Source of the DNA: Euryarchaeota archaeon UBA443
GTDB taxonomy: Archaea; Thermoplasmatota; Poseidoniia; Poseidoniales; Poseidoniaceae
DNA length: 64,000 bases
Direction of reading: 5' to 3'
Assembly (NCBI GenBank): GCA_002499195.1
Contig: DAKS01000039.1
Span: 11,720 to 75,719 of the forward strand
The notes beneath the pieces are model-generated. The model saw only the letters and a list, made by a program, of their open reading frames with translations, had not been told where the DNA came from and did not search any database. Shown here piece by piece: positions 1 to 64,000 of this stretch. Numbering within the stretch: position 1 is the first letter of the stretch; the number at the start of each line of letters is the position of its first letter. The position numbers and the translations under genes are program-made.

Positions 1-1
1 T

Positions 2-349
2 GCAGCGACCAACAGGCCGGATATTCTTGATAATGCTCTTTTACGGCCTGGTCGTTTTGATCGAATCATTGAAATTCCAATCCCTGAAGAAGAATCTCGC
101 CGAGCAATACTCAAACTTCACTTGTCTGAAATGAATACAAAAGGTGTTCGCCTTAAGGCCATTTCACAGGCTACTGATGGTTTCAGTGGGGCTGAGTTGA
201 GAGCAACATGTATTGAGGCGGGTATGATTGCAATTCGTTCTGACCGGGATACAGTCGTACATGCTGATGTTGTAAAAGCAATTGAGCGATTGAATAAGAA
301 GAAATCTCAATCAGGTGGGACATCATCTCCAGATGGTTTGTATGGATGA
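2..349 (+). CDS. pan: Proteasome-activating nucleotidase (PAN) AAA+ ATPase, C-terminal part; the 5' end lies upstream of the window.
   Basis: The open frame runs from base 2 (AATNRPDILDNALLRPGRFDRIIEIPIPEE...), matching the sensor-2/C-terminal region of 26S/PAN AAA ATPases. The protein ends in ...DGLYG, a hydrophobic-Tyr-X (HbYX) tail typical of proteasomal ATPases. Confidence 0.8.
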   Translation, partial: AATNRPDILDNALLRPGRFDRIIEIPIPEEESRRAILKLHLSEMNTKGVRLKAISQATDGFSGAELRATCIEAGMIAIRSDRDTVVHADVVKAIERLNKKKSQSGGTSSPDGLYG

Positions 350-388
350 TAGGTGAATGTTCAAAGTCCGACCTGTTAACCACCAATC

Positions 389-1429
389 ATGTCAAGCAAC
401 ATCGTTGAATGTGTTCCAAATATCTCCGAGGGGCGAGATCAAGACAAAATCAACAGAATTGTCGATGCTGCCCGCATAGATGGTGTCAAAATACTTGGTG
501 TTGAGCCAGATCCAGATTACAATAGAACAGTCATCACGTTCGCAGGTGCGAGTGATGCAGTCGAAAAAGCAGCGATCAAACTTATCGAGAAAGCAATAGA
601 AGAAATCGACATGAGAACACATTCAGGAGAACATCCTAGAATGGGATGTGTTGATGTTTGCCCTTTCATTCCCATTCGAAATGTTTCAATGGATGACTGT
701 GCTGCAATAGCTCATCGTGTAGCCAACGTGATTGCAGAACTGAACGTACCTGTTTTCCTCTATGGTTTTGCATCTACTTCTGACAAAAGGCGCTTACTTT
801 CCTCTCTAAGGAAAGGTGAATATGAGGGCTTAGAGGATCGATTCAATGATACTTCGTCGATTCATACAGATGATACAAGGCTCCCCGATTTAGGATTGAA
901 TAAGTGGACGGAATCCTCACAAAAAAGTGGTGGTATCACAATCGGTGCCCGTGATATTCTATTGGCATACAACGTCAATATCGATGATGCTAATCCCTAC
1001 GTGGCACAACAAATCGGTTCAATCGTTCGAAGTTCTGGACGCTTGATTAAATCCGCTGATGGTGAACGTAAATTCAGGACTAAGGGATTGCTATTACATG
1101 TACAGGGAATGGGCGTTCCACTTGAATCTCATAACATAAGTCAAGTATCGATGAACTTACAAAATTACCGAATAACAAATCTTCATCATGCCTTCGATAC
1201 GATCGAAAGTCTCTGCAAAAACATGAACAGTTCAACAAAGGGAAGTGAACTGGTGGGATTGGTACCACTCGATGCTATGCTTGATGCTGGTAAATGGTAT
1301 GGCGGAGATGGGTTATCAGAAATGGAATACATCGATATTGCAATTGAACGACTCGGATTGGATGCAATTGCTCCGTTTGATCCAAAAGAAAGAATCATTG
1401 AATGGGCGATAGAGGAGGGGCAAGTATGA
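389..1429 (+). CDS. ftcD: Glutamate formimidoyltransferase (formiminotransferase domain protein).
   Basis: The N-terminus reads MSSNIVECVPNISEGRD; the ECVPNxSEGR signature of the formiminotransferase family is present. Length is 346 aa. Confidence 0.75.
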   Translation: MSSNIVECVPNISEGRDQDKINRIVDAARIDGVKILGVEPDPDYNRTVITFAGASDAVEKAAIKLIEKAIEEIDMRTHSGEHPRMGCVDVCPFIPIRNVSMDDCAAIAHRVANVIAELNVPVFLYGFASTSDKRRLLSSLRKGEYEGLEDRFNDTSSIHTDDTRLPDLGLNKWTESSQKSGGITIGARDILLAYNVNIDDANPYVAQQIGSIVRSSGRLIKSADGERKFRTKGLLLHVQGMGVPLESHNISQVSMNLQNYRITNLHHAFDTIESLCKNMNSSTKGSELVGLVPLDAMLDAGKWYGGDGLSEMEYIDIAIERLGLDAIAPFDPKERIIEWAIEEGQV

Positions 1430-2055
1430 CTTGGGCTGGCAAAACATTACAGGAATTTCAAGCTGCACTTGCAAGTGACGATCCTACACCAGGCGGAGGT
1501 TCAGCAGCAGGGGTAGCACTCGGACAGGCTGCTGCCTTGGCTGTGATGGTTAGTGATTTAACACTCTCAAAAGAATCCCTCAAGGAAGGTTGGTCAATAT
1601 CAGAACGCGTTAAAGAAGTAGCATTGCCCTTGCTCGATTTAGGTCTTGAATTGGCAACACAGGACAGTCAATCCTTTGATGCGGTCGTCGAATCGTTTCG
1701 ATTACCAAAAGAAACCGATGAAGAAAAATCTCAACGAAGGGTTGCCATAAGATCTGCAACATTGGGTGCTGCAGAAGTTCCGTATCGTACTGCAGTAGCA
1801 GCGTTAAATTTGCTCAAACTTCTACCTGAGTTAGCGGAAAAGGGTAACGGAAATGCAGCATCGGATGTTGGTGTGGCAGGATTGTTAGCATCAGCCGCTC
1901 TGAAGGGTGCAATTTTCAATGTTGAAATCAATCTACAATCCCTACCCGATGATTATGGAGTGGATATGAGGAAGGAATTGCCTTCTTTAATCGAGGATGG
2001 TCGAGTTTATTCTAGGAAATGCATGGATGCGGTAAGGATTCGATTATCGAACTAG
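1426..2055 (+). CDS. Formimidoyl-/methenyl-tetrahydrofolate cyclodeaminase (FTCD cyclodeaminase-domain protein).
   Basis: It carries the PTPGGGSAAG motif characteristic of cyclodeaminase/cyclohydrolase. The ATG at 1426 overlaps the upstream stop as ATGA, suggesting translational coupling; the ORF track gives an alternative start at 1402. Confidence 0.7.
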   Translation: MTWAGKTLQEFQAALASDDPTPGGGSAAGVALGQAAALAVMVSDLTLSKESLKEGWSISERVKEVALPLLDLGLELATQDSQSFDAVVESFRLPKETDEEKSQRRVAIRSATLGAAEVPYRTAVAALNLLKLLPELAEKGNGNAASDVGVAGLLASAALKGAIFNVEINLQSLPDDYGVDMRKELPSLIEDGRVYSRKCMDAVRIRLSN

Positions 2056-4287
2056 TGATCCTGTGGCTATATCTCCATCTAAAGTGACCAATCGAACGGT
2101 ATCATTTCCATCATCAGCTGCAAGCATCATACCTTGACTGACGACACCTCGAAGAGGACGCGGTTGTAAGTTTGCAACGAAGACGACAGATTTGTTGAGG
2201 AGTTCTTCAGCAGAATAGTATGCTTTAATTCCAGCACAAATGGTACGCCCATCTTCACTTCCATCGTCAAGTTTTACCACGTAAAGTCGGTCTGCGTTAG
2301 GATGGTCTTCGACAGATAATATTCGACCAACCCTTAATTCTACTTTCATGAAAGTATCAAAATCAAGATATTCGATACCTTCGGGTGCTTCATTCTTCAT
2401 GCTTTTCTTCTCCTTTTTTCCACCTTTTACTGCGTGGGTTACAGCGCTTGATTCTTCATTCTCTTCAACAAGGGATTGCTCTTCTTGGACGATCTCATCG
2501 ACATCCAATCGCTTGAACAACGGCTCGTAGGAAGATGATGGATTGTTCAGTTGTGCAGACCAATCGATCGCCTCTTGCCATGTAGCGTCATGCAAATCTT
2601 GCTCAATCCCTAGCATGTCCCATAATTTTTGAGCACTAAACGGCAAGAATGGTTGGGTGACAATGGCGAGATATCGACAAATTCTCCACCCGAATGCAAG
2701 AGAGGAAAGCGATTCAACACGTCCTTCTGAACCAACCTCGGTTTTCAGATGCTTCCATGGCATGGATGATTGTAAAAGTTGGTTCCCATGTTGTGCAGCT
2801 GTCATCGCTGTTCGCAGTGCCTCTTTGTATCGGTGCCTCTCAAGTGAAGTGGTCATATCGGAATGCAATTTCTCGAGCGTTTTGCACAGGTCTTCGTAGA
2901 GTTCTGTGTTATCAAATGCAGGTAGTGATTCTCCGCCAGGTGTATCGGGTAAGCGTGAGGAAAGCGAAAGAACACGATTTACAAAATTTCCATAGGTTGC
3001 AATAAGTTCGTTATTGATTCGATCGACAAATTCTCCCCACGTGAAATCAGTATCATGTGATTCAGGCATGTTGATGCTCAAATAATATCGCAATGTATCG
3101 GGATCAAAACGCTCAAGGAATGAGGGCACCCATATTGCATGTTTTCTCGATTTAGAAAATTGCCCACCTGCAAGCATCAAATATTCCATTGCTGGGACAT
3201 TATCTTCCAATCGAAGACTCCCCTCCGATGGTAACTCAACTGGTTCATCAGCCGTTTTACCACTCCTAGCATGGTTTAGACCGATTAGAATAGCAGGCCA
3301 AATCACGGTGTGGAACGGAACATTGTCCTTGCCAAGGAAGTAATAATGACGTTGAATTGTATCATTGTTTTCAATCCACCATTGTTCCCAATTGTTACCA
3401 TCGCCAAAGGATTCTGACCATATTTGAGAGCACGTAAGATATCCTTGAACCGCTTCAAACCATACATAGATGCATTTACTATTCCAATCTTCACCATCAA
3501 GAGGTACATCGATTCCCCATTCCAAATCACGAGTGACTGCACGGGGGCGGAGACCCATATCCAACCATTGCTTAGTCATGGCGCGAACGTTTGGCTTCCA
3601 AACCGCATGGTTATTTTCAGCATGCTGCTCTAGTGCATTTTGGAATAAGTCTAGCCGATAAAAAAGGTGTTCAGTATCTCGAATTTCAACAGTAAGTTCA
3701 GGATTCATTTTCGACACAGGATTCTTCAATTCATACGACTCATATGTGGCGCCACAAGCATCACACTGGTCTCCTCTAGCGCCATCCTCTCCGCAAGAGG
3801 GGCATGTTCCCTCAATATATCGATCCGGTAAGAATCGCCCTCCACCACTAGGGTGGACTTCGAAATATTGTTGCATCGTTCTTTTCTCGAAAAAACCAGC
3901 ATTGTACAAGAGCATGAAATTTTCTTGAACTTTTTCTTTGTGTCTTGTATCACTTGTTCGATTGAACAGTGAACCACCATATCCAATCCCACGTCGATCG
4001 ATATTTGGTATCCATGTGCATCCTAAATCGAGAAGTGCCTGAGTATTTATTCTATGATATTCATCGACGATATCCTGTGGAGAAACACCTTCTTGTTCAG
4101 CAGTTACAGTAATTGGTGTACCGTGTTCATCTGAACCTGATACCATCAATACGCGATTTCCGCGTGCACGCTCAAATCGAGCGTATATGTCGGGCGGAAG
4201 GTAACAACCTGCCACGTGTCCAAGGTGAAGTGGCCCGTTTGCATAGGGCCAAGCGACACACACGAGAACGTGGTCACCATCCGACAT
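2044..4287 (-). CDS. metG: Methionyl-tRNA synthetase with a fused C-terminal tRNA-binding (EMAP/Trbp111-like) domain.
   Basis: A class I HLGH motif is present (PYANGPLHLGHVAG). The fused C-terminal tRNA-binding fold reads VELRVGRILSVEDHPNADRLYVVKLDDG. Length is 747 aa. Confidence 0.9.
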   Translation of the reverse strand: MSDGDHVLVCVAWPYANGPLHLGHVAGCYLPPDIYARFERARGNRVLMVSGSDEHGTPITVTAEQEGVSPQDIVDEYHRINTQALLDLGCTWIPNIDRRGIGYGGSLFNRTSDTRHKEKVQENFMLLYNAGFFEKRTMQQYFEVHPSGGGRFLPDRYIEGTCPSCGEDGARGDQCDACGATYESYELKNPVSKMNPELTVEIRDTEHLFYRLDLFQNALEQHAENNHAVWKPNVRAMTKQWLDMGLRPRAVTRDLEWGIDVPLDGEDWNSKCIYVWFEAVQGYLTCSQIWSESFGDGNNWEQWWIENNDTIQRHYYFLGKDNVPFHTVIWPAILIGLNHARSGKTADEPVELPSEGSLRLEDNVPAMEYLMLAGGQFSKSRKHAIWVPSFLERFDPDTLRYYLSINMPESHDTDFTWGEFVDRINNELIATYGNFVNRVLSLSSRLPDTPGGESLPAFDNTELYEDLCKTLEKLHSDMTTSLERHRYKEALRTAMTAAQHGNQLLQSSMPWKHLKTEVGSEGRVESLSSLAFGWRICRYLAIVTQPFLPFSAQKLWDMLGIEQDLHDATWQEAIDWSAQLNNPSSSYEPLFKRLDVDEIVQEEQSLVEENEESSAVTHAVKGGKKEKKSMKNEAPEGIEYLDFDTFMKVELRVGRILSVEDHPNADRLYVVKLDDGSEDGRTICAGIKAYYSAEELLNKSVVFVANLQPRPLRGVVSQGMMLAADDGNDTVRLVTLDGDIATGSLVR

Positions 4288-4405
4288 ATTGAGCGCTAAC
4301 AGGCATTGATTTTCAAATCAACCCTTTCATTCAATCAAAAACAACATTTTCAAGAAGCAGAACGTACTGGCCGAACTATCCAAAGGACAGGAGTTCCCGT
4401 TCAAT

Positions 4406-5440
4406 ATGAACCTAACTTTACTCATTTTTTATACAGCACTTGCTCTTGGCGTTTCGTTTATTTGTTCTATTTTGGAAGCGGTTGTCTTATCCATTCCGAA
4501 CACCCAAGTAGCTGTATGGCAAAAAGATAAGAACAAGCGTGGAGATCTTTGGGCCAAACTCAAAGCAGATGATTCTGTAAAACCACTTACTGCAATTTTG
4601 ACATTAAACACAATTGCACATACAATGGGGGCTGCAGGAGTAGGTTCTGAAGTTCAGGACAAATTTGGAAATGAATATCTAACCATTGCATCGGTTATTC
4701 TTACACTCGCGGTTCTTTTCTTATCTGAGATAATACCCAAGACTCTAGGTACAGCATATTGGCGACAACTTTCACTCATCTCTGGTCGAGTTCTCAATTC
4801 CATTACAATTGCATTGGTCTTTATCATCGCACCAATACAGTGGATGAAGAAGATTCTACCGAAAACAGACGGACAACTCGTTACGAGGGATGATCTAGCC
4901 GCTCTTGCAGATTTAGGAGAAGAAGAAGGAGCTTTGATGGAGGATGAAGAGACTGTCATCCATAACTTACTGAGACTTCGAGAAATACCGATTACGGATG
5001 TAATGACGCCACGGGTTGTTGTAACTGCATTGCAGCAAGACATGACGGTACGAGAAGTTCTTGATGAATATCCAGTGCTTAGATTCTCACGCATGCCTGT
5101 TTACTCAGAATCCGTAGATGAAATTCAAGGAGTGGTGATTAGGTCTGAATTACTCGTGGCAGCAAGCCGTGACGAATGGGGACGCGTAGTTAGTGAGTTC
5201 ATGAAGCCAGTACATTCTCTTACGACTAAACAAAGTGTTGATGCTGCCCTAGATATGTTACTAGAACGTCGACAGCAATTTGCTGTCGTACAGGATGAAT
5301 TCGGAGGTACGTCAGGAATCATCACCATGGAAGATGTATTGGAAACACTTCTTGGTGAGGAAATTGTCGATGAACTTGACGAGGTTGATGACATGCGTGA
5401 ATTGGCACGAGGACAAACAGTTTCAGACGAAGAAGAGTGA
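4406..5440 (+). CDS. CNNM/CorC-family divalent-cation transporter (DUF21 transmembrane domain plus a CBS pair).
   Basis: A four-TM N-terminal DUF21-like region is followed by two CBS-like segments (ITDVMTPRVVVTAL... and VVQDEFGGTSGIITMEDVLE). It has an acidic C-terminus and no CorC_HlyC domain. Confidence 0.7.
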   Translation: MNLTLLIFYTALALGVSFICSILEAVVLSIPNTQVAVWQKDKNKRGDLWAKLKADDSVKPLTAILTLNTIAHTMGAAGVGSEVQDKFGNEYLTIASVILTLAVLFLSEIIPKTLGTAYWRQLSLISGRVLNSITIALVFIIAPIQWMKKILPKTDGQLVTRDDLAALADLGEEEGALMEDEETVIHNLLRLREIPITDVMTPRVVVTALQQDMTVREVLDEYPVLRFSRMPVYSESVDEIQGVVIRSELLVAASRDEWGRVVSEFMKPVHSLTTKQSVDAALDMLLERRQQFAVVQDEFGGTSGIITMEDVLETLLGEEIVDELDEVDDMRELARGQTVSDEEE

Positions 5441-6397
5441 TTTTTCCTCCATCCATTCCTCAATTAATCGATCACGTGAAGAATTGTTCTTTTCATGTGA
5501 ATGTTTCAATTCTTCAACGATATGATATGTGAAATCTGATTCATTTTTAGAATGGACATCGATCAATAAATCAGCGTGTATTGTACCCAGTGTCGCATCA
5601 TTTTTGGCTTGAACAAGCAAGGTTGGACACGAAGGAAATCCCCAATGAGGAGTGATGAGTTCTTCTACTGATTCAACAGTAAATATTGGCAGATTGAGTC
5701 GATTGTAATAATTCAGTAATCTATGCATCATGGCCTTGTGAAGGAAAGCAGGGATTTTCAAAAATTCACATGTCTGATTATTGATGTATTCATACGAAGT
5801 TACAGGAGATTCCAATACCATACCCAGGGCCTTGTCCGATGTTTGGAGTTCATTACGCATGACTCGTTGAGCTACAAATCCCCCTAAACTGTGGCCGTGA
5901 ATGATAAATCCATTCTTTAACCATCCTCGCTCTTCAAACACATTTAGGACGGATTCAAGATCATGACACACATGAAGAGCAGCCCAATTGGGAACTCGCT
6001 TATTTCCACCATGAGCACGCATCTCAAACAAGATACAATTGTATCCTAACTTCTCATACAAATCACTACGTCCAGTCATGTTAAGGGCCCGAGAATTCCA
6101 TCCATGTATAAGAATTGCAAGTGGCTTATCAATATCGATTGTTTTCGACAACCAACGTACTGGATAACCCAAGACATCGTATTCCTCCCATTCCCATTCT
6201 GATGGTAGAGGCTGATCATTCCGTCTCGCTGGAAGCCTTAGCATGAATCCCAAGCATAAGGCAAACCACAAATCTAGGATTATGAGCGGTGCCAAATAGA
6301 GGATGAAGATTGATTTATCGAAATATACAGCAATAGGGACGAGAAAAACCCATGCGATTGCATGCGTAAAAAATGCCGCGAATCTATGAGACTGCAT
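5423..6397 (-). CDS. Membrane-anchored alpha/beta-hydrolase (serine hydrolase).
   Basis: An N-terminal pair of TM helices is followed by a hydrolase fold with an HGWN oxyanion region and a GHSLGG nucleophile elbow (GxSxG). Confidence 0.6.
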   Translation of the reverse strand: MQSHRFAAFFTHAIAWVFLVPIAVYFDKSIFILYLAPLIILDLWFALCLGFMLRLPARRNDQPLPSEWEWEEYDVLGYPVRWLSKTIDIDKPLAILIHGWNSRALNMTGRSDLYEKLGYNCILFEMRAHGGNKRVPNWAALHVCHDLESVLNVFEERGWLKNGFIIHGHSLGGFVAQRVMRNELQTSDKALGMVLESPVTSYEYINNQTCEFLKIPAFLHKAMMHRLLNYYNRLNLPIFTVESVEELITPHWGFPSCPTLLVQAKNDATLGTIHADLLIDVHSKNESDFTYHIVEELKHSHEKNNSSRDRLIEEWMEEKSLFFV

Positions 6398-6411
6398 GAA
6401 GATTGATTCCT

Positions 6412-7260
6412 TCAGTCTTCTTTGTTGTCTTCTGCTTCTTCTTCGCCTTTGTCGTCTTCAGAGTCCTTCTCAGCGACCTTGGCTTCACGAGCCTTCGCTT
6501 TTTCTTCTACACGCTTAGCATACTTTTCACCAAACTGACTCATGCTTTCCAGACGTGCACGGAAACCGGATGTTGCTTTCTCTTCAGGTATATAGCGAAC
6601 GAGATAGGTTCCGAACATCAAATCAAACAGTCCTTGGTTTAGATCACTGTTACGGGAGAACTGCCAATTTACAATCCATAGAATCATGAAAATTGCTCCT
6701 AGAGAAGTCGCGACAATTGGCCCTGTTCCACCATCGGATATCTTTCCAACTTGGGTGAAAATCAAAAGGAATCCAATCAGTGATAGGAGACCGATATTGT
6801 TTGCAAGCAGTGGATGGAGGAACATGGGCTTCGAACCATCTCCGCGGATGTTTCGAGTTGAAGAAGTAAATTGACCAAGATTTCGTCCTGTGTTAAATGG
6901 TAGGAATATCGAATTGAACGCCCAAACAGCAAAAGCAGCAATTAAAACAATCGTCCCGGCAACTCCTCCATTTCCTGCACCGCCACCATATGCGTTTAGG
7001 AATACAGCAGTAATGATCAACGAGAAATTAACAGTGAAATTGACCCACCAAGAAATGATACGACTCAACTTTGGAGCGATTTCGAATTCATCTGAAAGGC
7101 TAGCAGGACGAGGTTTCTTTTCCTTCTTTTTCTTTTCTTTTTTGGCCTTTACCGGCGCTGCCTTAGCCACCTTAGCGGCCTTAGCTGCCTTAGCTGCCTT
7201 TACAGGTTCTTTCTTAACGACCTCTTTTTCACTTGATTCAACTTTGTCGAGTAGTCCCAT
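6412..7260 (-). CDS. Hypothetical membrane protein with a histone-H1-like Lys/Ala-repeat N-tail and an acidic C-tail.
   Basis: KAAKAAKAAKVAKAAPVKAKKEKKKKEKK is followed by about 5 TM helices and an ...EKDSEDDKGEEEAEDNKED tail. I recognise no family. Confidence 0.5.
   Translation of the reverse strand: MGLLDKVESSEKEVVKKEPVKAAKAAKAAKVAKAAPVKAKKEKKKKEKKPRPASLSDEFEIAPKLSRIISWWVNFTVNFSLIITAVFLNAYGGGAGNGGVAGTIVLIAAFAVWAFNSIFLPFNTGRNLGQFTSSTRNIRGDGSKPMFLHPLLANNIGLLSLIGFLLIFTQVGKISDGGTGPIVATSLGAIFMILWIVNWQFSRNSDLNQGLFDLMFGTYLVRYIPEEKATSGFRARLESMSQFGEKYAKRVEEKAKAREAKVAEKDSEDDKGEEEAEDNKED
7140..7205. repeat. Short tandem 9-bp repeat (gccttagc[tcg]) encoding the KAAKAAKAAK tail of the 6412..7260 protein.
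   Basis: Directly visible: ctgccttagccaccttagcggccttagctgccttagctgcc. Confidence 0.6.
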
Positions 7261-7273
7261 TTTCTCGCCTCAT

Positions 7274-8224
7274 TCATGTGTACATTTCTGAAATTTGTTT
7301 GTATATTGCAAAGTCGCCTGACTCAACAAAAGCATTGATCGATGCATCTGGCATGTTGGCTAGTTGCTCATCTATGATAGTGAAAAATTGTCCCCGGCGT
7401 TCATCATCGATTGCTGATGGATCTACTCCAACCTCTTTGAAGAGTTCAAAATCATCCGAAGCAAGGAAAGACTGAATTGCATCTTCGGGCAGTTCATCAC
7501 CGAGTAAATCATTGACTATGGTGAAGAATTGTGAGAACAGAGTATCAGCCTCATCGAGGCTTGTTTCTTCAAGTTCTTCAGTAGATTCTTCCTCTTCTTC
7601 ATCATTTGAAGGGGCTTCTTGAGTGGGTTCAGGTTGAATCATCAGAGAGCGGCGCTCAGCCATAAGTTCCTCAAGCTGAGGGACGAGAACTCGAAGAGTG
7701 TCTTTGTCACCTGCTGCTTTTGCCGCTTTGTATTGCGGTTTTAGTTCACGAAGCATATTTTCAACCTCCGTTAGTCGGTCAGGTTCTTCTTCATCAAGTA
7801 ATTCTACAACAGGAGCGCCGCGAGCCTCATTCAGTGCCTCTTCACGTTCCTTTTTTCTCAGCACAATAATATCACGGTCTAGTTCGTGGCCAAAGCGATC
7901 TGAATATCGATCGAGAAGCGAACCGGATTCACCAGTTCCTAAGCGATCGATTGCGCCGTAAATTTGTGGCAGTGGTTTTGCTGAACGTTTAGCCCAAAGA
8001 TCTCCGTATTCATTGGATGGCTCCTCTGCTTCCGAAGGCGCAGGAGGTTGTTCAAGTGGTATTGGGGTAGGCGCTGGTGGCAATTCTGGTTGAGGCAATG
8101 GCGCGGGAACTGGAGCATCTGGCAATGGAGGTAAAGGCGCTCCAGGTAGGGGCGGCATACCGGGTAATGGAGGCAATGGTGAAGGCGGAGTTTGTGGCGA
8201 TTTGTTCTTTTTCCGACGTCGCAT
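7274..8224 (-). CDS. Hypothetical proline-rich protein with PPLP repeats and an acidic C-terminal internal duplication.
   Basis: A basic N-terminus (MRRRKKNK) is followed by PPLPGMPPLPGAPLPPLP... and two paralogous about-35-aa acidic repeats (SFLASDDFELFKEVGVD and NAFVESGDFAIYKQI). No known domain. Confidence 0.5.
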   Translation of the reverse strand: MRRRKKNKSPQTPPSPLPPLPGMPPLPGAPLPPLPDAPVPAPLPQPELPPAPTPIPLEQPPAPSEAEEPSNEYGDLWAKRSAKPLPQIYGAIDRLGTGESGSLLDRYSDRFGHELDRDIIVLRKKEREEALNEARGAPVVELLDEEEPDRLTEVENMLRELKPQYKAAKAAGDKDTLRVLVPQLEELMAERRSLMIQPEPTQEAPSNDEEEEESTEELEETSLDEADTLFSQFFTIVNDLLGDELPEDAIQSFLASDDFELFKEVGVDPSAIDDERRGQFFTIIDEQLANMPDASINAFVESGDFAIYKQISEMYT

Positions 8225-8308
8225 TTACTCACCTCTATTCTGACTGGATGCCATTCTACCCTTGAACCTTACCACAATTAGAACATGAAAATGTGCATCT
8301 TAGAACAC

Positions 8309-9514
8309 TCATTGCTGGACCATTCTTCCCCATCCCTTTAGGCTAAGGAATGTTGCAGCTGATTCTGAAACATGGAGCCTATCTCCAACAGATACATCAT
8401 GCTGCTCATCACCAAAACGGAGTATTGCATCATCAACCACAATCTCTACATCGATTGATTTTTCCTTACCAAACACAAATGCTTCACTTAAAGCATCAAA
8501 CGGATTAGAACCATCACTGTCCAGCCTCTGGAGAGGGAACTCAGTGACCCGCATACCTGTTTTTCCATGAAGAGAAGTGGGCCAACGTATTTGTCGACGA
8601 ACATCAATGGTGACAACCTCATCGGTTTCACCTGCTGCTCCTAGTACGATTGATGCATCCGACTTAACAAGGTCAAGAAACAATCCTTGATGAGCTCCTA
8701 ATCGCGAAATTTGCCCATTTGTAATAGATTCACGGCGATCCTCATGAAGAAACATATTCGCTAACTTTTGTATGCTCGCAGGGCCCTTGCCGGGCTTTCC
8801 TTCACGCCGAAGGTTTTCCTTCAAACCAAGGTGCAGATCCTTCATAATTTTTGATGATCCATCCTCTTCTTGTGCGATAAGAACAAGTTTGTCGATCAAA
8901 GTAGGAATCTGATTTCGAATCCTCTTTGTCCAGCCATTTGCGCTAGAATCGTTCAACCTCGTTAAACCGCCATGAACATCGACACCTTCGCCACGGATAT
9001 GTGAGACCAATTCACGTCTTGCTTCAGAATCTAAATGGAACAATGATGGGTCGCGGTAATGCAAGTGGAACCCGCGATGACCAGAAAAGGTCACCTGTAA
9101 AAATGAGTCATCGAATCCAAACTCAGGTTCAAGAAAGTCATTCCATAGTGAGTGGGCTTGGTCTCGTATAACATCCAACATTGCAGGGAAATCACGATCT
9201 GTTACGCCGGGAAGGTGATCGCCATCTAGATCGAAAATAAGATCAGCCCCCTGCCACATTTTGTCGTCCATTTTCAATTCATACGGCTTTTGCCAATATG
9301 CTGTAGAATAGAAGCATGAATGCATAGCTCGTTCTGACAAAAACTGTCTCAAGTCCTGCTCATTTCTAAATGACTTATGGCGCAGTGGAGGAGCACCCCC
9401 GAATGGAATGAACATCCATTCACGTTTTGGCATTCTAGGAGGCCGCCAAAATGTGGAATTACGATAATATTGGCCAAACCGATGCGCAAAACGTGCCCAT
9501 CCTGATGAAGCCAT
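8309..9514 (-). CDS. priS: DNA primase small (catalytic) subunit PriS.
   Basis: A catalytic acidic motif (ADLIFDLDGDH) and the overall archaeo-eukaryotic primase layout are present. Length is 401 aa. Confidence 0.75.
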   Translation of the reverse strand: MASSGWARFAHRFGQYYRNSTFWRPPRMPKREWMFIPFGGAPPLRHKSFRNEQDLRQFLSERAMHSCFYSTAYWQKPYELKMDDKMWQGADLIFDLDGDHLPGVTDRDFPAMLDVIRDQAHSLWNDFLEPEFGFDDSFLQVTFSGHRGFHLHYRDPSLFHLDSEARRELVSHIRGEGVDVHGGLTRLNDSSANGWTKRIRNQIPTLIDKLVLIAQEEDGSSKIMKDLHLGLKENLRREGKPGKGPASIQKLANMFLHEDRRESITNGQISRLGAHQGLFLDLVKSDASIVLGAAGETDEVVTIDVRRQIRWPTSLHGKTGMRVTEFPLQRLDSDGSNPFDALSEAFVFGKEKSIDVEIVVDDAILRFGDEQHDVSVGDRLHVSESAATFLSLKGWGRMVQQ

Positions 9515-9550
9515 GAGGAAGCCTAGCGTTGACAGTTCTTGAACGCAACC

Positions 9551-9760
9551 CTAATCGTTCTTCATGTAGAATTTTTGTTCTGTTTCTCCAACAACAGTAA
9601 CCGTGTCTGCGCCGGTTATTGCAACATAATGATCCCAACAGTAGTAATGCTGGTTATGGACCATAGCAGACCCGAAGGTAAGGCGAATACCGCACTCATG
9701 ACATCTAGGACCAATCTCTCCATTTGGCGCTTGTGCGAGTTGAACATGTTCTTGCGGCAT
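9551..9760 (-). CDS. Small Cys/His-rich protein, possibly zinc-binding.
   Basis: A 69-aa ORF fills the gap between priS and the HEAT protein on the same strand. It carries a CHECG...HNQHYYCWDHY cluster. The overlapping plus-strand ORF 9539..9772 looks less protein-like. Confidence 0.3.
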   Translation of the reverse strand: MPQEHVQLAQAPNGEIGPRCHECGIRLTFGSAMVHNQHYYCWDHYVAITGADTVTVVGETEQKFYMKND

Positions 9761-9817
9761 CTTCTCACCTGATTGTTGCTAAAGGTCTCGGTTCTAAAAT
9801 GTCGTGATGATTTCTTA

Positions 9818-10288
9818 TCATTGAGGTACAGAACTATTGCTTACCCAATCAAGCAAATCAAGGGCGACTTCACAAGATTCACTAACCTCGATGTGCTCAT
9901 CATTGAGGTATTTCTTCAAGACTGGAATCGCTTCGACATTGCCGATTGCTCCGAGTGCTTCAGCAGCTTCATGGCGAACCATGACATGCTCGCTTGAATC
10001 GGAAAGAATCCTTACGAGAGTAGGAATCGCTTCATCCATTTGCATCTGCCCAAGAACATAAGCCAACTCATGTCGAAGAAGAGCACTTTGTGAATCGAAT
10101 GCCTCGCACAGAACTAAGCAAGATTCTGTACTTCTAATATTTCGTAACTTAAACACGGAGCGCATGCGTTGAAACATCTTCTGATTTTCATCAAGGAGTA
10201 TTTCTCTAAGTGTTTCCAACTTAGATGATTCTGAAGCAGGTGCTGGATCAACGGAACCATATTCACTCGATTCAGGTCGTCGATTCAT
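9818..10288 (-). CDS. Half-length deoxyhypusine-hydroxylase-like HEAT-repeat protein with His-Glu diiron-type motifs.
   Basis: LLRHELAYVLGQMQMDEAIP and MVRHEAAEALGAIGNVEAIPVLKKYL closely resemble the two HE-motif HEAT pairs of the eukaryotic DOHH N-terminal half. The protein is 156 aa, against about 300 for DOHH. Confidence 0.65.
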   Translation of the reverse strand: MNRRPESSEYGSVDPAPASESSKLETLREILLDENQKMFQRMRSVFKLRNIRSTESCLVLCEAFDSQSALLRHELAYVLGQMQMDEAIPTLVRILSDSSEHVMVRHEAAEALGAIGNVEAIPVLKKYLNDEHIEVSESCEVALDLLDWVSNSSVPQ

Positions 10289-10293
10289 ACCTA

Positions 10294-11235
10294 TTACTCC
10301 AAAGCGCCGATGAATGCCATACTTTCGACATCGAAATCTTCGCGAATCATCCCTAACCCTTGGCCTTCTTTGAGAAACTGTCGAATCGATGAACGACCGT
10401 CTGTTTTGTAATCAATGGTTCGTTCGTTAACGTACATTGTAACAAATTTCTGATTTGTTTCATCATCTATTCCACGACCCCATGCTTTTGCAAACTCAAG
10501 TGCTTCTTCAGGATGCTTAATCGAATGTTCGATACTCATCTTGGTGTACATAGTGATATCCTCCATAACCTGTTGTCCGAGATCTCTACGAACAACATTA
10601 CCGCCGAGTGGCATAGGCCAACCATCAGTACGTTCATTCCACCATATGCCAAGATCGATAAGGACATTCAAATCATGCTCGACATATGTCAATTGTCCTT
10701 CATGTATAATCAAACCACATCGGTATGTGTCATCAAGAATCCTAGGTATGATTTCATCAAATGGGACTACCTCTACGTTGACATTTCCCCAAGCTAAACG
10801 AAGGCCGAGATAGGCAGATGTTTTCAAGCCCGGGATAGCAATGGTCGATGATTTAGCATCTTCGAGAGTCAATCCTTTTTTTGCAACAATCATAGGACCA
10901 TAGCCTTCTCCCATCGAAGCACCACAATTCATGAGAGCATAATCTTCAGCGATGTCTGGGTACGCGTGGATTGATACCGCGGACACTTCAAGTTCACGAT
11001 TCATAGCACGATGATTGAGTGTCTCGATATCTTGTAATTCGTGAACAAAGTTGTAACCAGGAGTGGGAAATGCGTTTGTTGTCATAGCATGAAACATGAA
11101 TGCATCATCGGGATCGGGAGAGTGTCCAATGCGGACGATGAGATTACCATCGTCATCTCGTGGTAGATTGGCCATAATACTTCCAAGAACATTCCCTTCA
11201 AGAACCAACCGCATCATTTTAGAAACAAAAATCAC
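10294..11235 (-). CDS. mqnD: MqnD-like 1,4-dihydroxy-6-naphthoate synthase (futalosine pathway).
   Basis: IVRIGHSPDPDDAFMFHAM matches the MqnD ISPCPNDTFxF region, with a periplasmic-binding-protein-like fold. The neighbourhood contains mqnA and a radical SAM mqnC/E. Confidence 0.65.
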   Translation of the reverse strand: MIFVSKMMRLVLEGNVLGSIMANLPRDDDGNLIVRIGHSPDPDDAFMFHAMTTNAFPTPGYNFVHELQDIETLNHRAMNRELEVSAVSIHAYPDIAEDYALMNCGASMGEGYGPMIVAKKGLTLEDAKSSTIAIPGLKTSAYLGLRLAWGNVNVEVVPFDEIIPRILDDTYRCGLIIHEGQLTYVEHDLNVLIDLGIWWNERTDGWPMPLGGNVVRRDLGQQVMEDITMYTKMSIEHSIKHPEEALEFAKAWGRGIDDETNQKFVTMYVNERTIDYKTDGRSSIRQFLKEGQGLGMIREDFDVESMAFIGALE

Positions 11236-11273
11236 TCAGTTAACGGATTGTTTATGTAATTGTTAACATAGTT

Positions 11274-13520
11274 GTGTACATGGAAACCGGGACTCGGTTC
11301 AGAAGCACCCTCGTGTTCCTTGTTGTTTCCGTAACAATGTTCAGTTCAGTCAGCGCTTCATCTAGTACTGGATTGTTTTTTCTGGAAGGGATTGAAGTCG
11401 ATGATGCGGATTCGGGAATAAGAACAATTGAAATTGATGCGGATGGGAATATTTTTGCTTCTTTTGGTTCAACTTTGTACAAACTATCAGCCTTAGGTTC
11501 AATCCTAGAAGAGAGATCATTCTCCACCGAAATTTCTGCAACATCTTTATCGCCAGATTTCACAAAATTAGCACTCACATTGCGTTCCGGTGCAAGTGGT
11601 GAAGATTCTGTTTTTTTGCTGTCAACAGGGGATTTGAGTACACTCGTATCAAATGATGTAACGCGTACAAACGCACACCTTCTTGAATGGTCATCGAACG
11701 GTGCTAAACTCTATTCGAATGCACCCGATGCTGGAATTTTGCAATTAAATCGTGAAACTTTGACTCAAGAAACGTCTTATGTCGGAAATCATAGCGGGGA
11801 GATGGCATGTTTTGATGTTTCAGAGTCTAGTGGTTCTGTCCTTACAGCCGATGAGAATGGATTGATTCAGTTGTGGAACAGTGCTGGTGATGTGCTGCAA
11901 CAAGAAATTCTTCTTCAATCGATAATTCATGATTGTAAAATAGGTGACAACGATGAATATTTTTCTATTTCAACTCCTGATAATGGAATCCGTAAATGGA
12001 CCTTTACTGGCTCAGAATTGAAACCAATTGATATTGATGATGCTATACATTTCGAATTGGCTCCAAGTCCAAATGTTATCATTGTTCACAAGGATTCCCC
12101 AACGCAGCACATCCTTGTTTATGATTATCTAAATGAACAAATCATCGACCAAGTTGAAATGTTTCACAATTTTGATGATTATGAGCTTGTATTTGATGAT
12201 GCGGATAATATTGAGAATATTTTTACTAATTCAAAGGTTGATTATGTAGTAAAGTATGGGACAGAAGTTCATCGAATAGGAGTAGGTCAATCAGGAATCG
12301 ATACCGATGGCGATGAGATTCCTGATTCGCTTGATAATGATGACGATGGCGATGGAATCGAAGATAATTGGGATCTAAACTGTGAAGACATAGGGATATC
12401 ATGTGAATTGTTACCTGATGAGAATTATATTCGAAGCATAGACGTTGAAATCAATTCCACACATATTGTTGTAAAACAATCATTTACACTCAACAAAAAA
12501 CATTCGACCACCATAAGGGATTTATCACGCTATTCAATGGATACGGACATCAAACTCATCGAAGCCGAAGCACAGTTGTTTGCGGATTCAATTTGCGGTA
12601 ATATGAATGAAGCACAGCTTGCCAACTCAATCTCTTCGACGATAAACTTCGGTAATGCGACATTGGATTTTGTCAATTTATACTGTTCAATTGAGGATGG
12701 AATGGTCCTCTACTCTGCGAGTGATGGGACATCTCATATCCGTTATTCTGTATCCGTGACATATCGTTTTGATTCCAGTCAATCACTGAATGGGATCGTA
12801 CTTCAAGTGCAGAATAATCGCTTCCATTCCGACGGTAGCATGACTGAATTGAGTGAACAACACCCGCTCTCCATTAGAGTGCACGGTGATGAAATTAGCA
12901 CTCTAGAATATGTCCCTTGGCACATTCAGGAACAACAAGTATCCTTTACGCTTAGCACAAAGGGAGGAAATTCTGAATCACTAGATCCATCATCCATTAT
13001 TTCTTCACCAATCGTAATCGCCATTGGCATAATTGGAATTGGAGGATTTTTATTAGTCGGAATTTTCCTTTTCAAGCGACAATCTGAACGGGATAGTTAC
13101 GATATTACTCTAGATGAAGAGGAAGATGAAGAGGAAGATGAATATTTAGATGAGGAATACGAAGATTATGATTCCGTCGAAGAAGAGGAAATCGAGGAGG
13201 AAGAAATTTCTGAACCGTCGAAACGTAGACCTCCGCCTCGTCGAAGGAAAAAACAAACGTCTAGTAAGCGTGTTCCAGTTCAAAGTAAAGAAGTAAATCA
13301 AGCTCAACAACTTCTTCAGGAATCCTCTAATGAAGTTGTTCGCAAGCGTAGAGCACGCCGTTCCGATTCTACTGTTAAAAGCAAGCGACGGAAATTAAGT
13401 GATGTTCAGAGCGTTGATTCTCAACCTCGAAAGCGTCGAGCGGTGAAGCGCAAGAGCCAATCCGATGATCAAATGGACGAAACGCTGAAACGATTCGTTT
13501 CTGAATCACCAGAGGAATGA
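11274..13520 (+). CDS. Secreted type-I membrane surface protein: beta-propeller-like ectodomain, TSP3-like Ca-binding Asp repeats, one C-terminal TM, and an acidic-then-polybasic cytoplasmic tail.
   Basis: A signal peptide (TLVFLVVSVTMFSSVSA) is present. DTDGDEIPDSLDNDDDGDGIEDNWD is a TSP3-like module. The TM IVIAIGIIGIGGFLLVGIFLF is followed by EEEDEEEDE..., then KRRPPPRRRKKQ..., RKRRARR..., KRRKL... and RKRRAVKRK. Confidence 0.6.
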   Translation: MYMETGTRFRSTLVFLVVSVTMFSSVSASSSTGLFFLEGIEVDDADSGIRTIEIDADGNIFASFGSTLYKLSALGSILEERSFSTEISATSLSPDFTKLALTLRSGASGEDSVFLLSTGDLSTLVSNDVTRTNAHLLEWSSNGAKLYSNAPDAGILQLNRETLTQETSYVGNHSGEMACFDVSESSGSVLTADENGLIQLWNSAGDVLQQEILLQSIIHDCKIGDNDEYFSISTPDNGIRKWTFTGSELKPIDIDDAIHFELAPSPNVIIVHKDSPTQHILVYDYLNEQIIDQVEMFHNFDDYELVFDDADNIENIFTNSKVDYVVKYGTEVHRIGVGQSGIDTDGDEIPDSLDNDDDGDGIEDNWDLNCEDIGISCELLPDENYIRSIDVEINSTHIVVKQSFTLNKKHSTTIRDLSRYSMDTDIKLIEAEAQLFADSICGNMNEAQLANSISSTINFGNATLDFVNLYCSIEDGMVLYSASDGTSHIRYSVSVTYRFDSSQSLNGIVLQVQNNRFHSDGSMTELSEQHPLSIRVHGDEISTLEYVPWHIQEQQVSFTLSTKGGNSESLDPSSIISSPIVIAIGIIGIGGFLLVGIFLFKRQSERDSYDITLDEEEDEEEDEYLDEEYEDYDSVEEEEIEEEEISEPSKRRPPPRRRKKQTSSKRVPVQSKEVNQAQQLLQESSNEVVRKRRARRSDSTVKSKRRKLSDVQSVDSQPRKRRAVKRKSQSDDQMDETLKRFVSESPEE

Positions 13521-14309
13521 TATTTCCTCATCCATATCACAACATCGCGTTAGATATTCTCGTAGTCCGGAAACATGTTGCTCGTCCAAACGATTGAACA
13601 CTTCACCAAAGTATCGGTTCAATCGTTCCATCGACATGTCCGAATGAAGGTGGGCATGGAGCAGGACCTTCTCGCGAGTTAGAGGATCGTTCTCAAATAA
13701 ATCAAGCCTTGATAGAAGTGCCTCATGAGCTGCTTTGACTGCTTCTAAAGGTGTATCCTTTCGAGCAGCAAAGACACCAAAAACCATTGGCTGTCCCGTC
13801 AATTCCAACCAGGCTTGACCGAGATCGAGGCGAACTAGGTCAGGATTTGTTTTTGCACGGTCTAGTGCACGGTCACCAATGAGTAGGGCACCATCACACC
13901 TCTCAAGCATTGTATCCATGTCAGGGCCCATTTCGACGGGCCGTGGGTCAATTCCTCGCTCCTTCAACAAGTACTTTAGCAACGTTACTGAGGAGGAGGA
14001 GTCGGTTGGTAATGCAATATCTCGCATCTCCTCAAGAGGTCTGTTTCCAAAGACCAAAACACTCCCCACCTCTCCTTTGGAACTGATTCCAATTTCAGGA
14101 ACCAAAGTTAACTCATCATGATGTTTTGCAAAATCAGCGGCTGGTATAGGAGCCAATACACAATCTCGTCGTAAGAGATGACCGGTTAGCCACGAAGGAG
14201 GAGCAGGTAAAACATGGAATGATTCGTCCAATCCTACAAAAAGTGGATCGCAGTTCATAAATGCAACGCGGCCAATTGTTTTCATCCATCGTGGAGTCTG
14301 TTTTAACAT
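13506..14309 (-). CDS. mqnA: MqnA-like chorismate dehydratase (futalosine pathway).
   Basis: The N-terminus TIGRVAFMNCDPLFVGL matches the MqnA IGxISYLNxxPL region. Length is 267 aa. Confidence 0.65.
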   Translation of the reverse strand: MLKQTPRWMKTIGRVAFMNCDPLFVGLDESFHVLPAPPSWLTGHLLRRDCVLAPIPAADFAKHHDELTLVPEIGISSKGEVGSVLVFGNRPLEEMRDIALPTDSSSSVTLLKYLLKERGIDPRPVEMGPDMDTMLERCDGALLIGDRALDRAKTNPDLVRLDLGQAWLELTGQPMVFGVFAARKDTPLEAVKAAHEALLSRLDLFENDPLTREKVLLHAHLHSDMSMERLNRYFGEVFNRLDEQHVSGLREYLTRCCDMDEEISFLW

Positions 14310-14319
14310 TCATTACACC

Positions 14320-15519
14320 TCATGCCATTGGCAGTCTCTTGACTGGTTTTTTGGGAACATATTCCTCAAATTCAGTGTAGATAGTATTACGTTTGATTGG
14401 AACACATCCTGCATTTTGAACTAGTTTCGATAATTGCTGTAGATCATGGGTCAAAGGAGTAATTGAACCAGCAAGATGCATTATTGATTCCTGTTGAACC
14501 GTTCCATCGATGTCATCAGCACCAAATTGTAGGGCCAACTCCGATAACTCATCACCAATATTCATTCGATAGGCCTTGATATGCGCTATACTATCGAGTA
14601 AAATACGAGATACTGCAATGACTCTCAAAATTTCTTGACCTGTGGATAATTGAGCCATAGGCAATCGTGTCGAATCAGGGAGGAAAGGATATGGTACGAA
14701 GCATTGGAATCCATTTGTTAGCGATCCTAAATCACGTAATTTGAGAATGTGGTCAACACGTTGGGATGCCGTCTCAATTGTTCCAAACAGCATCGTGCAA
14801 TTGCTTGGAAGTCCAATATTGTGGGCAGTGCGATGAATATCCAAGTATTCCTGACTAGATTCCTTTCCATTGCAAATAATGGCCCGGACATCATCATCAA
14901 GAATTTCAGCACCTCCGCCAGGTAATGAGGTAAGACCTGCATTCTTGAGCCGTTGAAGAGTTGATTCGATGGACAAGTTTGAGAGTTGAGCTAAGTGCTT
15001 TACTTCAACTGCAGTTAAGGCTTTTATCGAAATGTGAGGGTGTTCTGCTTGAATACGCTGAAACAGTTCTTCATAATGCTCCACAGTCCACTCTGGGTGA
15101 AGTCCACCAACCGAATGTACCTCATCCACATATGGCGAAAATTTCGATAATTCTTCGAGATAGTTTTCAACTGATAATTCGTATGCATCATCGGCTTTCG
15201 GACCTCTGCGGAAGGCACAGAATCGACATGCCAATACACAGATGTTGGTTTGGTTGACGTGTACATTAGAATTGAAGTACGCCCTTTCGCCAAACATCGC
15301 TTGCTTGTGGAGATTAGCCAATCGGCCTAGTTCGAACAAATTGGGTTCAGAAAAGAGAAGAAGACCGTCTTGATGATTCAAAACTTGATCATTGAGGATT
15401 TTGTCAACAATGATTTGCATTGATTCAGACCAATTCTCCTCTCGCAAACTAACTTTCAAATCAGTTCTCCATCGAGGGTTCCTATCCGCCAAAACGGTGG
15501 TTGAAACCCACTCAGTCAT
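14320..15519 (-). CDS. Radical SAM enzyme of the MqnC/MqnE family (aminofutalosine synthase or cyclic dehypoxanthinyl-futalosine synthase).
   Basis: A CxxxCxxC cluster is present in NICVLACRFCAFRRG. Length is 399 aa. It sits next to mqnA. Confidence 0.7.
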   Translation of the reverse strand: MTEWVSTTVLADRNPRWRTDLKVSLREENWSESMQIIVDKILNDQVLNHQDGLLLFSEPNLFELGRLANLHKQAMFGERAYFNSNVHVNQTNICVLACRFCAFRRGPKADDAYELSVENYLEELSKFSPYVDEVHSVGGLHPEWTVEHYEELFQRIQAEHPHISIKALTAVEVKHLAQLSNLSIESTLQRLKNAGLTSLPGGGAEILDDDVRAIICNGKESSQEYLDIHRTAHNIGLPSNCTMLFGTIETASQRVDHILKLRDLGSLTNGFQCFVPYPFLPDSTRLPMAQLSTGQEILRVIAVSRILLDSIAHIKAYRMNIGDELSELALQFGADDIDGTVQQESIMHLAGSITPLTHDLQQLSKLVQNAGCVPIKRNTIYTEFEEYVPKKPVKRLPMA

Positions 15520-15568
15520 GACGCTTCCTCATGCTCATTCTTCATGAAGATGTGGATGTGGCCACAAC

Positions 15569-18457
15569 TCAACGTCGGACACTAAAGAAACCTGAATTCA
15601 TCATGAATTTACGGAATTCCTCTACCAAAAAGACAGTCGAAGCTACAGCTACCAATACTATCCAATCCTCGCCTTCAAGTGGTGTTGTGCTGAGAAGATT
15701 TCCAAATTCAATTCCAATCAGAGGGATAGGGAATGTTGCAAAGTGAACGAACATGAATAGTAAGAATCCTGAAGCAAGAATCGCATAATTGATGGCTCTA
15801 TTTGAGAATAAACCGAGCGAAAAGAGACTTTCTTTTTCAGATCGACAATTCAAGACATTAAACAATTGGAAGACAATAAACACAGCAAAAGTCATGGTTT
15901 GTGCAGCAGCAAATGTCGTATCAGCGTATGAATTCCATGCGCTCAAGGCCATCTCATCACCATCGTTACAGTCTCTAACGGAGAATCCTGCATCGGATTC
16001 AGTAGCAAATGGAGCAAGGCTACATTCGTTTCCATAAACGCCGCCACCAGCAAGGAAGAAGACTATCAGAGTGCCAATAACCATCACTGCACCAAGGTAA
16101 AAGATGAGGGCTATATCTTTGGAATTAGGCAACCCTTCGTCTACAGGGCGCGGCGGACTTGACATTACTTTTCCATGCTGTTTTTCAACACCGAGCGCGA
16201 CCGCAGGAGGCCCATCCATGAGGATATTGATGACTAAAATTTGTGTTGCAGTGAGCGGCAATTCCCAACCAAATATGAATGTCGAGATAACGATAAGTGC
16301 TACCGCAGCAACGTTGGTCGATACCTGATAGCGTACGAAATTTCGAATGTTTTGGTATATCTTTCTACCTTCCTCAACAGCATGGACAATATTAGCGAAA
16401 TTATCATCCTGTAGAACCATATCCGCTGCATCCTTCGCAACATCGGTTCCAGCGATTCCCATAGCAATACCTATGTTTGCTCTAGACAATGCTGGCGCAT
16501 CGTTAACACCATCACCAGTCATGGCAACAATTTCTCCCTGATCTTGTAACGATGATACGATTCTCATCTTTTGATCTGGAGTAACTCGAGAAAAGATTGC
16601 CTTTTCTACAGAATCTGTGAGTTCTTCATCGGACATCAATCTCAACTCAGCACCACTAACCGGCTCTAGATCAGCATCATGGATAGCCAATTCCTGACCG
16701 ATAGCCGATGCTGTCATATGATGATCGCCTGTAATCATTTTTACCTTGATTCCAGCGTCTTGACAGATTCGAATCGCTTCCTTGACTTCGGGGCGCGGAG
16801 GGTCCATGATTCCTACAAGTCCAAGGAAAATCAAATCATTTTCAACGACGTTAATGTCGGATATATCTTCATCATCCTCAAGTTTTCTTGCAGCTAATGC
16901 AATAACTCGCATGGATTGGGAACCCATTTCCTTATTTCTTATTGAAGCCTGTTTGAGGTCCTCCTCACCTATTTTCACCAATTCTCCATCAAGATATCGA
17001 TGGGTTGTTATGGGAACGAATCCACCAGCAGCGCCTTTTGCAAACACCCAGCGCTCTCCTTCATACTCATGAATAACTGACATACGTTTACGCTCGGTAT
17101 CGAAAAAGAATTCATGAAGACGCGGATGACGTTGAGAGAATTTACGGACATCGCCATTCAATTTCCATCCTAGAACCGCACAGGCAGAATCCGTAGGATC
17201 ACCTATTGCAGTCCAACGACCCTCTTGTTTACTGATTTGTGAGTTATGACACAAAGACAGACAAGCGGCTAAAAGACGGAATCCTAAATTGGACTGAAGG
17301 GTCGACATCTTATTTTCATCGAGTTCATTTTCACCATCTCTCAACGTTCCTTCAGGATTAAATCCATCTCCAGTGACACTGTAGTATCCATCAACTGTGT
17401 GAAGTTGACGGACAGTCATTTCATTTTTTGTCAAAGTACCTGTTTTATCGGAGCAAATCACTGTTGTTGAACCAAGGGTTTCAACCGCCTTCATCCTACG
17501 AATAATCGCTTTATGCCTAGCCATATTACGCATGCCAAGAGCAAGGGTAATGACAAGAATAATCGGTAAACCTTCAGGAACAATTGCCACAAAGATCGCA
17601 ATAGCTGTAATGAATTGTTTGATCGCTACGTCGCGAAGCGGATCTGGCCCTCCATATGCGAGAATCAGTTTGATGGAAACTAAGAGTACTGCAACGATGA
17701 GAGCAATGAAACCGAGGAATCTGCCCAGTGATTCAAGCTTCATTTCGAGTGGTGTTTTGGGTGTTTTTGCTTCAGAAATATCACTTGCAATACGCCCAAG
17801 TTGGGTTTTCATTCCGGTTTCGACAACGATTCCTACTGCACGGCCTGTTGCAACTGTGGTCCCCATGTACATCATATTTCGACAGTCGGCAAGAAGTGTA
17901 TTGACGTCCATAGAATCAATATGTTTCGTAATCGGTTCGGATTCACCGGTCAATGCAGATTCATCAACTCGACACTGATAGACTTCAAGCAACCGTAGAT
18001 CCGCTGGTACATTGATTCCTTCTTCTAGTTTGACAATATCACCAGGGACGAGTTCAGTTGTCGGTATCTCCGATTCAAACCCATCACGCAAAGTAATAGA
18101 ATTGGAGATACTCATTTGTTTTAGTGCATCCATGGCTTGTTCCGCTTGACCTTCTTGCCAAAATCCGAAAAAGGCATTCGCAGTAAGTACAAGGAAGATA
18201 AAAATCGCATCACCAGGATGGTCTGGTTTGACTGCTAAGGCAACCAAAGCTGCTGCAATCAATAAATAATTCAGCGGATCATTGTATTGAGAAAGAAATC
18301 TCAAAACTGCAGATGTAGGCTCAGGTTGTTCAAGTTGATTCGGTCCATATTTTTGCATGCGAGAATGGATTTCACTTTGAGTCAGACCATTTGGATTTGC
18401 ATCCAAAACAGAAAGTACCTCATCATTATCCATCGAGTGCCAATTCTGTTGCACCAT
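15569..18457 (-). CDS. P-type cation-transporting ATPase (type II, Ca2+/cation pump-like).
   Basis: DKTGTLT phosphorylation site, TGDGVNDAPAL hinge, a cation-ATPase N-terminus and 10 TM helices are present. Length is 962 aa. Confidence 0.9.
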   Translation of the reverse strand: MVQQNWHSMDNDEVLSVLDANPNGLTQSEIHSRMQKYGPNQLEQPEPTSAVLRFLSQYNDPLNYLLIAAALVALAVKPDHPGDAIFIFLVLTANAFFGFWQEGQAEQAMDALKQMSISNSITLRDGFESEIPTTELVPGDIVKLEEGINVPADLRLLEVYQCRVDESALTGESEPITKHIDSMDVNTLLADCRNMMYMGTTVATGRAVGIVVETGMKTQLGRIASDISEAKTPKTPLEMKLESLGRFLGFIALIVAVLLVSIKLILAYGGPDPLRDVAIKQFITAIAIFVAIVPEGLPIILVITLALGMRNMARHKAIIRRMKAVETLGSTTVICSDKTGTLTKNEMTVRQLHTVDGYYSVTGDGFNPEGTLRDGENELDENKMSTLQSNLGFRLLAACLSLCHNSQISKQEGRWTAIGDPTDSACAVLGWKLNGDVRKFSQRHPRLHEFFFDTERKRMSVIHEYEGERWVFAKGAAGGFVPITTHRYLDGELVKIGEEDLKQASIRNKEMGSQSMRVIALAARKLEDDEDISDINVVENDLIFLGLVGIMDPPRPEVKEAIRICQDAGIKVKMITGDHHMTASAIGQELAIHDADLEPVSGAELRLMSDEELTDSVEKAIFSRVTPDQKMRIVSSLQDQGEIVAMTGDGVNDAPALSRANIGIAMGIAGTDVAKDAADMVLQDDNFANIVHAVEEGRKIYQNIRNFVRYQVSTNVAAVALIVISTFIFGWELPLTATQILVINILMDGPPAVALGVEKQHGKVMSSPPRPVDEGLPNSKDIALIFYLGAVMVIGTLIVFFLAGGGVYGNECSLAPFATESDAGFSVRDCNDGDEMALSAWNSYADTTFAAAQTMTFAVFIVFQLFNVLNCRSEKESLFSLGLFSNRAINYAILASGFLLFMFVHFATFPIPLIGIEFGNLLSTTPLEGEDWIVLVAVASTVFLVEEFRKFMMNSGFFSVRR

Positions 18458-18559
18458 TGAATCACCTCAGACCCTTAGTAAGAACCTGTACGCTAGCCTC
18501 TCACGACCGACTTATGATTTTGATGGAAGAAAACCCATGAAAATCATCAACTGCCAAAA

Positions 18560-20695
18560 TTGAGCATCGGCCGCCGAATCTTTCTCAAACTTTGTCGATT
18601 TGGCAAGTTCATGTCCGCTGATGATGGCCCATACATTCCAGCGGACCAGGAACCGAAGGAACTTACATTGCGTGTCCTTGTCGTAGGAGTAATTCTTGGA
18701 ATCTTAATGACTGCAGCAAACGCATATCTTGGACTGTATGCAGGGATGACGGTTTCAGCGAGTATTCCTGCTGCAGTCATGTCAATGCTAATTTTGCGTA
18801 GCATGTTCAAGGACGTAAGTATTCTCGAAAATAATGCTGTTCAAACGATGGCTAGTGCTGGTGAATCATTGGCAGCCGGTGTTATTTTCACCGTTCCAGC
18901 TATGCTCGTAATTGGAATATGGGTAGATATCGAATGGTTCCCAACCTTATCGATTGCTTTGCTAGGTGGACTTCTTGGAACAATGTTCACCATCGCATTA
19001 CGCCGTCTCTTCATTGTCGAGGAAGCCTTACCCTACCCGGAAGGAGTTGCCTGTAGAGAAGTTCTTGTGGCTGGGGAAGAAGGAGGCAGTGGTGCATTGG
19101 CGATCGTCTATGCTCTAGGAATCGGTGCTCTGTACGGGCTTATGGTCAAGGGATTCAAAGTCACACACCATTCTGCTGAGACAGCATTTGAATTCATGAA
19201 AACTAGGATGTATGCTGGTATTGACTTGTCAGTAGCACTACTATCTGTTGGTTTTATTGTCGGAATACGAATCGCATCATTCATATTTTTGGGTGGAATT
19301 ATTGGCTTTGGCATTTTAGTTCCACTCTTTGGATACTTGAACGGTTGGCCAGAATCGGACACCCTCGCTGGAGGATTTGACAAATTATGGCTTGAGCAAG
19401 TTCGTTACGTTGGAGTCGGAGCAATGGTTGTGGGAGGAATTTACACCCTCTGGAGCATGCGAAAAACCATTATCACTGGACTGAAAAAGTCCTTCGATCA
19501 AAGTAGTTCAGATTCAGAATTACATTTGCGAACAGAGAAGGATCTTCCAATGAAATGGGTCACTGTTACATGTGGAGTTCTTGTTGTCCTAACCTTCTTC
19601 TTCTACTGGCTCATTACGGGATCATTGCTTCTTTCTCTTGCGGGTGCCTTATTCCTTGCATTAGTGGCATTTTTCTTTGCCGCGGTTGCTGGCTACATCG
19701 CTGGCGTGGTCGGGTCAAGTAACTCACCTGTATCAGGAATGACAATTGCCACACTGTTATTCACCGTTGGACTTGTTTGGATTGTTGGCTCATTGATTCT
19801 TGACCTATCGCAAACCGAACTAATGTATGCAACATTACTGATCGCTGCTGTTGTTGCAAGCAGTGCAGCAATTGCAGGCGATGTGATGCAGGACCTCAAG
19901 ACCGGTCATATGGTAGGAGCAACTCCTTGGCGTCAACAAATAGCAGAGATTGTTGGAGTCATTACAGGTGCATTCGTGATTGGACCCACTATTGCCCTTT
20001 TGCACAAAGCATTCCAAATTTCATCTACTGCGTGTATCGCAACAAATGAACGAATTGGAGCGGGTTTGCAAGATCCAATCGATACACCTGATGGCTTCTA
20101 CGATTGTAACGATGCACTTTTTGCACCTCAAGCAGAACTTATTGGTGCGATTGTAAAAGGCGCATTTGTCGGAGATATGAATCTGCCAATGGTCTTCCTT
20201 GGTGCTGCACTTGCCGTCCTATTGATTCGTCTTTCAATGCCTGTGATGTCTGTAGCGATTGGAATTTATCTACCGTTGAAACTAAGCGTTCCAATTATGC
20301 TTGGTGGGATTTTGTCCTCACTAGCTATTGGTGCGGCTTACCTTAGAGTTGATGGAACCCTTGATCGGAAACCATCCAAGAAGGCAAAAGAAGCTGCAGC
20401 AGATGTAGAGAGCAGAGGAGTTCTAATCGGAGCCGGCTTTATCGCTGGAGAGTCAATTCTTGGAGTTCTAATAGCAGTTCTAATCGTACTAAATATTAAA
20501 CTCGACGAAGAGTTCGGTATTCACGAATTATCTCAATCATTATCCATTCTCTTCTTCGCATGGTTTGTTGGAGTATTCATTTGGTTGGCTACGAGAGCAC
20601 TTCCTGGAAGTGGAAATTTAGCAAAGGAGATTTTTACAACTGCAACTCACTCTATCAAGAAATTTATTCGTTCTCTGATTCCTCAATCCAAATAA
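18560..20695 (+). CDS. OPT-family oligopeptide transporter.
   Basis: A 711-aa polytopic membrane protein with OPT-superfamily N-terminal and central conserved regions. An alternative start lies at 18620 (MSADDGPY). Confidence 0.75.
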   Translation: MSIGRRIFLKLCRFGKFMSADDGPYIPADQEPKELTLRVLVVGVILGILMTAANAYLGLYAGMTVSASIPAAVMSMLILRSMFKDVSILENNAVQTMASAGESLAAGVIFTVPAMLVIGIWVDIEWFPTLSIALLGGLLGTMFTIALRRLFIVEEALPYPEGVACREVLVAGEEGGSGALAIVYALGIGALYGLMVKGFKVTHHSAETAFEFMKTRMYAGIDLSVALLSVGFIVGIRIASFIFLGGIIGFGILVPLFGYLNGWPESDTLAGGFDKLWLEQVRYVGVGAMVVGGIYTLWSMRKTIITGLKKSFDQSSSDSELHLRTEKDLPMKWVTVTCGVLVVLTFFFYWLITGSLLLSLAGALFLALVAFFFAAVAGYIAGVVGSSNSPVSGMTIATLLFTVGLVWIVGSLILDLSQTELMYATLLIAAVVASSAAIAGDVMQDLKTGHMVGATPWRQQIAEIVGVITGAFVIGPTIALLHKAFQISSTACIATNERIGAGLQDPIDTPDGFYDCNDALFAPQAELIGAIVKGAFVGDMNLPMVFLGAALAVLLIRLSMPVMSVAIGIYLPLKLSVPIMLGGILSSLAIGAAYLRVDGTLDRKPSKKAKEAAADVESRGVLIGAGFIAGESILGVLIAVLIVLNIKLDEEFGIHELSQSLSILFFAWFVGVFIWLATRALPGSGNLAKEIFTTATHSIKKFIRSLIPQSK

Positions 20696-20748
20696 TTCAA
20701 CGGCAATTATGAAAGGCTCAAAGCGATGGCCAATGTTTACTGGTCATC

Positions 20749-21573
20749 ATGTCTGCTTCGATTTCAGAATTGGAAGAACTCGCCCGACGTTGCCGAATTG
20801 AAATTGTCAAAATGGTTTATCGTGCCCAAGCAGGACACCCAGGAGGGTCACTATCTGAAATCGACCTCATTGCAGCCCTTTATTCAACGACCATGCGTGT
20901 GCGACCAGAAGACCCAGACTGGGCTGATAGAGATCGCTTCATTCTCTCAAAGGGACATGCTTCACCAGGGATGTATGCATTACTCGCTGAGAAAGGATTC
21001 ATTCAGCACCAAGATTTGCATTCTTACCGTGTTCTCGGAGGAATTTGCCAAGGACACGTGGATATGAAGTGGTGTCCTGGAGTCGATTTCAGTGCAGGCA
21101 GTCTAGGAATGGGCCTTTCGTTTGGTATGGGATGCGCACTTGCAGCACGTCTTGATGGAAGTGAACGTCGAGCGTTCGTCATGCTCGGTGATGGAGAAAT
21201 TCAAGAAGGTTCAATCTGGGAAGCGGCAATGGCTGCAACACACCATGAATTGGGGAACTTGAAGGTAATTCTCGATCGTAATAGAATTCAGAACGACGAT
21301 TTTTGCCAAGAACAGATGCGCATGTTCGACATTCCTGCAAAATGGAAAGCATTCGGCTGGAATGTAAAGGAAATTGATGGCCACAATATGGAAGAGATTG
21401 TTGAAGGAATTAAATTCCTGGATTCTTCGAATGATGGCCCATCTATTTTGATTGCTCATACGATAAAGGGTAAAGGCGTCTCCTTCATGGAAGACAATCC
21501 ATCGTTCCATGGGGCGGCTCCAAATGATGAGCAATATGCTCTGGCTATGAGCGAACTAGGGGTGGTTGAATGA
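20749..21573 (+). CDS. tkt: Transketolase, N-terminal (TPP pyrophosphate-binding) subunit.
   Basis: HPGGSLS, GDGE and other TPP-binding motifs are present. The split-tkt arrangement continues with the C-terminal subunit at 21570. Confidence 0.9.
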   Translation: MSASISELEELARRCRIEIVKMVYRAQAGHPGGSLSEIDLIAALYSTTMRVRPEDPDWADRDRFILSKGHASPGMYALLAEKGFIQHQDLHSYRVLGGICQGHVDMKWCPGVDFSAGSLGMGLSFGMGCALAARLDGSERRAFVMLGDGEIQEGSIWEAAMAATHHELGNLKVILDRNRIQNDDFCQEQMRMFDIPAKWKAFGWNVKEIDGHNMEEIVEGIKFLDSSNDGPSILIAHTIKGKGVSFMEDNPSFHGAAPNDEQYALAMSELGVVE

Positions 21574-22508
21574 GTCGCATGGCTGCAACACGTGATGGTT
21601 ACGGCCAAGCCCTACTCGAATTAGCGGATAATGATCGAGTTGTTGTATTGGAAGCCGATCTTGGTAAATCAACAAAATCGCTCCACTTTAGAAAAGAATA
21701 TCCTGAGCGAACAATATCATGCGGAATTGGTGAGCAGAATATGCTACTAGTATCTGCTGGAATGGCTTCTAGCGGTTACATTCCATTCGCCTCAACATTT
21801 GCTATCTTTACAGAACGAGCCTTTGAACAGATGCGCAATGGTGTTGCTCGACCAAACCTAGCGGTTCATTTGTGTGGTTCTCACGGAGGCACACACACTG
21901 GAACTGATGGTTCTTCAGCTCAATCGATAGAGGATTTAGCAATCTATAGAACATTGCCTAACGTTACGGTTTTGCATCCTTGTGACGATGTAAGTACGCG
22001 ATTGCTGACCAAACAACTTGCTGATTCCAACAAACCATCCTATATGCGAACTGCGAGAAACAAAACTCCAGTTCTCTATGACGATGTAGATCAAAGTACA
22101 ATTCAAATCGGCAAGGGTATTGAACTTCGTGAAGGAAATGATGTTGCGATTATTGCATGTGGAGTTCTTGTATCTGAAGCACTCAAGGCGGCTGAAGATT
22201 TGAGCCAACAAGGCATCCAAGCTACCGTTATCGACATGCATACTATCAAGCCGCTCGATACAGATTTAGTCGACAAAGTGGCCTCAAGATGTGGTGCTAT
22301 CGTCACAGCAGAAGATCACTCGGTCATCGGTGGACTTGGTGGAGCAGTTTCCGAGCATCTTTCCACATCATCATGTACACCATTGGAGCGTGTTGGAGTT
22401 AAGGATCGATTTGGAGAATCGGGACAAGCCGACGAGATGTTGGAACTTATGGAGCTGAGCGCACCACACATTGCAAAGGCAGCACATCGCGCTATGAATC
22501 GCAAATGA
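21570..22508 (+). CDS. tkt: Transketolase, C-terminal (pyrimidine-binding) subunit.
   Basis: ATGA overlap with the upstream subunit. The transketolase pyrimidine-binding and C-terminal domains are present. Confidence 0.9.
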   Translation: MSRMAATRDGYGQALLELADNDRVVVLEADLGKSTKSLHFRKEYPERTISCGIGEQNMLLVSAGMASSGYIPFASTFAIFTERAFEQMRNGVARPNLAVHLCGSHGGTHTGTDGSSAQSIEDLAIYRTLPNVTVLHPCDDVSTRLLTKQLADSNKPSYMRTARNKTPVLYDDVDQSTIQIGKGIELREGNDVAIIACGVLVSEALKAAEDLSQQGIQATVIDMHTIKPLDTDLVDKVASRCGAIVTAEDHSVIGGLGGAVSEHLSTSSCTPLERVGVKDRFGESGQADEMLELMELSAPHIAKAAHRAMNRK

Positions 22509-22550
22509 GGCAACCATCATATTCAAGAAGCGCCAATTCAAGGAACTCTC

Positions 22551-23210
22551 ATGGAGTTCTTCCTTGATACCGCCGATGTTGATGAAATTCGTGAGATTGC
22601 TGCTTGGGGAATCCTCGACGGAGTGACAACCAATCCTAGTTTGATCAAAAAAAGTGGTCGTGATTTCAAAGAAGTTGTTCGAGAAATTGCAGGGATTTGT
22701 TCTGGACCGATTTCAGCAGAAGTCACAGCAATGGATACGCAAGGAATGCTTGAACAAGCACGCCAGTTAAAATCGGAACTACCTGAAAATGTTATCATAA
22801 AAATTCCATGCACTCCCGAAGGGCTTGCTGCAACCAAAGTTCTTACCGAGGAAGGTGTCGATACCAACGTAACACTCATCTTTTCAGCATCTCAAGCACT
22901 GATGGCGGCTAAGGCAGGAGCTACCTATGTTTCACCATTCATTGGTCGTATCGATGATACTGGGCATGAGGGTATGAATCTCATCGCAGAGATTATGGAA
23001 ACCTGGGCAAGGTATGATGTATCGACAAAAGTACTGGCAGCATCTATTCGCCACCCCACACATGTCTTGCAATGCATGCAACTTGGAGCCCATACGGCAA
23101 CAATGCCAGCCAAGATTTTCCGACAGTTGATGAAACATCCACTTACAGACAAAGGACTGGAAGGTTTCATGCGTGACTGGGCCGAAGTTGAGGCGGCAGG
23201 CAAGGCCTGA
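22551..23210 (+). CDS. tal: Transaldolase / fructose-6-phosphate aldolase family (type 3B).
   Basis: [32 protein letters not shown] is a typical short transaldolase. Length is 219 aa. Confidence 0.85.
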
Positions 23211-23279
23211 GAATTAAAACTCAAGAAAAGGAGCCTTCATCAATGATGGGGCATCAGCCCATACCACTGAGGGAGCGTC

Positions 23280-23849
23280 GTGAGTGATATTCAGGAGCGT
23301 CTGCAAAAACTTCTCGATGGAGAGTTGGATGCTGCTGAAGTTGCCGAAGATCCTGCACTTGCATCTCTTGCAGATCGTCTTTATGGAATTAAAATTCAAC
23401 CCGCTACGCCTAAGAAAATAAGAGATTTTGATGAGCAAACAACTGCCCCGTCTGCACCACTACCCGCTACAGAAATGATGATCGAAGTAATTGGAGATGT
23501 TGCATTGGAGCACCCTCCTGCACCTACAGCAGAACTTCCTGCACTTGCACCCATTCCGACTGCAGGGAAAGATGACAAATCCTTTGGCATGATGAGTTTC
23601 ATTTCCATAATCGGTCTACTCGCCGTTATCGCCAACATGTTTGGCTACCTTCACTCTCTTGTCGGTTCAATGTGCACCAACGCATGTGCAAATGAAGGAC
23701 ATACGAAGATGAATCTTCTTGAAATTTACCGACTTGATTCAACAAACGGTTGGAGCCTTCCAGTTACTGAAGGCGTAATTGGAATCCCCGATATTGCTGC
23801 TATCATCGGCTTGTTGGCAATGGTCTTCCTCTTGCGTAAGAAGTCCTGA
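23280..23849 (+). CDS. Hypothetical membrane protein with a C-terminal TM plus basic tail.
   Basis: Acidic N-region; two similar TM segments (IIGLLAVIANMF and IIGLLAMVFLL). The protein ends ...GIPDIAAIIGLLAMVFLLRKKS. Confidence 0.4.
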   Translation: MSDIQERLQKLLDGELDAAEVAEDPALASLADRLYGIKIQPATPKKIRDFDEQTTAPSAPLPATEMMIEVIGDVALEHPPAPTAELPALAPIPTAGKDDKSFGMMSFISIIGLLAVIANMFGYLHSLVGSMCTNACANEGHTKMNLLEIYRLDSTNGWSLPVTEGVIGIPDIAAIIGLLAMVFLLRKKS

Positions 23850-23854
23850 AGACG

Positions 23855-25438
23855 TTGAACAAACGGTTTTTTCTCCGTCATCTTGATGAGCAGGTGCAGA
23901 AAGGAACCACCATGGGCAAACCAGCGAAGGCCAAGAGGGGGATTCCAAGCAAAGTTGAAGATTTCAACGCTTGGTATCCATTCATCGTTGAAGCTGCTGA
24001 ACTTGTTGACAAGCGTTATCCAATCAAAGGGATGGATGTTTGGAGGCCATATGGATGGAAAGCCATGAGGCAAATCGATGCTCTCACACATTCAGAAATG
24101 GACCGAACAGGACACGAAGAAGTCAACTTCCCACTCCTTATCCCCGAGGATTTACTTGAGAAAGAAAATGCTCTCGTATCTAGATTGAAGCGGGCTAGAG
24201 AAGAGGGAGTTGATCCTGATGAACTTCGCGATGAAGATGAGGAAGCAGGATTCAAGAAAGAAGTCTATTGGGTGAAGCATGCTGGTGAAAATGAACTCGA
24301 CATACCCATGTTTTTACGACCGACCAGCGAGACTGCAATGTACACGATGTTCCCATTATGGATAAGGAGTCACAAGGATTTACCATTGAAAGTATACCAA
24401 ATGGTCAATACATTTCGTTATGAGACTAAACAAACTCGCTCCTTTATTCGCGTCCGAGAAATTCATTTCTTTGAAGCACATACTGCACATGCTAATGAAG
24501 AGGATGCTACGCGACAAATCGAGCAGGATTTGGAAATTGTTGATCGATTGATGGAGAAACTTTGCCTCCCAATAATCAAAGCAAAACGACCGGTATGGGA
24601 CACGTTTCCTGGCGCTCATTATACGATTGGTATCGATGCTGTCATGCCAAATGGTCGAACCCTACAAGTTGCAAGTTGCCACCATTATCTCGACCAATGG
24701 GCAAAAGCATTCGATATTACATATGAGAATCTCGAAGCCAAGCAACAACACGTCCATCAAACAACGTATGGAATGTCAGAACGTTTGCTTGGCGCGGTTG
24801 TTGGTATGCATGGAGATGATTCTGGACTTATCATGCCTCCTGCTATCGCTCCATGGCAAGTTGTTGTATGCCCGATGATTCGGAAGAATTCCGATGTAGA
24901 TACTGTCGCAATTTCACATGAAGTTGCCGAGACTCTTCGAAACGCAGGATTGCGCGTTCACGTCGATGACCGAGATCTTCATCCTGGACAGAAATATTAC
25001 GATTGGGAGATTAAAGGTGTTCCACTGAGACTAGATATTGGACCTCGTGATGTAGAGCAAGGTACTGCATTTGCTGCAAAGCGCACAGGAGGAAAACAGC
25101 CACTACCAATGGATAATATCGTCCAATCTGTTAATGAAGTATTGGACGAAATCTCGGAAGTTCTCCGAGGCCGATCAAGCGAACATATGGAACATGTCAT
25201 TCAGCCTCTGCCCGGATTTGTTGAGAATGACGGGGAATGGAGCATGAATGGTGAAGTGAAAGAAGGTCACATCTACGAGTTACCGTTTGATGGCACAGAT
25301 GCACATGCAGAGGTTATCGAACGAACAACTGGTTTGACATTCTTAGGTGATTCAACCGATGAATATGCGGATGAGCGACCTTGTCACATGAGTGGAAAAC
25401 CCACAAAACGTCGAGTTCTTCTTGCAAAGACCTACTGA
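23855..25438 (+). CDS. proS: Prolyl-tRNA synthetase (archaeal/eukaryotic type).
   Basis: Class II motifs (FRYETKQTRSFIRVREIHFFEAH) and an anticodon-binding domain are present. The real start is probably the ATG at 23912 (MGKPAKAK...). Confidence 0.9.
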   Translation: MNKRFFLRHLDEQVQKGTTMGKPAKAKRGIPSKVEDFNAWYPFIVEAAELVDKRYPIKGMDVWRPYGWKAMRQIDALTHSEMDRTGHEEVNFPLLIPEDLLEKENALVSRLKRAREEGVDPDELRDEDEEAGFKKEVYWVKHAGENELDIPMFLRPTSETAMYTMFPLWIRSHKDLPLKVYQMVNTFRYETKQTRSFIRVREIHFFEAHTAHANEEDATRQIEQDLEIVDRLMEKLCLPIIKAKRPVWDTFPGAHYTIGIDAVMPNGRTLQVASCHHYLDQWAKAFDITYENLEAKQQHVHQTTYGMSERLLGAVVGMHGDDSGLIMPPAIAPWQVVVCPMIRKNSDVDTVAISHEVAETLRNAGLRVHVDDRDLHPGQKYYDWEIKGVPLRLDIGPRDVEQGTAFAAKRTGGKQPLPMDNIVQSVNEVLDEISEVLRGRSSEHMEHVIQPLPGFVENDGEWSMNGEVKEGHIYELPFDGTDAHAEVIERTTGLTFLGDSTDEYADERPCHMSGKPTKRRVLLAKTY

Positions 25439-25770
25439 TTTTGAAGAAATTCAAGAATCAATTCGGGCGGTCGACCAATAACTGCTTGTCCATTGTGGAT
25501 CAAAACTGGACGTTCCAAGCACTTTGGTTGTTCAAGAATTAATTGTTGTATCGATTTGGCATCCAAATTCTTGACATCAAAATCTCCAACTACATCTTTC
25601 CTGCGAACGATGTTTGATAGTGTTGATAAAATCACAACATCGCTGGAATCAATTCCTTCCGTAAGGTAGCGATAGTCTTCAAATTCAAATCCTGCTTCTG
25701 TAAGTAATGCAACCGCTTGTCTTGATTTGGAACATTTTGGATTGTGGTAAAGACGCATATGATCACGCAT
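25432..25770 (-). CDS. ArsC/Spx-family (thioredoxin-fold, arsenate-reductase-like) protein.
   Basis: YHNPKCSKSRQA matches the ArsC-family YxNPxCSxSR motif. Length is 112 aa. Confidence 0.7.
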   Translation of the reverse strand: MRDHMRLYHNPKCSKSRQAVALLTEAGFEFEDYRYLTEGIDSSDVVILSTLSNIVRRKDVVGDFDVKNLDAKSIQQLILEQPKCLERPVLIHNGQAVIGRPPELILEFLQNQ

Positions 25771-25773
25771 TCA

Positions 25774-27144
25774 TCACATACCGAAAGAAGATGGGTCCAT
25801 GTCCATCTCACCATCTTTCATCATCTTACGCATTTGCTTGTTCAACTTGCGGTTTCCACCCATACCCTTCATCATCTTTCGAGAACGTTTCCATTGTGCG
25901 ATAAGTTCCCTGACATCTTTTTCCTTGACGCCGGAACCTCGAGCAATTCTCTGTATTCGCTCCGCCTTGATCTTAGCAGGTTCGTTCTTTTCCCAGGCAG
26001 TCATAGAATCCATAATTGTTCGATAGCGATCAAGATTGCCCTGCATCGCTTCTTTTTGTGATTTCGACATACCACCTAGGCCACCAAACATACTTCCTGG
26101 TAAGAACGACATGAGTTTGTCGATAGTACCTACCTTAGCCATCATTTCCATTTGTTTGTACATGTCATTAAGCGTAAATCGTCCTGACATCAGACGTTGA
26201 GTTAGACGCATTGCCTCTTCTTCATCCAAATCTTCTGGTGCAAGATCGATAAGTCCACGAATATCTCCCATTCCAAGCAATCGTGATATGAATCGGTCCG
26301 CTTCGAATTTCTCAAGATCTGATACCTTCTCACCAACACCGATGTGAACCAATGGAGCACCTGTTGCAGCAACTGCTGACAAGGCGCCACCACCACGAGC
26401 AGTACCATCCAATTTTGTAACAACAATTCCTGTCACACCAGCAAGATCGTGGAATGAGGCTGCCACAGGACCTGCAGCCTGTCCAACTTGAGCATCGATT
26501 ACCAACCAACGTTCCGTAGCTCTAGTTATCGAAGCAATTCGTTCCAATTCCTCGACAAGTTCCTCGTCCAGTTGGTGGCGACCTGCAGTATCGACGATGA
26601 CGAGATCTGCGGCAGCACAGGCAGCCAAACCATTACGAACAATTGTTGCTGCATCCTTTTCATCGGGTTCACCATAAACAGTTACACTAGAATCTTCAAG
26701 CAGTTGCGATAACTGAGCGTAAGCACCTGGTCGGTGAACGTCAGCTTCGATGACAGCGACACGCAAACCGTGCTTTTTTCGATACCACTCTGCCAATTTT
26801 GCTGTCGTCGTGGTTTTACCTTGACCGTACAGGCCCACAAGAAGAAGTGTTGCGCCACGTGGTTGGAATTCATGACTGCTCCCAAGAATTCGGACCAATT
26901 CGAGATAGAGAATGTTCATCGCCTGTGTTTGAAGATCGATTCCAGGTCGAGGCTCTTCCTCACGCATTCTCTCTTCCAAACGATCGACGATTTCCTTGGT
27001 CTGCCTTACGTTGAAATCAGCTTCTTGCAAGGCCCGACGAAGACTCTTTGTCATCTCCTTGAGTTCTTCCTCATTGAGTCGACGCTTACTTCGAAGAAGA
27101 CCTAGGGAACGGAAAATCCCACGTGAGAGACCTTCAAGCGCCAT
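25774..27144 (-). CDS. srp54: Signal recognition particle protein SRP54.
   Basis: N domain, G domain (GLYGQGKTTT, DTAGR) and a Met-rich M domain at the C-terminus. Confidence 0.92.
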   Translation of the reverse strand: MALEGLSRGIFRSLGLLRSKRRLNEEELKEMTKSLRRALQEADFNVRQTKEIVDRLEERMREEEPRPGIDLQTQAMNILYLELVRILGSSHEFQPRGATLLLVGLYGQGKTTTTAKLAEWYRKKHGLRVAVIEADVHRPGAYAQLSQLLEDSSVTVYGEPDEKDAATIVRNGLAACAAADLVIVDTAGRHQLDEELVEELERIASITRATERWLVIDAQVGQAAGPVAASFHDLAGVTGIVVTKLDGTARGGGALSAVAATGAPLVHIGVGEKVSDLEKFEADRFISRLLGMGDIRGLIDLAPEDLDEEEAMRLTQRLMSGRFTLNDMYKQMEMMAKVGTIDKLMSFLPGSMFGGLGGMSKSQKEAMQGNLDRYRTIMDSMTAWEKNEPAKIKAERIQRIARGSGVKEKDVRELIAQWKRSRKMMKGMGGNRKLNKQMRKMMKDGEMDMDPSSFGM

Positions 27145-27185
27145 ACATTACCCACCAAGCCTTCTCCTTTCAATCCAACGGATGT

Positions 27186-28442
27186 TCACTCAGTGAGTGG
27201 TACTTCGAGTCGGAGTATATCATCCTCAAGTTTGGCCTTAACCTGTGTAGACTTTGCTGGTGATGTTGTTGGAATCGCATGCTCGCGTCCGTTTACACCA
27301 ACAAATAGGACCCCCTCCTCGCTCCGCAGCGAAAGATCTTCTCGTTGCAATCCAGGGAAATGAAGATTAATGATTTCAACACCATCTCCTTGTTCGATGT
27401 ATGTTCCACGATGAATTGAGTGTTTCAATCGATCTCCTACTGCATAGGGGCCGAGTTCTTCGGAGAGGGTTTTTGGCTCACCATACAACAAAGTTCCATA
27501 ATTACGCAAACGTTCCAAACCTTGGACTTCTGAATCAAATAATTCCATGGTAGTTACCGGTATATCGAGCGTTTCTTCCAATTCAGCAATATGGGCCTGT
27601 TCTTCAGTTCTCCTCCTTTGCAAGAAAGGATGGTCAAGTTCTGGCGTGACTCGATTCACCAGACAACCCGTTACTGGAAGTTCGTATTCGTTAAGCGATA
27701 CATTGGCACGTACTGTCTCGTTTACCCCCATACGCTCAGGTATTGTAACAAGTGTAAACGATGTTGTTGATGAATCGCTTAACACTCGGCGAACGTGAAG
27801 AACTCGACGACGGAATCGCTCCAACTCTTCTTTCATAGCATCACTTTGCTTTCTCCCAAATAGCATGGAGCGAATACCACCAGAAACTCGCATCATTCGA
27901 AGCAATCGACCCGACCACGCTTCGATCAGTTCTGGTAAGGAAAGGAAACGTAGCGTATGTCCTGTAGGAGCTGTATCGAAAACAATTACATCCCATGCAG
28001 GATTTTCAACATGTTTGAGTAGTTCGTCAAAGGCAATCGCCTCGTCAAGACCGGGGAGTACCAATTCACTCGAATCTACTTCTTCTTTGATCGAAGCCAT
28101 CTCTTCTTTAGCGGATTGATCAAACATTCCACCCATTCCCCCCAAAGCAGAAAAGGGCGAAGAAGACATTCCTGAGAGACTTTCACCGAGTTTGGGCATG
28201 AATGTCGATAACTTAGCCTCTGGATTCAATTCGAGACCAAAAAGACCCGGGACTCCTTCAACTGGTGTTGGCTCAGAACCAAGGTCAACACCCAGTGAAT
28301 CAGATGTAGAATGAGCAGGATCACTAGAAACAAGCAGTACTTTGAGGCCCGAATCAGCAAGCCACACCGCGGTTGATGCGGAAGTTGTAGTTTTTCCAAC
28401 ACCGCCCTTGCCGCCAAACAGCAACAACCTCGCCATGGTCAT
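27186..28442 (-). CDS. ArsA/Get3-family ATPase with a C-terminal HSP20-like (alpha-crystallin/CS-type) domain.
   Basis: P-loop GKGGVGKTT and an ArsA/Get3 core are present. The C-terminal about-90 aa look like an HSP20-like beta-sandwich (EIINLHFPGLQREDLSLRSEEGVLFV...LRLEVPL). Confidence 0.8.
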   Translation of the reverse strand: MTMARLLLFGGKGGVGKTTTSASTAVWLADSGLKVLLVSSDPAHSTSDSLGVDLGSEPTPVEGVPGLFGLELNPEAKLSTFMPKLGESLSGMSSSPFSALGGMGGMFDQSAKEEMASIKEEVDSSELVLPGLDEAIAFDELLKHVENPAWDVIVFDTAPTGHTLRFLSLPELIEAWSGRLLRMMRVSGGIRSMLFGRKQSDAMKEELERFRRRVLHVRRVLSDSSTTSFTLVTIPERMGVNETVRANVSLNEYELPVTGCLVNRVTPELDHPFLQRRRTEEQAHIAELEETLDIPVTTMELFDSEVQGLERLRNYGTLLYGEPKTLSEELGPYAVGDRLKHSIHRGTYIEQGDGVEIINLHFPGLQREDLSLRSEEGVLFVGVNGREHAIPTTSPAKSTQVKAKLEDDILRLEVPLTE

Positions 28443-28522
28443 GACACATTGAGGGGGTGTTTGAACTCATTGCCTCCATTTATTCCTAATCATCTTATGT
28501 AGGCGAGTCTTCAGGACAGATT

Positions 28523-29317
28523 GTGGTCAATGATTTCGTTACATTTCAAGTGGCTGCTATTTGTGGCCTTATTGGAATGACGCTTGGATGGCGTGGCGTT
28601 ATGACCAAATATTCTGGATTCTATGACTTGCCAACCGCATGGAATCAAGTGTTTTGGGGTATTCTTCTCGGTGGAGCTTTCGCATCATATGCCGATAATT
28701 CCTTGTTTTTGCCATATTTTGAAGCCCAACTAACTGGAGAACGAACTGCCGAATTGAATCTCATACGCCTTATTCTGATTCCATTAATCGCAACTATTGG
28801 TATGCATTTTTTACTGCGGCGAAAGCGAGTCAGAAAGGGTGGTTCCCAAGCCACCAGCGGTTGGGCACTTGGCCTTGCAGTCGGCGGCATGTTAGCCATT
28901 GTATTGATCACAAGGAAGGTTCAGACGGGTATAGATGGTCCTATGGACGTACTTACCATATTGCTTATCGGTTTCTTTGCACCTCGTGTTGAAGCCATTA
29001 TCACGGCCTTCCATGGCACATTGATGTTGAGAAAAAAACGCTGGGGTGCTATATTCCGTGCAACCTTTTGGAGGGCTTCATCGCTTACGATGTTCTATTT
29101 TGCATGGTTCAGTCCACTAGCATGGGTTTTCATCATCCCTCCGATCCTCCTCGTACAAGATTCGGCTGAAAAATGGGTTTGGGATTCGGTTCCAAAAGAG
29201 GGAAGACGTCGTTGGAGAAGAATGCAGGCCGATAAAAAGCGTGAAAAGCAGGCATCTGCGAGGCTAATTGAGGCTCCACAGTCCATGATTCTTAACGCCG
29301 GAAATGCGGAAGAGTGA
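28523..29317 (+). CDS. Hypothetical polytopic membrane protein.
   Basis: A 264-aa ORF with about 6 predicted TM helices and a basic C-tail. No family recognised. Confidence 0.45.
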   Translation: MVNDFVTFQVAAICGLIGMTLGWRGVMTKYSGFYDLPTAWNQVFWGILLGGAFASYADNSLFLPYFEAQLTGERTAELNLIRLILIPLIATIGMHFLLRRKRVRKGGSQATSGWALGLAVGGMLAIVLITRKVQTGIDGPMDVLTILLIGFFAPRVEAIITAFHGTLMLRKKRWGAIFRATFWRASSLTMFYFAWFSPLAWVFIIPPILLVQDSAEKWVWDSVPKEGRRRWRRMQADKKREKQASARLIEAPQSMILNAGNAEE

Positions 29318-29402
29318 AATCGCGGCCTAAGACTACCTCTATCAATGGTTTGGTCGGTCATCTCACACAACCATTAAACCATGACTGTGAAACCAAGAGG
29401 GT

Positions 29403-30998
29403 ATGGGTTCCTGCCCGTATTGCAGTGCGACCACGCTGGATGGCGATACCATTTGCTATTCCTGTGGAAGGGTTTTGGCGAATAGTTCGATAATGGATAG
29501 CAGAATTCTTCTCCAAAAAGATCGGCATAACAACGTCAATGCGTACAGGATGACGGCTAAACCAAACCGTCGAGGTATCGTTCAAACCGATCGGGGACGA
29601 ACTAAAAACATCCTCAAAGGGCGAAAGAATCGTTTTCGAAGCATCATCATGCTAGGATTGGTTGCGTTCATTATGCTCTCTCCACAAGCCAGAGAAATGA
29701 CCATAGGAAAGATTTCTGAAGTCAAAGATTTCATTATGAATCCAACGTCAGGTTACTTGGTCTATGACATCGAAGCTGATTATACATTAAATCGAATTGT
29801 GACATTTGAAAATAAGGATAACGATATGACCGAATATTTCAATGAATCACTACCTATATCTCCCGATGTGTACGCCCTAGAAAATAGTAATTCGATGTAT
29901 ACATACACAGATGGAACACAAGATCTTCCGAATCAAAAGATACAGGATGTTACAGCAATAGAGTTGAGAATTGATGGCCAATCAATCAATATACCACTTG
30001 AAAATTCTGCAATAAAGTCACACTCTGAAGCAATTGTCACACCTGGAGGTCACAAGGTATGGTGGCCTGGAACCTCAGGCACTGGTAACCAATATTGCAT
30101 TGGAGGACCATGTGTGAAGGTTAACGTAAATTTAGGTCCAAGTCAAATCCTAACTTTCGAATATCTAGTGACGATCAGTACCAATTCCTATACCTGGTGG
30201 TCCGACGTTAACGATGTTGACCCCCGTATCCCTGGTTATTCTTCAGGAATGTTAGAGCAAAATAGCGGTACCTTTGATGACTTACAGGATCGTGGTGGAG
30301 GGGATCGTACCGATGATTTTACTGATCTCCGATGGTACGACAAGAACCGCCCTGATCACGCCATCGATGCAACAGCGGCTAATGTCATTGCAGCGGTTTC
30401 AGCCATTGATTCAAATTTGCCTGATGGAAATCAAAACGCATTCACATTTGCTCGTGCAGCATTTGAGTACATCAAGGACAATATCGTGTACTATACTTGC
30501 CCACCAGGAGACCCCAGTTGTGCTGGTCAGCCAGCTCTTAGCGGTCCGGCCTGTCTAGCCGCAGGACAAGGTGATTGCGATGAACAAACAAATGCATTCT
30601 TGAGTTTATTGAGAGCAAAGGGAATCCCAGGATGGTACGTATTTGGAATCTTATCAAGTAAGTCCTACACAAAGTGGGAGGCTCACGCATGGGGTTACAT
30701 TCAATTGCCTATGTCTACGGATTGGTGCAATGAGAACAATGTTGAATTGGATAGTTGCTACATTGAAGGATCTGTCGATGTAACCAACAACAAATGGTTG
30801 CTTCATACTGCATCAGCACTCATTGATTGGGTTGAACAACCAGATCCTAACGGTGATGGAACCTACATCAATGCGTACTACCGACCGCTCTCCTATTCGG
30901 ATAAGGACAATGATTTTGAACGAATTAAACGTGATCGGGTTTTCGCTTTGGAAGGGCCTGTTAGTTATGGTGGCGGTAAGTTCCCTGTCTATAGTTGA
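29403..30998 (+). CDS. Transglutaminase-like cysteine-protease-domain protein with an N-terminal zinc ribbon and a TM anchor.
   Basis: CPYCSATTLDGDTICYSCG is a CxxC...CxxC ribbon; one TM follows. The TGase-like core reads GQGDCDEQTNAFLSLLRAKGIPGWYVFG ... WEAHAWGYIQL (Cys/His core). Confidence 0.65.
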   Translation: MGSCPYCSATTLDGDTICYSCGRVLANSSIMDSRILLQKDRHNNVNAYRMTAKPNRRGIVQTDRGRTKNILKGRKNRFRSIIMLGLVAFIMLSPQAREMTIGKISEVKDFIMNPTSGYLVYDIEADYTLNRIVTFENKDNDMTEYFNESLPISPDVYALENSNSMYTYTDGTQDLPNQKIQDVTAIELRIDGQSINIPLENSAIKSHSEAIVTPGGHKVWWPGTSGTGNQYCIGGPCVKVNVNLGPSQILTFEYLVTISTNSYTWWSDVNDVDPRIPGYSSGMLEQNSGTFDDLQDRGGGDRTDDFTDLRWYDKNRPDHAIDATAANVIAAVSAIDSNLPDGNQNAFTFARAAFEYIKDNIVYYTCPPGDPSCAGQPALSGPACLAAGQGDCDEQTNAFLSLLRAKGIPGWYVFGILSSKSYTKWEAHAWGYIQLPMSTDWCNENNVELDSCYIEGSVDVTNNKWLLHTASALIDWVEQPDPNGDGTYINAYYRPLSYSDKDNDFERIKRDRVFALEGPVSYGGGKFPVYS

Positions 30999-31009
30999 GG
31001 TGATGAAGA

Positions 31010-32431
31010 ATGCGTGTTATTATTGGGGGGGCCGGGCGAGTTGGTTCAGAATTGGCTCGGGCAATGCGAGCTGAAACCATGGATGTTGTTTTGATCGATA
31101 GTGATTCAAGAGCGGTCAAGAATGCACAATCACTCGATGCTCTGGTCATTCATGGGGATATTACCTCGCGAGAATCATTGCAAGAAGCTGGAATCGGCGA
31201 TGCTACTGTATTTGTTGCTGTAACCGATTCAGATGATCGAAATTTGATTGCTTGCGCCTTAGCAGAGGATGAATTCAAGCGAAAGAATGGAGTTTCTATC
31301 AAGCATAATCTACTTTCAATCGGACGATTTCGTAATCGAGAATACGTCGATGAACACGAACAAGGACATCTGTCACGTTGGGCTGCAGTAGATTATGCAA
31401 TCGATCCAGTCGATGGAGCTATCCAACGATTGGCTACTGGTCTAAGGTCCTCAGCAATCGAAGAAGTCATTCCATTCGGACATGAAGCATATATCATCGA
31501 ATTGAACGTTACAAAGGATGCTGAACAGGTCATATACCAAACATTGGCGGAAGCGAGTCTAGGAATTGAAGGTGGATTACCCCTCATCGTTGGTGTGAAG
31601 CGAGATGGTGAGCCTAGCACTGTTCCAAGCAAAGATTTCACTTTAATGCCAAAAGACCGAATTGCTGTAGCGACTAGCGGACTAGGTTCTTTTAGTCGAA
31701 TTTTGACTGCATTTGGTCATGAATCCATCGATTTTCCTGCACAACCTCGAGTTGCGATTATTGGAGCGACCATCGTTGGAAAGAGAATCGCTGAGAATTG
31801 GCTTCGTAACGGTGCTTACGTAACTGTTATTGAGCGAAATCTGAACATTGCTAATGACCTTTCAGGTTCAGATATTGGCGCTCATGCGAATTTGGATGTC
31901 ATCCACGGGGATTTCCTTGATCGGAACATCCTTACTGAAATCGGAATCAAAGAACATCATATTGCTATTGCAGCTCTTGAAGACGACCACATCTCCATTG
32001 CAGCTGCACTCCTTGCAAGCGATATGGGCGTCACCAGAACAGGACTCATTCTCCAGGATTCCGATCTCGTAACCGTTACACAACGAATGGGAATTACATT
32101 TGCAGTTGATATCAAGCGAGTTGCAGTTGACAACATACTTGCACACATTCACACAAAGGCCTCTGGTGCTTATGCAATTCTTTCCAATATCCCTGATGTA
32201 GTCGGCATTAGCCAAACTGTATCGAAGGATTCCAAGTTTGCTGGTAAGAAGATTGGAAATTCCGGTTTGCCGGATTGGTCTAGAATCGCTTTCATTCAAC
32301 GTCGAAATACTGCAGGCTTTTGGGAGACACTTCGGCCTGCTCGGGAGAAAACAATCGTTGAGGGCGACCGTCTCATATTGTTTTGTCGACCAGATCGGGT
32401 CGCAGATCTTGAGAAACGATTCAAGGTGTGA
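31010..32431 (+). CDS. trkA: TrkA K+ uptake regulatory subunit (tandem RCK/NAD-binding domains).
   Basis: VIIGGAGRVG Rossmann motif at the N-terminus and a second RCK_N (VAIIGATIVGKRIA), each followed by an RCK_C. Confidence 0.85.
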   Translation: MRVIIGGAGRVGSELARAMRAETMDVVLIDSDSRAVKNAQSLDALVIHGDITSRESLQEAGIGDATVFVAVTDSDDRNLIACALAEDEFKRKNGVSIKHNLLSIGRFRNREYVDEHEQGHLSRWAAVDYAIDPVDGAIQRLATGLRSSAIEEVIPFGHEAYIIELNVTKDAEQVIYQTLAEASLGIEGGLPLIVGVKRDGEPSTVPSKDFTLMPKDRIAVATSGLGSFSRILTAFGHESIDFPAQPRVAIIGATIVGKRIAENWLRNGAYVTVIERNLNIANDLSGSDIGAHANLDVIHGDFLDRNILTEIGIKEHHIAIAALEDDHISIAAALLASDMGVTRTGLILQDSDLVTVTQRMGITFAVDIKRVAVDNILAHIHTKASGAYAILSNIPDVVGISQTVSKDSKFAGKKIGNSGLPDWSRIAFIQRRNTAGFWETLRPAREKTIVEGDRLILFCRPDRVADLEKRFKV

Positions 32432-34074
32432 TCATGCGGTTTGATGTTCTAAATCTCATTCTTGGCTGGACACTTGTCGCCTTGACAATACCTCTCCTAT
32501 TGTGTATTGTTGCGACAGGATTCCTCGATAATTGGGAGCTTGCATTGCGAGCCTTCTCGATTCCTGCGGGTCTTTCCTTGTTCATAGGATCCATGATGTT
32601 GAGATTCGGTACGAAACGAAATACCCACATGCGTCTACGGGACAGAGAAGCCTTTGCAGCAGTCGCATTGGTTTGGCCTCTTGCAGTCTTTATTGGTGCC
32701 CTTCCATACTGGCTTGGAGGTATGTTTCATGGCCCATTCACCGATGGTTCAACATTCGCTGATATTGCCAGAGGTGCTGTGAATTCATGGTTTGAATCCA
32801 TGTCAGGATTTTCAACCACCGGTGCTACCGTAATTTCAACCTCGATGAGTCCAAATTGCTTACCAGGAATGGACTGTATCAACTCTCAGCCACGAGGTCT
32901 CCTGTTTTGGAGATCGCTCACACAATGGTTTGGAGGTATGGGAATTATCATGTTAGGAATGATGATTCTATCTCGTGTTATCGGTGGTGGAATGGCTCTC
33001 GCTCGTGCTGAATTAACCGGTCCTTCACTCTCTCGAATCAAGCCAAAACTTCAGGAGACTGCCCTAGCTCTTTGGGGTCTATATCTTGCGCTAACACTTC
33101 TAGAATTTGGATTGTTGATAACCATTGGTGGCATGGACATGTTTGATTCTATAAATCACGCATTGACGACGATGCCGACGGGAGGTTTCTCAACCTATGA
33201 TGCAAGTATTGGACACTTTGAATCATACACTATCGAATTGATCATTATCCTCTTCATGTTTATTGGTGGAATAAATTTCACCCTACTGTGGTTCATACGA
33301 GAAGGACAATTTCGTAAAGCAACCCAAGATGAGGAATTCAAAAATTACATCGTTTATATCTTAACGACATTCTTGTTCATCACCATCGCTTTGTTAGCAA
33401 CACGTGATTATACTACCGTGGATTCATTCATCGATTCTCTATTCCAGGTTGTTTCTATAGGAACCTCAACAGGTTACACATCAACAGATTACATGCAATG
33501 GCCGGTAGTAACACATTTGTTCCTCTTTGTTCTAATGATTGTTGGTGCTTCAGCAGGTAGTACGAGTGGAGGATTGAAACTGTTGAGAATTAACCTCGCA
33601 TTCAAAGTCGCTATGCGAGAGTTGGTGCGAATCGCTCAGCCTCGTAAAGTACAAACAATTCGAATGAATGGTGAAGTCGTTGGTAATCAACAATTAGGCC
33701 TTATCGTTGGGATGTTGTTTGTATGGATTGGTCTCTTTGCCATATCTTCGATTTTGCTTGCATTCATAGTTCCAGGTGAAAATTTTGAATCTATTTTGGC
33801 TCTTGTAGCCTCTAGCCTTGGAAATACTGGACCGACCATTGGTAATTACGGGCCAACTGAAACATGGGCTGGTCTAAATTCTGGGGCGCTCTTGCTAACT
33901 TCAATTCTGATGTGGTTTGGACGTCTTGAATTGTTGACTGCTGTCATTTTATTGCACCCACATACGTGGCGTTCTGAATCCAAAGACCAAGCGCCAAGAG
34001 GTGCACTTGCCCGATTGAAGAGAATGATTTCTCGAGAACCTCATGAAGAATCAGAACAGGGTCCTTTGGGCTGA
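32428..34074 (+). CDS. trkH: TrkH/KtrB-family K+ transporter membrane subunit.
   Basis: A 548-aa polytopic protein with repeated M-P-M pore motifs (GFSTTG, GTSTGYT). The start overlaps the trkA stop (GTGA). Confidence 0.85.
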   Translation: MIMRFDVLNLILGWTLVALTIPLLLCIVATGFLDNWELALRAFSIPAGLSLFIGSMMLRFGTKRNTHMRLRDREAFAAVALVWPLAVFIGALPYWLGGMFHGPFTDGSTFADIARGAVNSWFESMSGFSTTGATVISTSMSPNCLPGMDCINSQPRGLLFWRSLTQWFGGMGIIMLGMMILSRVIGGGMALARAELTGPSLSRIKPKLQETALALWGLYLALTLLEFGLLITIGGMDMFDSINHALTTMPTGGFSTYDASIGHFESYTIELIIILFMFIGGINFTLLWFIREGQFRKATQDEEFKNYIVYILTTFLFITIALLATRDYTTVDSFIDSLFQVVSIGTSTGYTSTDYMQWPVVTHLFLFVLMIVGASAGSTSGGLKLLRINLAFKVAMRELVRIAQPRKVQTIRMNGEVVGNQQLGLIVGMLFVWIGLFAISSILLAFIVPGENFESILALVASSLGNTGPTIGNYGPTETWAGLNSGALLLTSILMWFGRLELLTAVILLHPHTWRSESKDQAPRGALARLKRMISREPHEESEQGPLG

Positions 34075-35565
34075 ATCACGTTTTGGTTCTGACTCAGGAT
34101 CAGGTTCGATTACAGTTTCTTCATGCAATACTTCCAAAACGGAATCAATAACAGGATCTTTCCATTTCTCTTCCGCCTGTTCATAGGCTTGAATCAAGGC
34201 TTTCGTCGATTTTCGTGAAACTGGTAAATTACAAAGAGCAACATGTTCATCAGCACTCAGACCAAGTGCAAGTGAAATTTCAAACCGATTAGGATCACCA
34301 AACACAGGATTTTCTTGATGAAGAACACTCAATAAAGGCATAAATTCACGTCGAACGGTTGAACGACTCGTCTTTGATACATCAGCAAGATGATCAATGA
34401 TTGCAGGTCGAGCCCATGAACCTGAACGTCTCAAATAATTTGGATAACTTGTATAGATTCGATTCGGAAGAGTCGCTCCATTAGCTACACTTGCTGATAA
34501 AGAGGACAAATGCAGCGTCCAATATGATGAATGATGTGCTAGGTTACGATATCGACTCTCAACTGAGCGATCAGCGAGAAGTAGGGTCTTTGCGGCTCGA
34601 CGCATCGCAACCACATCGAACAAGGAAGAGTTGTTCCAATGAACCCAATTCATCAAGTCAGAAGGCTGTTTATCGATGCTACGACCTATTGCAACTGCGT
34701 CTGTAGCAAAGTCTGCTCTGTAAAGAGACTCCATACCTGGAAAAACCTCGGTGGTCATATCGCGAACACCTGCCTCAAGATGTTGGCTTACCAACTCAGG
34801 AACTAACTTCTCGATACCGCCTGAGGCTAGGACCTGCAAATCACGAACCAATGCTCGAAGATCGCCATGATTTCCATCGACAAGAACATCGATTGCTTCG
34901 TTTGTGTAATCGATTGCTTCCTCTCGAAGTACACGTCTGGCAATTCGCCTCAAAGCTTCATCGGAAACGCGTTCAAATGTCACCGTAATCAAATGTCGAC
35001 TAAATCGATCCTTTGTATTGCGCCAAGTGGATGAACGACCCCAAAGCCCCATGATGTCATTGCATGCAAGAATGACCGGTTGTTTGGTGGCCTCTAGAAG
35101 CCTCAGTAATTCTGCTTTACCACCAGAATCTCCAGAAAGTGTTGTCGCTTCATCACCTTCTATTCCTTTCCTTATACGGTCTTCACTTACCGCTCGAAGC
35201 CCACCACCGATGTGATCTACTTCATCCAACAAAATCAATGTCCGTTGTTGTGGTTTTGTCGGATCATGAAACAGGGACCTGTGTGTTGAGGACTGAGTTG
35301 CTGCTTTGCGAATAGCAACAGCATTTCGGGTATCGCTTGCATTGAGTTCAATAACGGTCCAACCCATATCTTGAGCAATCGCACGTGCAACAGTGGTCTT
35401 TCCAACACCGGGTGGACCGACGAGAAGGATTCCTTTTTTCTTGGGTTGGCCATTGACCCATCCGTCCAACCATTCGCGGATTTTACGACGTTGAATTTCG
35501 TTACCCTCGAGTTGATGCTCGGACGTTGGACGATGCCGCTCAGTCCAATCTGAAGCACCGCTCAT
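34051..35565 (-). CDS. rfcL: Replication factor C large subunit.
   Basis: An N-terminal RFC box (WTERHRP...), AAA+ Walker A (LLVGPPGVGKTT), DEVD Walker B and a long C-terminal region. Length is 504 aa. Confidence 0.8.
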   Translation of the reverse strand: MSGASDWTERHRPTSEHQLEGNEIQRRKIREWLDGWVNGQPKKKGILLVGPPGVGKTTVARAIAQDMGWTVIELNASDTRNAVAIRKAATQSSTHRSLFHDPTKPQQRTLILLDEVDHIGGGLRAVSEDRIRKGIEGDEATTLSGDSGGKAELLRLLEATKQPVILACNDIMGLWGRSSTWRNTKDRFSRHLITVTFERVSDEALRRIARRVLREEAIDYTNEAIDVLVDGNHGDLRALVRDLQVLASGGIEKLVPELVSQHLEAGVRDMTTEVFPGMESLYRADFATDAVAIGRSIDKQPSDLMNWVHWNNSSLFDVVAMRRAAKTLLLADRSVESRYRNLAHHSSYWTLHLSSLSASVANGATLPNRIYTSYPNYLRRSGSWARPAIIDHLADVSKTSRSTVRREFMPLLSVLHQENPVFGDPNRFEISLALGLSADEHVALCNLPVSRKSTKALIQAYEQAEEKWKDPVIDSVLEVLHEETVIEPDPESEPKRDSAQRTLF

Positions 35566-35607
35566 AATTTCACATATTCACGACGGTTCTTGAAGATGTT
35601 TCTTCAA

Positions 35608-37275
35608 TCAAAGGAAGGGTAGTTCATCCATAGAAATTCGCGTTTGCGAGCCATCATCACGATTTCTAATAGTGACTGTTCTATCTTCAACAGATTGATG
35701 ATCAACAGTAACACAAATCGGCACACCTACTTCATCAGCACGTGCGTAACGCTTTCCGATTGAACCACTTCCATCATAAAGTGATACAATACCTGCCTTT
35801 TGACAACATCGTTGATGTAATTCAAGAGCCAATTCATCCATACCGTCTTTCTCAAACAGTGGAAGGATTGCAACATCGATAGGTGCAATCGAATCGGCTA
35901 GTTTCAGCATACGATACGGTTCACCAGCCTTTTCAGTTTCTTCAAAGGCGTGATCGATGACATGCCAAAGGATTCTATCGATACCAAAGGCAGGTTCAAC
36001 AACATGAGGGATAAACCATTCACCAGTCTCTTTGACGGTTTTCTGAACACGCTTGACGTGTTCACTCTGAACTGTTACCACACGGCCATCAGAGAGAGTT
36101 ATATCGGCTGGAAATTCAACAGATGATTCAAACGATTCAACGATAGTTTTGACTTGTCCCGCATCTGCACGAAATGCTGGTCCTGCAACTCCTCCATCGA
36201 TGGTCCAACCATCGATTTCAACAATCTTAGGCTCCGAAAATTCTCTTCGAGCACGAAGTGTCTTTCCTGTGGCCTTTTCGTGAGCTTCAAGATCATAACA
36301 ACCTCGGTGGGCGATACCAACGCACTCGATCCACCCATACGAACCTTCGATCTCAGCATCCCAACAATCTGAAGCATAGTGTGCCATCTCATCAGCAGCA
36401 TGTTGGCGGAATCGTAGTCGTGATGAATCGATGCCAATACCAACCAGAAAATCATAGGTCTTACCCATGAAATAACCGACTGTAGCGTGACGAATTAATT
36501 CCTTTTCAACAGCCTGTGCAAGGGACATTGAATGTAGTGTTCCTTCACCATCAACGAGATTGAAAATCTTCGAGGACCATGAAGAGAAATCATGCTCCAG
36601 TGGTTCATTAGGATCGATAAAGTACTCCAATTCAGCCATGTTGAATTCACGTAATCTAATCATTCCTTGACGTGGCGAGATCTCATTTCTATACCCCTTT
36701 CCAACTTGAACTGCTCCGAAGGGAAGACGTTCCCTGAAGTGACGGTACAATGCAGGGAAGGAAGTAAACATCCCTTGTGCAGTTTCAGGACGCATAAAAC
36801 CTTCAGAACCCTGGCCTATAGTCGTTGAAAACATCAAATTTTGTGCAATAATTTCACTCCAATCTCGTGAAGAGCATGATGGACATTCAGGATTTACTTC
36901 CTCCAGAAGTGATTGTAGTTCAGCCTTCGCAAGCGCATCCGGATTCGGATGATAGCCTTCCAAAAGCGTGTCAGCTCGACTAGCTTCATCGCACTGTCCA
37001 CACACCGTCATAAAGTCAGAAAATTCACCTACGTGCCCACTTGCTTCAAGAACTTCATACGGAGTAACTGTAGGACATGATATCTCAACCACATTTCCGA
37101 GGGAAAGCCAATGGTCGAGCCAAACTTGATTCAGTCGAGATCGAAGTCTGCCTCCTACCGGACCGAAATCATACAATCCCTTTGCACCACCGTACAAATC
37201 AAAAGCAGGAAGAATAATGCCGCGCTGACGCAACATTCCTTGCAACCGTTCTAGGCGTGCATCATCCTTGGACAA
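35608..37275 (-). CDS. glyS: Glycyl-tRNA synthetase (archaeal/eukaryotic alpha2 type).
   Basis: Class II core with insertion domains and an anticodon-binding C-terminal domain. Length is 555 aa. Confidence 0.88.
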   Translation of the reverse strand: MSKDDARLERLQGMLRQRGIILPAFDLYGGAKGLYDFGPVGGRLRSRLNQVWLDHWLSLGNVVEISCPTVTPYEVLEASGHVGEFSDFMTVCGQCDEASRADTLLEGYHPNPDALAKAELQSLLEEVNPECPSCSSRDWSEIIAQNLMFSTTIGQGSEGFMRPETAQGMFTSFPALYRHFRERLPFGAVQVGKGYRNEISPRQGMIRLREFNMAELEYFIDPNEPLEHDFSSWSSKIFNLVDGEGTLHSMSLAQAVEKELIRHATVGYFMGKTYDFLVGIGIDSSRLRFRQHAADEMAHYASDCWDAEIEGSYGWIECVGIAHRGCYDLEAHEKATGKTLRARREFSEPKIVEIDGWTIDGGVAGPAFRADAGQVKTIVESFESSVEFPADITLSDGRVVTVQSEHVKRVQKTVKETGEWFIPHVVEPAFGIDRILWHVIDHAFEETEKAGEPYRMLKLADSIAPIDVAILPLFEKDGMDELALELHQRCCQKAGIVSLYDGSGSIGKRYARADEVGVPICVTVDHQSVEDRTVTIRNRDDGSQTRISMDELPFL

Positions 37276-37370
37276 GAAATCCCCTCATCCTATGCTGATG
37301 GAGATGGCATTTCAACTTGACCACAGGATGAAAGGCTTGGATTCAAAAACCAGAGCACCTAGGGATTCCC

Positions 37371-37685
37371 ATGGGACAATCCATGGTGGCCATAACTGAA
37401 GCGGATTGTACCGGTTGTGATTTGTGCATACCTCACTGTCCTTTTGAGGCCCTACTACCACTCGCAACAAACCCTCATGGTCGTGATCACAAGAAACGCC
37501 CAGTTGTGGTACTTACCACGCAATGTGTTGGTTGTCTTTCTTGCATAGGTTCTTGTCCAACCAAGGCACTTCATGAAATTCTTATGCCACCAATTTCAAA
37601 CACATCCCCTCTCCTCATATCAAGTGAGGAACCAGATACTGAAACCGTTCCACGATGGGGAAAGAAAGGTCTCGGTTGGGCCTAA
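37371..37685 (+). CDS. 2x[4Fe-4S] ferredoxin-domain protein.
   Basis: Two CxxCxxCxxxCP clusters are present (CTGCDLCIPHCP and CVGCLSCIGSCP). Confidence 0.7.
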   Translation: MGQSMVAITEADCTGCDLCIPHCPFEALLPLATNPHGRDHKKRPVVVLTTQCVGCLSCIGSCPTKALHEILMPPISNTSPLLISSEEPDTETVPRWGKKGLGWA

Positions 37686-37751
37686 GGTAAAAACGAAACA
37701 CTCATATGTGTCATACCTTGCCTCCACACCACTGAGATTGGTGAAAAAAAA

Positions 37752-40700
37752 ATGCCTGAGATAACATATCTCGAACATCCGACAGATACGGATGCTTTAA
37801 TGGAGAAATTATGTCCACCAGTTCGCAATTGGTTCAAGGAAAAGTTTCCTGACTTTACCCGTCCACAAAAACTCGCAATTCCAACGATTATGGATGGAGG
37901 CCACCTTCTTCTTTGTTCCCCCACAGGTTCGGGTAAGACACTTACAGCATTTCTTACGATTATCGATCAATTGGTTCGCAAAGCACTGAATGGAAAATTG
38001 GAAAACAGAATTCATTGCGTTTACATTTCTCCAATCAAAGCACTTGCCAACGACATCCAGAAAAACCTCATCGGGCCACTTACAGAGATTTCAGAACGAT
38101 TTTTGCCAGACCGTGCACAGGAGATCAAAGTCGGTTTACGTACAGGAGATACACCTCAATCTGAACGTCAAAAGATGTTGCGAAAACCCCCCCACATCCT
38201 GATCACGACACCTGAGAGCCTTGCGATTGCGATTACATCGCCAAGATTTCAGCCCATCATCAGCGATGTTGAATACATGATTATCGATGAGTTACACTCC
38301 CTAGTGTCATCCAAGCGTGGAGTCCATCTAGCACTTACACTTGCTTACTTGGACACACTCCTTGAACGCCCTGTACAAAGAATTGGAATTTCAGCGACAA
38401 TGGAGCCATTGGAAACAGTTGCGGAATATTTGGTTGCTAGTGATGATCGTGAATCACGCGGGGATGGACAGAAGGTTCATATCGCGAAGGTTTCAGGTTC
38501 AAGAGAACTCGATTTGGACATTTTACTCCCTCATACAAAATTTAGTGATTTGCCTGTATTGAAAATATTAGATGAGAACATTAGCGTTATCGCTGACCTC
38601 ATCTCAGCACATACGACAACACTTGTTTTTGCAAACACGAGAAAGATGACAGAAACGTTGGTTCAGCGGCTCAAACGGCCTGAGTTTGGTCTCGGAGAAC
38701 TTGTTGCTGGCCATCACGGTTCGATGGACAAAAAGATTCGGCTCAATGTTGAGCAGAAATTGAAAAAAGGGCACTTGCGTGCAGTTGTAACCTCTTCTTC
38801 CCTTGAAATGGGTATCGATATCGGTACTGTAGATATGGTGATTCAACTCGGTTCTCCTGGAGATATCGCAACAGCATTGCAAAGAATCGGCCGTGCTGGC
38901 CATCATGTAGGAGGTATTCCTCGTGCACGGTTCTTACCATCGAGTGTTGACGATTTGATTGAACTGGCTGCCCTACAAGCAGCGATTCAATCAGGAGAAA
39001 TGGATCGGCTTGATTTCCCAGAAAATTGTCTTGACGTCGTTGCACAGTTCCTAATCGGTCTGGTAATCATAAACGAAATAGATATCGATGAGGCTTTCGA
39101 AATAGTATCCAGTGCGTGGAATTATCGTAATTTTGAGTATGATGATTTCATTGAAGTCCTGGATATGCTTGAGGAGGAACGCCGTGTTTGGATTGATTGG
39201 GAAGATAATACCTATGGAAAACGTGGTTACTCTCGGATGATCTACTACACAAATATTGGAACTATCGCCCCTGATAATTCATATCTTGTATTCAATGCGG
39301 AAGGATCTATTCTTGGACAACTTTCTGGCTCCTTCGTTTCTAATCTTCGAGGCGGGGACGTCATTTTGCTAGGAGGTTCTACATATCGAGTTACAAACAT
39401 CCAAGGAACAAGGGTCAATGTATCCAGCGTTACAGGATATAGGCCAACCGTTCCATCATGGTCTGGTGAGGCCCGTTCAAGAAGTCGCGAGTTGTCTTCA
39501 TCCCTCCTATCACTCATTCGACATTGTATGATTTCACTTCGACGAGAACAAGACCCGCGTTTGGTTCTTAGAGATGCTTACGGGCTGTCAAATGCAGTCT
39601 CAAATGCGATTGCTAGACACTTGGAGGAACACACCATCGATTCATTCCAAGTTCCTGAACCAAATCGAATTCTTATCGAACAAATCATCGGCACAGGTCA
39701 TCCTGCTTATCTGATTACGACCTGCCGTGGTCGTGCGTTCAACACAGCTCTAGGATACTTTATGGCAGGTATTGCAGAATCATCAGGTATCAGTGTAATT
39801 GAATTATCATTTGATGAAAATGGACTGCTTATTCGAACCGCTCAGGAAGTTGATCCAGCACAACTCTACGAAGCGTTTCGTTCAAACAATCACATCGAAG
39901 TTATCGAACGCTACATCATCAACACACAGATTTTCGCCAAGCGATTTAGAGAGGTTGCAGGTCGTTCAATGATTATTCCAAAGCGCGTTGGAGCAGAAGA
40001 GATAAGCCCGCAACAATTCCAGCAAAAGGCCGAAGCACTTCTAACTAGACATCGTACAATGGAAGGTTCCTTATTGATGAGAGAAGCAAAAAATGAGGTC
40101 TTGTTTGGTGATATTGATGTCTTTGGATTAAATCAATTCTTAGAATCCTGTATCGAAGGTGATGCTCGAATTGTTCACACAAAGGTGACGATTCCATCAC
40201 GCCTTGGAATGAGTCTCTACATGTCCGCATTTGAAGACTTGATGTCGATGAAAACGCGCGCATTCCTTGTCAAGGACATCGATCCTGAAGTCCTTCGTCG
40301 ATTGATGGGAACACGTAGTCTTGCTACGGAAATGACCTCCGAACAACTCGACAAATATTACAGCGATAAAGCCCCTATACCTGATTCTCCAGAATCGCTC
40401 TACGAATTGATGCAGCATGGAGGAGGACTAGATCGAGAGTTCAACAACCCTCTTTATAGAAACAAACTCGATGGAATTGATTTGAATTTGATTAGAACTT
40501 GGGTAGAGACTCTCTGTCAAAGTGGAAAAATCACCAAAGTCAATGGGACCGGTGAACCGGATATCGACGGGAAATGGTTCAATCCATTCATGGCGGAAAT
40601 ACACGGCACTTTGGCTTGTCTTGCCACCAGTGATTCCAGTTCAATTATTGATCTAAGAGATTATGATACCAAGGACATGTCCTTTGAAATCGCTATTGAA

Positions 40701-43043
40701 TTTGATGGTACAACACCAACCAAATGGAAAACTATCCCTGTGGGAGATCCTCATGAAGCTCTTCGTGTTAAGATTCTTGAGCTTCTTGGTTCAGAAGGAC
40801 CAAAAACAACTGAAACACTGCATCAACGTCTACCATTCTCTGAGAAATCTGTTGATCGTATCGTCCACGAATTGGAGACTCGTAACGTTATCAGCGTTGG
40901 TTTCTTTACGCAGACAGATGATGCTGAACTCATCCTCAAGGTCGATGAACACCGTATCACTGGTGGAGAGGAAGAAATCGTTGAGTATCGATGGATTCAA
41001 AATTTGGTCTTGGATAAATCATTCAAGAAATATAATGATGTTTTCGAAGCGTTTAATCAACATGTTCTCGTTCAAAAACAACAAGAATTACTTTACAGAA
41101 TAGAGGATTTCCGATTCAAGGATTGGAAAGATTTGCAACTTGACTCCGACGTTGTCAGTGGCCGATTATTGCATAATCGAATGGGTTATACAACCAAAAA
41201 TAACATTCCAATGCTCCTAGGACTCAAACCTGAACCATGGATTGGTGCGATGGAAGAGGAAGTTCTGTCAAAGCTTCACATAGATGAAAACATAACGCGT
41301 CAAGAATTAGTCCAAGACTTCCCTAAGGGAGAAGAGCACCGACAACTCGAACGTGATGTTAAAAATGCAATTTCCAATCTTGACCGCCAAATGTTGTTTG
41401 TTAAACAATTCGAAGAAGTCATTGGACGAAGGCGAAGGTTGTCCTTGTTCCACAAAGTTCACGGAGTCTACAAACCGATGGATTTCGAAGATGCACTGGA
41501 AGAAGTTGTTCGTCGTATGGGGCCAGTAAAGGCTAGTACATTACGATTCTACGTCTCTAGAAATTATGAAGACCTACTCGTTGCGCTTCACAATCTAGAA
41601 ACTAGTGGACGCATCTCAAAAGTTACTGCTCTCGTACCCGATACAGAGGACTTCTATTGTACACCTGCTGAAGTTGAAATGTTACAAGTTCCTCGGCGAG
41701 AAGATCGCACAATACGAATATTAACACAATCAGATCCTTACGTATCACGATTCATTTGGGAAGTTCGTTCAGCATTGGATAGAGGATGGTACTTACCTGT
41801 CTTCAAGGGCGTCGATCCGGTTGGAAAAGTTCTCATGTTCCGCGTGAATGATTATCTTGAAATCAAGGACATGCATATCCCAACAGCGTATTTCGAAGAA
41901 TTTTGTGATGCATTCCTAGTCTTGCTGGAAAACCATGCGGACCAACTTGTTGATGTCGCTGTATTAACCAATGTCAATGGTGAGACAATTTCAGAACTTA
42001 GTAGCCCAATGCGTGCTGGATTGGAGAGAATTGGATTCAAGCAAGTAGGTGAGCGAATGATTCGTGGTGGAATCGTTGATCCACAACCACGAGAGATTGC
42101 TGAACGAGCATTGTTCTATCAACATCATTTGCATCAGGAAACGCGTCACGAGAATGAGACATTAGCACTTAGAAAGATTAAGGAAATCCGTGATGATTTT
42201 GCCTTGCGAGGTCGTTGTGAGGTATTTCGAACCAACCTAAAGTCCATGGCCAGTGCGAATCGCCTCCACAAGGGAGTCAATATGCGAGGTCATCAGGTAT
42301 GGGCGCCATACGAATATTTCGAGACCTTGCTTACGATTAGAGGAATTCCTCCAGAGGATGATTTGGTTGATATCATTGATTTCTTTAGTACTCAAACCGA
42401 TCCAAACATCTTCAAGGAACGTCATGCTTTGACACAATCTGAATTTAGGAAACTGGTCCAACCATTGATTCGGACTGGACACATTGTCGAAGATTTCCGA
42501 GGTGGATTCCGCGCGGTCCATCCTAGGACCGATGCTGATCCTGTCCACTTAAGGCGCGAGTATTTACGAAGCCTTGTAAGCGATTATCCTGTCATCACCA
42601 TCAAACAGTTATTGCGACTTTCAGGAACTCCTTTCAAGCCAGAAGAGTTGAAAGCGATTCTCAACGAATTCGAAGAAGATGGAACCCTTATCAAAGGATT
42701 CTTGATCGAAAATTTACATCAAGTTTGTTGGGGAAGAAAGGAATTGCTAGAATCGGCGAAATCAATCAATCCAATACGCGACTTCGTGTTGCCGCCAACC
42801 GATCCAATCGCTCCATATTTCGGCGATGTTCTGAAAGAAAAGTTTGGTTTTGGTAGCGCATATCTAGTGTTCAAAAATGCTGAGCCTGTTGCAGCTTTCA
42901 AAGCAAACACGAGAAACAAAACTATCGATGTCACCGACTATGAAGGAAGCGAGAAGGGATGGCGTGTGGTCAAAGAATTCGCTTGGGAGCATCAAGTTCC
43001 TCTCAAGACAGAGTTACGGATCGGTGGAAAAAGGATTGGCTGA
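37752..43043 (+). CDS. lhr: Lhr-like superfamily-2 helicase (DEAD/DEAH) with a very long C-terminal extension (1763 aa).
   Basis: Helicase motifs are present: I CSPTGSGKT, II IIDELHS, III SAT, VI QRIGRAGH. Lhr-type winged-helix/domain-4 regions run to about aa 900. A further about-850 aa follow with no obvious catalytic motif. Confidence 0.85.
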   Translation: MPEITYLEHPTDTDALMEKLCPPVRNWFKEKFPDFTRPQKLAIPTIMDGGHLLLCSPTGSGKTLTAFLTIIDQLVRKALNGKLENRIHCVYISPIKALANDIQKNLIGPLTEISERFLPDRAQEIKVGLRTGDTPQSERQKMLRKPPHILITTPESLAIAITSPRFQPIISDVEYMIIDELHSLVSSKRGVHLALTLAYLDTLLERPVQRIGISATMEPLETVAEYLVASDDRESRGDGQKVHIAKVSGSRELDLDILLPHTKFSDLPVLKILDENISVIADLISAHTTTLVFANTRKMTETLVQRLKRPEFGLGELVAGHHGSMDKKIRLNVEQKLKKGHLRAVVTSSSLEMGIDIGTVDMVIQLGSPGDIATALQRIGRAGHHVGGIPRARFLPSSVDDLIELAALQAAIQSGEMDRLDFPENCLDVVAQFLIGLVIINEIDIDEAFEIVSSAWNYRNFEYDDFIEVLDMLEEERRVWIDWEDNTYGKRGYSRMIYYTNIGTIAPDNSYLVFNAEGSILGQLSGSFVSNLRGGDVILLGGSTYRVTNIQGTRVNVSSVTGYRPTVPSWSGEARSRSRELSSSLLSLIRHCMISLRREQDPRLVLRDAYGLSNAVSNAIARHLEEHTIDSFQVPEPNRILIEQIIGTGHPAYLITTCRGRAFNTALGYFMAGIAESSGISVIELSFDENGLLIRTAQEVDPAQLYEAFRSNNHIEVIERYIINTQIFAKRFREVAGRSMIIPKRVGAEEISPQQFQQKAEALLTRHRTMEGSLLMREAKNEVLFGDIDVFGLNQFLESCIEGDARIVHTKVTIPSRLGMSLYMSAFEDLMSMKTRAFLVKDIDPEVLRRLMGTRSLATEMTSEQLDKYYSDKAPIPDSPESLYELMQHGGGLDREFNNPLYRNKLDGIDLNLIRTWVETLCQSGKITKVNGTGEPDIDGKWFNPFMAEIHGTLACLATSDSSSIIDLRDYDTKDMSFEIAIEFDGTTPTKWKTIPVGDPHEALRVKILELLGSEGPKTTETLHQRLPFSEKSVDRIVHELETRNVISVGFFTQTDDAELILKVDEHRITGGEEEIVEYRWIQNLVLDKSFKKYNDVFEAFNQHVLVQKQQELLYRIEDFRFKDWKDLQLDSDVVSGRLLHNRMGYTTKNNIPMLLGLKPEPWIGAMEEEVLSKLHIDENITRQELVQDFPKGEEHRQLERDVKNAISNLDRQMLFVKQFEEVIGRRRRLSLFHKVHGVYKPMDFEDALEEVVRRMGPVKASTLRFYVSRNYEDLLVALHNLETSGRISKVTALVPDTEDFYCTPAEVEMLQVPRREDRTIRILTQSDPYVSRFIWEVRSALDRGWYLPVFKGVDPVGKVLMFRVNDYLEIKDMHIPTAYFEEFCDAFLVLLENHADQLVDVAVLTNVNGETISELSSPMRAGLERIGFKQVGERMIRGGIVDPQPREIAERALFYQHHLHQETRHENETLALRKIKEIRDDFALRGRCEVFRTNLKSMASANRLHKGVNMRGHQVWAPYEYFETLLTIRGIPPEDDLVDIIDFFSTQTDPNIFKERHALTQSEFRKLVQPLIRTGHIVEDFRGGFRAVHPRTDADPVHLRREYLRSLVSDYPVITIKQLLRLSGTPFKPEELKAILNEFEEDGTLIKGFLIENLHQVCWGRKELLESAKSINPIRDFVLPPTDPIAPYFGDVLKEKFGFGSAYLVFKNAEPVAAFKANTRNKTIDVTDYEGSEKGWRVVKEFAWEHQVPLKTELRIGGKRIG

Positions 43044-43065
43044 ATGTCAAATCAATTTGCCATGT

Positions 43066-43082
43066 TCTTGATATTAAAGCGC
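43066..43082 (+). promoter_or_regulatory. TATA-like element inside the Lhr/surface-protein junction.
   Basis: ttgatattaaagcg lies 26 nt upstream of the candidate start 43098 and about 90 nt upstream of the signal-peptide Met at 43164. Confidence 0.25.
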
Positions 43083-43097
43083 TCACGTATCGTATAC

Positions 43098-46000
43098 ATG
43101 AGTAAAAATTCGGAAGTGATGTGTAGGCAATGGAGTTATGAACGTCCAAGCCTTGACAGGGACATGCCCAAAGGCTCACCCCTCGTCGCATCCACACTTA
43201 TTTTGATGATGTTAGCATCAACATGTTTGGTGGCTACTGCCCAAGCAGAGGAAAATATACTCGATGAAATTGAGATTATGCACACTGCAATCAATCCAGC
43301 CAATAACAAGACCTACCATCTTCTCTCCGAATCTTCTTGGGAGGATGCTGCCTTCAAAGCACGTTCACTTGATGGATACTTGACCACCATCGATGATGCT
43401 GAAGAAAACACATGGGTGTTCGACACGTTTGCTAGTTTCAATGAACAAAGCCGTCACCTGTGGATCGGTTTGAACGACGTCCAAGATGAAGGCATGTATC
43501 GATGGCATGACGGAACCCCCTTCTTGTATCGAAATTGGGGGACGGACCAACCAACAGGTGGAGATGATTCAGATTATGTCCACATCGCATCAACCAACAT
43601 GGGCAACATCATGCCACAAACATGGAATGATCTTGAAAACAATCCAGAATACTTCCCTGTTTACGGTGTTGTAGAGGTTGGACCTGGTGCAGATTTTTCA
43701 CTTCGTTTCAATGGAATTGAAGATCACATTGTTATCAAACACGATGAAGGCCTCATGACAAATGGTTCGTTAAGCATCGAAGCAACCATCAAATCCACCG
43801 ATTTAACTGGCATTCGTTTCATTACCATGAAAGGTGATTACGGCTGGGGTATGTATCTCTCCGATGGATACATTGGATATGCTTCAGAATACAGTTTGTC
43901 CAAACACCCTCTTTCCACCACTAGCATTACTGAAGATACGTGGCATACCATCGGTATCGAAATCGTCGAAGGAGTAGGTGGACAATTCATAGTCGACGGT
44001 AATCATGCTGGAAATATTTCTGCAGAAGATGCAAACATTCCAGAAGGTGATTTTGGTTCGAACGATTGTTTCACTTCCGGAGATTCATGCGATGAACTCT
44101 ACATCGCTCGAATGGGTGCTGGTTGTGATTGCTATCACTTTGAAGGGATTATTGATGAAGTTAGCATCTCCTTCGCAGAAGATAACGTGTGGACTCCTGT
44201 AAGCGATTGGACCTTCTGGGAAGGAGAGGGAGGCGACACTGGAGATGCGCTCAATGATGAAACAATGCAGCGTGTTGGTACCATTCATGGAGCGGATTGG
44301 GTCATGCCTGATGGATCCATTGTTGCACAAGCTGTTGAATTATCAAACCATGAATACATTATCATCGAGAATGCTCAACAGGGAGATACACTACTGTTCT
44401 ATGCGGAACTTGAAGAATACACATTCATGATCGATATCTACATGTGGGGATGGTCAGAAGAGTACTACGATGACTGGGATTATGAATTCGAGGATAGCCT
44501 CTATTTCGATGCCTATGTTGGCTATGATAAAATTCCTGCTCCATGGGATTATGATGAGCAATTGGAAGGATATTATGGGTCTATTTGGAACTCTTGGACA
44601 TGGCCTGATGCTGAAGTGATATGGTTCTCAGTTGTTGTGAACCAAGACATCGAAGAATTCGAAATTGAAGCATCTTGGGAAGTTGCAGAAGCTCCACCGA
44701 GCCTCGATGAAATGACCGAATTGTACAATGGCATCCCAATTCCTTCGCAATCCCTAGAAGGTGATCGTGACAATTACGATGCTGAATTATCCTATTACTA
44801 CGTCAATGTAACCGATTCCCTTACCGAGCTTAAGGTAGAAACGTACGGTGGAAAAGGAAACGTGGACCTGATAATGTCTTCTGGCGGACCTATCGATCCA
44901 AATTATTACTACTACTATCCAGAACCGTTTGAGGATTTTATCGAGGTACCTAATGGCCAAAGCAGTGTCATTTGGTCGTCAAATAATGGAAACGATGAGG
45001 AAGTCAACATGTTCGATGTTGAACCAGGAATCTACTACATAACCGCATTCACATATCGAAAGTCAAACGATTTCACCATCGTTGCAGATTTCACTTATGC
45101 GCCAGCAAATGCTGATCCTTCAACTGCAATCGAGTTGCAAGATGGTATTGCCTATGGACCGATGAGTGGATACGATGGACTTGACCAATATTTCTTCATC
45201 GATGTTCCAAGTGGAACAGAACGCTTGGAAGTTGATCTCGATGGTGGATTTGGCCAAGCAACCCTCCATATGCGCTACGAAAATACACCAACTGCGAGTG
45301 AATCCGACCATCACTCCGGAGCGCCAGGTGCTGGTGATAAAATCGGTTTCAACAATCCAACTCCTGGCACGTGGCATATTCTTCTCGACTCGGAAAGTGT
45401 ATTCAGTGGAGTCTCGATTACTGCTTCCTTTGAGGATCTCTACGTTTGGGAATACGATGGTACGCCAATCGAGTTGTTCAACGATGAGGCTGTCGATGGC
45501 CTAAGTGCTCCTGCTGGAGAAGAACTGTATTTCTACGTTGATTTGCAAACCCGATCAGAGGAACTTATCATCAACACGTACGGAGGCGAAGGTTCGCTTT
45601 ACATCGCTGCTGATGGCGAAGTTGATTATGGTGATTTCTTTGATTTCGATGAATTTGGAGACTTTGATTTCCTTGATGAGGATATCTTCGGTGAACAATT
45701 CACATCTTACGGAGAAGGAACACAGCATGAACTCTACGTTTACTCTCCGGCTGCTGGCCGATTTGATATAACCCTCATCGCTGAAGACGACTTTTCCGAT
45801 GTCTCCATCGTCGCCTATTGGAAAGAAGACCTACGACCTGTTCCTGGACCAGACCCCCCACTTGTCGTAGATCCTGAAGAGATCTATGCCTGCGATTCTA
45901 ATCTCGAGGAGTTCTTCAAGGACTCTGACATCAATGGAGATGGAATGCTGAATGGTGATGAATTCCGTCGTTCAGACCCTTCCGATGATATTGTATTCAA

Positions 46001-46784
46001 TGATATTGATACCACGGGCGATGGATTCATTGAGTATACTGAAGTTGTTGCTTATGCTTGCACCTGCGAGAATGAACTCATGATGTTGAGTGAACAACTT
46101 CCATACAAGACATCGGTCGAATTCTTCGAATCCTTAGTACTGAAGAATGATTATGATTTGGAAGTCTTGGACATGAATGAAGACGATTACGTCACATATG
46201 ATGAACTTCAAAAGGGATTCGAAACATGCACAACCACCTTCAATCCTTTCGACAGTGATGGTGATGGAGTACCAGACATCGATGACCAGTTCCCGGACGA
46301 CCCAGATGAATCAAAGGATGCTGATGGTGATGGAATTGGTGATAATGCCGACTTCGCACCCAGTGTTGCAAACGATATCGTCTACGGGGCAGGAGGCGCA
46401 TTGCTCATCGTTCTCATCGGTTTATTAGTTCTCTTCGTCCGTGGAGGCGGCGGCTCCAACCAAAGAATGGATGAAGAATGGAATAAGACCGATGCTTTTT
46501 CAGAACAGATGTTGGGCATGAACAACCAATCAACGACTCAGAAAGAATTACCTGGAGCGCCACAATTGGAACCAATTGATGACGCAACTCCTTCATATCA
46601 AGAATCTGAAGTTCCAATCTATGATTTCGGACAAGCCAACTTAGAAGCATCATCTTTTGAACAACCGGCAGCCAGTTTGATGGGAATGATGGATGCAAAT
46701 GGACGAGAACACATCGAATACCCTACAAATAGCGGAAGATTGTGGTATCGAGATGAACCAGATTCGGATTGGATCAAGAACTAG
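43098..46784 (+). CDS. Large mosaic surface protein with a signal peptide, C-type-lectin-like domain, LamG/ConA-like domain, three PPC domains, an EF-hand pair, TSP3-like repeats, one TM and a cytoplasmic tail.
   Basis: The ORF opens at 43044; candidate starts are 43098 (TATA-like element about 26 nt upstream) and 43164 (MPKGSP plus a classic signal peptide LVASTLILMMLASTCLVATAQA). Domain evidence: CTLD-like WIGLNDVQDEGMYRWHDGTPFLYRNWGTDQPTGG...WND; PPC-like DNYDAELSYYYVNV...GNVDLIM repeated three times; EF-hands DSDINGDGMLNGDEF and DIDTTGDGFIEYTEV; TSP3 DSDGDGVPDIDDQFPDDPDESKDADGDGIGDNAD; TM IVYGAGGALLIVLIGLLVLFV. Confidence 0.75.
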   Translation: MSKNSEVMCRQWSYERPSLDRDMPKGSPLVASTLILMMLASTCLVATAQAEENILDEIEIMHTAINPANNKTYHLLSESSWEDAAFKARSLDGYLTTIDDAEENTWVFDTFASFNEQSRHLWIGLNDVQDEGMYRWHDGTPFLYRNWGTDQPTGGDDSDYVHIASTNMGNIMPQTWNDLENNPEYFPVYGVVEVGPGADFSLRFNGIEDHIVIKHDEGLMTNGSLSIEATIKSTDLTGIRFITMKGDYGWGMYLSDGYIGYASEYSLSKHPLSTTSITEDTWHTIGIEIVEGVGGQFIVDGNHAGNISAEDANIPEGDFGSNDCFTSGDSCDELYIARMGAGCDCYHFEGIIDEVSISFAEDNVWTPVSDWTFWEGEGGDTGDALNDETMQRVGTIHGADWVMPDGSIVAQAVELSNHEYIIIENAQQGDTLLFYAELEEYTFMIDIYMWGWSEEYYDDWDYEFEDSLYFDAYVGYDKIPAPWDYDEQLEGYYGSIWNSWTWPDAEVIWFSVVVNQDIEEFEIEASWEVAEAPPSLDEMTELYNGIPIPSQSLEGDRDNYDAELSYYYVNVTDSLTELKVETYGGKGNVDLIMSSGGPIDPNYYYYYPEPFEDFIEVPNGQSSVIWSSNNGNDEEVNMFDVEPGIYYITAFTYRKSNDFTIVADFTYAPANADPSTAIELQDGIAYGPMSGYDGLDQYFFIDVPSGTERLEVDLDGGFGQATLHMRYENTPTASESDHHSGAPGAGDKIGFNNPTPGTWHILLDSESVFSGVSITASFEDLYVWEYDGTPIELFNDEAVDGLSAPAGEELYFYVDLQTRSEELIINTYGGEGSLYIAADGEVDYGDFFDFDEFGDFDFLDEDIFGEQFTSYGEGTQHELYVYSPAAGRFDITLIAEDDFSDVSIVAYWKEDLRPVPGPDPPLVVDPEEIYACDSNLEEFFKDSDINGDGMLNGDEFRRSDPSDDIVFNDIDTTGDGFIEYTEVVAYACTCENELMMLSEQLPYKTSVEFFESLVLKNDYDLEVLDMNEDDYVTYDELQKGFETCTTTFNPFDSDGDGVPDIDDQFPDDPDESKDADGDGIGDNADFAPSVANDIVYGAGGALLIVLIGLLVLFVRGGGGSNQRMDEEWNKTDAFSEQMLGMNNQSTTQKELPGAPQLEPIDDATPSYQESEVPIYDFGQANLEASSFEQPAASLMGMMDANGREHIEYPTNSGRLWYRDEPDSDWIKN

Positions 46785-47724
46785 GCTTGGTCTTTTTCTT
46801 TCTCAATCCAGCTGCTTCGAGCAACCTAAGGATGTGGCGATGCAGTTCAGGAAGCAATTCGAACATGGCGATAGCCATCACGAACATTGCAAAGAGTGAA
46901 ACAACTCTAGATGCATAGGAATGTCCGAATTCAAACATACTCAATCCTAAATATTCCCATCCCTCATATGAGAGATGCATCCAAATCAATCCTGCATTGC
47001 GGAACAGATTGAGAATGTGAATAATGGGGATGGTGAAGAGCAAGGCTCGAATTCTACGCTTTCTATCAACATCTAGCACTGAAATTGCACCAATAAATAC
47101 AATCATTGATTGAAGTGCAGTACAAGCAAGAACAAAATTGATGCCGATTGCACCTCCATCTGCCATGATCAATTCTGTTTGAAATGGATGTTCTCCGAAA
47201 CCGTCGGTCATGAACCACTTATTCCCATCCCATTCGGACCAAGAAACCTGGCCAGCATCAGTGTTGACCATAGTTTCACCAAGTTTTATGTCGATAGTTC
47301 CCGTAAACGAAAGGAACATTGCTACCTGTGAAGCAACAAACCAAATCGCAAGTACCGACAACCACGGTATATGCGCAACAAGTAGGTAGGGCCCACCAGC
47401 ATATGCAACGCACCCACGGGCCCAATTCAATGCAGCACGGTCACGGGATGTCAGTGAACGTGCTTCTGCAATCACCAAAGCCACGGCGATTGGAAGAGCG
47501 AGTGCAGTCATTATTGTAAGAACAATATCTCCAAGTTCGAAGTAATACATTGAATCATTGAAAAAATAAATTCCAACGAGAACCCAGCCTGTTTGAGCAA
47601 GTCTGGAAACTCCCTCATTGTGGCGTTTATGCCACGAAATTGCTAACATAACCATACCAATAGCGCCTGCAATGGTGGCAACTTCCTTGGCAAGGAACAT
47701 GACATTCCCAGAACTCAACCTCAT
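46774..47724 (-). CDS. Putative archaeosortase/exosortase-family polytopic membrane protein.
   Basis: 316 aa with about 8 TM helices. A Cys sits in a TM (VLACTALQS, Cys201) and an Arg lies 41 residues later in the next TM (LNLFRNAGLIW, Arg242); that spacing matches the ArtA Cys173/Arg214 pair. A further Arg lies in the following TM. This is a recollection-based family call only. Confidence 0.4.
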   Translation of the reverse strand: MRLSSGNVMFLAKEVATIAGAIGMVMLAISWHKRHNEGVSRLAQTGWVLVGIYFFNDSMYYFELGDIVLTIMTALALPIAVALVIAEARSLTSRDRAALNWARGCVAYAGGPYLLVAHIPWLSVLAIWFVASQVAMFLSFTGTIDIKLGETMVNTDAGQVSWSEWDGNKWFMTDGFGEHPFQTELIMADGGAIGINFVLACTALQSMIVFIGAISVLDVDRKRRIRALLFTIPIIHILNLFRNAGLIWMHLSYEGWEYLGLSMFEFGHSYASRVVSLFAMFVMAIAMFELLPELHRHILRLLEAAGLRKKKTKPSS

Positions 47725-47767
47725 AGAAACGTTTGCCCATTAAGTCCAACAACCCGTTCAATGTCCA

Positions 47768-48388
47768 GTGGTTATGGAAGGACCCATTGTGGATGGTTCT
47801 GGTTCTGCTACAGGGCCAATTGCATTCATCGATCGAGATGGTGTCCTCAACTATGGTCGAAATGGTTACGTCAACCATCCAAATGAATTGATTATGATCC
47901 CTGGTAGCGGTAATGCTATCGCTCGATTGCGGGCAAAAGGTTACACGATTTGTGTCGTTACAAATCAATCTCCAATCATGCGTGGGCTATGGACTGTTGA
48001 ACGACTTCATTCCATCCATAACAAACTTCGGCAACAGCTTATCGAAGAGAATCCTGACGCAGTTATCGATATCATCATGACATGTCCTCACAGAAATCGA
48101 GATCGATGTGGATGTCGTAAACCATGGCCAGGAATGTTGGTTAAAGGCAACAATATTCTTCGTGATGAGCGTCAACCAAATCGACGAATTGATTGGGCTG
48201 GACCAAAACCCGAATCTTGGCATCCACTCGATACAATGGTTGGAGATCGAAAGTCAGACATGGGAGCAGGTTGGGCAGTTGGTGCTCGAACATTTGAGGT
48301 ATCAGATAAACTAGGCCTGCCTCAAGTCATCGACAGGGTTCTTGATGAACACGATGCTGGCGATTTCTATGATCCTATGAGGTGGTAA
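47768..48388 (+). CDS. HAD-superfamily phosphatase, GmhB-like (D,D-heptose-1,7-bisphosphate / histidinol-phosphate phosphatase family).
   Basis: Motif I FIDRDGVLN, motif II VVTNQS, and a zinc-binding CPHRNRDRCGCRKPWPGM insert typical of GmhB. Confidence 0.7.
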   Translation: MVMEGPIVDGSGSATGPIAFIDRDGVLNYGRNGYVNHPNELIMIPGSGNAIARLRAKGYTICVVTNQSPIMRGLWTVERLHSIHNKLRQQLIEENPDAVIDIIMTCPHRNRDRCGCRKPWPGMLVKGNNILRDERQPNRRIDWAGPKPESWHPLDTMVGDRKSDMGAGWAVGARTFEVSDKLGLPQVIDRVLDEHDAGDFYDPMRW

Positions 48389-48404
48389 TATCGGTTGGCT
48401 AGGA

Positions 48405-49592
48405 TTGGACGATACGGATTCTCTTCGCGGAGGTTGTACAACAGAAGTCTTGTTTAGACTCATTCAACAACTTCCTACAGACGTTAACGTTGGCCAGGCG
48501 AGATTGGTCCGATTATGGCCATTTGCTCAACGACGCACACGCGGCAATGCGGCTGTTGCGGTTGAATTGAAAACTGATGATGAGTCAGCGTTGTTGCAAT
48601 TCCTCGAAGGATATTGGAACGATTTTATCCTCCCGCTAAGAGGTGATGTTCAAGCAAGTCAACACAGTGATCGAGAACAATTTCCTTCGGATCCAGGTAT
48701 GGTTTGGTTTTCTAAAGTTAAGAGTAATGAACTATTCTATAGAAATGGTTTACGGCAAGAAATTGGCGAGAAAGATTTGCCGGAAGCAACAAAATCATGG
48801 GGAGGTCATGGAAAGATTGGTGCGACATTAGCAGTTCATTGGCCTGCAAAAACCTCAACCTTCGAAGCTATTGCTTGGAGGATGCAAGAAAATACTGGAC
48901 CAAGAAAATTGGATGAGAAGGCGATTGCAATAGTCGATCAAATGAAAGAAACATTTCTTTGTCGAGACGGACGCTTAGGAGCATCGATGTTAGCACCTAG
49001 AGGCTCATCACCTGTCTTGTTCGGAGTGCGTACTTGGACCAAGCAATCAGCAGAAGAGGCACTTCAAATCCTCATCGATGCAACAAATACTGAACCTGTT
49101 GCAGGTTCGATAGTGTTTGAAACGAATCATGCCACAAACGATCATTTGGATGAATCATTGGAATTACAGATCGAAGCGATTGAAATTTTCAAAGGAGGAC
49201 ATGCATTGCTACATTCAACGACTGAACGATTTTTGGCGTTCAAAGAATCAGGACAGATCGCTTCAATCTGTCAAGAATTACGAGTAGGAGACGTTGTTGA
49301 ATGTAAAGGATTACGAGCGCCAGATGGATCAATACACATTGAATTTTTACAAATTTCACATCTCGTTTCGAATCGAAAACGACCGTTGTGCCCAACCTGT
49401 AACAAGTCGATGTCATCGATGGGGCGGAATCAGGGATTACGCTGTAAAAAGTGTGGATTCAAGTCCGAGGATGTATGGGATGAATCGCCACGGTCCTTGC
49501 CGATGAACCAATGGTTTCAACCACCACCGCCCTCTCGAAGGCATCTCGCTAAACCACTGGATGAGCAACCAGAAAGACAAAACAATCTTTAG
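48405..49592 (+). CDS. tiaS: tRNA(Ile2) agmatidine synthetase TiaS.
   Basis: The N-terminus ...LGLDDTDSLRGGCTTEV matches TiaS IGIDDTDSxxGMCTT. A C-terminal zinc ribbon is present (CPTCNKSMSSMGRNQGLRCKKCG). The apparent start is TTG at 48405, 17 nt after the upstream stop. Confidence 0.75.
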   Translation: MDDTDSLRGGCTTEVLFRLIQQLPTDVNVGQARLVRLWPFAQRRTRGNAAVAVELKTDDESALLQFLEGYWNDFILPLRGDVQASQHSDREQFPSDPGMVWFSKVKSNELFYRNGLRQEIGEKDLPEATKSWGGHGKIGATLAVHWPAKTSTFEAIAWRMQENTGPRKLDEKAIAIVDQMKETFLCRDGRLGASMLAPRGSSPVLFGVRTWTKQSAEEALQILIDATNTEPVAGSIVFETNHATNDHLDESLELQIEAIEIFKGGHALLHSTTERFLAFKESGQIASICQELRVGDVVECKGLRAPDGSIHIEFLQISHLVSNRKRPLCPTCNKSMSSMGRNQGLRCKKCGFKSEDVWDESPRSLPMNQWFQPPPPSRRHLAKPLDEQPERQNNL

Positions 49593-49613
49593 CACCTTAG
49601 TTGAGTTGGAAGC

Positions 49614-49868
49614 ATGTCAGAGGAGACGACCAAAAACATCACGACGGTTATTCTCATTCTAATTTTCATTGGAATGATGATTTTTATTGGCGTTCGGGCA
49701 CGTCGAAACCGAGAAGATATGTTGAAAAGTCACGCACCAAAAATTGCTGGGAAAGATGAACTTGAGGGTGGGGCTAGACACCCTCAACGATTCGATGAAC
49801 CGGATGAAGAGGCTTTGGAAGAAATGGCTGAATTACTCGGTGAAGGTTCAGACGATGAAGAAGCCTGA
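49614..49868 (+). CDS. Small single-TM protein with an acidic C-terminus (hypothetical).
   Basis: 84 aa; TM VILILIFIGMMIFIGV then ...EEALEEMAELLGEGSDDEEA. It converges on, and overlaps by 21 nt, the KaiC-like gene. Confidence 0.35.
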   Translation: MSEETTKNITTVILILIFIGMMIFIGVRARRNREDMLKSHAPKIAGKDELEGGARHPQRFDEPDEEALEEMAELLGEGSDDEEA

Positions 49869-50645
49869 TTCTTCAATTAGCAAATCACTAACATCACCAT
49901 CCTTGTCGAGATGAGTGATGTTGCGTTGGCCGGAATATAATCCCCAAATTTCGAACCCTTGACTTACAAATTCAGTTTTTGAACGAACACGATATTCCTC
50001 ATCCGACCCTGTCACATCAGTTCCAGATTTCGAGATTAGAAGTAGAGTTGTTTCTGAGTTGATACGTTGTGCAAGATCGAAAATAGCCTTCAGATTATCC
50101 TTTTCTATCCTTCCTGTTGGAGAGCACCAATCATCGAGAACGACAAGACCAACCCGGGGTAAACTCTGCTCGGCTTCAACAATAGCATCAACGCATCTAT
50201 CCATTGCACCGATGAGATTGAGGGCATGAAATCGACTAGATTCGACAATGTTCAATGAAGAAAATAGTTGAGAAAAACGTGTCGCATTTGGCATCTCAGG
50301 AGAGGCCCACAATACACGTCCACCCGATTGAATTTGATCCACTGCGCAATGAAGGCCAAAAGTTGTGCCGCCGCAACCACCTTGAACTGAGAGATGGATT
50401 CTTCTCCCAGTCAAATCGTTCGACCAACGTTCCGCCATAAACCATGGGTGGAGTCCTATGATTTGATTCCGTTCATGCAAAATGCTCTTGACCTCTCTCT
50501 CAATCGACAGGTTATGAGCGGAGAAGTGCGAAAAGGTGAGCGAATCCCACGCAGAGAGGCTCCTCCTTACGAAGAAGCCGATAGTTTTGGTCAAGCCGTA
50601 GCTCGAGATGGTTTCTTCAAAACGGCGATTAACGATGCTAACCAA
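49848..50645 (-). CDS. RecA/KaiC-like P-loop fold protein with a degenerate Walker A (no lysine).
   Basis: LSVQGGCGGTTFGLHC occupies the Walker A position without the conserved Lys. Walker B-like VGLVVLDDW is present. Length is 265 aa. Confidence 0.45.
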   Translation of the reverse strand: MVSIVNRRFEETISSYGLTKTIGFFVRRSLSAWDSLTFSHFSAHNLSIEREVKSILHERNQIIGLHPWFMAERWSNDLTGRRIHLSVQGGCGGTTFGLHCAVDQIQSGGRVLWASPEMPNATRFSQLFSSLNIVESSRFHALNLIGAMDRCVDAIVEAEQSLPRVGLVVLDDWCSPTGRIEKDNLKAIFDLAQRINSETTLLLISKSGTDVTGSDEEYRVRSKTEFVSQGFEIWGLYSGQRNITHLDKDGDVSDLLIEESGFFIV

Positions 50646-50773
50646 TACGGTCCAATCGGTATGATGATTCTTCTTTTCATTGTCGCTACCATAACCGGTG
50701 CGGCCATCAAACTGCTTGAATCGCTCTGATGGCTTGAAACAATTGGATTAAAAATCGCTCTCCTGACTGTTTT

Positions 50774-50790
50774 GAAAGCGATATATTCAA
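50774..50790 (+). promoter_or_regulatory. TATA-like element with leaderless-type spacing.
   Basis: gaaagcgatatattc lies about 30 nt upstream of the ATG at 50815. Confidence 0.3.
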
Positions 50791-50814
50791 ACCCGCTTTG
50801 TCGAAGTCTTGAGC

Positions 50815-51279
50815 ATGAGTGAGGGCTCAGTTAACGTTGAGAGTCGCACCTCTTCTCAAGATAAGCGTTGGACCATAATGGCCGCTTTGCTCGGAACAAA
50901 TACAGCAGTAATGTTGTTTCAAGGTATTGAGCAAGAAACAAATCCTACTCCTATTCGGGAAGTTGCACTCACCATTATTGCTGCAACATTGCCGTTCCAG
51001 GCGATTTATTTCCTCATCTACACCTTTCTTCTCGAGAACAATGGCAAACTTAGCCATCACATGGTAAAGAAATTGAAAACTGCATCCAACATCTGTCAAT
51101 TGTTTGCGTATATTTCCTTGGTTGGCGTTGCAATGTTGTGGTACAATCTTTCGATATATGTTGGTGTTGTCTTCTTCATATCCACTGTTTTTGCTATGAT
51201 CTTGGTACGTTATGCCATGATGACGGATGAAGAATCTCGTGATGAAATGAAGGCTAGTGCCAATGAGCAAGGTTCATGA
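50815..51279 (+). CDS. Hypothetical membrane protein (about 4 TM helices).
   Basis: The ORF opens at 50809 (TTG). The ATG at 50815 lies about 30 nt downstream of the TATA-like element gaaagcgatatattc, which would fit a leaderless start. Confidence 0.45.
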   Translation: MSEGSVNVESRTSSQDKRWTIMAALLGTNTAVMLFQGIEQETNPTPIREVALTIIAATLPFQAIYFLIYTFLLENNGKLSHHMVKKLKTASNICQLFAYISLVGVAMLWYNLSIYVGVVFFISTVFAMILVRYAMMTDEESRDEMKASANEQGS

Positions 51280-51301
51280 AGTATCTTCTTGACCAAACAA
51301 T

Positions 51302-52660
51302 ATGGCGTTCTGCCCTCTTGATTACCGATACGGCTGCCAAGATTTCAAACACATTTGGTCCGAATCAGGGCGCCATGAACGTCAATTGGAAGTTGAACGT
51401 GCACTGATTTGGGCACATTGGCAACTAGGTAGAGTGTCGGAAGATGACTATAACGCGGTAGCTGCTATTTCAAATCCAGAATCGGTACGAAAAGAACGTG
51501 TTTCTGAGATTGAAGCCGAAACACGTCATGATATCATGGCCTTAACAAAAGCCATGGCTGAAGCCGCAGGAGATGCTGGATGGTGCATACACCTCGGCGC
51601 CACATCCAATGATATCGTTGATACAGCCGTTGCATTACAACTTCGTGATAGTATCGTTTTCCTCAGAGAACAACTGTGTTTGCTGATCGGAGTTTGTGCT
51701 GATGTTGCAGAACGGGAACGTGATACTGTCATGCTGGGACGTACCCACGGGCAAGCAGCAGTTCCTATCACATTTGGACTCAAAGCAGCAGTATGGCTCG
51801 ATGAAATGCGAAGGCAACTTGTTCGACTCGATGAGGCTACACCAAGAATCGCGGTTGGTAAGTTCCTCGGTGCCGTTGGAACTGGAGCTGCTCAGGGAGA
51901 AAACGCACGTGAACTTCAGAGGCTTATTCTAACTCATCTCGGCCTTGGTGTTCCACTTGCAACCACTCAAGTTGTTGGTCGTGATCGCTACGTTGAATAT
52001 GTCTCTTGGCTAGCGAATGTGGCAACAACTTGCGAAAAGATTCTCCAAGAAATCCGTAATTTACAACGCTCCGAACTTTCGGAAGCGGGTGAAGGATTTG
52101 ATGTTAAGAAACAAGTTGGGTCTTCGACAATGGCTCACAAAAAGAATCCAATAAAATCTGAAAATGCCTCCGGACTTGCACGAATCGTACGTTCTTTTAT
52201 CATTCCAACATATGAAAATGCGCTTCTATGGCATGAAAGAGATCTTGCAAATTCAAGCAGTGAGCGTTTTACACTTTCACATGGAAGCGCATTGTGCGAA
52301 GATGTCATCTCCAAAACTCGACAAGTACTAACCAATATGTGGGTTGATGCGGAGCGATGCATGGAGAATATTCGTGCACAACGTGGTTTGGTTATGGCCG
52401 AGAAGGTTATGATCGACCTTGTTGACCGAGGTATACCTCGAGATGAGGCTCACGAAATTCTTCGTGAAGCATCCTTTACGGCTGTTGCAAATAAAGAGGA
52501 ACTCATCGATGTATGCAGTCGAACACCAGCAATTTCAGCCTCTTTCAGCGCTGAAGAATTGGAAGCGATGTTTGAACCAAGCAATCACATTGGAGTATCT
52601 GGTGAACTCGTTGATGAGGCTGTTGCACTTGCCCGTGCTGCGATTCAAACAACGGATTGA
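51302..52660 (+). CDS. purB: Adenylosuccinate lyase.
   Basis: Fumarate-lyase signature GSSTMAHKKNP and an ASL-type N-terminus (PLDYRYG). Length is 452 aa. Confidence 0.88.
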   Translation: MAFCPLDYRYGCQDFKHIWSESGRHERQLEVERALIWAHWQLGRVSEDDYNAVAAISNPESVRKERVSEIEAETRHDIMALTKAMAEAAGDAGWCIHLGATSNDIVDTAVALQLRDSIVFLREQLCLLIGVCADVAERERDTVMLGRTHGQAAVPITFGLKAAVWLDEMRRQLVRLDEATPRIAVGKFLGAVGTGAAQGENARELQRLILTHLGLGVPLATTQVVGRDRYVEYVSWLANVATTCEKILQEIRNLQRSELSEAGEGFDVKKQVGSSTMAHKKNPIKSENASGLARIVRSFIIPTYENALLWHERDLANSSSERFTLSHGSALCEDVISKTRQVLTNMWVDAERCMENIRAQRGLVMAEKVMIDLVDRGIPRDEAHEILREASFTAVANKEELIDVCSRTPAISASFSAEELEAMFEPSNHIGVSGELVDEAVALARAAIQTTD

Positions 52661-53301
52661 ATCGTGAACACGCCTCTGCTAGCAGTATGATGCTCTTCTC
52701 CAGAAACCTGTAATGATCTTGACCATATTGGGCCACCGAGGACGAAGGTTTCGTACTCACCACCCTCACCATCAACATTGAATCTATGTTGAAGGGATAG
52801 ATTGTGAAGTTCATCCAATGTCGCTTTTGTAAGTACATGGCCAAGCCATGTGTGATCCAGTCCTTCACAGGAGACGGATGTCATCATGATTTCAAAACCT
52901 GCTTCAACCATACCTCGAAGGTGTTCGATTGGTGTTTGATGCCACAATGGTGCGTAGGAGTGAATGTTGAGTCGCTGACACATACATTCCAAACGTTGCT
53001 TCTGAAAATCAGAACGTAATGCACCACTGACTAAAGCATCGATTTCAAGTTGGGACAGGGCCGATTCAAGTGCTTGTATTTCATCCTCAACAGAACCCGA
53101 TGCAGGAACGTTGATCCAAGGTATCTCTGCAAGTTGTGCTTGATGTTTGACCCATTTGGTCGAAGGTACCTGAAACATATGGGAATCACCATCCTGAATC
53201 TCCACCGTGACAATCGCGACAACGTCCCAGCCACGACACATCGCCCACCACCAGGCGGCTGAGGAATCCTTTCCTCCCGAACTGAGGACTGCAATTCGCA
53301 T
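52645..53301 (-). CDS. dph6: Diphthine-ammonia ligase (Dph6 / MJ0570-family PP-loop ATPase).
   Basis: MRIAVLSSGGKDSSAAWWWA carries the SGGKDS PP-loop. The overall alpha-ANH-like architecture is present. Length is 218 aa. Confidence 0.7.
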   Translation of the reverse strand: MRIAVLSSGGKDSSAAWWWAMCRGWDVVAIVTVEIQDGDSHMFQVPSTKWVKHQAQLAEIPWINVPASGSVEDEIQALESALSQLEIDALVSGALRSDFQKQRLECMCQRLNIHSYAPLWHQTPIEHLRGMVEAGFEIMMTSVSCEGLDHTWLGHVLTKATLDELHNLSLQHRFNVDGEGGEYETFVLGGPIWSRSLQVSGEEHHTASRGVFTIQSVV

Positions 53302-53441
53302 AAACCACCCACGAACTTCAACTTCATGAGATTAAGGGAAAACAAGCCAAGTCTTCAAATGGGTCCTTCAATTGGATTGTATAGGGTGGTGAAGCATCAC
53401 CCTCATAAAGCGTCGAGGACGAGAAGGAATTGGTGAGATAA

Positions 53442-54164
53442 ATGCAACCTAGTGGAAGAGGATACGATCATGGAATTACAACTTTTAGCCCAGATGGACG
53501 TTTGTTCCAAGTAGAATACGCTCGCGAATCTGTCAAGCGTGGTACAACCACTGCAGGACTGAAGTTCAAAGAAGGCGTTGTTCTTGTTTGTGACAAGCGT
53601 ATTGCATCCCGCCTCATCATCCCAGAATCCATTGAGAAGATGTTCAAAATCGACGAACACGTAGGTGTTGCAACCTCTGGACTTGTCGCTGATGCACGGC
53701 AACTCGTCGCTCGAGCACGGGTTGAATCTCAAATCAACCGAATCACCTATGCAGATACAGTTCCTGTTGACGTTCTTGTCAAAAAAATCTGTGACTTCAA
53801 ACAATCGTTCACCCAATACGGTGGGTCCCGTCCATTCGGTACCGCTTTGTTGATTGGTGGTGTTGACGATGAAGGAATTCATCTCTACGAAACTGATCCT
53901 TCCGGAGCCTATCAATCATATCATGCCGGTGCAATCGGTAGCAACCGTAACACTGTAATCGAGTATTTCGAGAAGAATTGGAAGAATGGAATGACCCTAA
54001 ATGCGGCAATGAAGATGGGACTTGAAGCCCTTCGTTCTGCAAATGATACTGAATTAAACCGTGATGCTGTTGAAGTTGTCGTCGTTGATGACAAAGGATA
54101 CCGTATCCTCGACCGAGGCGAAGTTAACAAGCAGCTTGATCGTCTCAAGCCTCTTGAAGACTGA
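53442..54164 (+). CDS. psmA: Proteasome alpha subunit.
   Basis: GYDHGITTFSPDGRLFQVEYARESVKRG is the canonical alpha-subunit N-terminus. It is the first gene of the exosome superoperon. Confidence 0.92.
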   Translation: MQPSGRGYDHGITTFSPDGRLFQVEYARESVKRGTTTAGLKFKEGVVLVCDKRIASRLIIPESIEKMFKIDEHVGVATSGLVADARQLVARARVESQINRITYADTVPVDVLVKKICDFKQSFTQYGGSRPFGTALLIGGVDDEGIHLYETDPSGAYQSYHAGAIGSNRNTVIEYFEKNWKNGMTLNAAMKMGLEALRSANDTELNRDAVEVVVVDDKGYRILDRGEVNKQLDRLKPLED

Positions 54165-54202
54165 GCAATCAGTTTATTGTCCCCGTACCTATAGGTGGCC
54201 AC

Positions 54203-54895
54203 ATGGTCAGTCTAGATGATGCCGTACTTGCACGTTTGGAAAAAGGTGGAAAGCGTTATGAGGCGCTTGTTGATCCCGATCTTGTTGAACAGTGGAGAGA
54301 GGATTCCTCTAATATTGAACTTGATGACTTCATGGCAATGGATGAGATTTTTCATGATGCAAGAGCAGGTAATAGACCTACAGAAGATGCATTGATGAAT
54401 ACATTCGAAACCTTGGATGTTGAAAAAATTCTGAATATCATTCTCGAAAAGGGTTCTATTCAATTGACTACTACTCAACGAAAATCTCGTGTTGAAAACA
54501 TTCGACAACAGATTATTCATCATATCCACAGTGAGGCTATAGATCCAAAAACTAAGTCCCCACATCCACGTACAAGAATCGAATTAGCACTGGAGGAATC
54601 GAAATATTCAGTCGATCCATTCAAGCGGCTTGAAGAACAGGTAAATGATGCTATTGCGAAACTAAAACCACTCATACCTCTCAGCTTTGAATCTGTCCGT
54701 TTGGCATTTCGAATACCTGGTAGTGCTTACGGAAGTGTTAGTCAGTTATTGCGCACCTTCCAACAGAAAGAAGGTTGGCTTGAAAACGGTGATTGGGCCT
54801 GTGTTATAGAAATCCCGGCCGGAAGGAAAGGCGACATAATCGGACAAGTTCTCAAGCGAGCAAACAATGCAGAAGTCAAGGAATTGTCCTCTTAA
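54203..54895 (+). CDS. sdo1: SBDS/Sdo1 ribosome-maturation protein homologue.
   Basis: The N-terminus VLARLEKGGKRYEALVDPD matches the SBDS FYSH domain. It sits between psmA and rrp4 as in archaeal superoperons. Confidence 0.8.
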   Translation: MVSLDDAVLARLEKGGKRYEALVDPDLVEQWREDSSNIELDDFMAMDEIFHDARAGNRPTEDALMNTFETLDVEKILNIILEKGSIQLTTTQRKSRVENIRQQIIHHIHSEAIDPKTKSPHPRTRIELALEESKYSVDPFKRLEEQVNDAIAKLKPLIPLSFESVRLAFRIPGSAYGSVSQLLRTFQQKEGWLENGDWACVIEIPAGRKGDIIGQVLKRANNAEVKELSS

Positions 54896-54919
54896 CAAAA
54901 GGGTGCCCTTTATCATGGG

Positions 54920-55636
54920 TTGTCGAGTGGGCGGTTCGGAGAGAAAAGAATGTCCGAAGGTCAAGTTGGCGCCGAGCAGCGCCTCGTGACCCCGGGAATG
55001 GTCATCGGGCCATCATCCGGGAAGCGAGCAGGTTCTGGTACGATTACCGAAAACAATGAATTCATTGCCACCCGAGTGGGATGGCTTAACGAACAGAACA
55101 ATGTCGTTTCTGTTTCACCAATTAACAGTGCGTACATGCCTCGTTCCGGTGATTTGATCATTGGATTCGTTGCCGAAGTTCGAAACAACCTTTGGTTCTT
55201 CGATGTTAACGGTCCGTTCCAAGCACTCCTTCCTATGTCACTAGCACCATGGAAAGTTGAATTCGGTTCGACTCGCCAACATCTTGGCATTGGTGATGCT
55301 GCACTAGCACGTATTCAAGAAGTCGATGAAACACACAACATGGTTCTGACCATGAAAGGTGTTGGGCTACGTAGAATCAACGAAGGTGCTGTTTTATCGA
55401 TACCAGTCAACCTTATCGACACGCTACGAGGCGAAAATAACGCTATGGTTAGTAGAATTCGTGATGCAACTGATTGCAGAATTATTGTTGCTGATAACGG
55501 ACGTGTCTGGGTTCATGGTGACGCAGATAACATGAAGGTTGCACGAGAACTGATTCAAACTCTCAACCAAGAAGGACATAAAAATACATTCGAAAGTGCT
55601 GTAGAAGCACTTGAAAACGAACGAGGTGAACACTGA
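54920..55636 (+). CDS. rrp4: Exosome RNA-binding subunit Rrp4 (S1 plus KH).
   Basis: N-terminal domain, S1 (GDLIIGFVAEVRNNLWFFDV) and KH (IRDATDCRIIVADNGRVWVHG). No zinc ribbon, so Rrp4 rather than Csl4. Confidence 0.82.
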   Translation: MSSGRFGEKRMSEGQVGAEQRLVTPGMVIGPSSGKRAGSGTITENNEFIATRVGWLNEQNNVVSVSPINSAYMPRSGDLIIGFVAEVRNNLWFFDVNGPFQALLPMSLAPWKVEFGSTRQHLGIGDAALARIQEVDETHNMVLTMKGVGLRRINEGAVLSIPVNLIDTLRGENNAMVSRIRDATDCRIIVADNGRVWVHGDADNMKVARELIQTLNQEGHKNTFESAVEALENERGEH

Positions 55637-56364
55637 TGGGTGGATATGGAGACGTAAAATTACTACGAGAAGATGGAAAGCGACTAGATGGTCGAGCAAT
55701 CGATGAGATGCGACCAGTAACGATCGAAGCGGGAGTTCTTCCTGCTGCGCATGGATCAGCCATGGTAACACATGGACTCAACGTGGCTGTTGCGGCAGTC
55801 TACGGTCCTATGGAAGCACATCCTCGGAAGATTCAGCGACAAGATCGAGCAGTCATAGATGTGCGATATAATATGGCACCTTTCTCAACAGGTGACCGAA
55901 TCCGTCCTGGATTCAACCGACGAAGTCGAGAAATCTCCAAGGTTACTGCAGAAGCTCTTGAGTCGGTAGTACTCGTCGAGAGATACCCTCGCTCGAAGAT
56001 TCGAGTTGAAATCGAAATCCTCGCCGCTGAAGCAGGTACACGATGTGCGGGTATCACCGCTGCATCTGTCGCTCTTGCTGATGCTGGAATTCCAATGCGA
56101 GACATGATTGTCGGTGTTGCATCAGGTAAAATCGAAGACACCGTTGTTCTTGACTTGGATAAGGCTGAAGATAACTACGGTCAAGCAGACCTTCCGGTTG
56201 GAATCCTGCCAAATACTGGTGAAATCGCATTCTTGCAAATGGATGGAGATCTTTCCATTGACGAATATAATCTCGCTATGGAATACAATTTCAAAGCAGC
56301 CAAAGAAATCCATGAAGAGATGGTTGACGCTTTGAAGCGTCGATATGAAGGAGGTGAGGCCTGA
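55636..56364 (+). CDS. rrp41: Exosome catalytic subunit Rrp41 (RNase PH domain).
   Basis: RLDGRAIDEMRPVTIEAGVLPAAHGSAMV is the RNase PH fold. TGATG overlap with rrp4. Confidence 0.9.
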   Translation: MGGYGDVKLLREDGKRLDGRAIDEMRPVTIEAGVLPAAHGSAMVTHGLNVAVAAVYGPMEAHPRKIQRQDRAVIDVRYNMAPFSTGDRIRPGFNRRSREISKVTAEALESVVLVERYPRSKIRVEIEILAAEAGTRCAGITAASVALADAGIPMRDMIVGVASGKIEDTVVLDLDKAEDNYGQADLPVGILPNTGEIAFLQMDGDLSIDEYNLAMEYNFKAAKEIHEEMVDALKRRYEGGEA

Positions 56365-57149
56365 TGGTCGAACTAGTTCCTTCCCTATTGCGACAAGAAC
56401 TCAATCGTTTAGCTGAAGATGGTCAACGAATTGATGGTCGTGGACAATTCGATGGACGCGATGTTCATCTTGAAGTTGATTGTCTCTACAACGCTGAAGG
56501 ATCTGCAAAGGTCGTTTGGGGCGATACCATCATCTATGCTGGAGTTAAGTTTGAAATTCGAACACCATGGCCTGACCGACCTGCACAAGGATCGCTCATG
56601 TGTGGTGCTGAACTTCGACCAGTTGCACACCGTAAATACGAGCCAGGTCCACCATCACCACAATCGATTGAACTCGGCCGTGTTGTAGATCGTGGAATCC
56701 GTGAATCAGGTTGCATTGACATGGAAGAATTGTGTATTGTTCCTGGCGAGAAAGTCTGGGGTGTTATGATAGATATCCACGTCCTTTCTGATGGAGGCAA
56801 CATATTCGATGCTGCAGGTCTTGCCGCTATCGCTGCTCTGCGAACTGCGGTCGTTCCAGCAGAACGATTCGATGTTGGCGAAGATTACACTTTGAAAGTC
56901 AATGGAACGCCAATTATGGCTTCATTCAAGCGAGCCGGTGGACGCTTCGTATACGACCCGAGCGAGGAAGAAGAACTCGGCGGTGACGAGCGAATTCACA
57001 TCACCCTTGGTGATGAAGGACACCTCCACTCATTACAGAAGGGGCTAAAAGGAGTCTTCACTCCGGACGAATTTGCCGAGATTCTAGCGGTCGCCGAACA
57101 GAAGTGCAGTGAACTGAGAGAAATGGTAGCAGAAAAGGAGGGGAACTGA
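56364..57149 (+). CDS. rrp42: Exosome subunit Rrp42 (inactive RNase PH domain).
   Basis: A second RNase PH-like protein immediately after rrp41, with TGATG overlap. Confidence 0.85.
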   Translation: MVELVPSLLRQELNRLAEDGQRIDGRGQFDGRDVHLEVDCLYNAEGSAKVVWGDTIIYAGVKFEIRTPWPDRPAQGSLMCGAELRPVAHRKYEPGPPSPQSIELGRVVDRGIRESGCIDMEELCIVPGEKVWGVMIDIHVLSDGGNIFDAAGLAAIAALRTAVVPAERFDVGEDYTLKVNGTPIMASFKRAGGRFVYDPSEEEELGGDERIHITLGDEGHLHSLQKGLKGVFTPDEFAEILAVAEQKCSELREMVAEKEGN

Positions 57150-57506
57150 TTGGCAAAGAGAACCCAGAAAGCAAAGGCAACAGCCCGATTTGGTGCACGA
57201 TATGGTGTTAGCGTTCGACGTAATGCTGGAAGTGCTTTGGCAAAGAAGAATGCCAAGTACACCTGTCCAGTTTGTCACTACCGCAAGGTAACCCGCCAAT
57301 CAGTCGGCATCTGGTCCTGCAGTAAGTGTGGCCACACCTTCGCTGGCGGTGCATGGGAACCATTCACTCGAGCAAGCGATGCAAACTCCCGTATCCTTCG
57401 ACGATCTGTTGAAGGAGCAACAACTGCGGATATGGCATTCATTGCACAACAAGCTGCTCTAGACTTTGAGCGAAAGGCTGCTGAAGACGCATCTGAAGAA
57501 GAGTGA
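57150..57506 (+). CDS. rpl37ae: Ribosomal protein L37ae (eL43) with an acidic C-terminal extension.
   Basis: AKRTQKAKATARFGARYG and the zinc ribbon CPVCHYRKV...CSKCGHTF are present. TTG start abutting the rrp42 stop. Confidence 0.85.
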   Translation: MAKRTQKAKATARFGARYGVSVRRNAGSALAKKNAKYTCPVCHYRKVTRQSVGIWSCSKCGHTFAGGAWEPFTRASDANSRILRRSVEGATTADMAFIAQQAALDFERKAAEDASEEE

Positions 57507-57778
57507 GCATTATGGCGGAGACGCCCTTCTCACTTGTTTGTACCATCGCACGAGCGGATGCTGCAGATATTAGAGCGATGCGTGATTCCCTCATCTCAGA
57601 AGCAGAAAGTCATTCTATTGATGATAATACATTTTCATTTCGCTTGGATGAAAATAATGCAAAAGATTTGCGGGCTATGTGGAATACACGAATTCGTGGA
57701 TTGATTGCAGCGGACGAAATTCTACAGGCGATTGAATCCGCAGGTTCATCAACCAAAGACAACTCGATGGATGCATGA
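57503..57778 (+). CDS. Small alpha/beta protein, possibly KEOPS subunit Pcc1-like.
   Basis: 91 aa. A beta-alpha-beta-alpha pattern ends in LRAMWNTRIRGLIAADEILQAIE, resembling the Pcc1 C-terminal helix (LRAxLNSYLRLI...E). No Cys, so not RpoP. GTGA overlap with L37ae. Confidence 0.35.
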   Translation: MSIMAETPFSLVCTIARADAADIRAMRDSLISEAESHSIDDNTFSFRLDENNAKDLRAMWNTRIRGLIAADEILQAIESAGSSTKDNSMDA

Positions 57779-58089
57779 GCACCGTTGAACAACTCCAAGT
57801 CGTTGTCTCAGAAGTCCAAAATGCACGACACAAAGTTGCTACTGTTCGAGCACAGTTGCAAGAACTGGAAACCACAATAACTGCAGTCGAAAAACATCCA
57901 GAAGGTATGGCTTTGCACCGACAACTCGGTGGAGTATTGGTTGAAGTCGATGATAAAGAAGAGTTGATTGAGGAACTCAAAACAACCCATTCAACACTTT
58001 CTGAACATGCGGAGCGACTTAGCGAACATGAAGCGAAACTCGTAGCAGCATACGATGAACTCAAGAAATCGCTTGAGGGAGAAGTTTGA
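57775..58089 (+). CDS. pfdB: Prefoldin beta subunit.
   Basis: A 104-aa coiled-coil/beta-hairpin/coiled-coil architecture with a central hydrophobic hairpin (MALHRQLGGVLVEV). ATGA overlap upstream. Confidence 0.75.
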   Translation: MSTVEQLQVVVSEVQNARHKVATVRAQLQELETTITAVEKHPEGMALHRQLGGVLVEVDDKEELIEELKTTHSTLSEHAERLSEHEAKLVAAYDELKKSLEGEV

Positions 58090-59078
58090 ACGATTACCAA
58101 CAAGATATTGCCGCGATGAAGCAATGGCTCGATTCAGCCATTGAACGTGGTGCAGTACCCGTCATCACTGGTCAAAATGGTGACATGGATACGATTGGAT
58201 CAGCCATTGCTTTAGCATCTATTCATCCTTCACTACTCGCTTGTGGACTTCACATAGGAAGGATTGCAAAACGAATGGTTGATCAATTGAGGGCACCATT
58301 TCGAAAGATTGCTGCTAAAGGCACAGTTTTTCCAGATCCACTCGGTGGTATCATAATCGTTGATGCTGCAGCACCAGAGCAAGTAGGTATTGACTTACCA
58401 GACGTGCCAAAGTTGATTATTGACCATCATGCAACCAATGGTTGGGAACTGAGTGAAGATGATTGCATGTTACAATGGGATGTTCGTGCAACGACAGAAA
58501 TTATTGCAACATACATGTTCGAGCATGAGAAAGAATCTTTGAGCGATTCGGTAAGAAGGATGCTTCTTGCTGGATTGATTACAGATACTGGACGTTACAA
58601 GCATGCAGATGCTGGTTCCTTTGCAATTACAACGCAACTCCTTGAAGGGGCGGATATCGACTATGCTGAATTCTGTGAGCACATTGAACGAGAGGAAACA
58701 TCACCATCTGAACGAGGTAGCCTCTTGCGAGGACTCAGCAGAACGAAACATCATGATGCTGGTGATTGGAGTCTCGTAACAACATATGCAGGGACACTTG
58801 AGGGTCGACTCGCCTCAATGTTGCTTGCAACGGGTTGTGATGTATCGCTAGTATCGCGTCATCGTGAAGGTGAAACACGATTGACAGCACGGGCAACACG
58901 AAAATCAACACTACGGGGAGTTCATCTTGGTTCTGTCATGAAAGCGATTGCTGAACAACATGGTGGGGATGGAGGCGGACATGATGGTGCTGCTGGATGG
59001 ACTGGAAACATCGATCGAATTCGCGCCGAATCAGCATTCATTGCACAACTTACATTGCAAGAAAAGGTGAAACTATGA
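58086..59078 (+). CDS. DHH-family phosphoesterase (NrnA/nanoRNase-like; DHH plus DHHA1).
   Basis: IIDHHATNG DHH motif and GGGHDGAAG DHHA1 motif. TTG start overlapping the pfdB stop. Confidence 0.8.
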   Translation: MNDYQQDIAAMKQWLDSAIERGAVPVITGQNGDMDTIGSAIALASIHPSLLACGLHIGRIAKRMVDQLRAPFRKIAAKGTVFPDPLGGIIIVDAAAPEQVGIDLPDVPKLIIDHHATNGWELSEDDCMLQWDVRATTEIIATYMFEHEKESLSDSVRRMLLAGLITDTGRYKHADAGSFAITTQLLEGADIDYAEFCEHIEREETSPSERGSLLRGLSRTKHHDAGDWSLVTTYAGTLEGRLASMLLATGCDVSLVSRHREGETRLTARATRKSTLRGVHLGSVMKAIAEQHGGDGGGHDGAAGWTGNIDRIRAESAFIAQLTLQEKVKL

Positions 59079-60124
59079 GACCTAAGGCACCAGGATTGTA
59101 CATCTCCAAGTGGAGAGAAGAAGGACCTGTATCTCTCGAAGATGCTCTAAACTGGAGAGAGGATTTCGGTTGGAATGATTGGATGGCTATCATCGAAGCG
59201 GCCCTATACCTAGATGCTGCTGAACTAGTGGAACTTATTATTCCTGAATTAACACCTGCACAGAGAGCGACATTTGACTTGGTTCGAAGACGAATGCTCG
59301 GTGATAATCGTCTAGAAGAAGCGATTGACAAGGCATTAGAGGTTTGTAGATCCCCAGAAACTCGTGATTTAGCACTTGAGGGAAGACTTCGAATGGAACG
59401 AGGACTTCAACGATTTGAGAAAGGGGATTCAGAAGGAGCAGAGGAGGACCTAACATGGGCAGAAACACGCTTGAAGTCTGTTGCTAAGGCCAGTCGTGAC
59501 CATGACCTTTCCTTATTGAATAAAGCGGCATATCATATGGCATCTGGAGAGGATTTGATGGCACTTCAAGTGTATGGTGATATTTCTCGTCAAGAGAATC
59601 ACGCCCACGAAACCATTGCGATTTCACGTATTGGAGCCTCGCGCATACATGCTCGCTACGAACGTATGTTCGATGCTGCTCGAAATGCTTGGAACGGTCA
59701 TGCCCATGCAATTCTAGCCAATCAAGTTACAATGGCGATCGAAGCGGGAAGCCTCTTCCTCGACCTGTCCATTGGAGAGCAAAATCTTGAAGCAGTACGA
59801 TTCCAAGAACAAGTCGATGGTTCAAAACCTCGCGATGTTGGTGAAAAGGCTCCTGAATTGAAGGTTCATCCAGATGATATTTCGGGAGTTTTCGATTGGT
59901 GCATGAAACATCTTAACAAAGATCCAATGGGTCATGACCGACCTGATTTGCGAGCTATGATCATGATGGCACATCGTCTTGACCGTCTAAATGAATTTGA
60001 ATGGCTCATCGAGGAACCGAATCTAGTCGATGATTCGATGCTCGTTGCAGTCGTTCTTGGTTGCTCCCTTGAGGATGAGCAAAAAGTTGCATGGAATGAG
60101 CGTATGAAATCACTCATGCCCTAG
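59075..60124 (+). CDS. Hypothetical all-helical (TPR/HEAT-like) protein, last member of the superoperon.
   Basis: ATG at 59075 overlaps the DHH stop (ATGA); the ORF track opens earlier at 58997. 349 aa, no recognisable catalytic motif. Confidence 0.5.
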   Translation: MRPKAPGLYISKWREEGPVSLEDALNWREDFGWNDWMAIIEAALYLDAAELVELIIPELTPAQRATFDLVRRRMLGDNRLEEAIDKALEVCRSPETRDLALEGRLRMERGLQRFEKGDSEGAEEDLTWAETRLKSVAKASRDHDLSLLNKAAYHMASGEDLMALQVYGDISRQENHAHETIAISRIGASRIHARYERMFDAARNAWNGHAHAILANQVTMAIEAGSLFLDLSIGEQNLEAVRFQEQVDGSKPRDVGEKAPELKVHPDDISGVFDWCMKHLNKDPMGHDRPDLRAMIMMAHRLDRLNEFEWLIEEPNLVDDSMLVAVVLGCSLEDEQKVAWNERMKSLMP

Positions 60125-60577
60125 TTCTATAGAATCTAGCCACTTGCTCAAGTCAACTACTTCCTGTATATCCCAATGGGTAAATTCAGGTAATTCTGTA
60201 AACCATTTAACCGTTGAAACGTGTTGATCTATTACCTCCCATGTCGGTTCTGAGAATGGTAAGTTTTCATCATCGACCACAACTAATCCAACCCAACCAT
60301 TTGGATAATACGTCTTGTTCCAAGCAAGGATTTCACCACAACCGCCCACTTCCTCACCAAGTTCTCGTTCAAGGGCTTGTTGTGGTGTTTCACCCTCTTC
60401 GATATGACCACCTGGAAATTCCCAGCCTCGCTGGGGATGCTGTACCATTAGGATTGAACCTGAATTGAGCACTGAGCGTGGATTACCTCGGGGAACAACA
60501 TAGGCCAATACGAACTTTGGATTCACTCGATCACCTACATCTGCGAACGGCATTGCTCGAGATAGGTTTCCGCCCAC
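60110..60577 (-). CDS. Nudix hydrolase.
   Basis: Nudix box GGHIEEGETPQQALERELGEEVG. Length is 155 aa. Confidence 0.8.
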   Translation of the reverse strand: MGGNLSRAMPFADVGDRVNPKFVLAYVVPRGNPRSVLNSGSILMVQHPQRGWEFPGGHIEEGETPQQALERELGEEVGGCGEILAWNKTYYPNGWVGLVVVDDENLPFSEPTWEVIDQHVSTVKWFTELPEFTHWDIQEVVDLSKWLDSIELGHE

Positions 60578-61569
60578 CCTTCGCCAGAAGCAACAAGTCG
60601 ACGTGACAGGAAGAAAGCCTCTGAGATATTGCCGGACTCGATAAGTTCAATCAACCTCTTCTCGTCAATATTAATTTCTTGAGTTTCTTCTTCGACTTGT
60701 TGAACAGTTTCAGGCTCAGTTATTTCCTGACGTACACGCTTATTGAGTTGTTCCATTTGTTCAAGGAACGCTGTTCTATGTTCCAGTTTTGGACCACTCC
60801 AAGGTGTTTGTGCTTCACCATCCATTCGCTCAGTTAATCGATTCAAGAATTCGTCCCGTACCAGTAAATGCGGCATTAGGGTTTGGACATGGTCATAACA
60901 AGACCATGCTGAATCGATTTCTTGTCGTCTCTCGTGCAATCGTCCAAGTTGCATCCAAAGTTCATGATTGATAGGCCGATGTGCTAGAAGATGACGACTC
61001 AATTCTATGAATAGGTCTTCAAATCCTTGTAATCGTAAAAGTTCGATTCGACGACCGTAGACGATATTGGCACGTTGATCTCTAAAATCTAGATCTCGAC
61101 ACCGATCAGCGAATTCAGCGATTTCAAGCAACATTGCATCGCTTTGTTCATCACCCCCTCCACGTTGAACAAGTGCTTCCCACCAAGCATCTGGAGTGAG
61201 GGGGTCACGAGCAAATGCAGCTTCAAGCAGTTCCAATCCAAATTCAAGATAATCCAAGTTTTTCAATTTCTCGAATTGTTCAGTATCTCGTCCAAGTACT
61301 GTAAAGACATCTTCCAAAACAATTCCAAGTCCAACGTTGTCTTTGAGTCCAACTTTGATGTCAGCCAGACAGCGCCAGTTACGCTCGTCTGTAAAATCAT
61401 GTAATAGCGCCTGACGAGCGTTTTGTTCCGCCCATTGCATGTTCGATTCCTTTCTCTCAGGATCTGCTTTAGCGAGTCGGACAAATTTCTGCGCTTGTGT
61501 CCGATATCGATTACCTAGATTGCGTCGAGGGTGCTGCAAATCATCATGCGCAGATTGACTCATGACCAT
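60535..61569 (-). CDS. Hypothetical helical protein (TPR-like) between UbiD and Nudix.
   Basis: 344 aa, predicted all-alpha. Overlaps the Nudix start by 43 nt and starts 3 nt after the UbiD stop. Confidence 0.45.
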   Translation of the reverse strand: MVMSQSAHDDLQHPRRNLGNRYRTQAQKFVRLAKADPERKESNMQWAEQNARQALLHDFTDERNWRCLADIKVGLKDNVGLGIVLEDVFTVLGRDTEQFEKLKNLDYLEFGLELLEAAFARDPLTPDAWWEALVQRGGGDEQSDAMLLEIAEFADRCRDLDFRDQRANIVYGRRIELLRLQGFEDLFIELSRHLLAHRPINHELWMQLGRLHERRQEIDSAWSCYDHVQTLMPHLLVRDEFLNRLTERMDGEAQTPWSGPKLEHRTAFLEQMEQLNKRVRQEITEPETVQQVEEETQEINIDEKRLIELIESGNISEAFFLSRRLVASGEGWAETYLEQCRSQM

Positions 61570-61571
61570 CC

Positions 61572-62843
61572 CTACTGGGCGCTCATGTAACCTTCTGGGT
61601 TATCTGAATGATGGATGGTTGCATCAAATCCAACTTTAGAAGTCAAACCATCTTGATAGCGAGATGGATCGAGGCTCGATCCTTTTTGATTCGAAAAGAT
61701 ATGCGTGTCTCGATCTGGCTGCCAACGGGTGACCATTGCCCATTCCACACGAACAGGATTGCTGATGTCGATATCTTCATCGACGATTGTAACCATCTTC
61801 ATCGATCGATGACCGGCTAATGCGGCTTCAATGGCTTTTCTTCCATCATCTTCGGATGTTTTTCGAATTTTGACAACGGCAGAAAGCCACCCACATCCCC
61901 CTTCAGTCATATGAACGTCAATACAATCAACAACTTTCGCAACGGCTTCTTTAATCGTAGGAGAACGAGGTAGACCCATGAGTGTCTTGTGCTCTGCTTC
62001 TCCTGGAATGAGGGCATGGAAAATCGGATCGTTTCGATGCAATACACCATCCACTTCGATTACAGGTTCTTGCCGGACATCATCGATTGTTCCGGTTATG
62101 TCAACATATGGACCTTCATCATCATCATCGAGCGTGATTCGGCCCCACATCGCATACTCGGCATCAGCAGGAACCTGAATTCCATTAGGCAATTCAACCA
62201 ATTGAAGCGGTTTGTTGTACAGTTTTTCGTGCAATGCAGCTGCTATGGTCAATTCATCTACCGGTTCATCAAACGACATTGCACCTGCTAGTAGAACAAC
62301 TGGGTCTGGAGCATTGACTATCGCTATGTCAACTTCTTCTCCCTGCTGCCTAGCTTGGTCTACCATTGTTCTAAGATGACGAGGGACAAGTCGAGCGACC
62401 AAATGATTCTCATCTCGTAAAAATTGGCGATGAAAACTCATGTTACGTTGGCCATTGACTTCGGCAATAATGACGCTTGCCGACATGTATCGGCCACGGT
62501 CTTGTGGCCAATGATGCGGAATTGGGAGCGAATGCAAATCGACTTGATCTTGCATATTATCAAACACTGCTGCTTCGGCTGGAGAAACTACTTCAGGTGT
62601 TGAAGGGTTTTTCATAGCCCATGCGAGTGTATCGATGTATACCTCAGGTTGAATCCCAATCGCCTCACATAGGCGGTCACGGGTAAGCATGTTGACCGAA
62701 ACTCGTTGCCCTGAAGTCTCCTTGATGTTTTCAAACAAGAGATTTGGATGCGATTGATTGGAACTTAATTCCCAGATACCATGGATTAGACTAATCTCTT
62801 GGTCGACGCGTTTAGCGTGCGAAAGATGATCACGGAATGCCAA
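61572..62843 (-). CDS. UbiD-family (prenylated-FMN-dependent) decarboxylase, candidate MqnL.
   Basis: UbiD-like motifs HHWPQDRGRYM and EGPYVDITG. Length is 423 aa. Confidence 0.75.
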   Translation of the reverse strand: MAFRDHLSHAKRVDQEISLIHGIWELSSNQSHPNLLFENIKETSGQRVSVNMLTRDRLCEAIGIQPEVYIDTLAWAMKNPSTPEVVSPAEAAVFDNMQDQVDLHSLPIPHHWPQDRGRYMSASVIIAEVNGQRNMSFHRQFLRDENHLVARLVPRHLRTMVDQARQQGEEVDIAIVNAPDPVVLLAGAMSFDEPVDELTIAAALHEKLYNKPLQLVELPNGIQVPADAEYAMWGRITLDDDDEGPYVDITGTIDDVRQEPVIEVDGVLHRNDPIFHALIPGEAEHKTLMGLPRSPTIKEAVAKVVDCIDVHMTEGGCGWLSAVVKIRKTSEDDGRKAIEAALAGHRSMKMVTIVDEDIDISNPVRVEWAMVTRWQPDRDTHIFSNQKGSSLDPSRYQDGLTSKVGFDATIHHSDNPEGYMSAQ

Positions 62844-62855
62844 CGTATCACGCCC

Positions 62856-63086
62856 TCAGAATTTCGTCTGAGTATCTTCGAGATAGCGTGGGCGTTCCTC
62901 TTCTTCGCTCTCGGCGCTTGCCGACATCATGTTCATTCCCGAAAATAAACCGATGAGACCAACAGCATGAGATGTTAGGATATCAACCTCGGAATCTACA
63001 ATTACAATCCAGTGATTAATGATGACCAAAAGGCCAAGAGCCATGGTCAAGAGCGCTACAATAGGTCGCATTCCTCTCGGAATCAT
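62856..63086 (-). CDS. Small two-TM protein, first gene of the UbiD operon (hypothetical).
   Basis: 76 aa with two hydrophobic helices and an acidic tail. It ends 12 nt before the UbiD start. Confidence 0.3.
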   Translation of the reverse strand: MIPRGMRPIVALLTMALGLLVIINHWIVIVDSEVDILTSHAVGLIGLFSGMNMMSASAESEEEERPRYLEDTQTKF

Positions 63087-63163
63087 GATACAACTAACAA
63101 CATCATGTTTATGATATTATTCTTCAATGCAGACGGTGGATTCATCACCTCGATGAAACGGCG

Positions 63164-63180
63164 ACTTGATATATGAAAGC
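63164..63180 (+). promoter_or_regulatory. TATA-like element upstream of rps12-rps7.
   Basis: ttgatatatgaaagc lies about 35-40 nt upstream of the rps12 ATG in a divergent intergenic region. Confidence 0.3.
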
Positions 63181-63207
63181 AAAGTCGGCAAAACGCTCGA
63201 ATGAGGT

Positions 63208-63642
63208 TTGAACATGGGTAGGGGACTCTTTGCAGGTGCAAAAATGGCCAAGGACCGCCAAAAATTTCGTTGGTCTGACCGACGTTACAAGAAGCGTATG
63301 CTCAAATCTCGTGCAAAGCACGATCCTCTAGCAGGATCCACTCAAGCCAAGGGTATCGTCATTGAAAAAGTCGGTATCGAAGCTAAGCAACCTAACTCAG
63401 GGATCCGTAAGGCAGTCAAAATTTCTCTCATCAAGAATGCGAACAAACTGACGGCATTCGCCCCTGGCGACGGTGCTATCAACTTTATCGACGAACACGA
63501 TGAAGTCATGGTCGAAGGTATTGGTGGACGTATGGGTCGTTCCTACGGAGATATTCCAGGAGTTAGATACAAGGTCATTCAAGTCAACGGTGTTTCACTC
63601 GATGAAATGGTTCGAGGACGCAAGGAGAAGCCGGTACGCTGA
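63208..63642 (+). CDS. rps12: Ribosomal protein S12 (uS12).
   Basis: [27 protein letters not shown]...[18 protein letters not shown] is highly conserved uS12. Confidence 0.92.
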
Positions 63643-63652
63643 GGTGTTCATT

Positions 63653-64000
63653 ATGACAGAAGAAGAAGTCGACGAACGCCCAATCGCTGGAATTGGTACT
63701 CTAGTATTTGGAAAGTGGGATGCTACAGAAGTTGTCTGTAACGATCCTGGTCTTGCTCCATACGTTAACCTCACGACTGTTGGTGTACCACACACCGGCG
63801 GCCGTCATGCTAACATGTGGTTTGGAAAATCTAAACTCAGCGTAGTAGAGCGCTACATCAACAAACTAATGCGAACTGGTGCATATACTGGTAAGAAGCA
63901 ATCTGCAATGAAGGCATTTGAGAGTTCTCTCGATGTTATTGCTGAGCGTCGTAACATGAATCCTCTACAAGTTTTCGTTGATGCTATATGCAATGCAGCA
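63653..64000 (+). CDS. rps7: Ribosomal protein S7 (uS7); the 3' end runs past the window edge.
   Basis: The ATG at 63653 gives MTEEEVDERPIAGIGTLVFGKWDATEVVCNDPGLAPYVNL...VPHTGGRHA...VERYINKLMRTG, typical archaeal uS7. It runs to the window end. Confidence 0.88.
   Translation, partial: MTEEEVDERPIAGIGTLVFGKWDATEVVCNDPGLAPYVNLTTVGVPHTGGRHANMWFGKSKLSVVERYINKLMRTGAYTGKKQSAMKAFESSLDVIAERRNMNPLQVFVDAICNAA

Follow-up and report, generated by a model that had tools for sequence, protein, structure and literature searches.

The window analysed here, a 64,000-nucleotide stretch of a Poseidoniales contig, carries on its plus strand a maximal open reading frame at 43044..46784 (1246 amino acids plus stop), followed by a convergent gene for archaeosortase A. 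The first-pass annotation had read this frame as a mosaic adhesin on a type-I membrane anchor. Its coordinates are exact and the gene is real, but the start it adopted, M1, is probably not the true one. The stop codon of the upstream helicase abuts M1, and the N-termini of 33 aligned homologues line up with M41 (MPKGSPLVASTLILMMLASTCLVATAQA), so that the true coding sequence probably runs from 43164 to 46784. Residues 41–68 (43164..43247, plus strand, as are all features of the gene) then form an N-terminal signal peptide with a hydrophobic stretch at 44–66. This peptide and a single transmembrane (TM) helix agree with the proposed topology. Profile, fold and conservation tests upheld the domain inventory as a whole, with Pfam matches above cut-off for lectin, PPC and EF-hand alike, and the contig is archaeal rather than a bacterial contaminant.

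Residues 72–213 (43257..43682) form a C-type lectin-like domain (CTLD). The window protein matches Pfam Lectin_C (PF00059) at 38.1 bits against a cut-off of 22.6, all 33 homologues match the same profile, and a family profile compared with the PDB retrieved the CTLDs of PLA2R, DEC-205 and mannose receptors at E-values of 5e-45 to 1e-13. The domain had been described as essentially free of cysteine, which proved right: the window protein has no Cys from residue 62 to 341, and the four canonical cysteines of the two core disulfides are absent, the CTLD being Cys-free in 33/33 homologues. The homologue alignment retains the WIGL motif, and Q169, P170 and W194-N195-D196 are invariant across the 33 homologues. 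Residue 171 is S or T, giving a QP[S/T] tripeptide rather than QPD or EPN, and the acidic position is represented by E at residue 176 (21/33) and D at residue 177 (23/33). Of the five positions that make up the canonical Ca2+/sugar site, four are retained (Q169, acidic 176/177, N195 and D196), and both these residues and the loop around them (YVHIASTNMGNI) show little or no variation among the 33 homologues, which come from both families of the order. AlphaFold2 (AF2) assigned pLDDT values below 50 to residues ~143–198, the long-loop region of the putative site. The combination of QP-x with WND suggests that any carbohydrate bound would be of the galactose type; many CTLDs do not bind sugars. 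The CTLD also contains an N-glycosylation sequon, N88, kept in 33/33 homologues. With 65–73% identity across the order, as against 47–50% for the whole protein, it is the best-conserved large domain.

The adjoining region, residues 214–405 (43683..44258), had been called LamG-like. The fold was confirmed, whereas a sequence profile was not: in the window protein this region has no Pfam match even at E≤10. AF2 modelled it as a LamG/ConA-like beta-sandwich of the pentraxin/LNS type with pLDDT of about 80–95, and Foldseek matched the model to laminin LG4-5, neurexin LNS, PTX3 and agrin G domains with probability 1.00 and E-values of 1e-7 to 1e-10. Among the homologues, 8/33 match Laminin_G_3 (PF13385; best E 1.1e-9), and a divergent orthologue (P0198) reaches 47 bits against a cut-off of 27.6. 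Four cysteines (342, 349, 361 and 363) are invariant in this domain.

Downstream lies a stalk of beta-sandwiches. The three pre-peptidase C-terminal (PPC) repeats proposed earlier all exist, but the total is four, with a further module, B0, upstream of them. P1 (residues 556–690; 44709..45113) and P2 (694–800; 45123..45443) match Pfam PPC (PF04151, cut-off 25.9) at 27.8 and 43.1 bits, P2 being the best conserved of the four. P3 (803–930; 45450..45833), a PPC-like sandwich with an acidic Phe-rich loop, and B0 (408–548; 44265..44687), a divergent sandwich that AF2 predicts to be all-beta, have no Pfam match. Profile–profile comparison with hhalign linked P3 to P1 (97.7%) and to P2 (91%), and B0 to P3 (96.6%, E 5e-10). 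Foldseek matched the PPC tandem, P1 included, to the tandem collagen-binding domains of ColG.

Between the stalk and the membrane is an extracellular EF-hand domain (residues 947–1066; 45882..46241). Canonical loops had been predicted, and both profiles and conservation bear them out, but there are three rather than two, at 962–973, 989–1000 and 1043–1054, with ligand positions 1, 3, 5 and 12 of every loop kept in 33/33 homologues. Scanned alone, the region scored 39.5 bits with EF-hand_1 (cut-off 25.4) and 35.1 bits with EF-hand_7 (cut-off 30); in the whole-protein Pfam scan, EF-hand_6 was the sole EF-hand family above cut-off. Four cysteines (950, 1006, 1008 and 1062) are invariant here. Next to the membrane, residues 1067–1108 (46242..46367) comprise two thrombospondin type 3 (TSP3)-like DxDGDG repeats of the Ca2+-binding type, in which the motif DxDxDGxxDxxD occurs as DSDGDGVPDIDD and as DADGDGIGDNAD, with little or no variation. 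The TSP3-like run noted earlier is thus present as a motif, twice, but not as a profile match above cut-off: the isolated segment scored 15.7 bits with Pfam TSP_3 (PF02412, cut-off 25; E 0.012), and none of the 33 homologues matched TSP_3 at E≤0.01. Its best support came from the repeats of a bacterial OmpA-family protein (PDB 5wtl, E 1e-6). A Poseidoniales relative with the same anchor (L063) does exceed the cut-off, at 81.1 bits. At 71–79% identity across the order, the segment is the most conserved stretch of the protein. The EF-hands and TSP3-like repeats are putative Ca2+-binding elements.

The single TM helix spans residues 1112–1133 (46377..46442) and is followed by an invariant Arg. 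The remaining 113 residues agree with the tail of about 110 amino acids claimed before. They consist of an acidic, variable linker (1134–1206; 46443..46661; conservation 0.35, pLDDT <50) that is predicted to be disordered in the cytoplasm, and a conserved, Trp-rich mini-domain (1207–1246; 46662..46781) with the pattern LMGMxDxxGxExIEYPxxSGxxWxRxxPxxxW over about the last 35–40 residues, modelled by AF2 as a small beta-meander (pLDDT 71–87). The anchor is not of the PGF-CTERM kind, as had been argued: the NCBIfam model (TIGR04126) gave no match at E≤1, and the sequence before the helix, ...SVANDIVYGAGG, is without a PGF motif.

We found the mini-domain again at the C-terminus of at least four further giant surface proteins of Poseidoniales, whose ectodomains are unrelated, and at the N-terminus of one type-II protein (P0177). 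This sharing across giant surface proteins is a new finding. Type-I proteins carry it at the C-terminus and the type-II protein at the N-terminus, which would place it in the cytoplasm in every case, and its presence at the ends of several unrelated giants therefore marks it as a shared cytoplasmic module. In proteins that share the tail, the TM helix is immediately followed by RRRR or RRSRRR, which fits this topology. Tail profiles matched no described family in Pfam or the PDB, and its role is a guess because it matches nothing known. A WW domain was also considered, but at E≤10 neither of two tail profiles (A4 and A6) picked up a WW chain from the PDB.

The archaeosortase A gene (artA) lies on the minus strand at 46774..47724 and overlaps the 3' end of the coding sequence by 11 nt; its product scores 93.7 bits with TIGR04125 (cut-off 75). 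In most loci of sufficient length it abuts the lectin gene, and in about eight the two are 1.1–2.1 kb apart. The first-pass annotation had overlooked this neighbour, as well as the fourth beta-sandwich and the shared cytoplasmic mini-domain. Full-length relatives of the lectin protein were found in Poseidoniales only, where the gene is order-wide and syntenic in a conserved housekeeping neighbourhood of Lhr, the lectin gene, artA and TiaS. A variable, island-type adhesin is ruled out by this synteny together with the best-conserved lectin head. The label 'eukaryote-like' or 'metazoan-type' overstated the case: marine bacteria commonly have PPC domains and TSP3-like repeats, a CTLD occurs in a Flavobacterium phage too, and the nearness of the archaeal CTLD to metazoan ones partly mirrors the contents of the PDB.

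The most economical reading of the sequence is a Ca2+-dependent surface lectin or adhesin. More specifically, we propose with moderate confidence that the gene equips Marine Group II (MGII; Poseidoniales), which are abundant, uncultured marine archaea, with a glycan receptor or adhesin of type-I membrane topology and selectin-like build. A cleaved signal peptide would export the ectodomain, whose CTLD and LamG-like domain would form a membrane-distal, ligand-binding head carried on a stalk of four PPC-type beta-sandwiches. At the base, a disulfide-stapled EF-hand domain and the two TSP3-like repeats may take up Ca2+ from seawater and stiffen the membrane-proximal part. The single helix would serve as anchor, with the acidic linker leading on, inside the cell, to the small beta mini-domain rich in Trp. 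As this mini-domain recurs in other giant surface proteins, all its carriers are probably docked through it to a single shared cytoplasmic partner or sorting machinery. Thrombospondin genes of Poseidoniales have been cited before as evidence of adhesion (Rinke et al. 2019, PMC6461757).

Order-wide conservation and a housekeeping location are unusual for environment-facing adhesins, and a structural role in the envelope fits them equally well. The protein may then be a building block of an S-layer-like coat or glycocalyx, with its CTLD and LamG head contacting neighbouring proteins or self-glycans, a reading that we regard as possible but on the whole doubtful. The gene's fixed place throughout the order, the strong purifying selection on the head, the N88 sequon kept in every homologue and the role of the neighbouring archaeosortase A as an envelope biogenesis enzyme all speak for it. 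The ectodomain is, moreover, strongly acidic (pI ~4.05) and rich in putative Ca2+ sites, recalling S-layers, which are Ca2+-bridged. Profile scans, however, found neither an S-layer-type domain nor PGF-CTERM, and a literature search on the MGII envelope returned no relevant paper. A cytoplasmic tail of ~110 residues with a conserved domain is atypical for S-layer proteins, and several other giants share the anchor, so that the lectin protein is not uniquely the envelope protein. As for what a glycan receptor would recognize, the conservation of gene and head accords no less well with a single conserved ligand, or with a structural role, than with opportunistic attachment to particles.

The shared anchor also permits a wider and more tentative proposal, which we put forward as a minority view. 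The mini-domain, linker, TM helix and TSP3-like repeats may make up a Poseidoniales-specific anchoring system that works in either orientation and connects several ectodomains to one cytoplasmic partner, be it cytoskeletal, sorting or signalling; the CTLD protein would be its universally conserved glycan receptor in the most abundant planktonic archaea. If true, this would be an archaeal functional analogue of the coupling from lectin to cell interior of the selectin or layilin type.

A role in substrate capture appears improbable. Here glycoproteins or polysaccharides would be retained at the cell surface by the lectin head and PPC domains for breakdown by separately encoded peptidases or glycosidases, and the products would supply transporters for peptides and sugars. 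PPC domains are characteristic of secreted peptidases, the collagen-binding domains of a collagenase are the closest match to the tandem fold, and MGII archaea have been described as degraders of proteins and peptides (PMC6461757). The window does encode an OPT oligopeptide transporter (18560–20695), but that gene lies 22 kb off amid unrelated housekeeping genes. Moreover, Pfam and NCBIfam profile scans found no catalytic domain in the protein, and the conserved neighbourhood holds no peptidase or glycosidase gene. That archaeosortase A cleaves the C-terminal region and lipid-attaches the ectodomain, the tail being a removable sorting signal, we consider very improbable despite the convergent artA gene directly downstream, given the missing PGF motif and profile match, the ~110 residues with a conserved folded end in place of a short basic terminus, the absence of a common motif before the TM helix in tail-sharing proteins, and a synteny that extends over the entire region, so that adjacency to artA alone says little.

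Among known systems, the glycan receptor that we favour resembles selectins, layilin and the mannose-receptor family, which share its layout of signal peptide, distal CTLD, stalk of beta-modules, one TM helix and short cytoplasmic tail, presumably a docking site for partners. Metazoan CTLD receptors give the best PDB matches to the archaeal CTLD and have WIGL and WND in common with it. In contrast to the archaeal domain, Cys-free and with QP[S/T], their CTLDs have two disulfides and EPN or QPD; their stalks are built of EGF, SCR or FNII modules, whereas the archaeal protein has a PPC-type stalk, an EF-hand and TSP3-like base and an unrelated tail. The parallel implies no shared ancestry of the architecture.

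Thrombospondin and COMP likewise combine a LamG-like (TSPN-type) domain, DxDxDG type-3-like repeats and lectin-like beta-sandwiches. The archaeal repeats differ in number (two), lack Cys pairs, stay below the profile cut-off and are nearer to OmpA-family 5wtl. Thrombospondin and COMP are secreted, whereas the archaeal protein is membrane-anchored and has no coiled coil, EGF module or TSP C-terminal domain. With SPARC/BM-40 it shares extracellular EF-hands with conserved cysteines that may form a staple, but no follistatin-like or other SPARC module. As SPARC_Ca_bdg matches were weak (3/33 homologues, best E 0.0025, far under cut-off), we treat this resemblance as a lead only.

Haloarchaeal S-layer glycoprotein and other PGF-CTERM proteins resemble the lectin protein in being large, acidic and anchored in the membrane at the C-terminus, and artA adjoins the lectin gene; they differ from it in their PGF motif, which the lectin protein lacks, its TM helix being followed by a long tail that includes a conserved domain. 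RTX-type marine adhesins such as Marinomonas MpIBP are giant, acidic and Ca2+-loaded and bear ligand modules on a beta-sandwich stalk. The archaeal protein is similarly a giant acidic surface protein with putative Ca2+ sites and a stalk of repeated beta-sandwiches, and TSP3-like repeats comparable to its own occur in many marine Gammaproteobacteria. RTX-type adhesins use type-I secretion and are retained in the outer membrane, whereas the archaeal protein has Sec-type export, a C-terminal TM helix and a tail, and lacks RTX repeats. Their genes are variable, in contrast to the archaeal gene, which is a conserved syntenic core gene.

The open reading frame at 43044–46784 on the forward strand encodes 1246 residues, exactly as the first-pass annotation had it, and its product (hereafter the CTLD protein, for its C-type lectin-like domain; residues are numbered from the first ATG) is a genuine mosaic surface protein. 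The domain list proposed for it was largely right, and required correction of the start codon, the beta-sandwich count, the EF-hand count and the standing of the TSP3-like repeats against the Pfam threshold. The first ATG lies directly 3' of the stop codon of a Lhr-type helicase gene (37752–43043, forward strand, 1763 aa). When 32 homologues are aligned with the protein, their N-termini coincide at M41 (MPKGSPLVASTLILMMLASTCLVATAQA), from which a typical signal sequence runs, and residues 1–40 have no counterpart; the true coding sequence is therefore most likely 43164–46784, preceded by a 120-nt intergenic region. Hydropathy analysis identified only two hydrophobic segments, the signal peptide (44–66) and a helix at 1112–1133, and the model for PGF-CTERM, the sorting signal of archaeosortase A (ArtA) substrates, gave no match at E ≤ 1, in agreement with the proposed anchor of a single transmembrane (TM) helix followed by a long tail. 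From the membrane outward, the protein consists of TSP3-like repeats, an EF-hand domain, four beta-sandwiches, a LamG-like domain and the CTLD, with a Trp-rich tail mini-domain on the inner side of the TM helix.

The proposed lectin module was borne out. Residues 72–213 score 38.1 bits against Pfam Lectin_C (cut-off 22.6), which matches in 33 of 33 homologues; phmmer searches of the PDB retrieved the mannose-receptor family, PLA2R, DC-SIGN and others, and a family profile lifted these matches to E 5e-45. Its description as cysteine-free also stands, as residues 62–341 contain no Cys, the domain is Cys-free in every homologue, and all four canonical CTLD cysteine positions carry other residues. 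By profile the module qualifies as a C-type lectin-like domain; by its disulfides it does not. Among the 33 homologues, Q169, P170 and W194-N195-D196 are invariant, position 171 is Ser (21) or Thr (12), position 176 is Glu in 21 and position 177 is Asp in 23. The canonical Ca2+/sugar site is thus retained at four of its five positions (Q169, the acidic 176/177, N195 and D196), and at the fifth a hydroxyl replaces the amide or carboxylate. The AF2 model (33-sequence alignment) has pLDDT below 50 over residues ~143–198, which cover this putative QPT/WND site. At the start of the domain, the sequon NN[KHN]T (window 43305–43313; N88, NKT) is kept in 33/33 homologues, perhaps as a site of N-glycosylation, perhaps as a structural motif.

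The adjoining LamG-like region (214–405) gave no Pfam match in the window protein, even at E ≤ 10, so the earlier LamG/ConA-like assignment is supported through fold and homologues and not through Pfam on the protein itself. PF13385 matches the region in 8 of the 33 homologues, and reaches 47 bits in the divergent orthologue P0198. The region is modelled confidently (pLDDT about 80–95), Foldseek retrieved laminin LG, neurexin LNS, agrin G and pentraxin domains at E 1e-7 to 1e-10, and Cys 342, 349, 361 and 363 are invariant.

All three pre-peptidase C-terminal (PPC) repeats previously counted in the stalk are present, but the number of PPC-like sandwiches is four. P1 (556–690, 27.8 bits) and P2 (694–800, 43.1 bits) pass Pfam PPC; P3 (803–930) and the additional module B0 (408–548) have no Pfam match, and profile-profile comparison links the set (P1~P3 97.7%, P2~P3 91%, B0~P3 96.6%) while finding no likeness of any of the four to the LamG-like region. 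In fold, the tandem matches the paired collagen-binding domains of ColG as well as CUB-type sandwiches. An acidic, Phe-rich loop within P3 (window 45591–45680, residues ~850–879; GEVDYGDFFDFDEFGDFDFLDEDIFGEQF) varies among homologues and is predicted with low confidence. EF-hands are likewise present, but as three or more loops where two canonical ones had been described: scanned alone, region 947–1066 scored 39.5 bits for EF-hand_1 and 35.1 bits for EF-hand_7, both above cut-off, with three matched stretches. Loops 962–973, 989–1000 and 1043–1054 carry Asp or Asn at positions 1, 3 and 5 in 33/33 homologues, apart from a few Ser or Thr at position 3, and an invariant Glu at position 12. The region is modelled as a helical domain (pLDDT 74–90), in which Cys 950, 1006, 1008 and 1062 are invariant. 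The LamG, PPC and EF-hand assignments thus hold by fold or profile. Closest to the membrane, the TSP3-like repeats (1067–1108; DSDGDGVPDIDD...DADGDGIGDNAD) keep the Ca2+-binding-type motif but fall below the Pfam TSP_3 threshold (15.7 bits versus a cut-off of 25), which none of the homologues passes; they match repeats of the bacterial OmpA-family protein 5wtl at E 1e-6.

Named close relatives of the CTLD protein all derive from Poseidoniaceae, Thalassarchaeaceae or Poseidoniales (Marine Group II, MGII) MAGs. With each GTDB species represented by one genome, a scan returned 302 relatives. Those that span most or the whole of the protein are labelled Poseidoniales or carry the older and broader names Euryarchaeota, Methanobacteriota or Thermoplasmatota, except for one bacterial-binned contig; a second such contig holds a C-terminal fragment of the gene only. 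Outside these archaea, the matches, in many marine bacteria, are to the TSP3-like segment only. These two bacterial-binned contigs, both assigned to Alphaproteobacteria, are CAXQWT010000099.1 ('Salipiger bermudensis' MAG, CTLD gene at 79% identity) and CALDQY010000164.1 ('Rhodobiaceae' MAG, 65%); since both carry MGII artA at 88–91% identity and the longer one also MGII Lhr at 94%, they almost certainly represent archaeal sequence misbinned in public MAGs. We rejected a bacterial contaminant origin of the gene itself, its neighbours including archaeosortase A, TiaS, RFC and Lhr. A truncated gene at the end of a Pseudomonadota MAG contig (L044, 3001–3327), is 37% identical to residues 5–114, which hold the signal peptide and the CTLD's first half. 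Either it is bacterial and distantly related, or the contig is another misbinned one; in both cases it bears on the origin of the CTLD. The label 'metazoan-type' went too far, as PPC and TSP3-like repeats are common among marine bacteria and Flavobacterium phages encode a CTLD at 29% identity. This is the sole phage link found, and the archaeal viruses of the collection yielded no CTLD match.

The gene sits in a housekeeping neighbourhood (MetRS, P-type ATPase, OPT transporter, RFC, ProRS, Lhr, CTLD gene, archaeosortase A, HAD phosphatase, TiaS, adenylosuccinate lyase), whose order is kept on contigs where the CTLD protein is only 47–63% identical; proteasome alpha is among the neighbours in homologous loci. 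The archaeosortase A gene (46774–47724, reverse strand; TIGR04125, 93.7 bits versus a cut-off of 75) lies convergent to the CTLD gene, with whose 3' end it shares 11 nt. It is convergent and downstream in every homologous locus that extends far enough, abutting the CTLD gene in most and lying 1.1–2.1 kb farther off in about eight. The orthologue P0198 (contig L085, 6034–9873, 1279 aa) retains the Lhr/gene/artA/TiaS neighbourhood together with CTLD, LamG, PPC, EF-hand and tail, but the DxDGDG TSP3-like repeats ahead of its TM helix have been lost. Two copies in MAG SP212 (PBMM01000042 and PBMM01000002, 51% and 43% identical to the window protein) could be paralogues or reflect a mixed bin of two populations, and we therefore do not claim strict single-copy status for the gene.

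Conservation of the CTLD protein is highest in the CTLD, P2 and the TSP3-like segment, the last being its most conserved part (71–79% identity across the order); the least conserved stretches are the signal peptide, the EF-hand helices and the tail linker. This distribution suggests that the head has a conserved ligand and that the membrane-proximal collar serves a conserved function. In the model that we favour, a recognition head of CTLD and LamG would be kept away from the membrane by a stalk whose base is loaded with predicted Ca2+ sites, and the protein would serve as a Ca2+-dependent glycan receptor or adhesin. We hold this plausible reading with moderate confidence, given the receptor-like domain order and the conservation pattern. 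Architecture, topology signals, conservation and the sharing of the tail are observed, whereas Ca2+ and sugar binding, a ligand and a partner for the tail belong to the model. As judged from sequence and predicted fold, the layout resembles that of a selectin- or layilin-type receptor, although the protein lies outside both families. The main and serious rival, which we consider somewhat unlikely, is that the protein is a structural component of the envelope, its head touching neighbouring molecules or the cell's own glycans; order-wide conservation and the core-genome location fit such a role equally well, as do the invariant N88 sequon and the envelope-biogenesis neighbour artA. That the protein captures a substrate for extracellular hydrolysis, a reading whose support is circumstantial, appears improbable. 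Processing by the neighbouring archaeosortase is highly improbable, and we rejected a PGF-CTERM/ArtA substrate identity, as the protein lacks both the PGF motif and a profile match and continues past the TM helix into a long, conserved, folded tail; nor is a PGF-CTERM protein encoded anywhere in the 64-kb window.

The tail (1134–1246) begins with an acidic linker that varies among homologues (conservation 0.35, pLDDT <50) and ends in a conserved block, the tail mini-domain (1207–1246), with the motif LMGMxDxxGxExIEYPxxSGxxWxRxxPxxxW and short predicted beta strands (pLDDT 71–87). No Pfam family or PDB chain matched it; a WW domain, to which its pattern bears a superficial likeness, was unsupported in PDB and Pfam searches with two different profiles. 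The block is shared with other proteins, a point absent from the first-pass annotation. A motif search of the fetched loci found it at the end of three further Poseidoniales proteins: L045 (7–3507, at least 1167 aa), which carries a Big_1 domain and, ahead of its TM helix, three TSP3-like repeats; L048 (2–2533, at least 844 aa), with a strongly basic cluster after the TM helix; and L063 (1408–4644, 1079 aa), in which a TIG domain accompanies a bona fide TSP_3 array (81 bits). Elsewhere in the window the motif has no copy.

When 1.84 billion representative proteins were searched with a profile built from the 40 terminal residues, 78 matched at E ≤ 1e-3. Many are C-terminal fragments of the CTLD-protein family (five of five sampled); among the rest are large unrelated proteins that end in the block, such as P0188 (1583 aa; no Pfam domain, a strongly basic cluster after the TM helix), P0192 (1687 aa) and P0196 (1509 aa; RCC1 and TSP3 repeats). 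The ectodomains of these giants are unrelated, containing Big_1, CarboxypepD_reg, TIG, RCC1 or no Pfam domain, and all except P0188 (L045, L048, L063, P0192 and P0196) have TSP3-like or bona fide TSP_3 repeats immediately outside the TM helix. In the type-II protein P0177 (389 aa) the block is instead N-terminal, and a Pro/Ser-rich linker, a TM helix and TSP3-like motifs come after it in that order. The block therefore behaves as an autonomous module, always across the TM helix from the ectodomain, and the P0177 layout implies that it works in both membrane orientations. Its cross-family consensus is G-[YF]-E-x-[ILV]-E-[YHW]-P-x-x-S-G-x-W-W-[YW]-R-x6-W. A predicted cytoplasmic location fits the basic clusters that follow the TM helices of L048 and P0188. 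The mini-domain offers a simple sequence signature for cataloguing giant surface proteins in Poseidoniales genomes, and a bait for their putative intracellular partners.

Public records name the CTLD protein 'hypothetical' or 'pre-peptidase C-terminal domain-containing', and we found no description of its family in the full-text literature searched. The closest published remark concerns 'thrombospondin genes', described as widespread in Poseidoniales and as pointing to adhesion (PMC6461757); these may be the CTLD gene or genes for L063-type proteins, and the text supplements of that article do not name the CTLD gene. A Ca2+-dependent mosaic surface lectin or adhesin is a kind of protein already known; the novel part is the architecture and the shared cytoplasmic mini-domain. 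Because it is order-wide and strongly conserved, with a lectin-type head and a calcium-binding-type stalk, the gene is, on sequence grounds, a concrete and expressible candidate for how these cells recognise algal glycans, particles or one another. It is also a candidate handle, by ligand or antibody, for capture or enrichment of Poseidoniales cells, and a candidate in the question of virus receptor identity.

Two further observations concern other genes. The Lhr-type helicase upstream contains DEAD, Helicase_C, WHD_Lhr and DEAD_assoc domains in homologous loci, and on one contig (L002) it is split into genes of 1469 and 292 aa. The window ORF at 11274–13520 (forward strand, 748 aa), which has one DxDGDG motif and a weak WD40-type Pfam match and is without the tail motif, may encode another surface protein.

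Follow-up and report, generated by a model that had tools for sequence, protein, structure and literature searches.

The run of ten genes at positions 53442 to 60124 of the window, the 64,000-nucleotide stretch of DNA analysed here, which comes from an archaeon of the Poseidoniaceae (Marine Group II), is a lineage-specific extension of the known archaeal exosome/proteasome superoperon. It is probably best read as the classical superoperon in its Poseidoniales form, carrying a divergent Pcc1, to which an intact NrnA-like DHH phosphoesterase and a TPR scaffold have been appended. A check of open reading frames and junctions in the window confirms that the run, all on the plus strand, is real. 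Profile searches with Pfam and NCBIfam back eight of the ten gene identities (Table 1), and Pfam returned no significant match for the 91-aa and 349-aa proteins of the window. For L37ae, PF01780 and NF003058 span residues 1–88, beyond which lies a C-terminal extension of approximately 30 amino acids.

Table 1. Genes of the extended superoperon, with positions in the window and the evidence for each identity.
Gene or product	Position	Strand	Evidence
psmA, proteasome alpha subunit, 240 aa	53442..54164	+	PF00227 (E 2e-57), PF10584
SBDS/Sdo1 homologue, 230 aa	54203..54895	+	SBDS_N, domain II, SBDS_C
rrp4, exosome cap subunit	54920 or 54950..55636	+	RRP4_S1, ECR1_N, KH_1
rrp41, RNase PH-type exosome ring subunit, 242 aa	55636..56364	+	RNase_PH, RNase_PH_C
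rrp42, exosome ring subunit, 261 aa	56364..57149	+	RNase_PH, RNase_PH_C
Ribosomal protein L37ae (eL43), TTG start, 118 aa	57150..57506	+	PF01780, NF003058
Divergent Pcc1-like small protein (most likely), 91 aa (or 88)	57503..57778	+	Fold, motif, position
pfdB, prefoldin beta subunit, 104 aa	57775..58089	+	PF01920 (E 4e-13), TIGR02338
Stand-alone DHH/DHHA1 phosphoesterase (predicted), TTG start, 330 aa	58086..59078	+	PF01368, PF02272
TPR-like all-helical protein (predicted), 349 aa	59075..60124	+	AF2 model, Foldseek, TPR_12 matches of relatives

The archaeal superoperon was described by Koonin, Wolf and Aravind in 2001 and has been restated since (PMC2948915; PMC10450193). The window locus resembles it in holding psmA, SBDS, rrp4-rrp41-rrp42, rpl37ae, pcc1 and pfdB on one strand, in the same order and with tight junctions. 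The three exosome genes are adjacent, with psmA and SBDS linked upstream and rpl37ae, pcc1 and pfdB linked downstream; the assignment of pcc1 rests on fold, motif and position. The locus differs in two respects. IMP4/Brix and rpoP are missing ahead of the 91-aa gene, as no open reading frame lies between the end of L37ae (57506) and that gene, and relatives likewise have none there. Both are frequent, but not universal, members of the superoperon between rpl37ae and pcc1. The second difference is the pair of genes for the DHH/DHHA1 and TPR proteins that follows pfdB, seen in Poseidoniales-type loci, to which the comparison was confined.

The preliminary description had counted ten overlap-coupled genes, with an overlap at every junction after SBDS. 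The gene run and the junction strings stand (in order TGATG, TGATG, TGA-TTG, GTGA, ATGA, TTGA and ATGA), but the overlapped or abutting chain comprises only eight genes, from rrp4 to the helical gene. A gap of 38 nt separates psmA from SBDS, and the gap between SBDS and rrp4 is 24 nt or 54 nt, depending on whether rrp4 starts at the TTG at 54920 (238 aa) or at the ATG at 54950 (228 aa). The L37ae gene follows rrp42 directly, with a gap of 0 and no overlap. The GTG start at 57503 given for the 91-aa gene is uncertain: the majority of homologues in databases are annotated from the ATG at 57512, corresponding to 88 aa, and the junction of this gene with L37ae differs between relatives. The ATG start of the 349-aa gene at 59075 is backed by the lengths of its homologues, nearly all of 349–361 aa.

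The tightness of these junctions is conserved and is no product of chance. The overlap of −1 is found between rrp4 and rrp41 in 68 of 71 loci and between rrp41 and rrp42 in 73 of 74, in 74 of 79 L37ae retains the TTG start that directly adjoins the rrp42 stop, and the DHH and helical genes overlap by −4 in 65 of 86; these loci are phylogenetically related, so that the counts do not represent independent events. At the overlapped start position of the DHH gene, ATG is present in 26, TTG in 26 and GTG in 6 of 82 loci, which supports the −4 start. Shine-Dalgarno-like GGAGGTGA motifs precede most of the eight chained genes and, together with the overlaps or abutment of stops and starts, suggest that rrp4 through to the helical gene are most likely translated in a coupled manner from one transcript.

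Predicted topology, Foldseek matches, an N-S/T motif and the genomic slot together make a divergent Pcc1 the most likely identity of the 91-aa protein. The AF2 model is of moderate confidence (pLDDT 76, with 52–60 for the other four models) and has the topology β-α-β-β-α (strands 9–16, 36–40 and 43–50; helices 23–30 and 53–82). This resembles the β1-α1-β2-β3-α2 arrangement of Pcc1 (PF09341; 3ENC, 3ENO, 5JMV, 4WX8), a protein of similar size (roughly 75–90 aa). The nine best Foldseek matches in the PDB are all Pcc1 or Pcc2 (probability 0.93–1.0, with TM-scores of 0.58–0.72 to 5jmv, 7a67, 3eno, 4wx8 and 7a66), with weak E-values of 0.04–0.2 and 12–13% identity in the structural alignments. The resemblance to Pcc1 noted in the preliminary description is therefore supported by these matches, and by the motif considered below; its statement that the protein lacks cysteine is incorrect, as there is one (C13), although there is no zinc ribbon.

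At the sequence level no model reaches its threshold on its own. Alignment by hhalign with three validated Pcc1 sequences gave a co-linear match at E 0.005 with a probability of only 7%, in which the α1–α2 region is about 8 residues shorter in the 91-aa family than in Pcc1, and an HMM built from the same number of Pcc1 sequences fails to detect the protein. PF09341 gave no match for the window protein or for 22 close homologues; the sequence is so divergent that Pfam makes no Pcc1 call. Two divergent orthologues reach 18.7 and 15.3 bits against a gathering threshold of 20.9, over profile positions 34–72 of 75. This lack of a threshold-level match, the presence of Pcc2 structures among the top fold matches (7a66 and the Pcc1-Pcc2 complex 7a67) and the rate of the gene, the fastest-evolving of the operon, would accord with a protein other than Pcc1, either lineage-specific with a shared common two-layer α/β fold or the paralogue Pcc2. 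We regard this as distinctly improbable, given that all nine of the top fold matches belong to Pcc1 or Pcc2 and that the sub-threshold hits of the two orthologues fall on the C-terminal half of the Pcc1 profile. In box-2, N72-S/T73 (P. furiosus numbering) is characteristic of Pcc1 and D/E-D/E of Pcc2 (PMC9889334). The hhalign alignment sets 'LRAMWNT' of the 91-aa protein against 'LRGTVNS' of Pcc1, placing N-T at this position within a C-terminal-helix motif LR..(N)(S/T) that the two share, and N-T or N-S is found in 11 of 12 diverse orthologues, with H-S in the remaining one (L088). The slot between rpl37ae and pfdB is, moreover, exactly that of pcc1 in the published Euryarchaeota arrangement rpl37Ae-rpoP-pcc1-pfdB (PMC10450193).

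As a Pcc1, the 91-aa gene would be a fast-evolving, divergent orthologue of this KEOPS subunit, and the near-invariant C-terminal helix would provide the surface for Kae1 binding and dimerisation. No Kae1 gene is present within the 64-kb window. The tie between KEOPS and the exosome unit is not new, since the association of Pcc1 with the exosome genes has already been published (PMC2948915; PMC10450193).

From its sequence, the DHH protein is predicted to be a DHH/DHHA1 phosphoesterase with two domains, an NrnA-like build and intact catalytic motifs, in agreement with the preliminary description. It shares the two domains and the length of about 310–340 aa with the NrnA-type enzymes (NrnA of B. 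subtilis and M. smegmatis, Rv2837c of M. tuberculosis, TmPDE of T. maritima and the P. yayanosii pApase) and has all of their motifs (DxD, D, DHH, D and GGGH). In the orthologue alignment NGDxD, VD, DHH, DTG and GGGH..AAG are invariant. The residue preceding motif I is His in distant relatives and Gly/Gln in the window protein. The nearest solved relatives are NrnA, Rv2837c and TmPDE (PDB profile matches at about 1e-12 and approximately 50 bits), and the profile lies at roughly the same distance from NrnA, TmPDE, the cyclic-dinucleotide phosphodiesterases and family II pyrophosphatase. The score against NF053633, the NCBIfam equivalog for the bifunctional oligoribonuclease/pAp phosphatase NrnA, is 19.4 bits versus a cut-off of 350, with a best E-value of 8.6e-07 among 13 orthologues; the protein is accordingly called NrnA-like in build rather than NrnA. 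It comes nowhere near the cut-off of any NCBIfam equivalog and matches no curated family. The enzyme would most likely hydrolyse small nucleotides, such as pAp, dinucleotides or RNA of 2–5 nt. Archaeal homologues vary in their specificity, and nanoRNase activity should not be assumed, because the characterised archaeal NrnA-like pApase (PyapApase of P. yayanosii) is strictly pAp-specific and does not cleave nanoRNA (PMC8268124).

Identity with archaeal RecJ or GAN was rejected, as the protein scores 43 bits where the cut-off is 360 and 26 bits where it is 850 (NF053576 and NF053575). The DHHA1 'SAR..GGGH..AAG' region can be aligned with archaeal RecJ, GAN and RecJ2, but these are proteins of about 430–480 aa with extra domains, in comparison to 330 aa here. 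The similarity is limited to the last 50–145 residues or so, with the GAN match confined to the DHHA1 end and the RecJ_archaeal match covering residues 161–306.

The 349-aa protein, which the preliminary description could assign to no family, is by its model a TPR solenoid from a narrow family. The AF2 model (pLDDT 90) has 19 helices, and the best Foldseek matches are RapH, kinesin light chain (KLC), a consensus TPR protein and LGN, with E-values of about 1e-3, probability 1.0 and TM-scores of only 0.3–0.5. The predicted all-helical, right-handed repeat fold is that of the TPR_12 solenoids (Rap phosphatases, kinesin light chain, LGN/Pins). In contrast to these, the window protein itself has no TPR match at the level of sequence, although 12 of 25 family members match Pfam TPR_12 (best E 4.8e-05), and the family has a conserved signature of its own, LE(G/A)RxRME, DLxWAxxRLK, HxLSxLNxAAxH and RPDL. 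It comprises only 100 clusters among 1.84 billion representatives, and its named members all come from Poseidoniales or other Thermoplasmatota MAGs. By analogy with other TPR_12-type proteins, the protein may act as a protein-binding scaffold.

Comparison of related loci shows that the last three genes are no recent insertion, as they occupy the same position across the Poseidoniaceae and in deeper relatives. The entire gene order is retained in every locus of sufficient length among 80 species-level genomes, and when the Nudix, TPR344 and UbiD genes that lie downstream on the minus strand are included it is kept in 84 of 84 loci, up to the contig ends. It is also retained around relatives of the TPR protein with only 22–29% identity. 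The exception is one lineage (L087) in which the TPR gene is present but the DHH gene is not. No case of relocation of either gene was seen among the lineages examined. The DHH and TPR genes evolve at rates similar to those of pfdB and rrp4, and rrp41, encoding the catalytic exosome core, evolves more slowly.

The preliminary description suggested that the DHH enzyme could clear the nano-RNA products of the exosome and that the helical protein is a candidate exosome- or proteasome-associated factor, which, on gene neighbourhood alone, was overstated. In its fuller form this would make the DHH protein a nanoRNase that finishes the short oligonucleotides which the phosphorolytic exosome leaves behind, and the TPR protein a new exosome- or proteasome-associated adaptor that, for instance, tethers substrates or the DHH enzyme to the cap. 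In favour of this, both the pfdB/DHH and the DHH/TPR junction are tight and conserved, the pair stays at the 3' end of the operon even among deeply diverged relatives, and a nucleic-acid substrate would suit the GGGH motif and the NrnA-like top matches. In eukaryotes, TPR solenoids such as Ski3 work with the exosome, and this precedent is consistent with an adaptor role; Ski3 is among the fold matches of the 349-aa protein, as a generic TPR match. We nevertheless consider such roles unlikely. Gene neighbourhood is weak evidence here, as the superoperon is known for mixing unrelated functions, including proteasome, ribosome, chaperone and tRNA modification (PMC2948915; PMC10450193). The lineage with the TPR gene alone and the pAp-specific archaeal enzyme of the same build also speak against it, and in our literature search no paper linked a DHH enzyme to the archaeal exosome.

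The lineage with the TPR gene alone and the pAp-specific archaeal enzyme lend some plausibility to another possibility, which we regard as less probable than the main reading: that both genes serve housekeeping functions unconnected with the exosome, and that in the Poseidoniales ancestor they became fixed at the tail of a strongly expressed operon. The DHH protein could then act as a pAp phosphatase or as a phosphodiesterase on dinucleotides or cyclic dinucleotides, and the TPR protein as a scaffold for assembly or of the co-chaperone type, working for instance with prefoldin or the proteasome. The equidistant DHH profile, the generic peptide-binding nature of TPR_12-type domains and evolutionary rates that resemble those of pfdB and rrp4, not the slower rrp41, are in keeping with this. 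However, the 4-nt overlaps are retained in most lineages and neither gene has moved elsewhere in any lineage examined, which speaks for selection to keep them co-expressed with the operon. For the locus as a whole, the sole unusual feature is the two genes at its end, one for a small DHH phosphoesterase and the other for a TPR-repeat protein, which are conserved across the order.

The region comprises ten consecutive open reading frames on the plus strand. Eight of these are named by Pfam, namely the proteasome alpha subunit, SBDS, Rrp4 (S1 plus KH domains), Rrp41 and Rrp42 (both RNase PH), L37ae, prefoldin beta and a stand-alone protein with DHH plus DHHA1 domains (hereafter, DHH). The products of 91 aa (hereafter, p91) and 349 aa gave no significant Pfam or NCBIfam match. 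The lengths, start codons and junction strings listed in the preliminary description all match the ten reading frames found here. Its account of ten overlap-coupled genes applies to the eight from rrp4 to the last gene, which overlap or abut, but gaps of 38 nt and 24 nt separate psmA from SBDS and SBDS from rrp4, respectively. The positions of the features are collected in the table below.

Features of the window and their positions
Feature	Position in window	Strand	Remarks
Lhr-type helicase, 1763 aa	37752-43043	+	DEAD, Helicase_C, WH_Lhr, DEAD_assoc
1246-aa protein	43044-46784	+	C-type lectin, PPC (pre-peptidase C-terminal), EF-hand matches
TiaS (tRNA-Ile2 agmatidine synthetase)	48405-49592	+	
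Diphthamide-synthase-family gene	52645-53301	-	
Antisense ORF, 170 aa	53403-53915	-	wholly within psmA
Ten-gene operon	53442-60124	+	psmA to 349-aa gene
L37ae extension	57414-57506	+	about 30 aa
p91	57503-57778	+	GTG start
DHH, 330 aa	58086-59078	+	TTG start
349-aa gene	59075-60124	+	
Convergent three-gene unit	60110-62843	-	
Nudix hydrolase	60110-60577	-	
344-aa TPR_14-like protein	60535-61569	-	
UbiD-like gene	61572-62843	-	

The junctions recur among related loci. The spacing is -1 at rrp4/rrp41 (68 of 71 loci) and rrp41/rrp42 (73 of 74), 0 with a TTG start at rrp42/L37ae (74 of 79), where TGA directly abuts TTG, and -4 at p91/pfdB (57 of 81), pfdB/DHH (58 of 82) and DHH/349-aa gene (65 of 86), the loci being phylogenetically related and the counts therefore not independent events. 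Where DHH overlaps pfdB, its start codon reads ATG in 26 loci, a finding that speaks for the window's TTG start. The GTG start described for p91 is present in the sequence but uncertain; most database homologues are called from an ATG nine bases downstream. Most internal starts are preceded by Shine-Dalgarno-like GGAGGTGA-type motifs, and from rrp4 onward the genes would form one transcript with coupled translation. The antisense reading frame inside psmA is most probably a shadow ORF that does not code for protein.

Judging by the organisms named for its homologues, the window belongs to Poseidoniaceae, Marine Group II. Among the species-representative genomes scanned, 220 encode a relative of the 349-aa protein, and the 80 closest of these were used for locus comparison, with a narrower alignment of the 349-aa family as query. 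When 13 proteins of the window were compared with 84 loci by tblastn, the gene order (psmA, SBDS, rrp4, rrp41, rrp42, L37ae, p91, pfdB, DHH, 349-aa gene) is the same in every locus, within contig reach, and is followed in each by minus-strand Nudix, second TPR-like and UbiD-like genes. The last three genes are thus kept at this position in relatives, and even 349-aa relatives at only 22-29% identity are still encoded immediately behind pfdB-DHH as the closing gene of this operon, which argues against a recent insertion. In one distant relative (GCA_035092485.1, locus coordinates 7629-8784) DHH is missing, and the TPR gene (289 aa) directly follows pfdB with a 35-nt overlap. Another locus, on a low-coverage, frameshift-ridden contig, has the same synteny as the window. 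The operon is a known exosome superoperon in a lineage-specific form. The added DHH and 349-aa genes are a genuine extension of it, tightly coupled and already old within Poseidoniales. No description of this extension was found in the literature searched.

The convergent unit beyond the operon adjoins it in all Poseidoniaceae loci compared, within contig reach. Its Nudix gene runs with its stop 15 nt into the 3' end of the 349-aa gene, the TPR_14-like and Nudix reading frames overlap by 43 nt, and UbiD lies 2 nt upstream. On the other side, immediately before the operon, relatives share the synteny of a block of TiaS, adenylosuccinate lyase and diphthamide synthase as well. Farther upstream, the recognised domains of the Lhr-type helicase all lie within roughly the first 820 residues, Pfam matching nothing in the C-terminal stretch of about 940, and the protein that begins right after its stop is probably secreted or at the surface. 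Rfam gave no match in window 50000-64000.

The small p91 is most likely Pcc1, as its description as Pcc1-like had proposed. Sequence searches alone are nearly silent on this protein: searches of the PDB by phmmer and profile gave no convincing Pcc1 match, Pfam gave none on 23 close homologues, and an HMM of three Pcc1 sequences run against all window reading frames found neither p91 nor a second Pcc1-like frame. Weak matches to L20 and Mediator-21 were rejected as helix-composition noise. Four other lines converge on Pcc1. The AlphaFold2 model (23 homologues, pLDDT 76) has the order strand-helix-strand-strand-long helix, which is the topology of Pcc1. In a Foldseek search of the PDB, the top nine matches are without exception Pcc1 or its paralogue Pcc2 (5jmv, 7a67, 3eno, 4wx8, 7a66), with probabilities of 0.93-1.0 and TM-scores of 0.58-0.72 but weak E-values of 0.04-0.2. 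Divergent orthologues were gathered from the syntenic slot and aligned, and two of them reach 18.7 and 15.3 bits on Pfam Pcc1 (cut-off 20.9), the match covering the C-terminal half. Profile-profile comparison with three Pcc1 sequences, first validated against PDB chains 3enc, 4wx8 and 6gwj, is co-linear over 68 columns (E 0.005, probability only 7%) and aligns the invariant 'DLRAMWN(T/S)' of the p91 family to 'ALRGTVNS' of P. furiosus Pcc1. This sets Asn-Ser/Thr exactly at the Pcc1-specific positions N72 and S/T73, which are acidic in Pcc2 (Daugeron et al., PMC9889334). Finally, p91 lies between rpl37ae and pfdB, the place occupied by pcc1 in the gene order published for Euryarchaeota, rpl37Ae-(IMP4)-rpoP-pcc1-pfdB (PMC10450193).

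The protein had been said to lack Cys, but it contains one, C13. It is the fastest-evolving product of the operon, about 43% identical where rrp41 is 93% (orthologues, L001-L089), and its C-terminal helix, 'AKDLRAMWNTRIRGLIA', hardly varies among orthologues. Gene callers sometimes miss the gene; in one locus (L001) pfdB is called as 139 aa instead. In KEOPS, p91 would act as Pcc1. The proposed tie of KEOPS to the exosome unit through this gene is correct but already known, the association having been in print since at least 2010, with citation of a 2001 superoperon paper (PMC2948915).

The motifs NGDxD, VD, DHH, D(T/S)G and GGGHxGAAGW of the DHH protein are invariant or nearly so among 13 orthologues down to 37% identity, and with these catalytic motifs kept the enzyme should be active. 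The GGGH motif of the superfamily favours a nucleotide or nucleic-acid substrate over pyrophosphate. The best solved relatives of the DHH profile (about 1e-12, 50 bits) are NrnA, Rv2837c, 4ls9 and TmPDE, all stand-alone two-domain enzymes, followed by family II pyrophosphatase and cyclic-dinucleotide phosphodiesterases, whereas archaeal RecJ and GAN resemble the protein mainly in the C-terminal DHHA1 part. It falls far below every NCBIfam equivalog, so that the earlier term NrnA-like is fair as a description of its build rather than of membership in NrnA. A small-nucleotide phosphoesterase activity may be expected. Among the characterised archaeal enzymes built in this way the substrate varies, the P. 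yayanosii pApase acting only on pAp and A. pernix APE_0124 cutting nanoRNA (PMC8268124). That the enzyme clears nano-RNA of the exosome, as first suggested, is one hypothesis for its role; literature searches found nothing relevant on an archaeal exosome-DHH link.

The 349-aa protein is a divergent TPR-repeat protein. Its AlphaFold2 model (pLDDT 90) has 19 helices, and the best Foldseek matches are the TPR solenoids RapH, RapI, kinesin light chain, LGN/Pins and designed consensus TPRs, with Ski3 only as one generic TPR of many. The statement that it had no assignable family was too strong, because 12 of 25 family members match Pfam TPR_12. When 1.84 billion representative proteins were searched exhaustively with a profile of the family, only 100 clusters were recovered, whose named members are all Poseidoniales, Thermoplasmatota or 'Euryarchaeota' MAGs. 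One marginal TPR-profile match, P0308, lies on a 1.2-kb contig and was discarded as a fragment of an RNA methyltransferase. The family carries an Arg/Trp/His-rich signature (LE(G/A)RxRME, DLxWAxxRLK, HxLSxLNxAAxH, SR, RHxW, RPDL), the conservation of which suggests a specific ligand-binding groove. A metal site built from H176, H178, H209 and H211 was considered and dropped, these histidines not being kept in distant relatives. No paralogy with the adjoining TPR_14-like protein was detectable. The protein may serve as a scaffold.

L37ae of the window has 118 aa, of which family models span only residues 1-88, and its extension ends in an acidic tail (...AAEDASEEE). The protein is 119-155 aa long in relatives, which marks the extension as a lineage trait. 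Acidic C-terminal tails are the kind of ligand bound by TPR clamps, and the L37ae tail is only a candidate.

A link of the DHH and TPR genes to the exosome is conjectural. The superoperon is a classic conserved neighbourhood that mixes genes for the decay of RNA and of proteins with others for the ribosome, chaperones and tRNA modification (PMC2948915, PMC10450193), and neighbourhood is thus weak functional evidence for these two genes. We consider it unlikely that they form a finishing module, with DHH as a nanoRNase converting short exosome end-products to mononucleotides and the TPR protein as an adaptor linking DHH or substrates to the exosome cap; if so, this would be a machine of three parts for RNA decay, of which no archaeal example is described.

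Marine Group II ranks with the most abundant uncultured archaea in surface ocean waters, and to our knowledge annotation is the only source of information on its machinery for RNA decay and on its KEOPS. The advance is an incremental one. Both the superoperon and its association with Pcc1 are textbook comparative genomics. The 'hypothetical' 74-91-aa gene of Marine Group II genomes is most likely Pcc1, which would fill an apparent KEOPS gap in automated annotations, and the two strictly syntenic genes appended to the exosome operon in the order Poseidoniales are concrete candidates for biochemical study.
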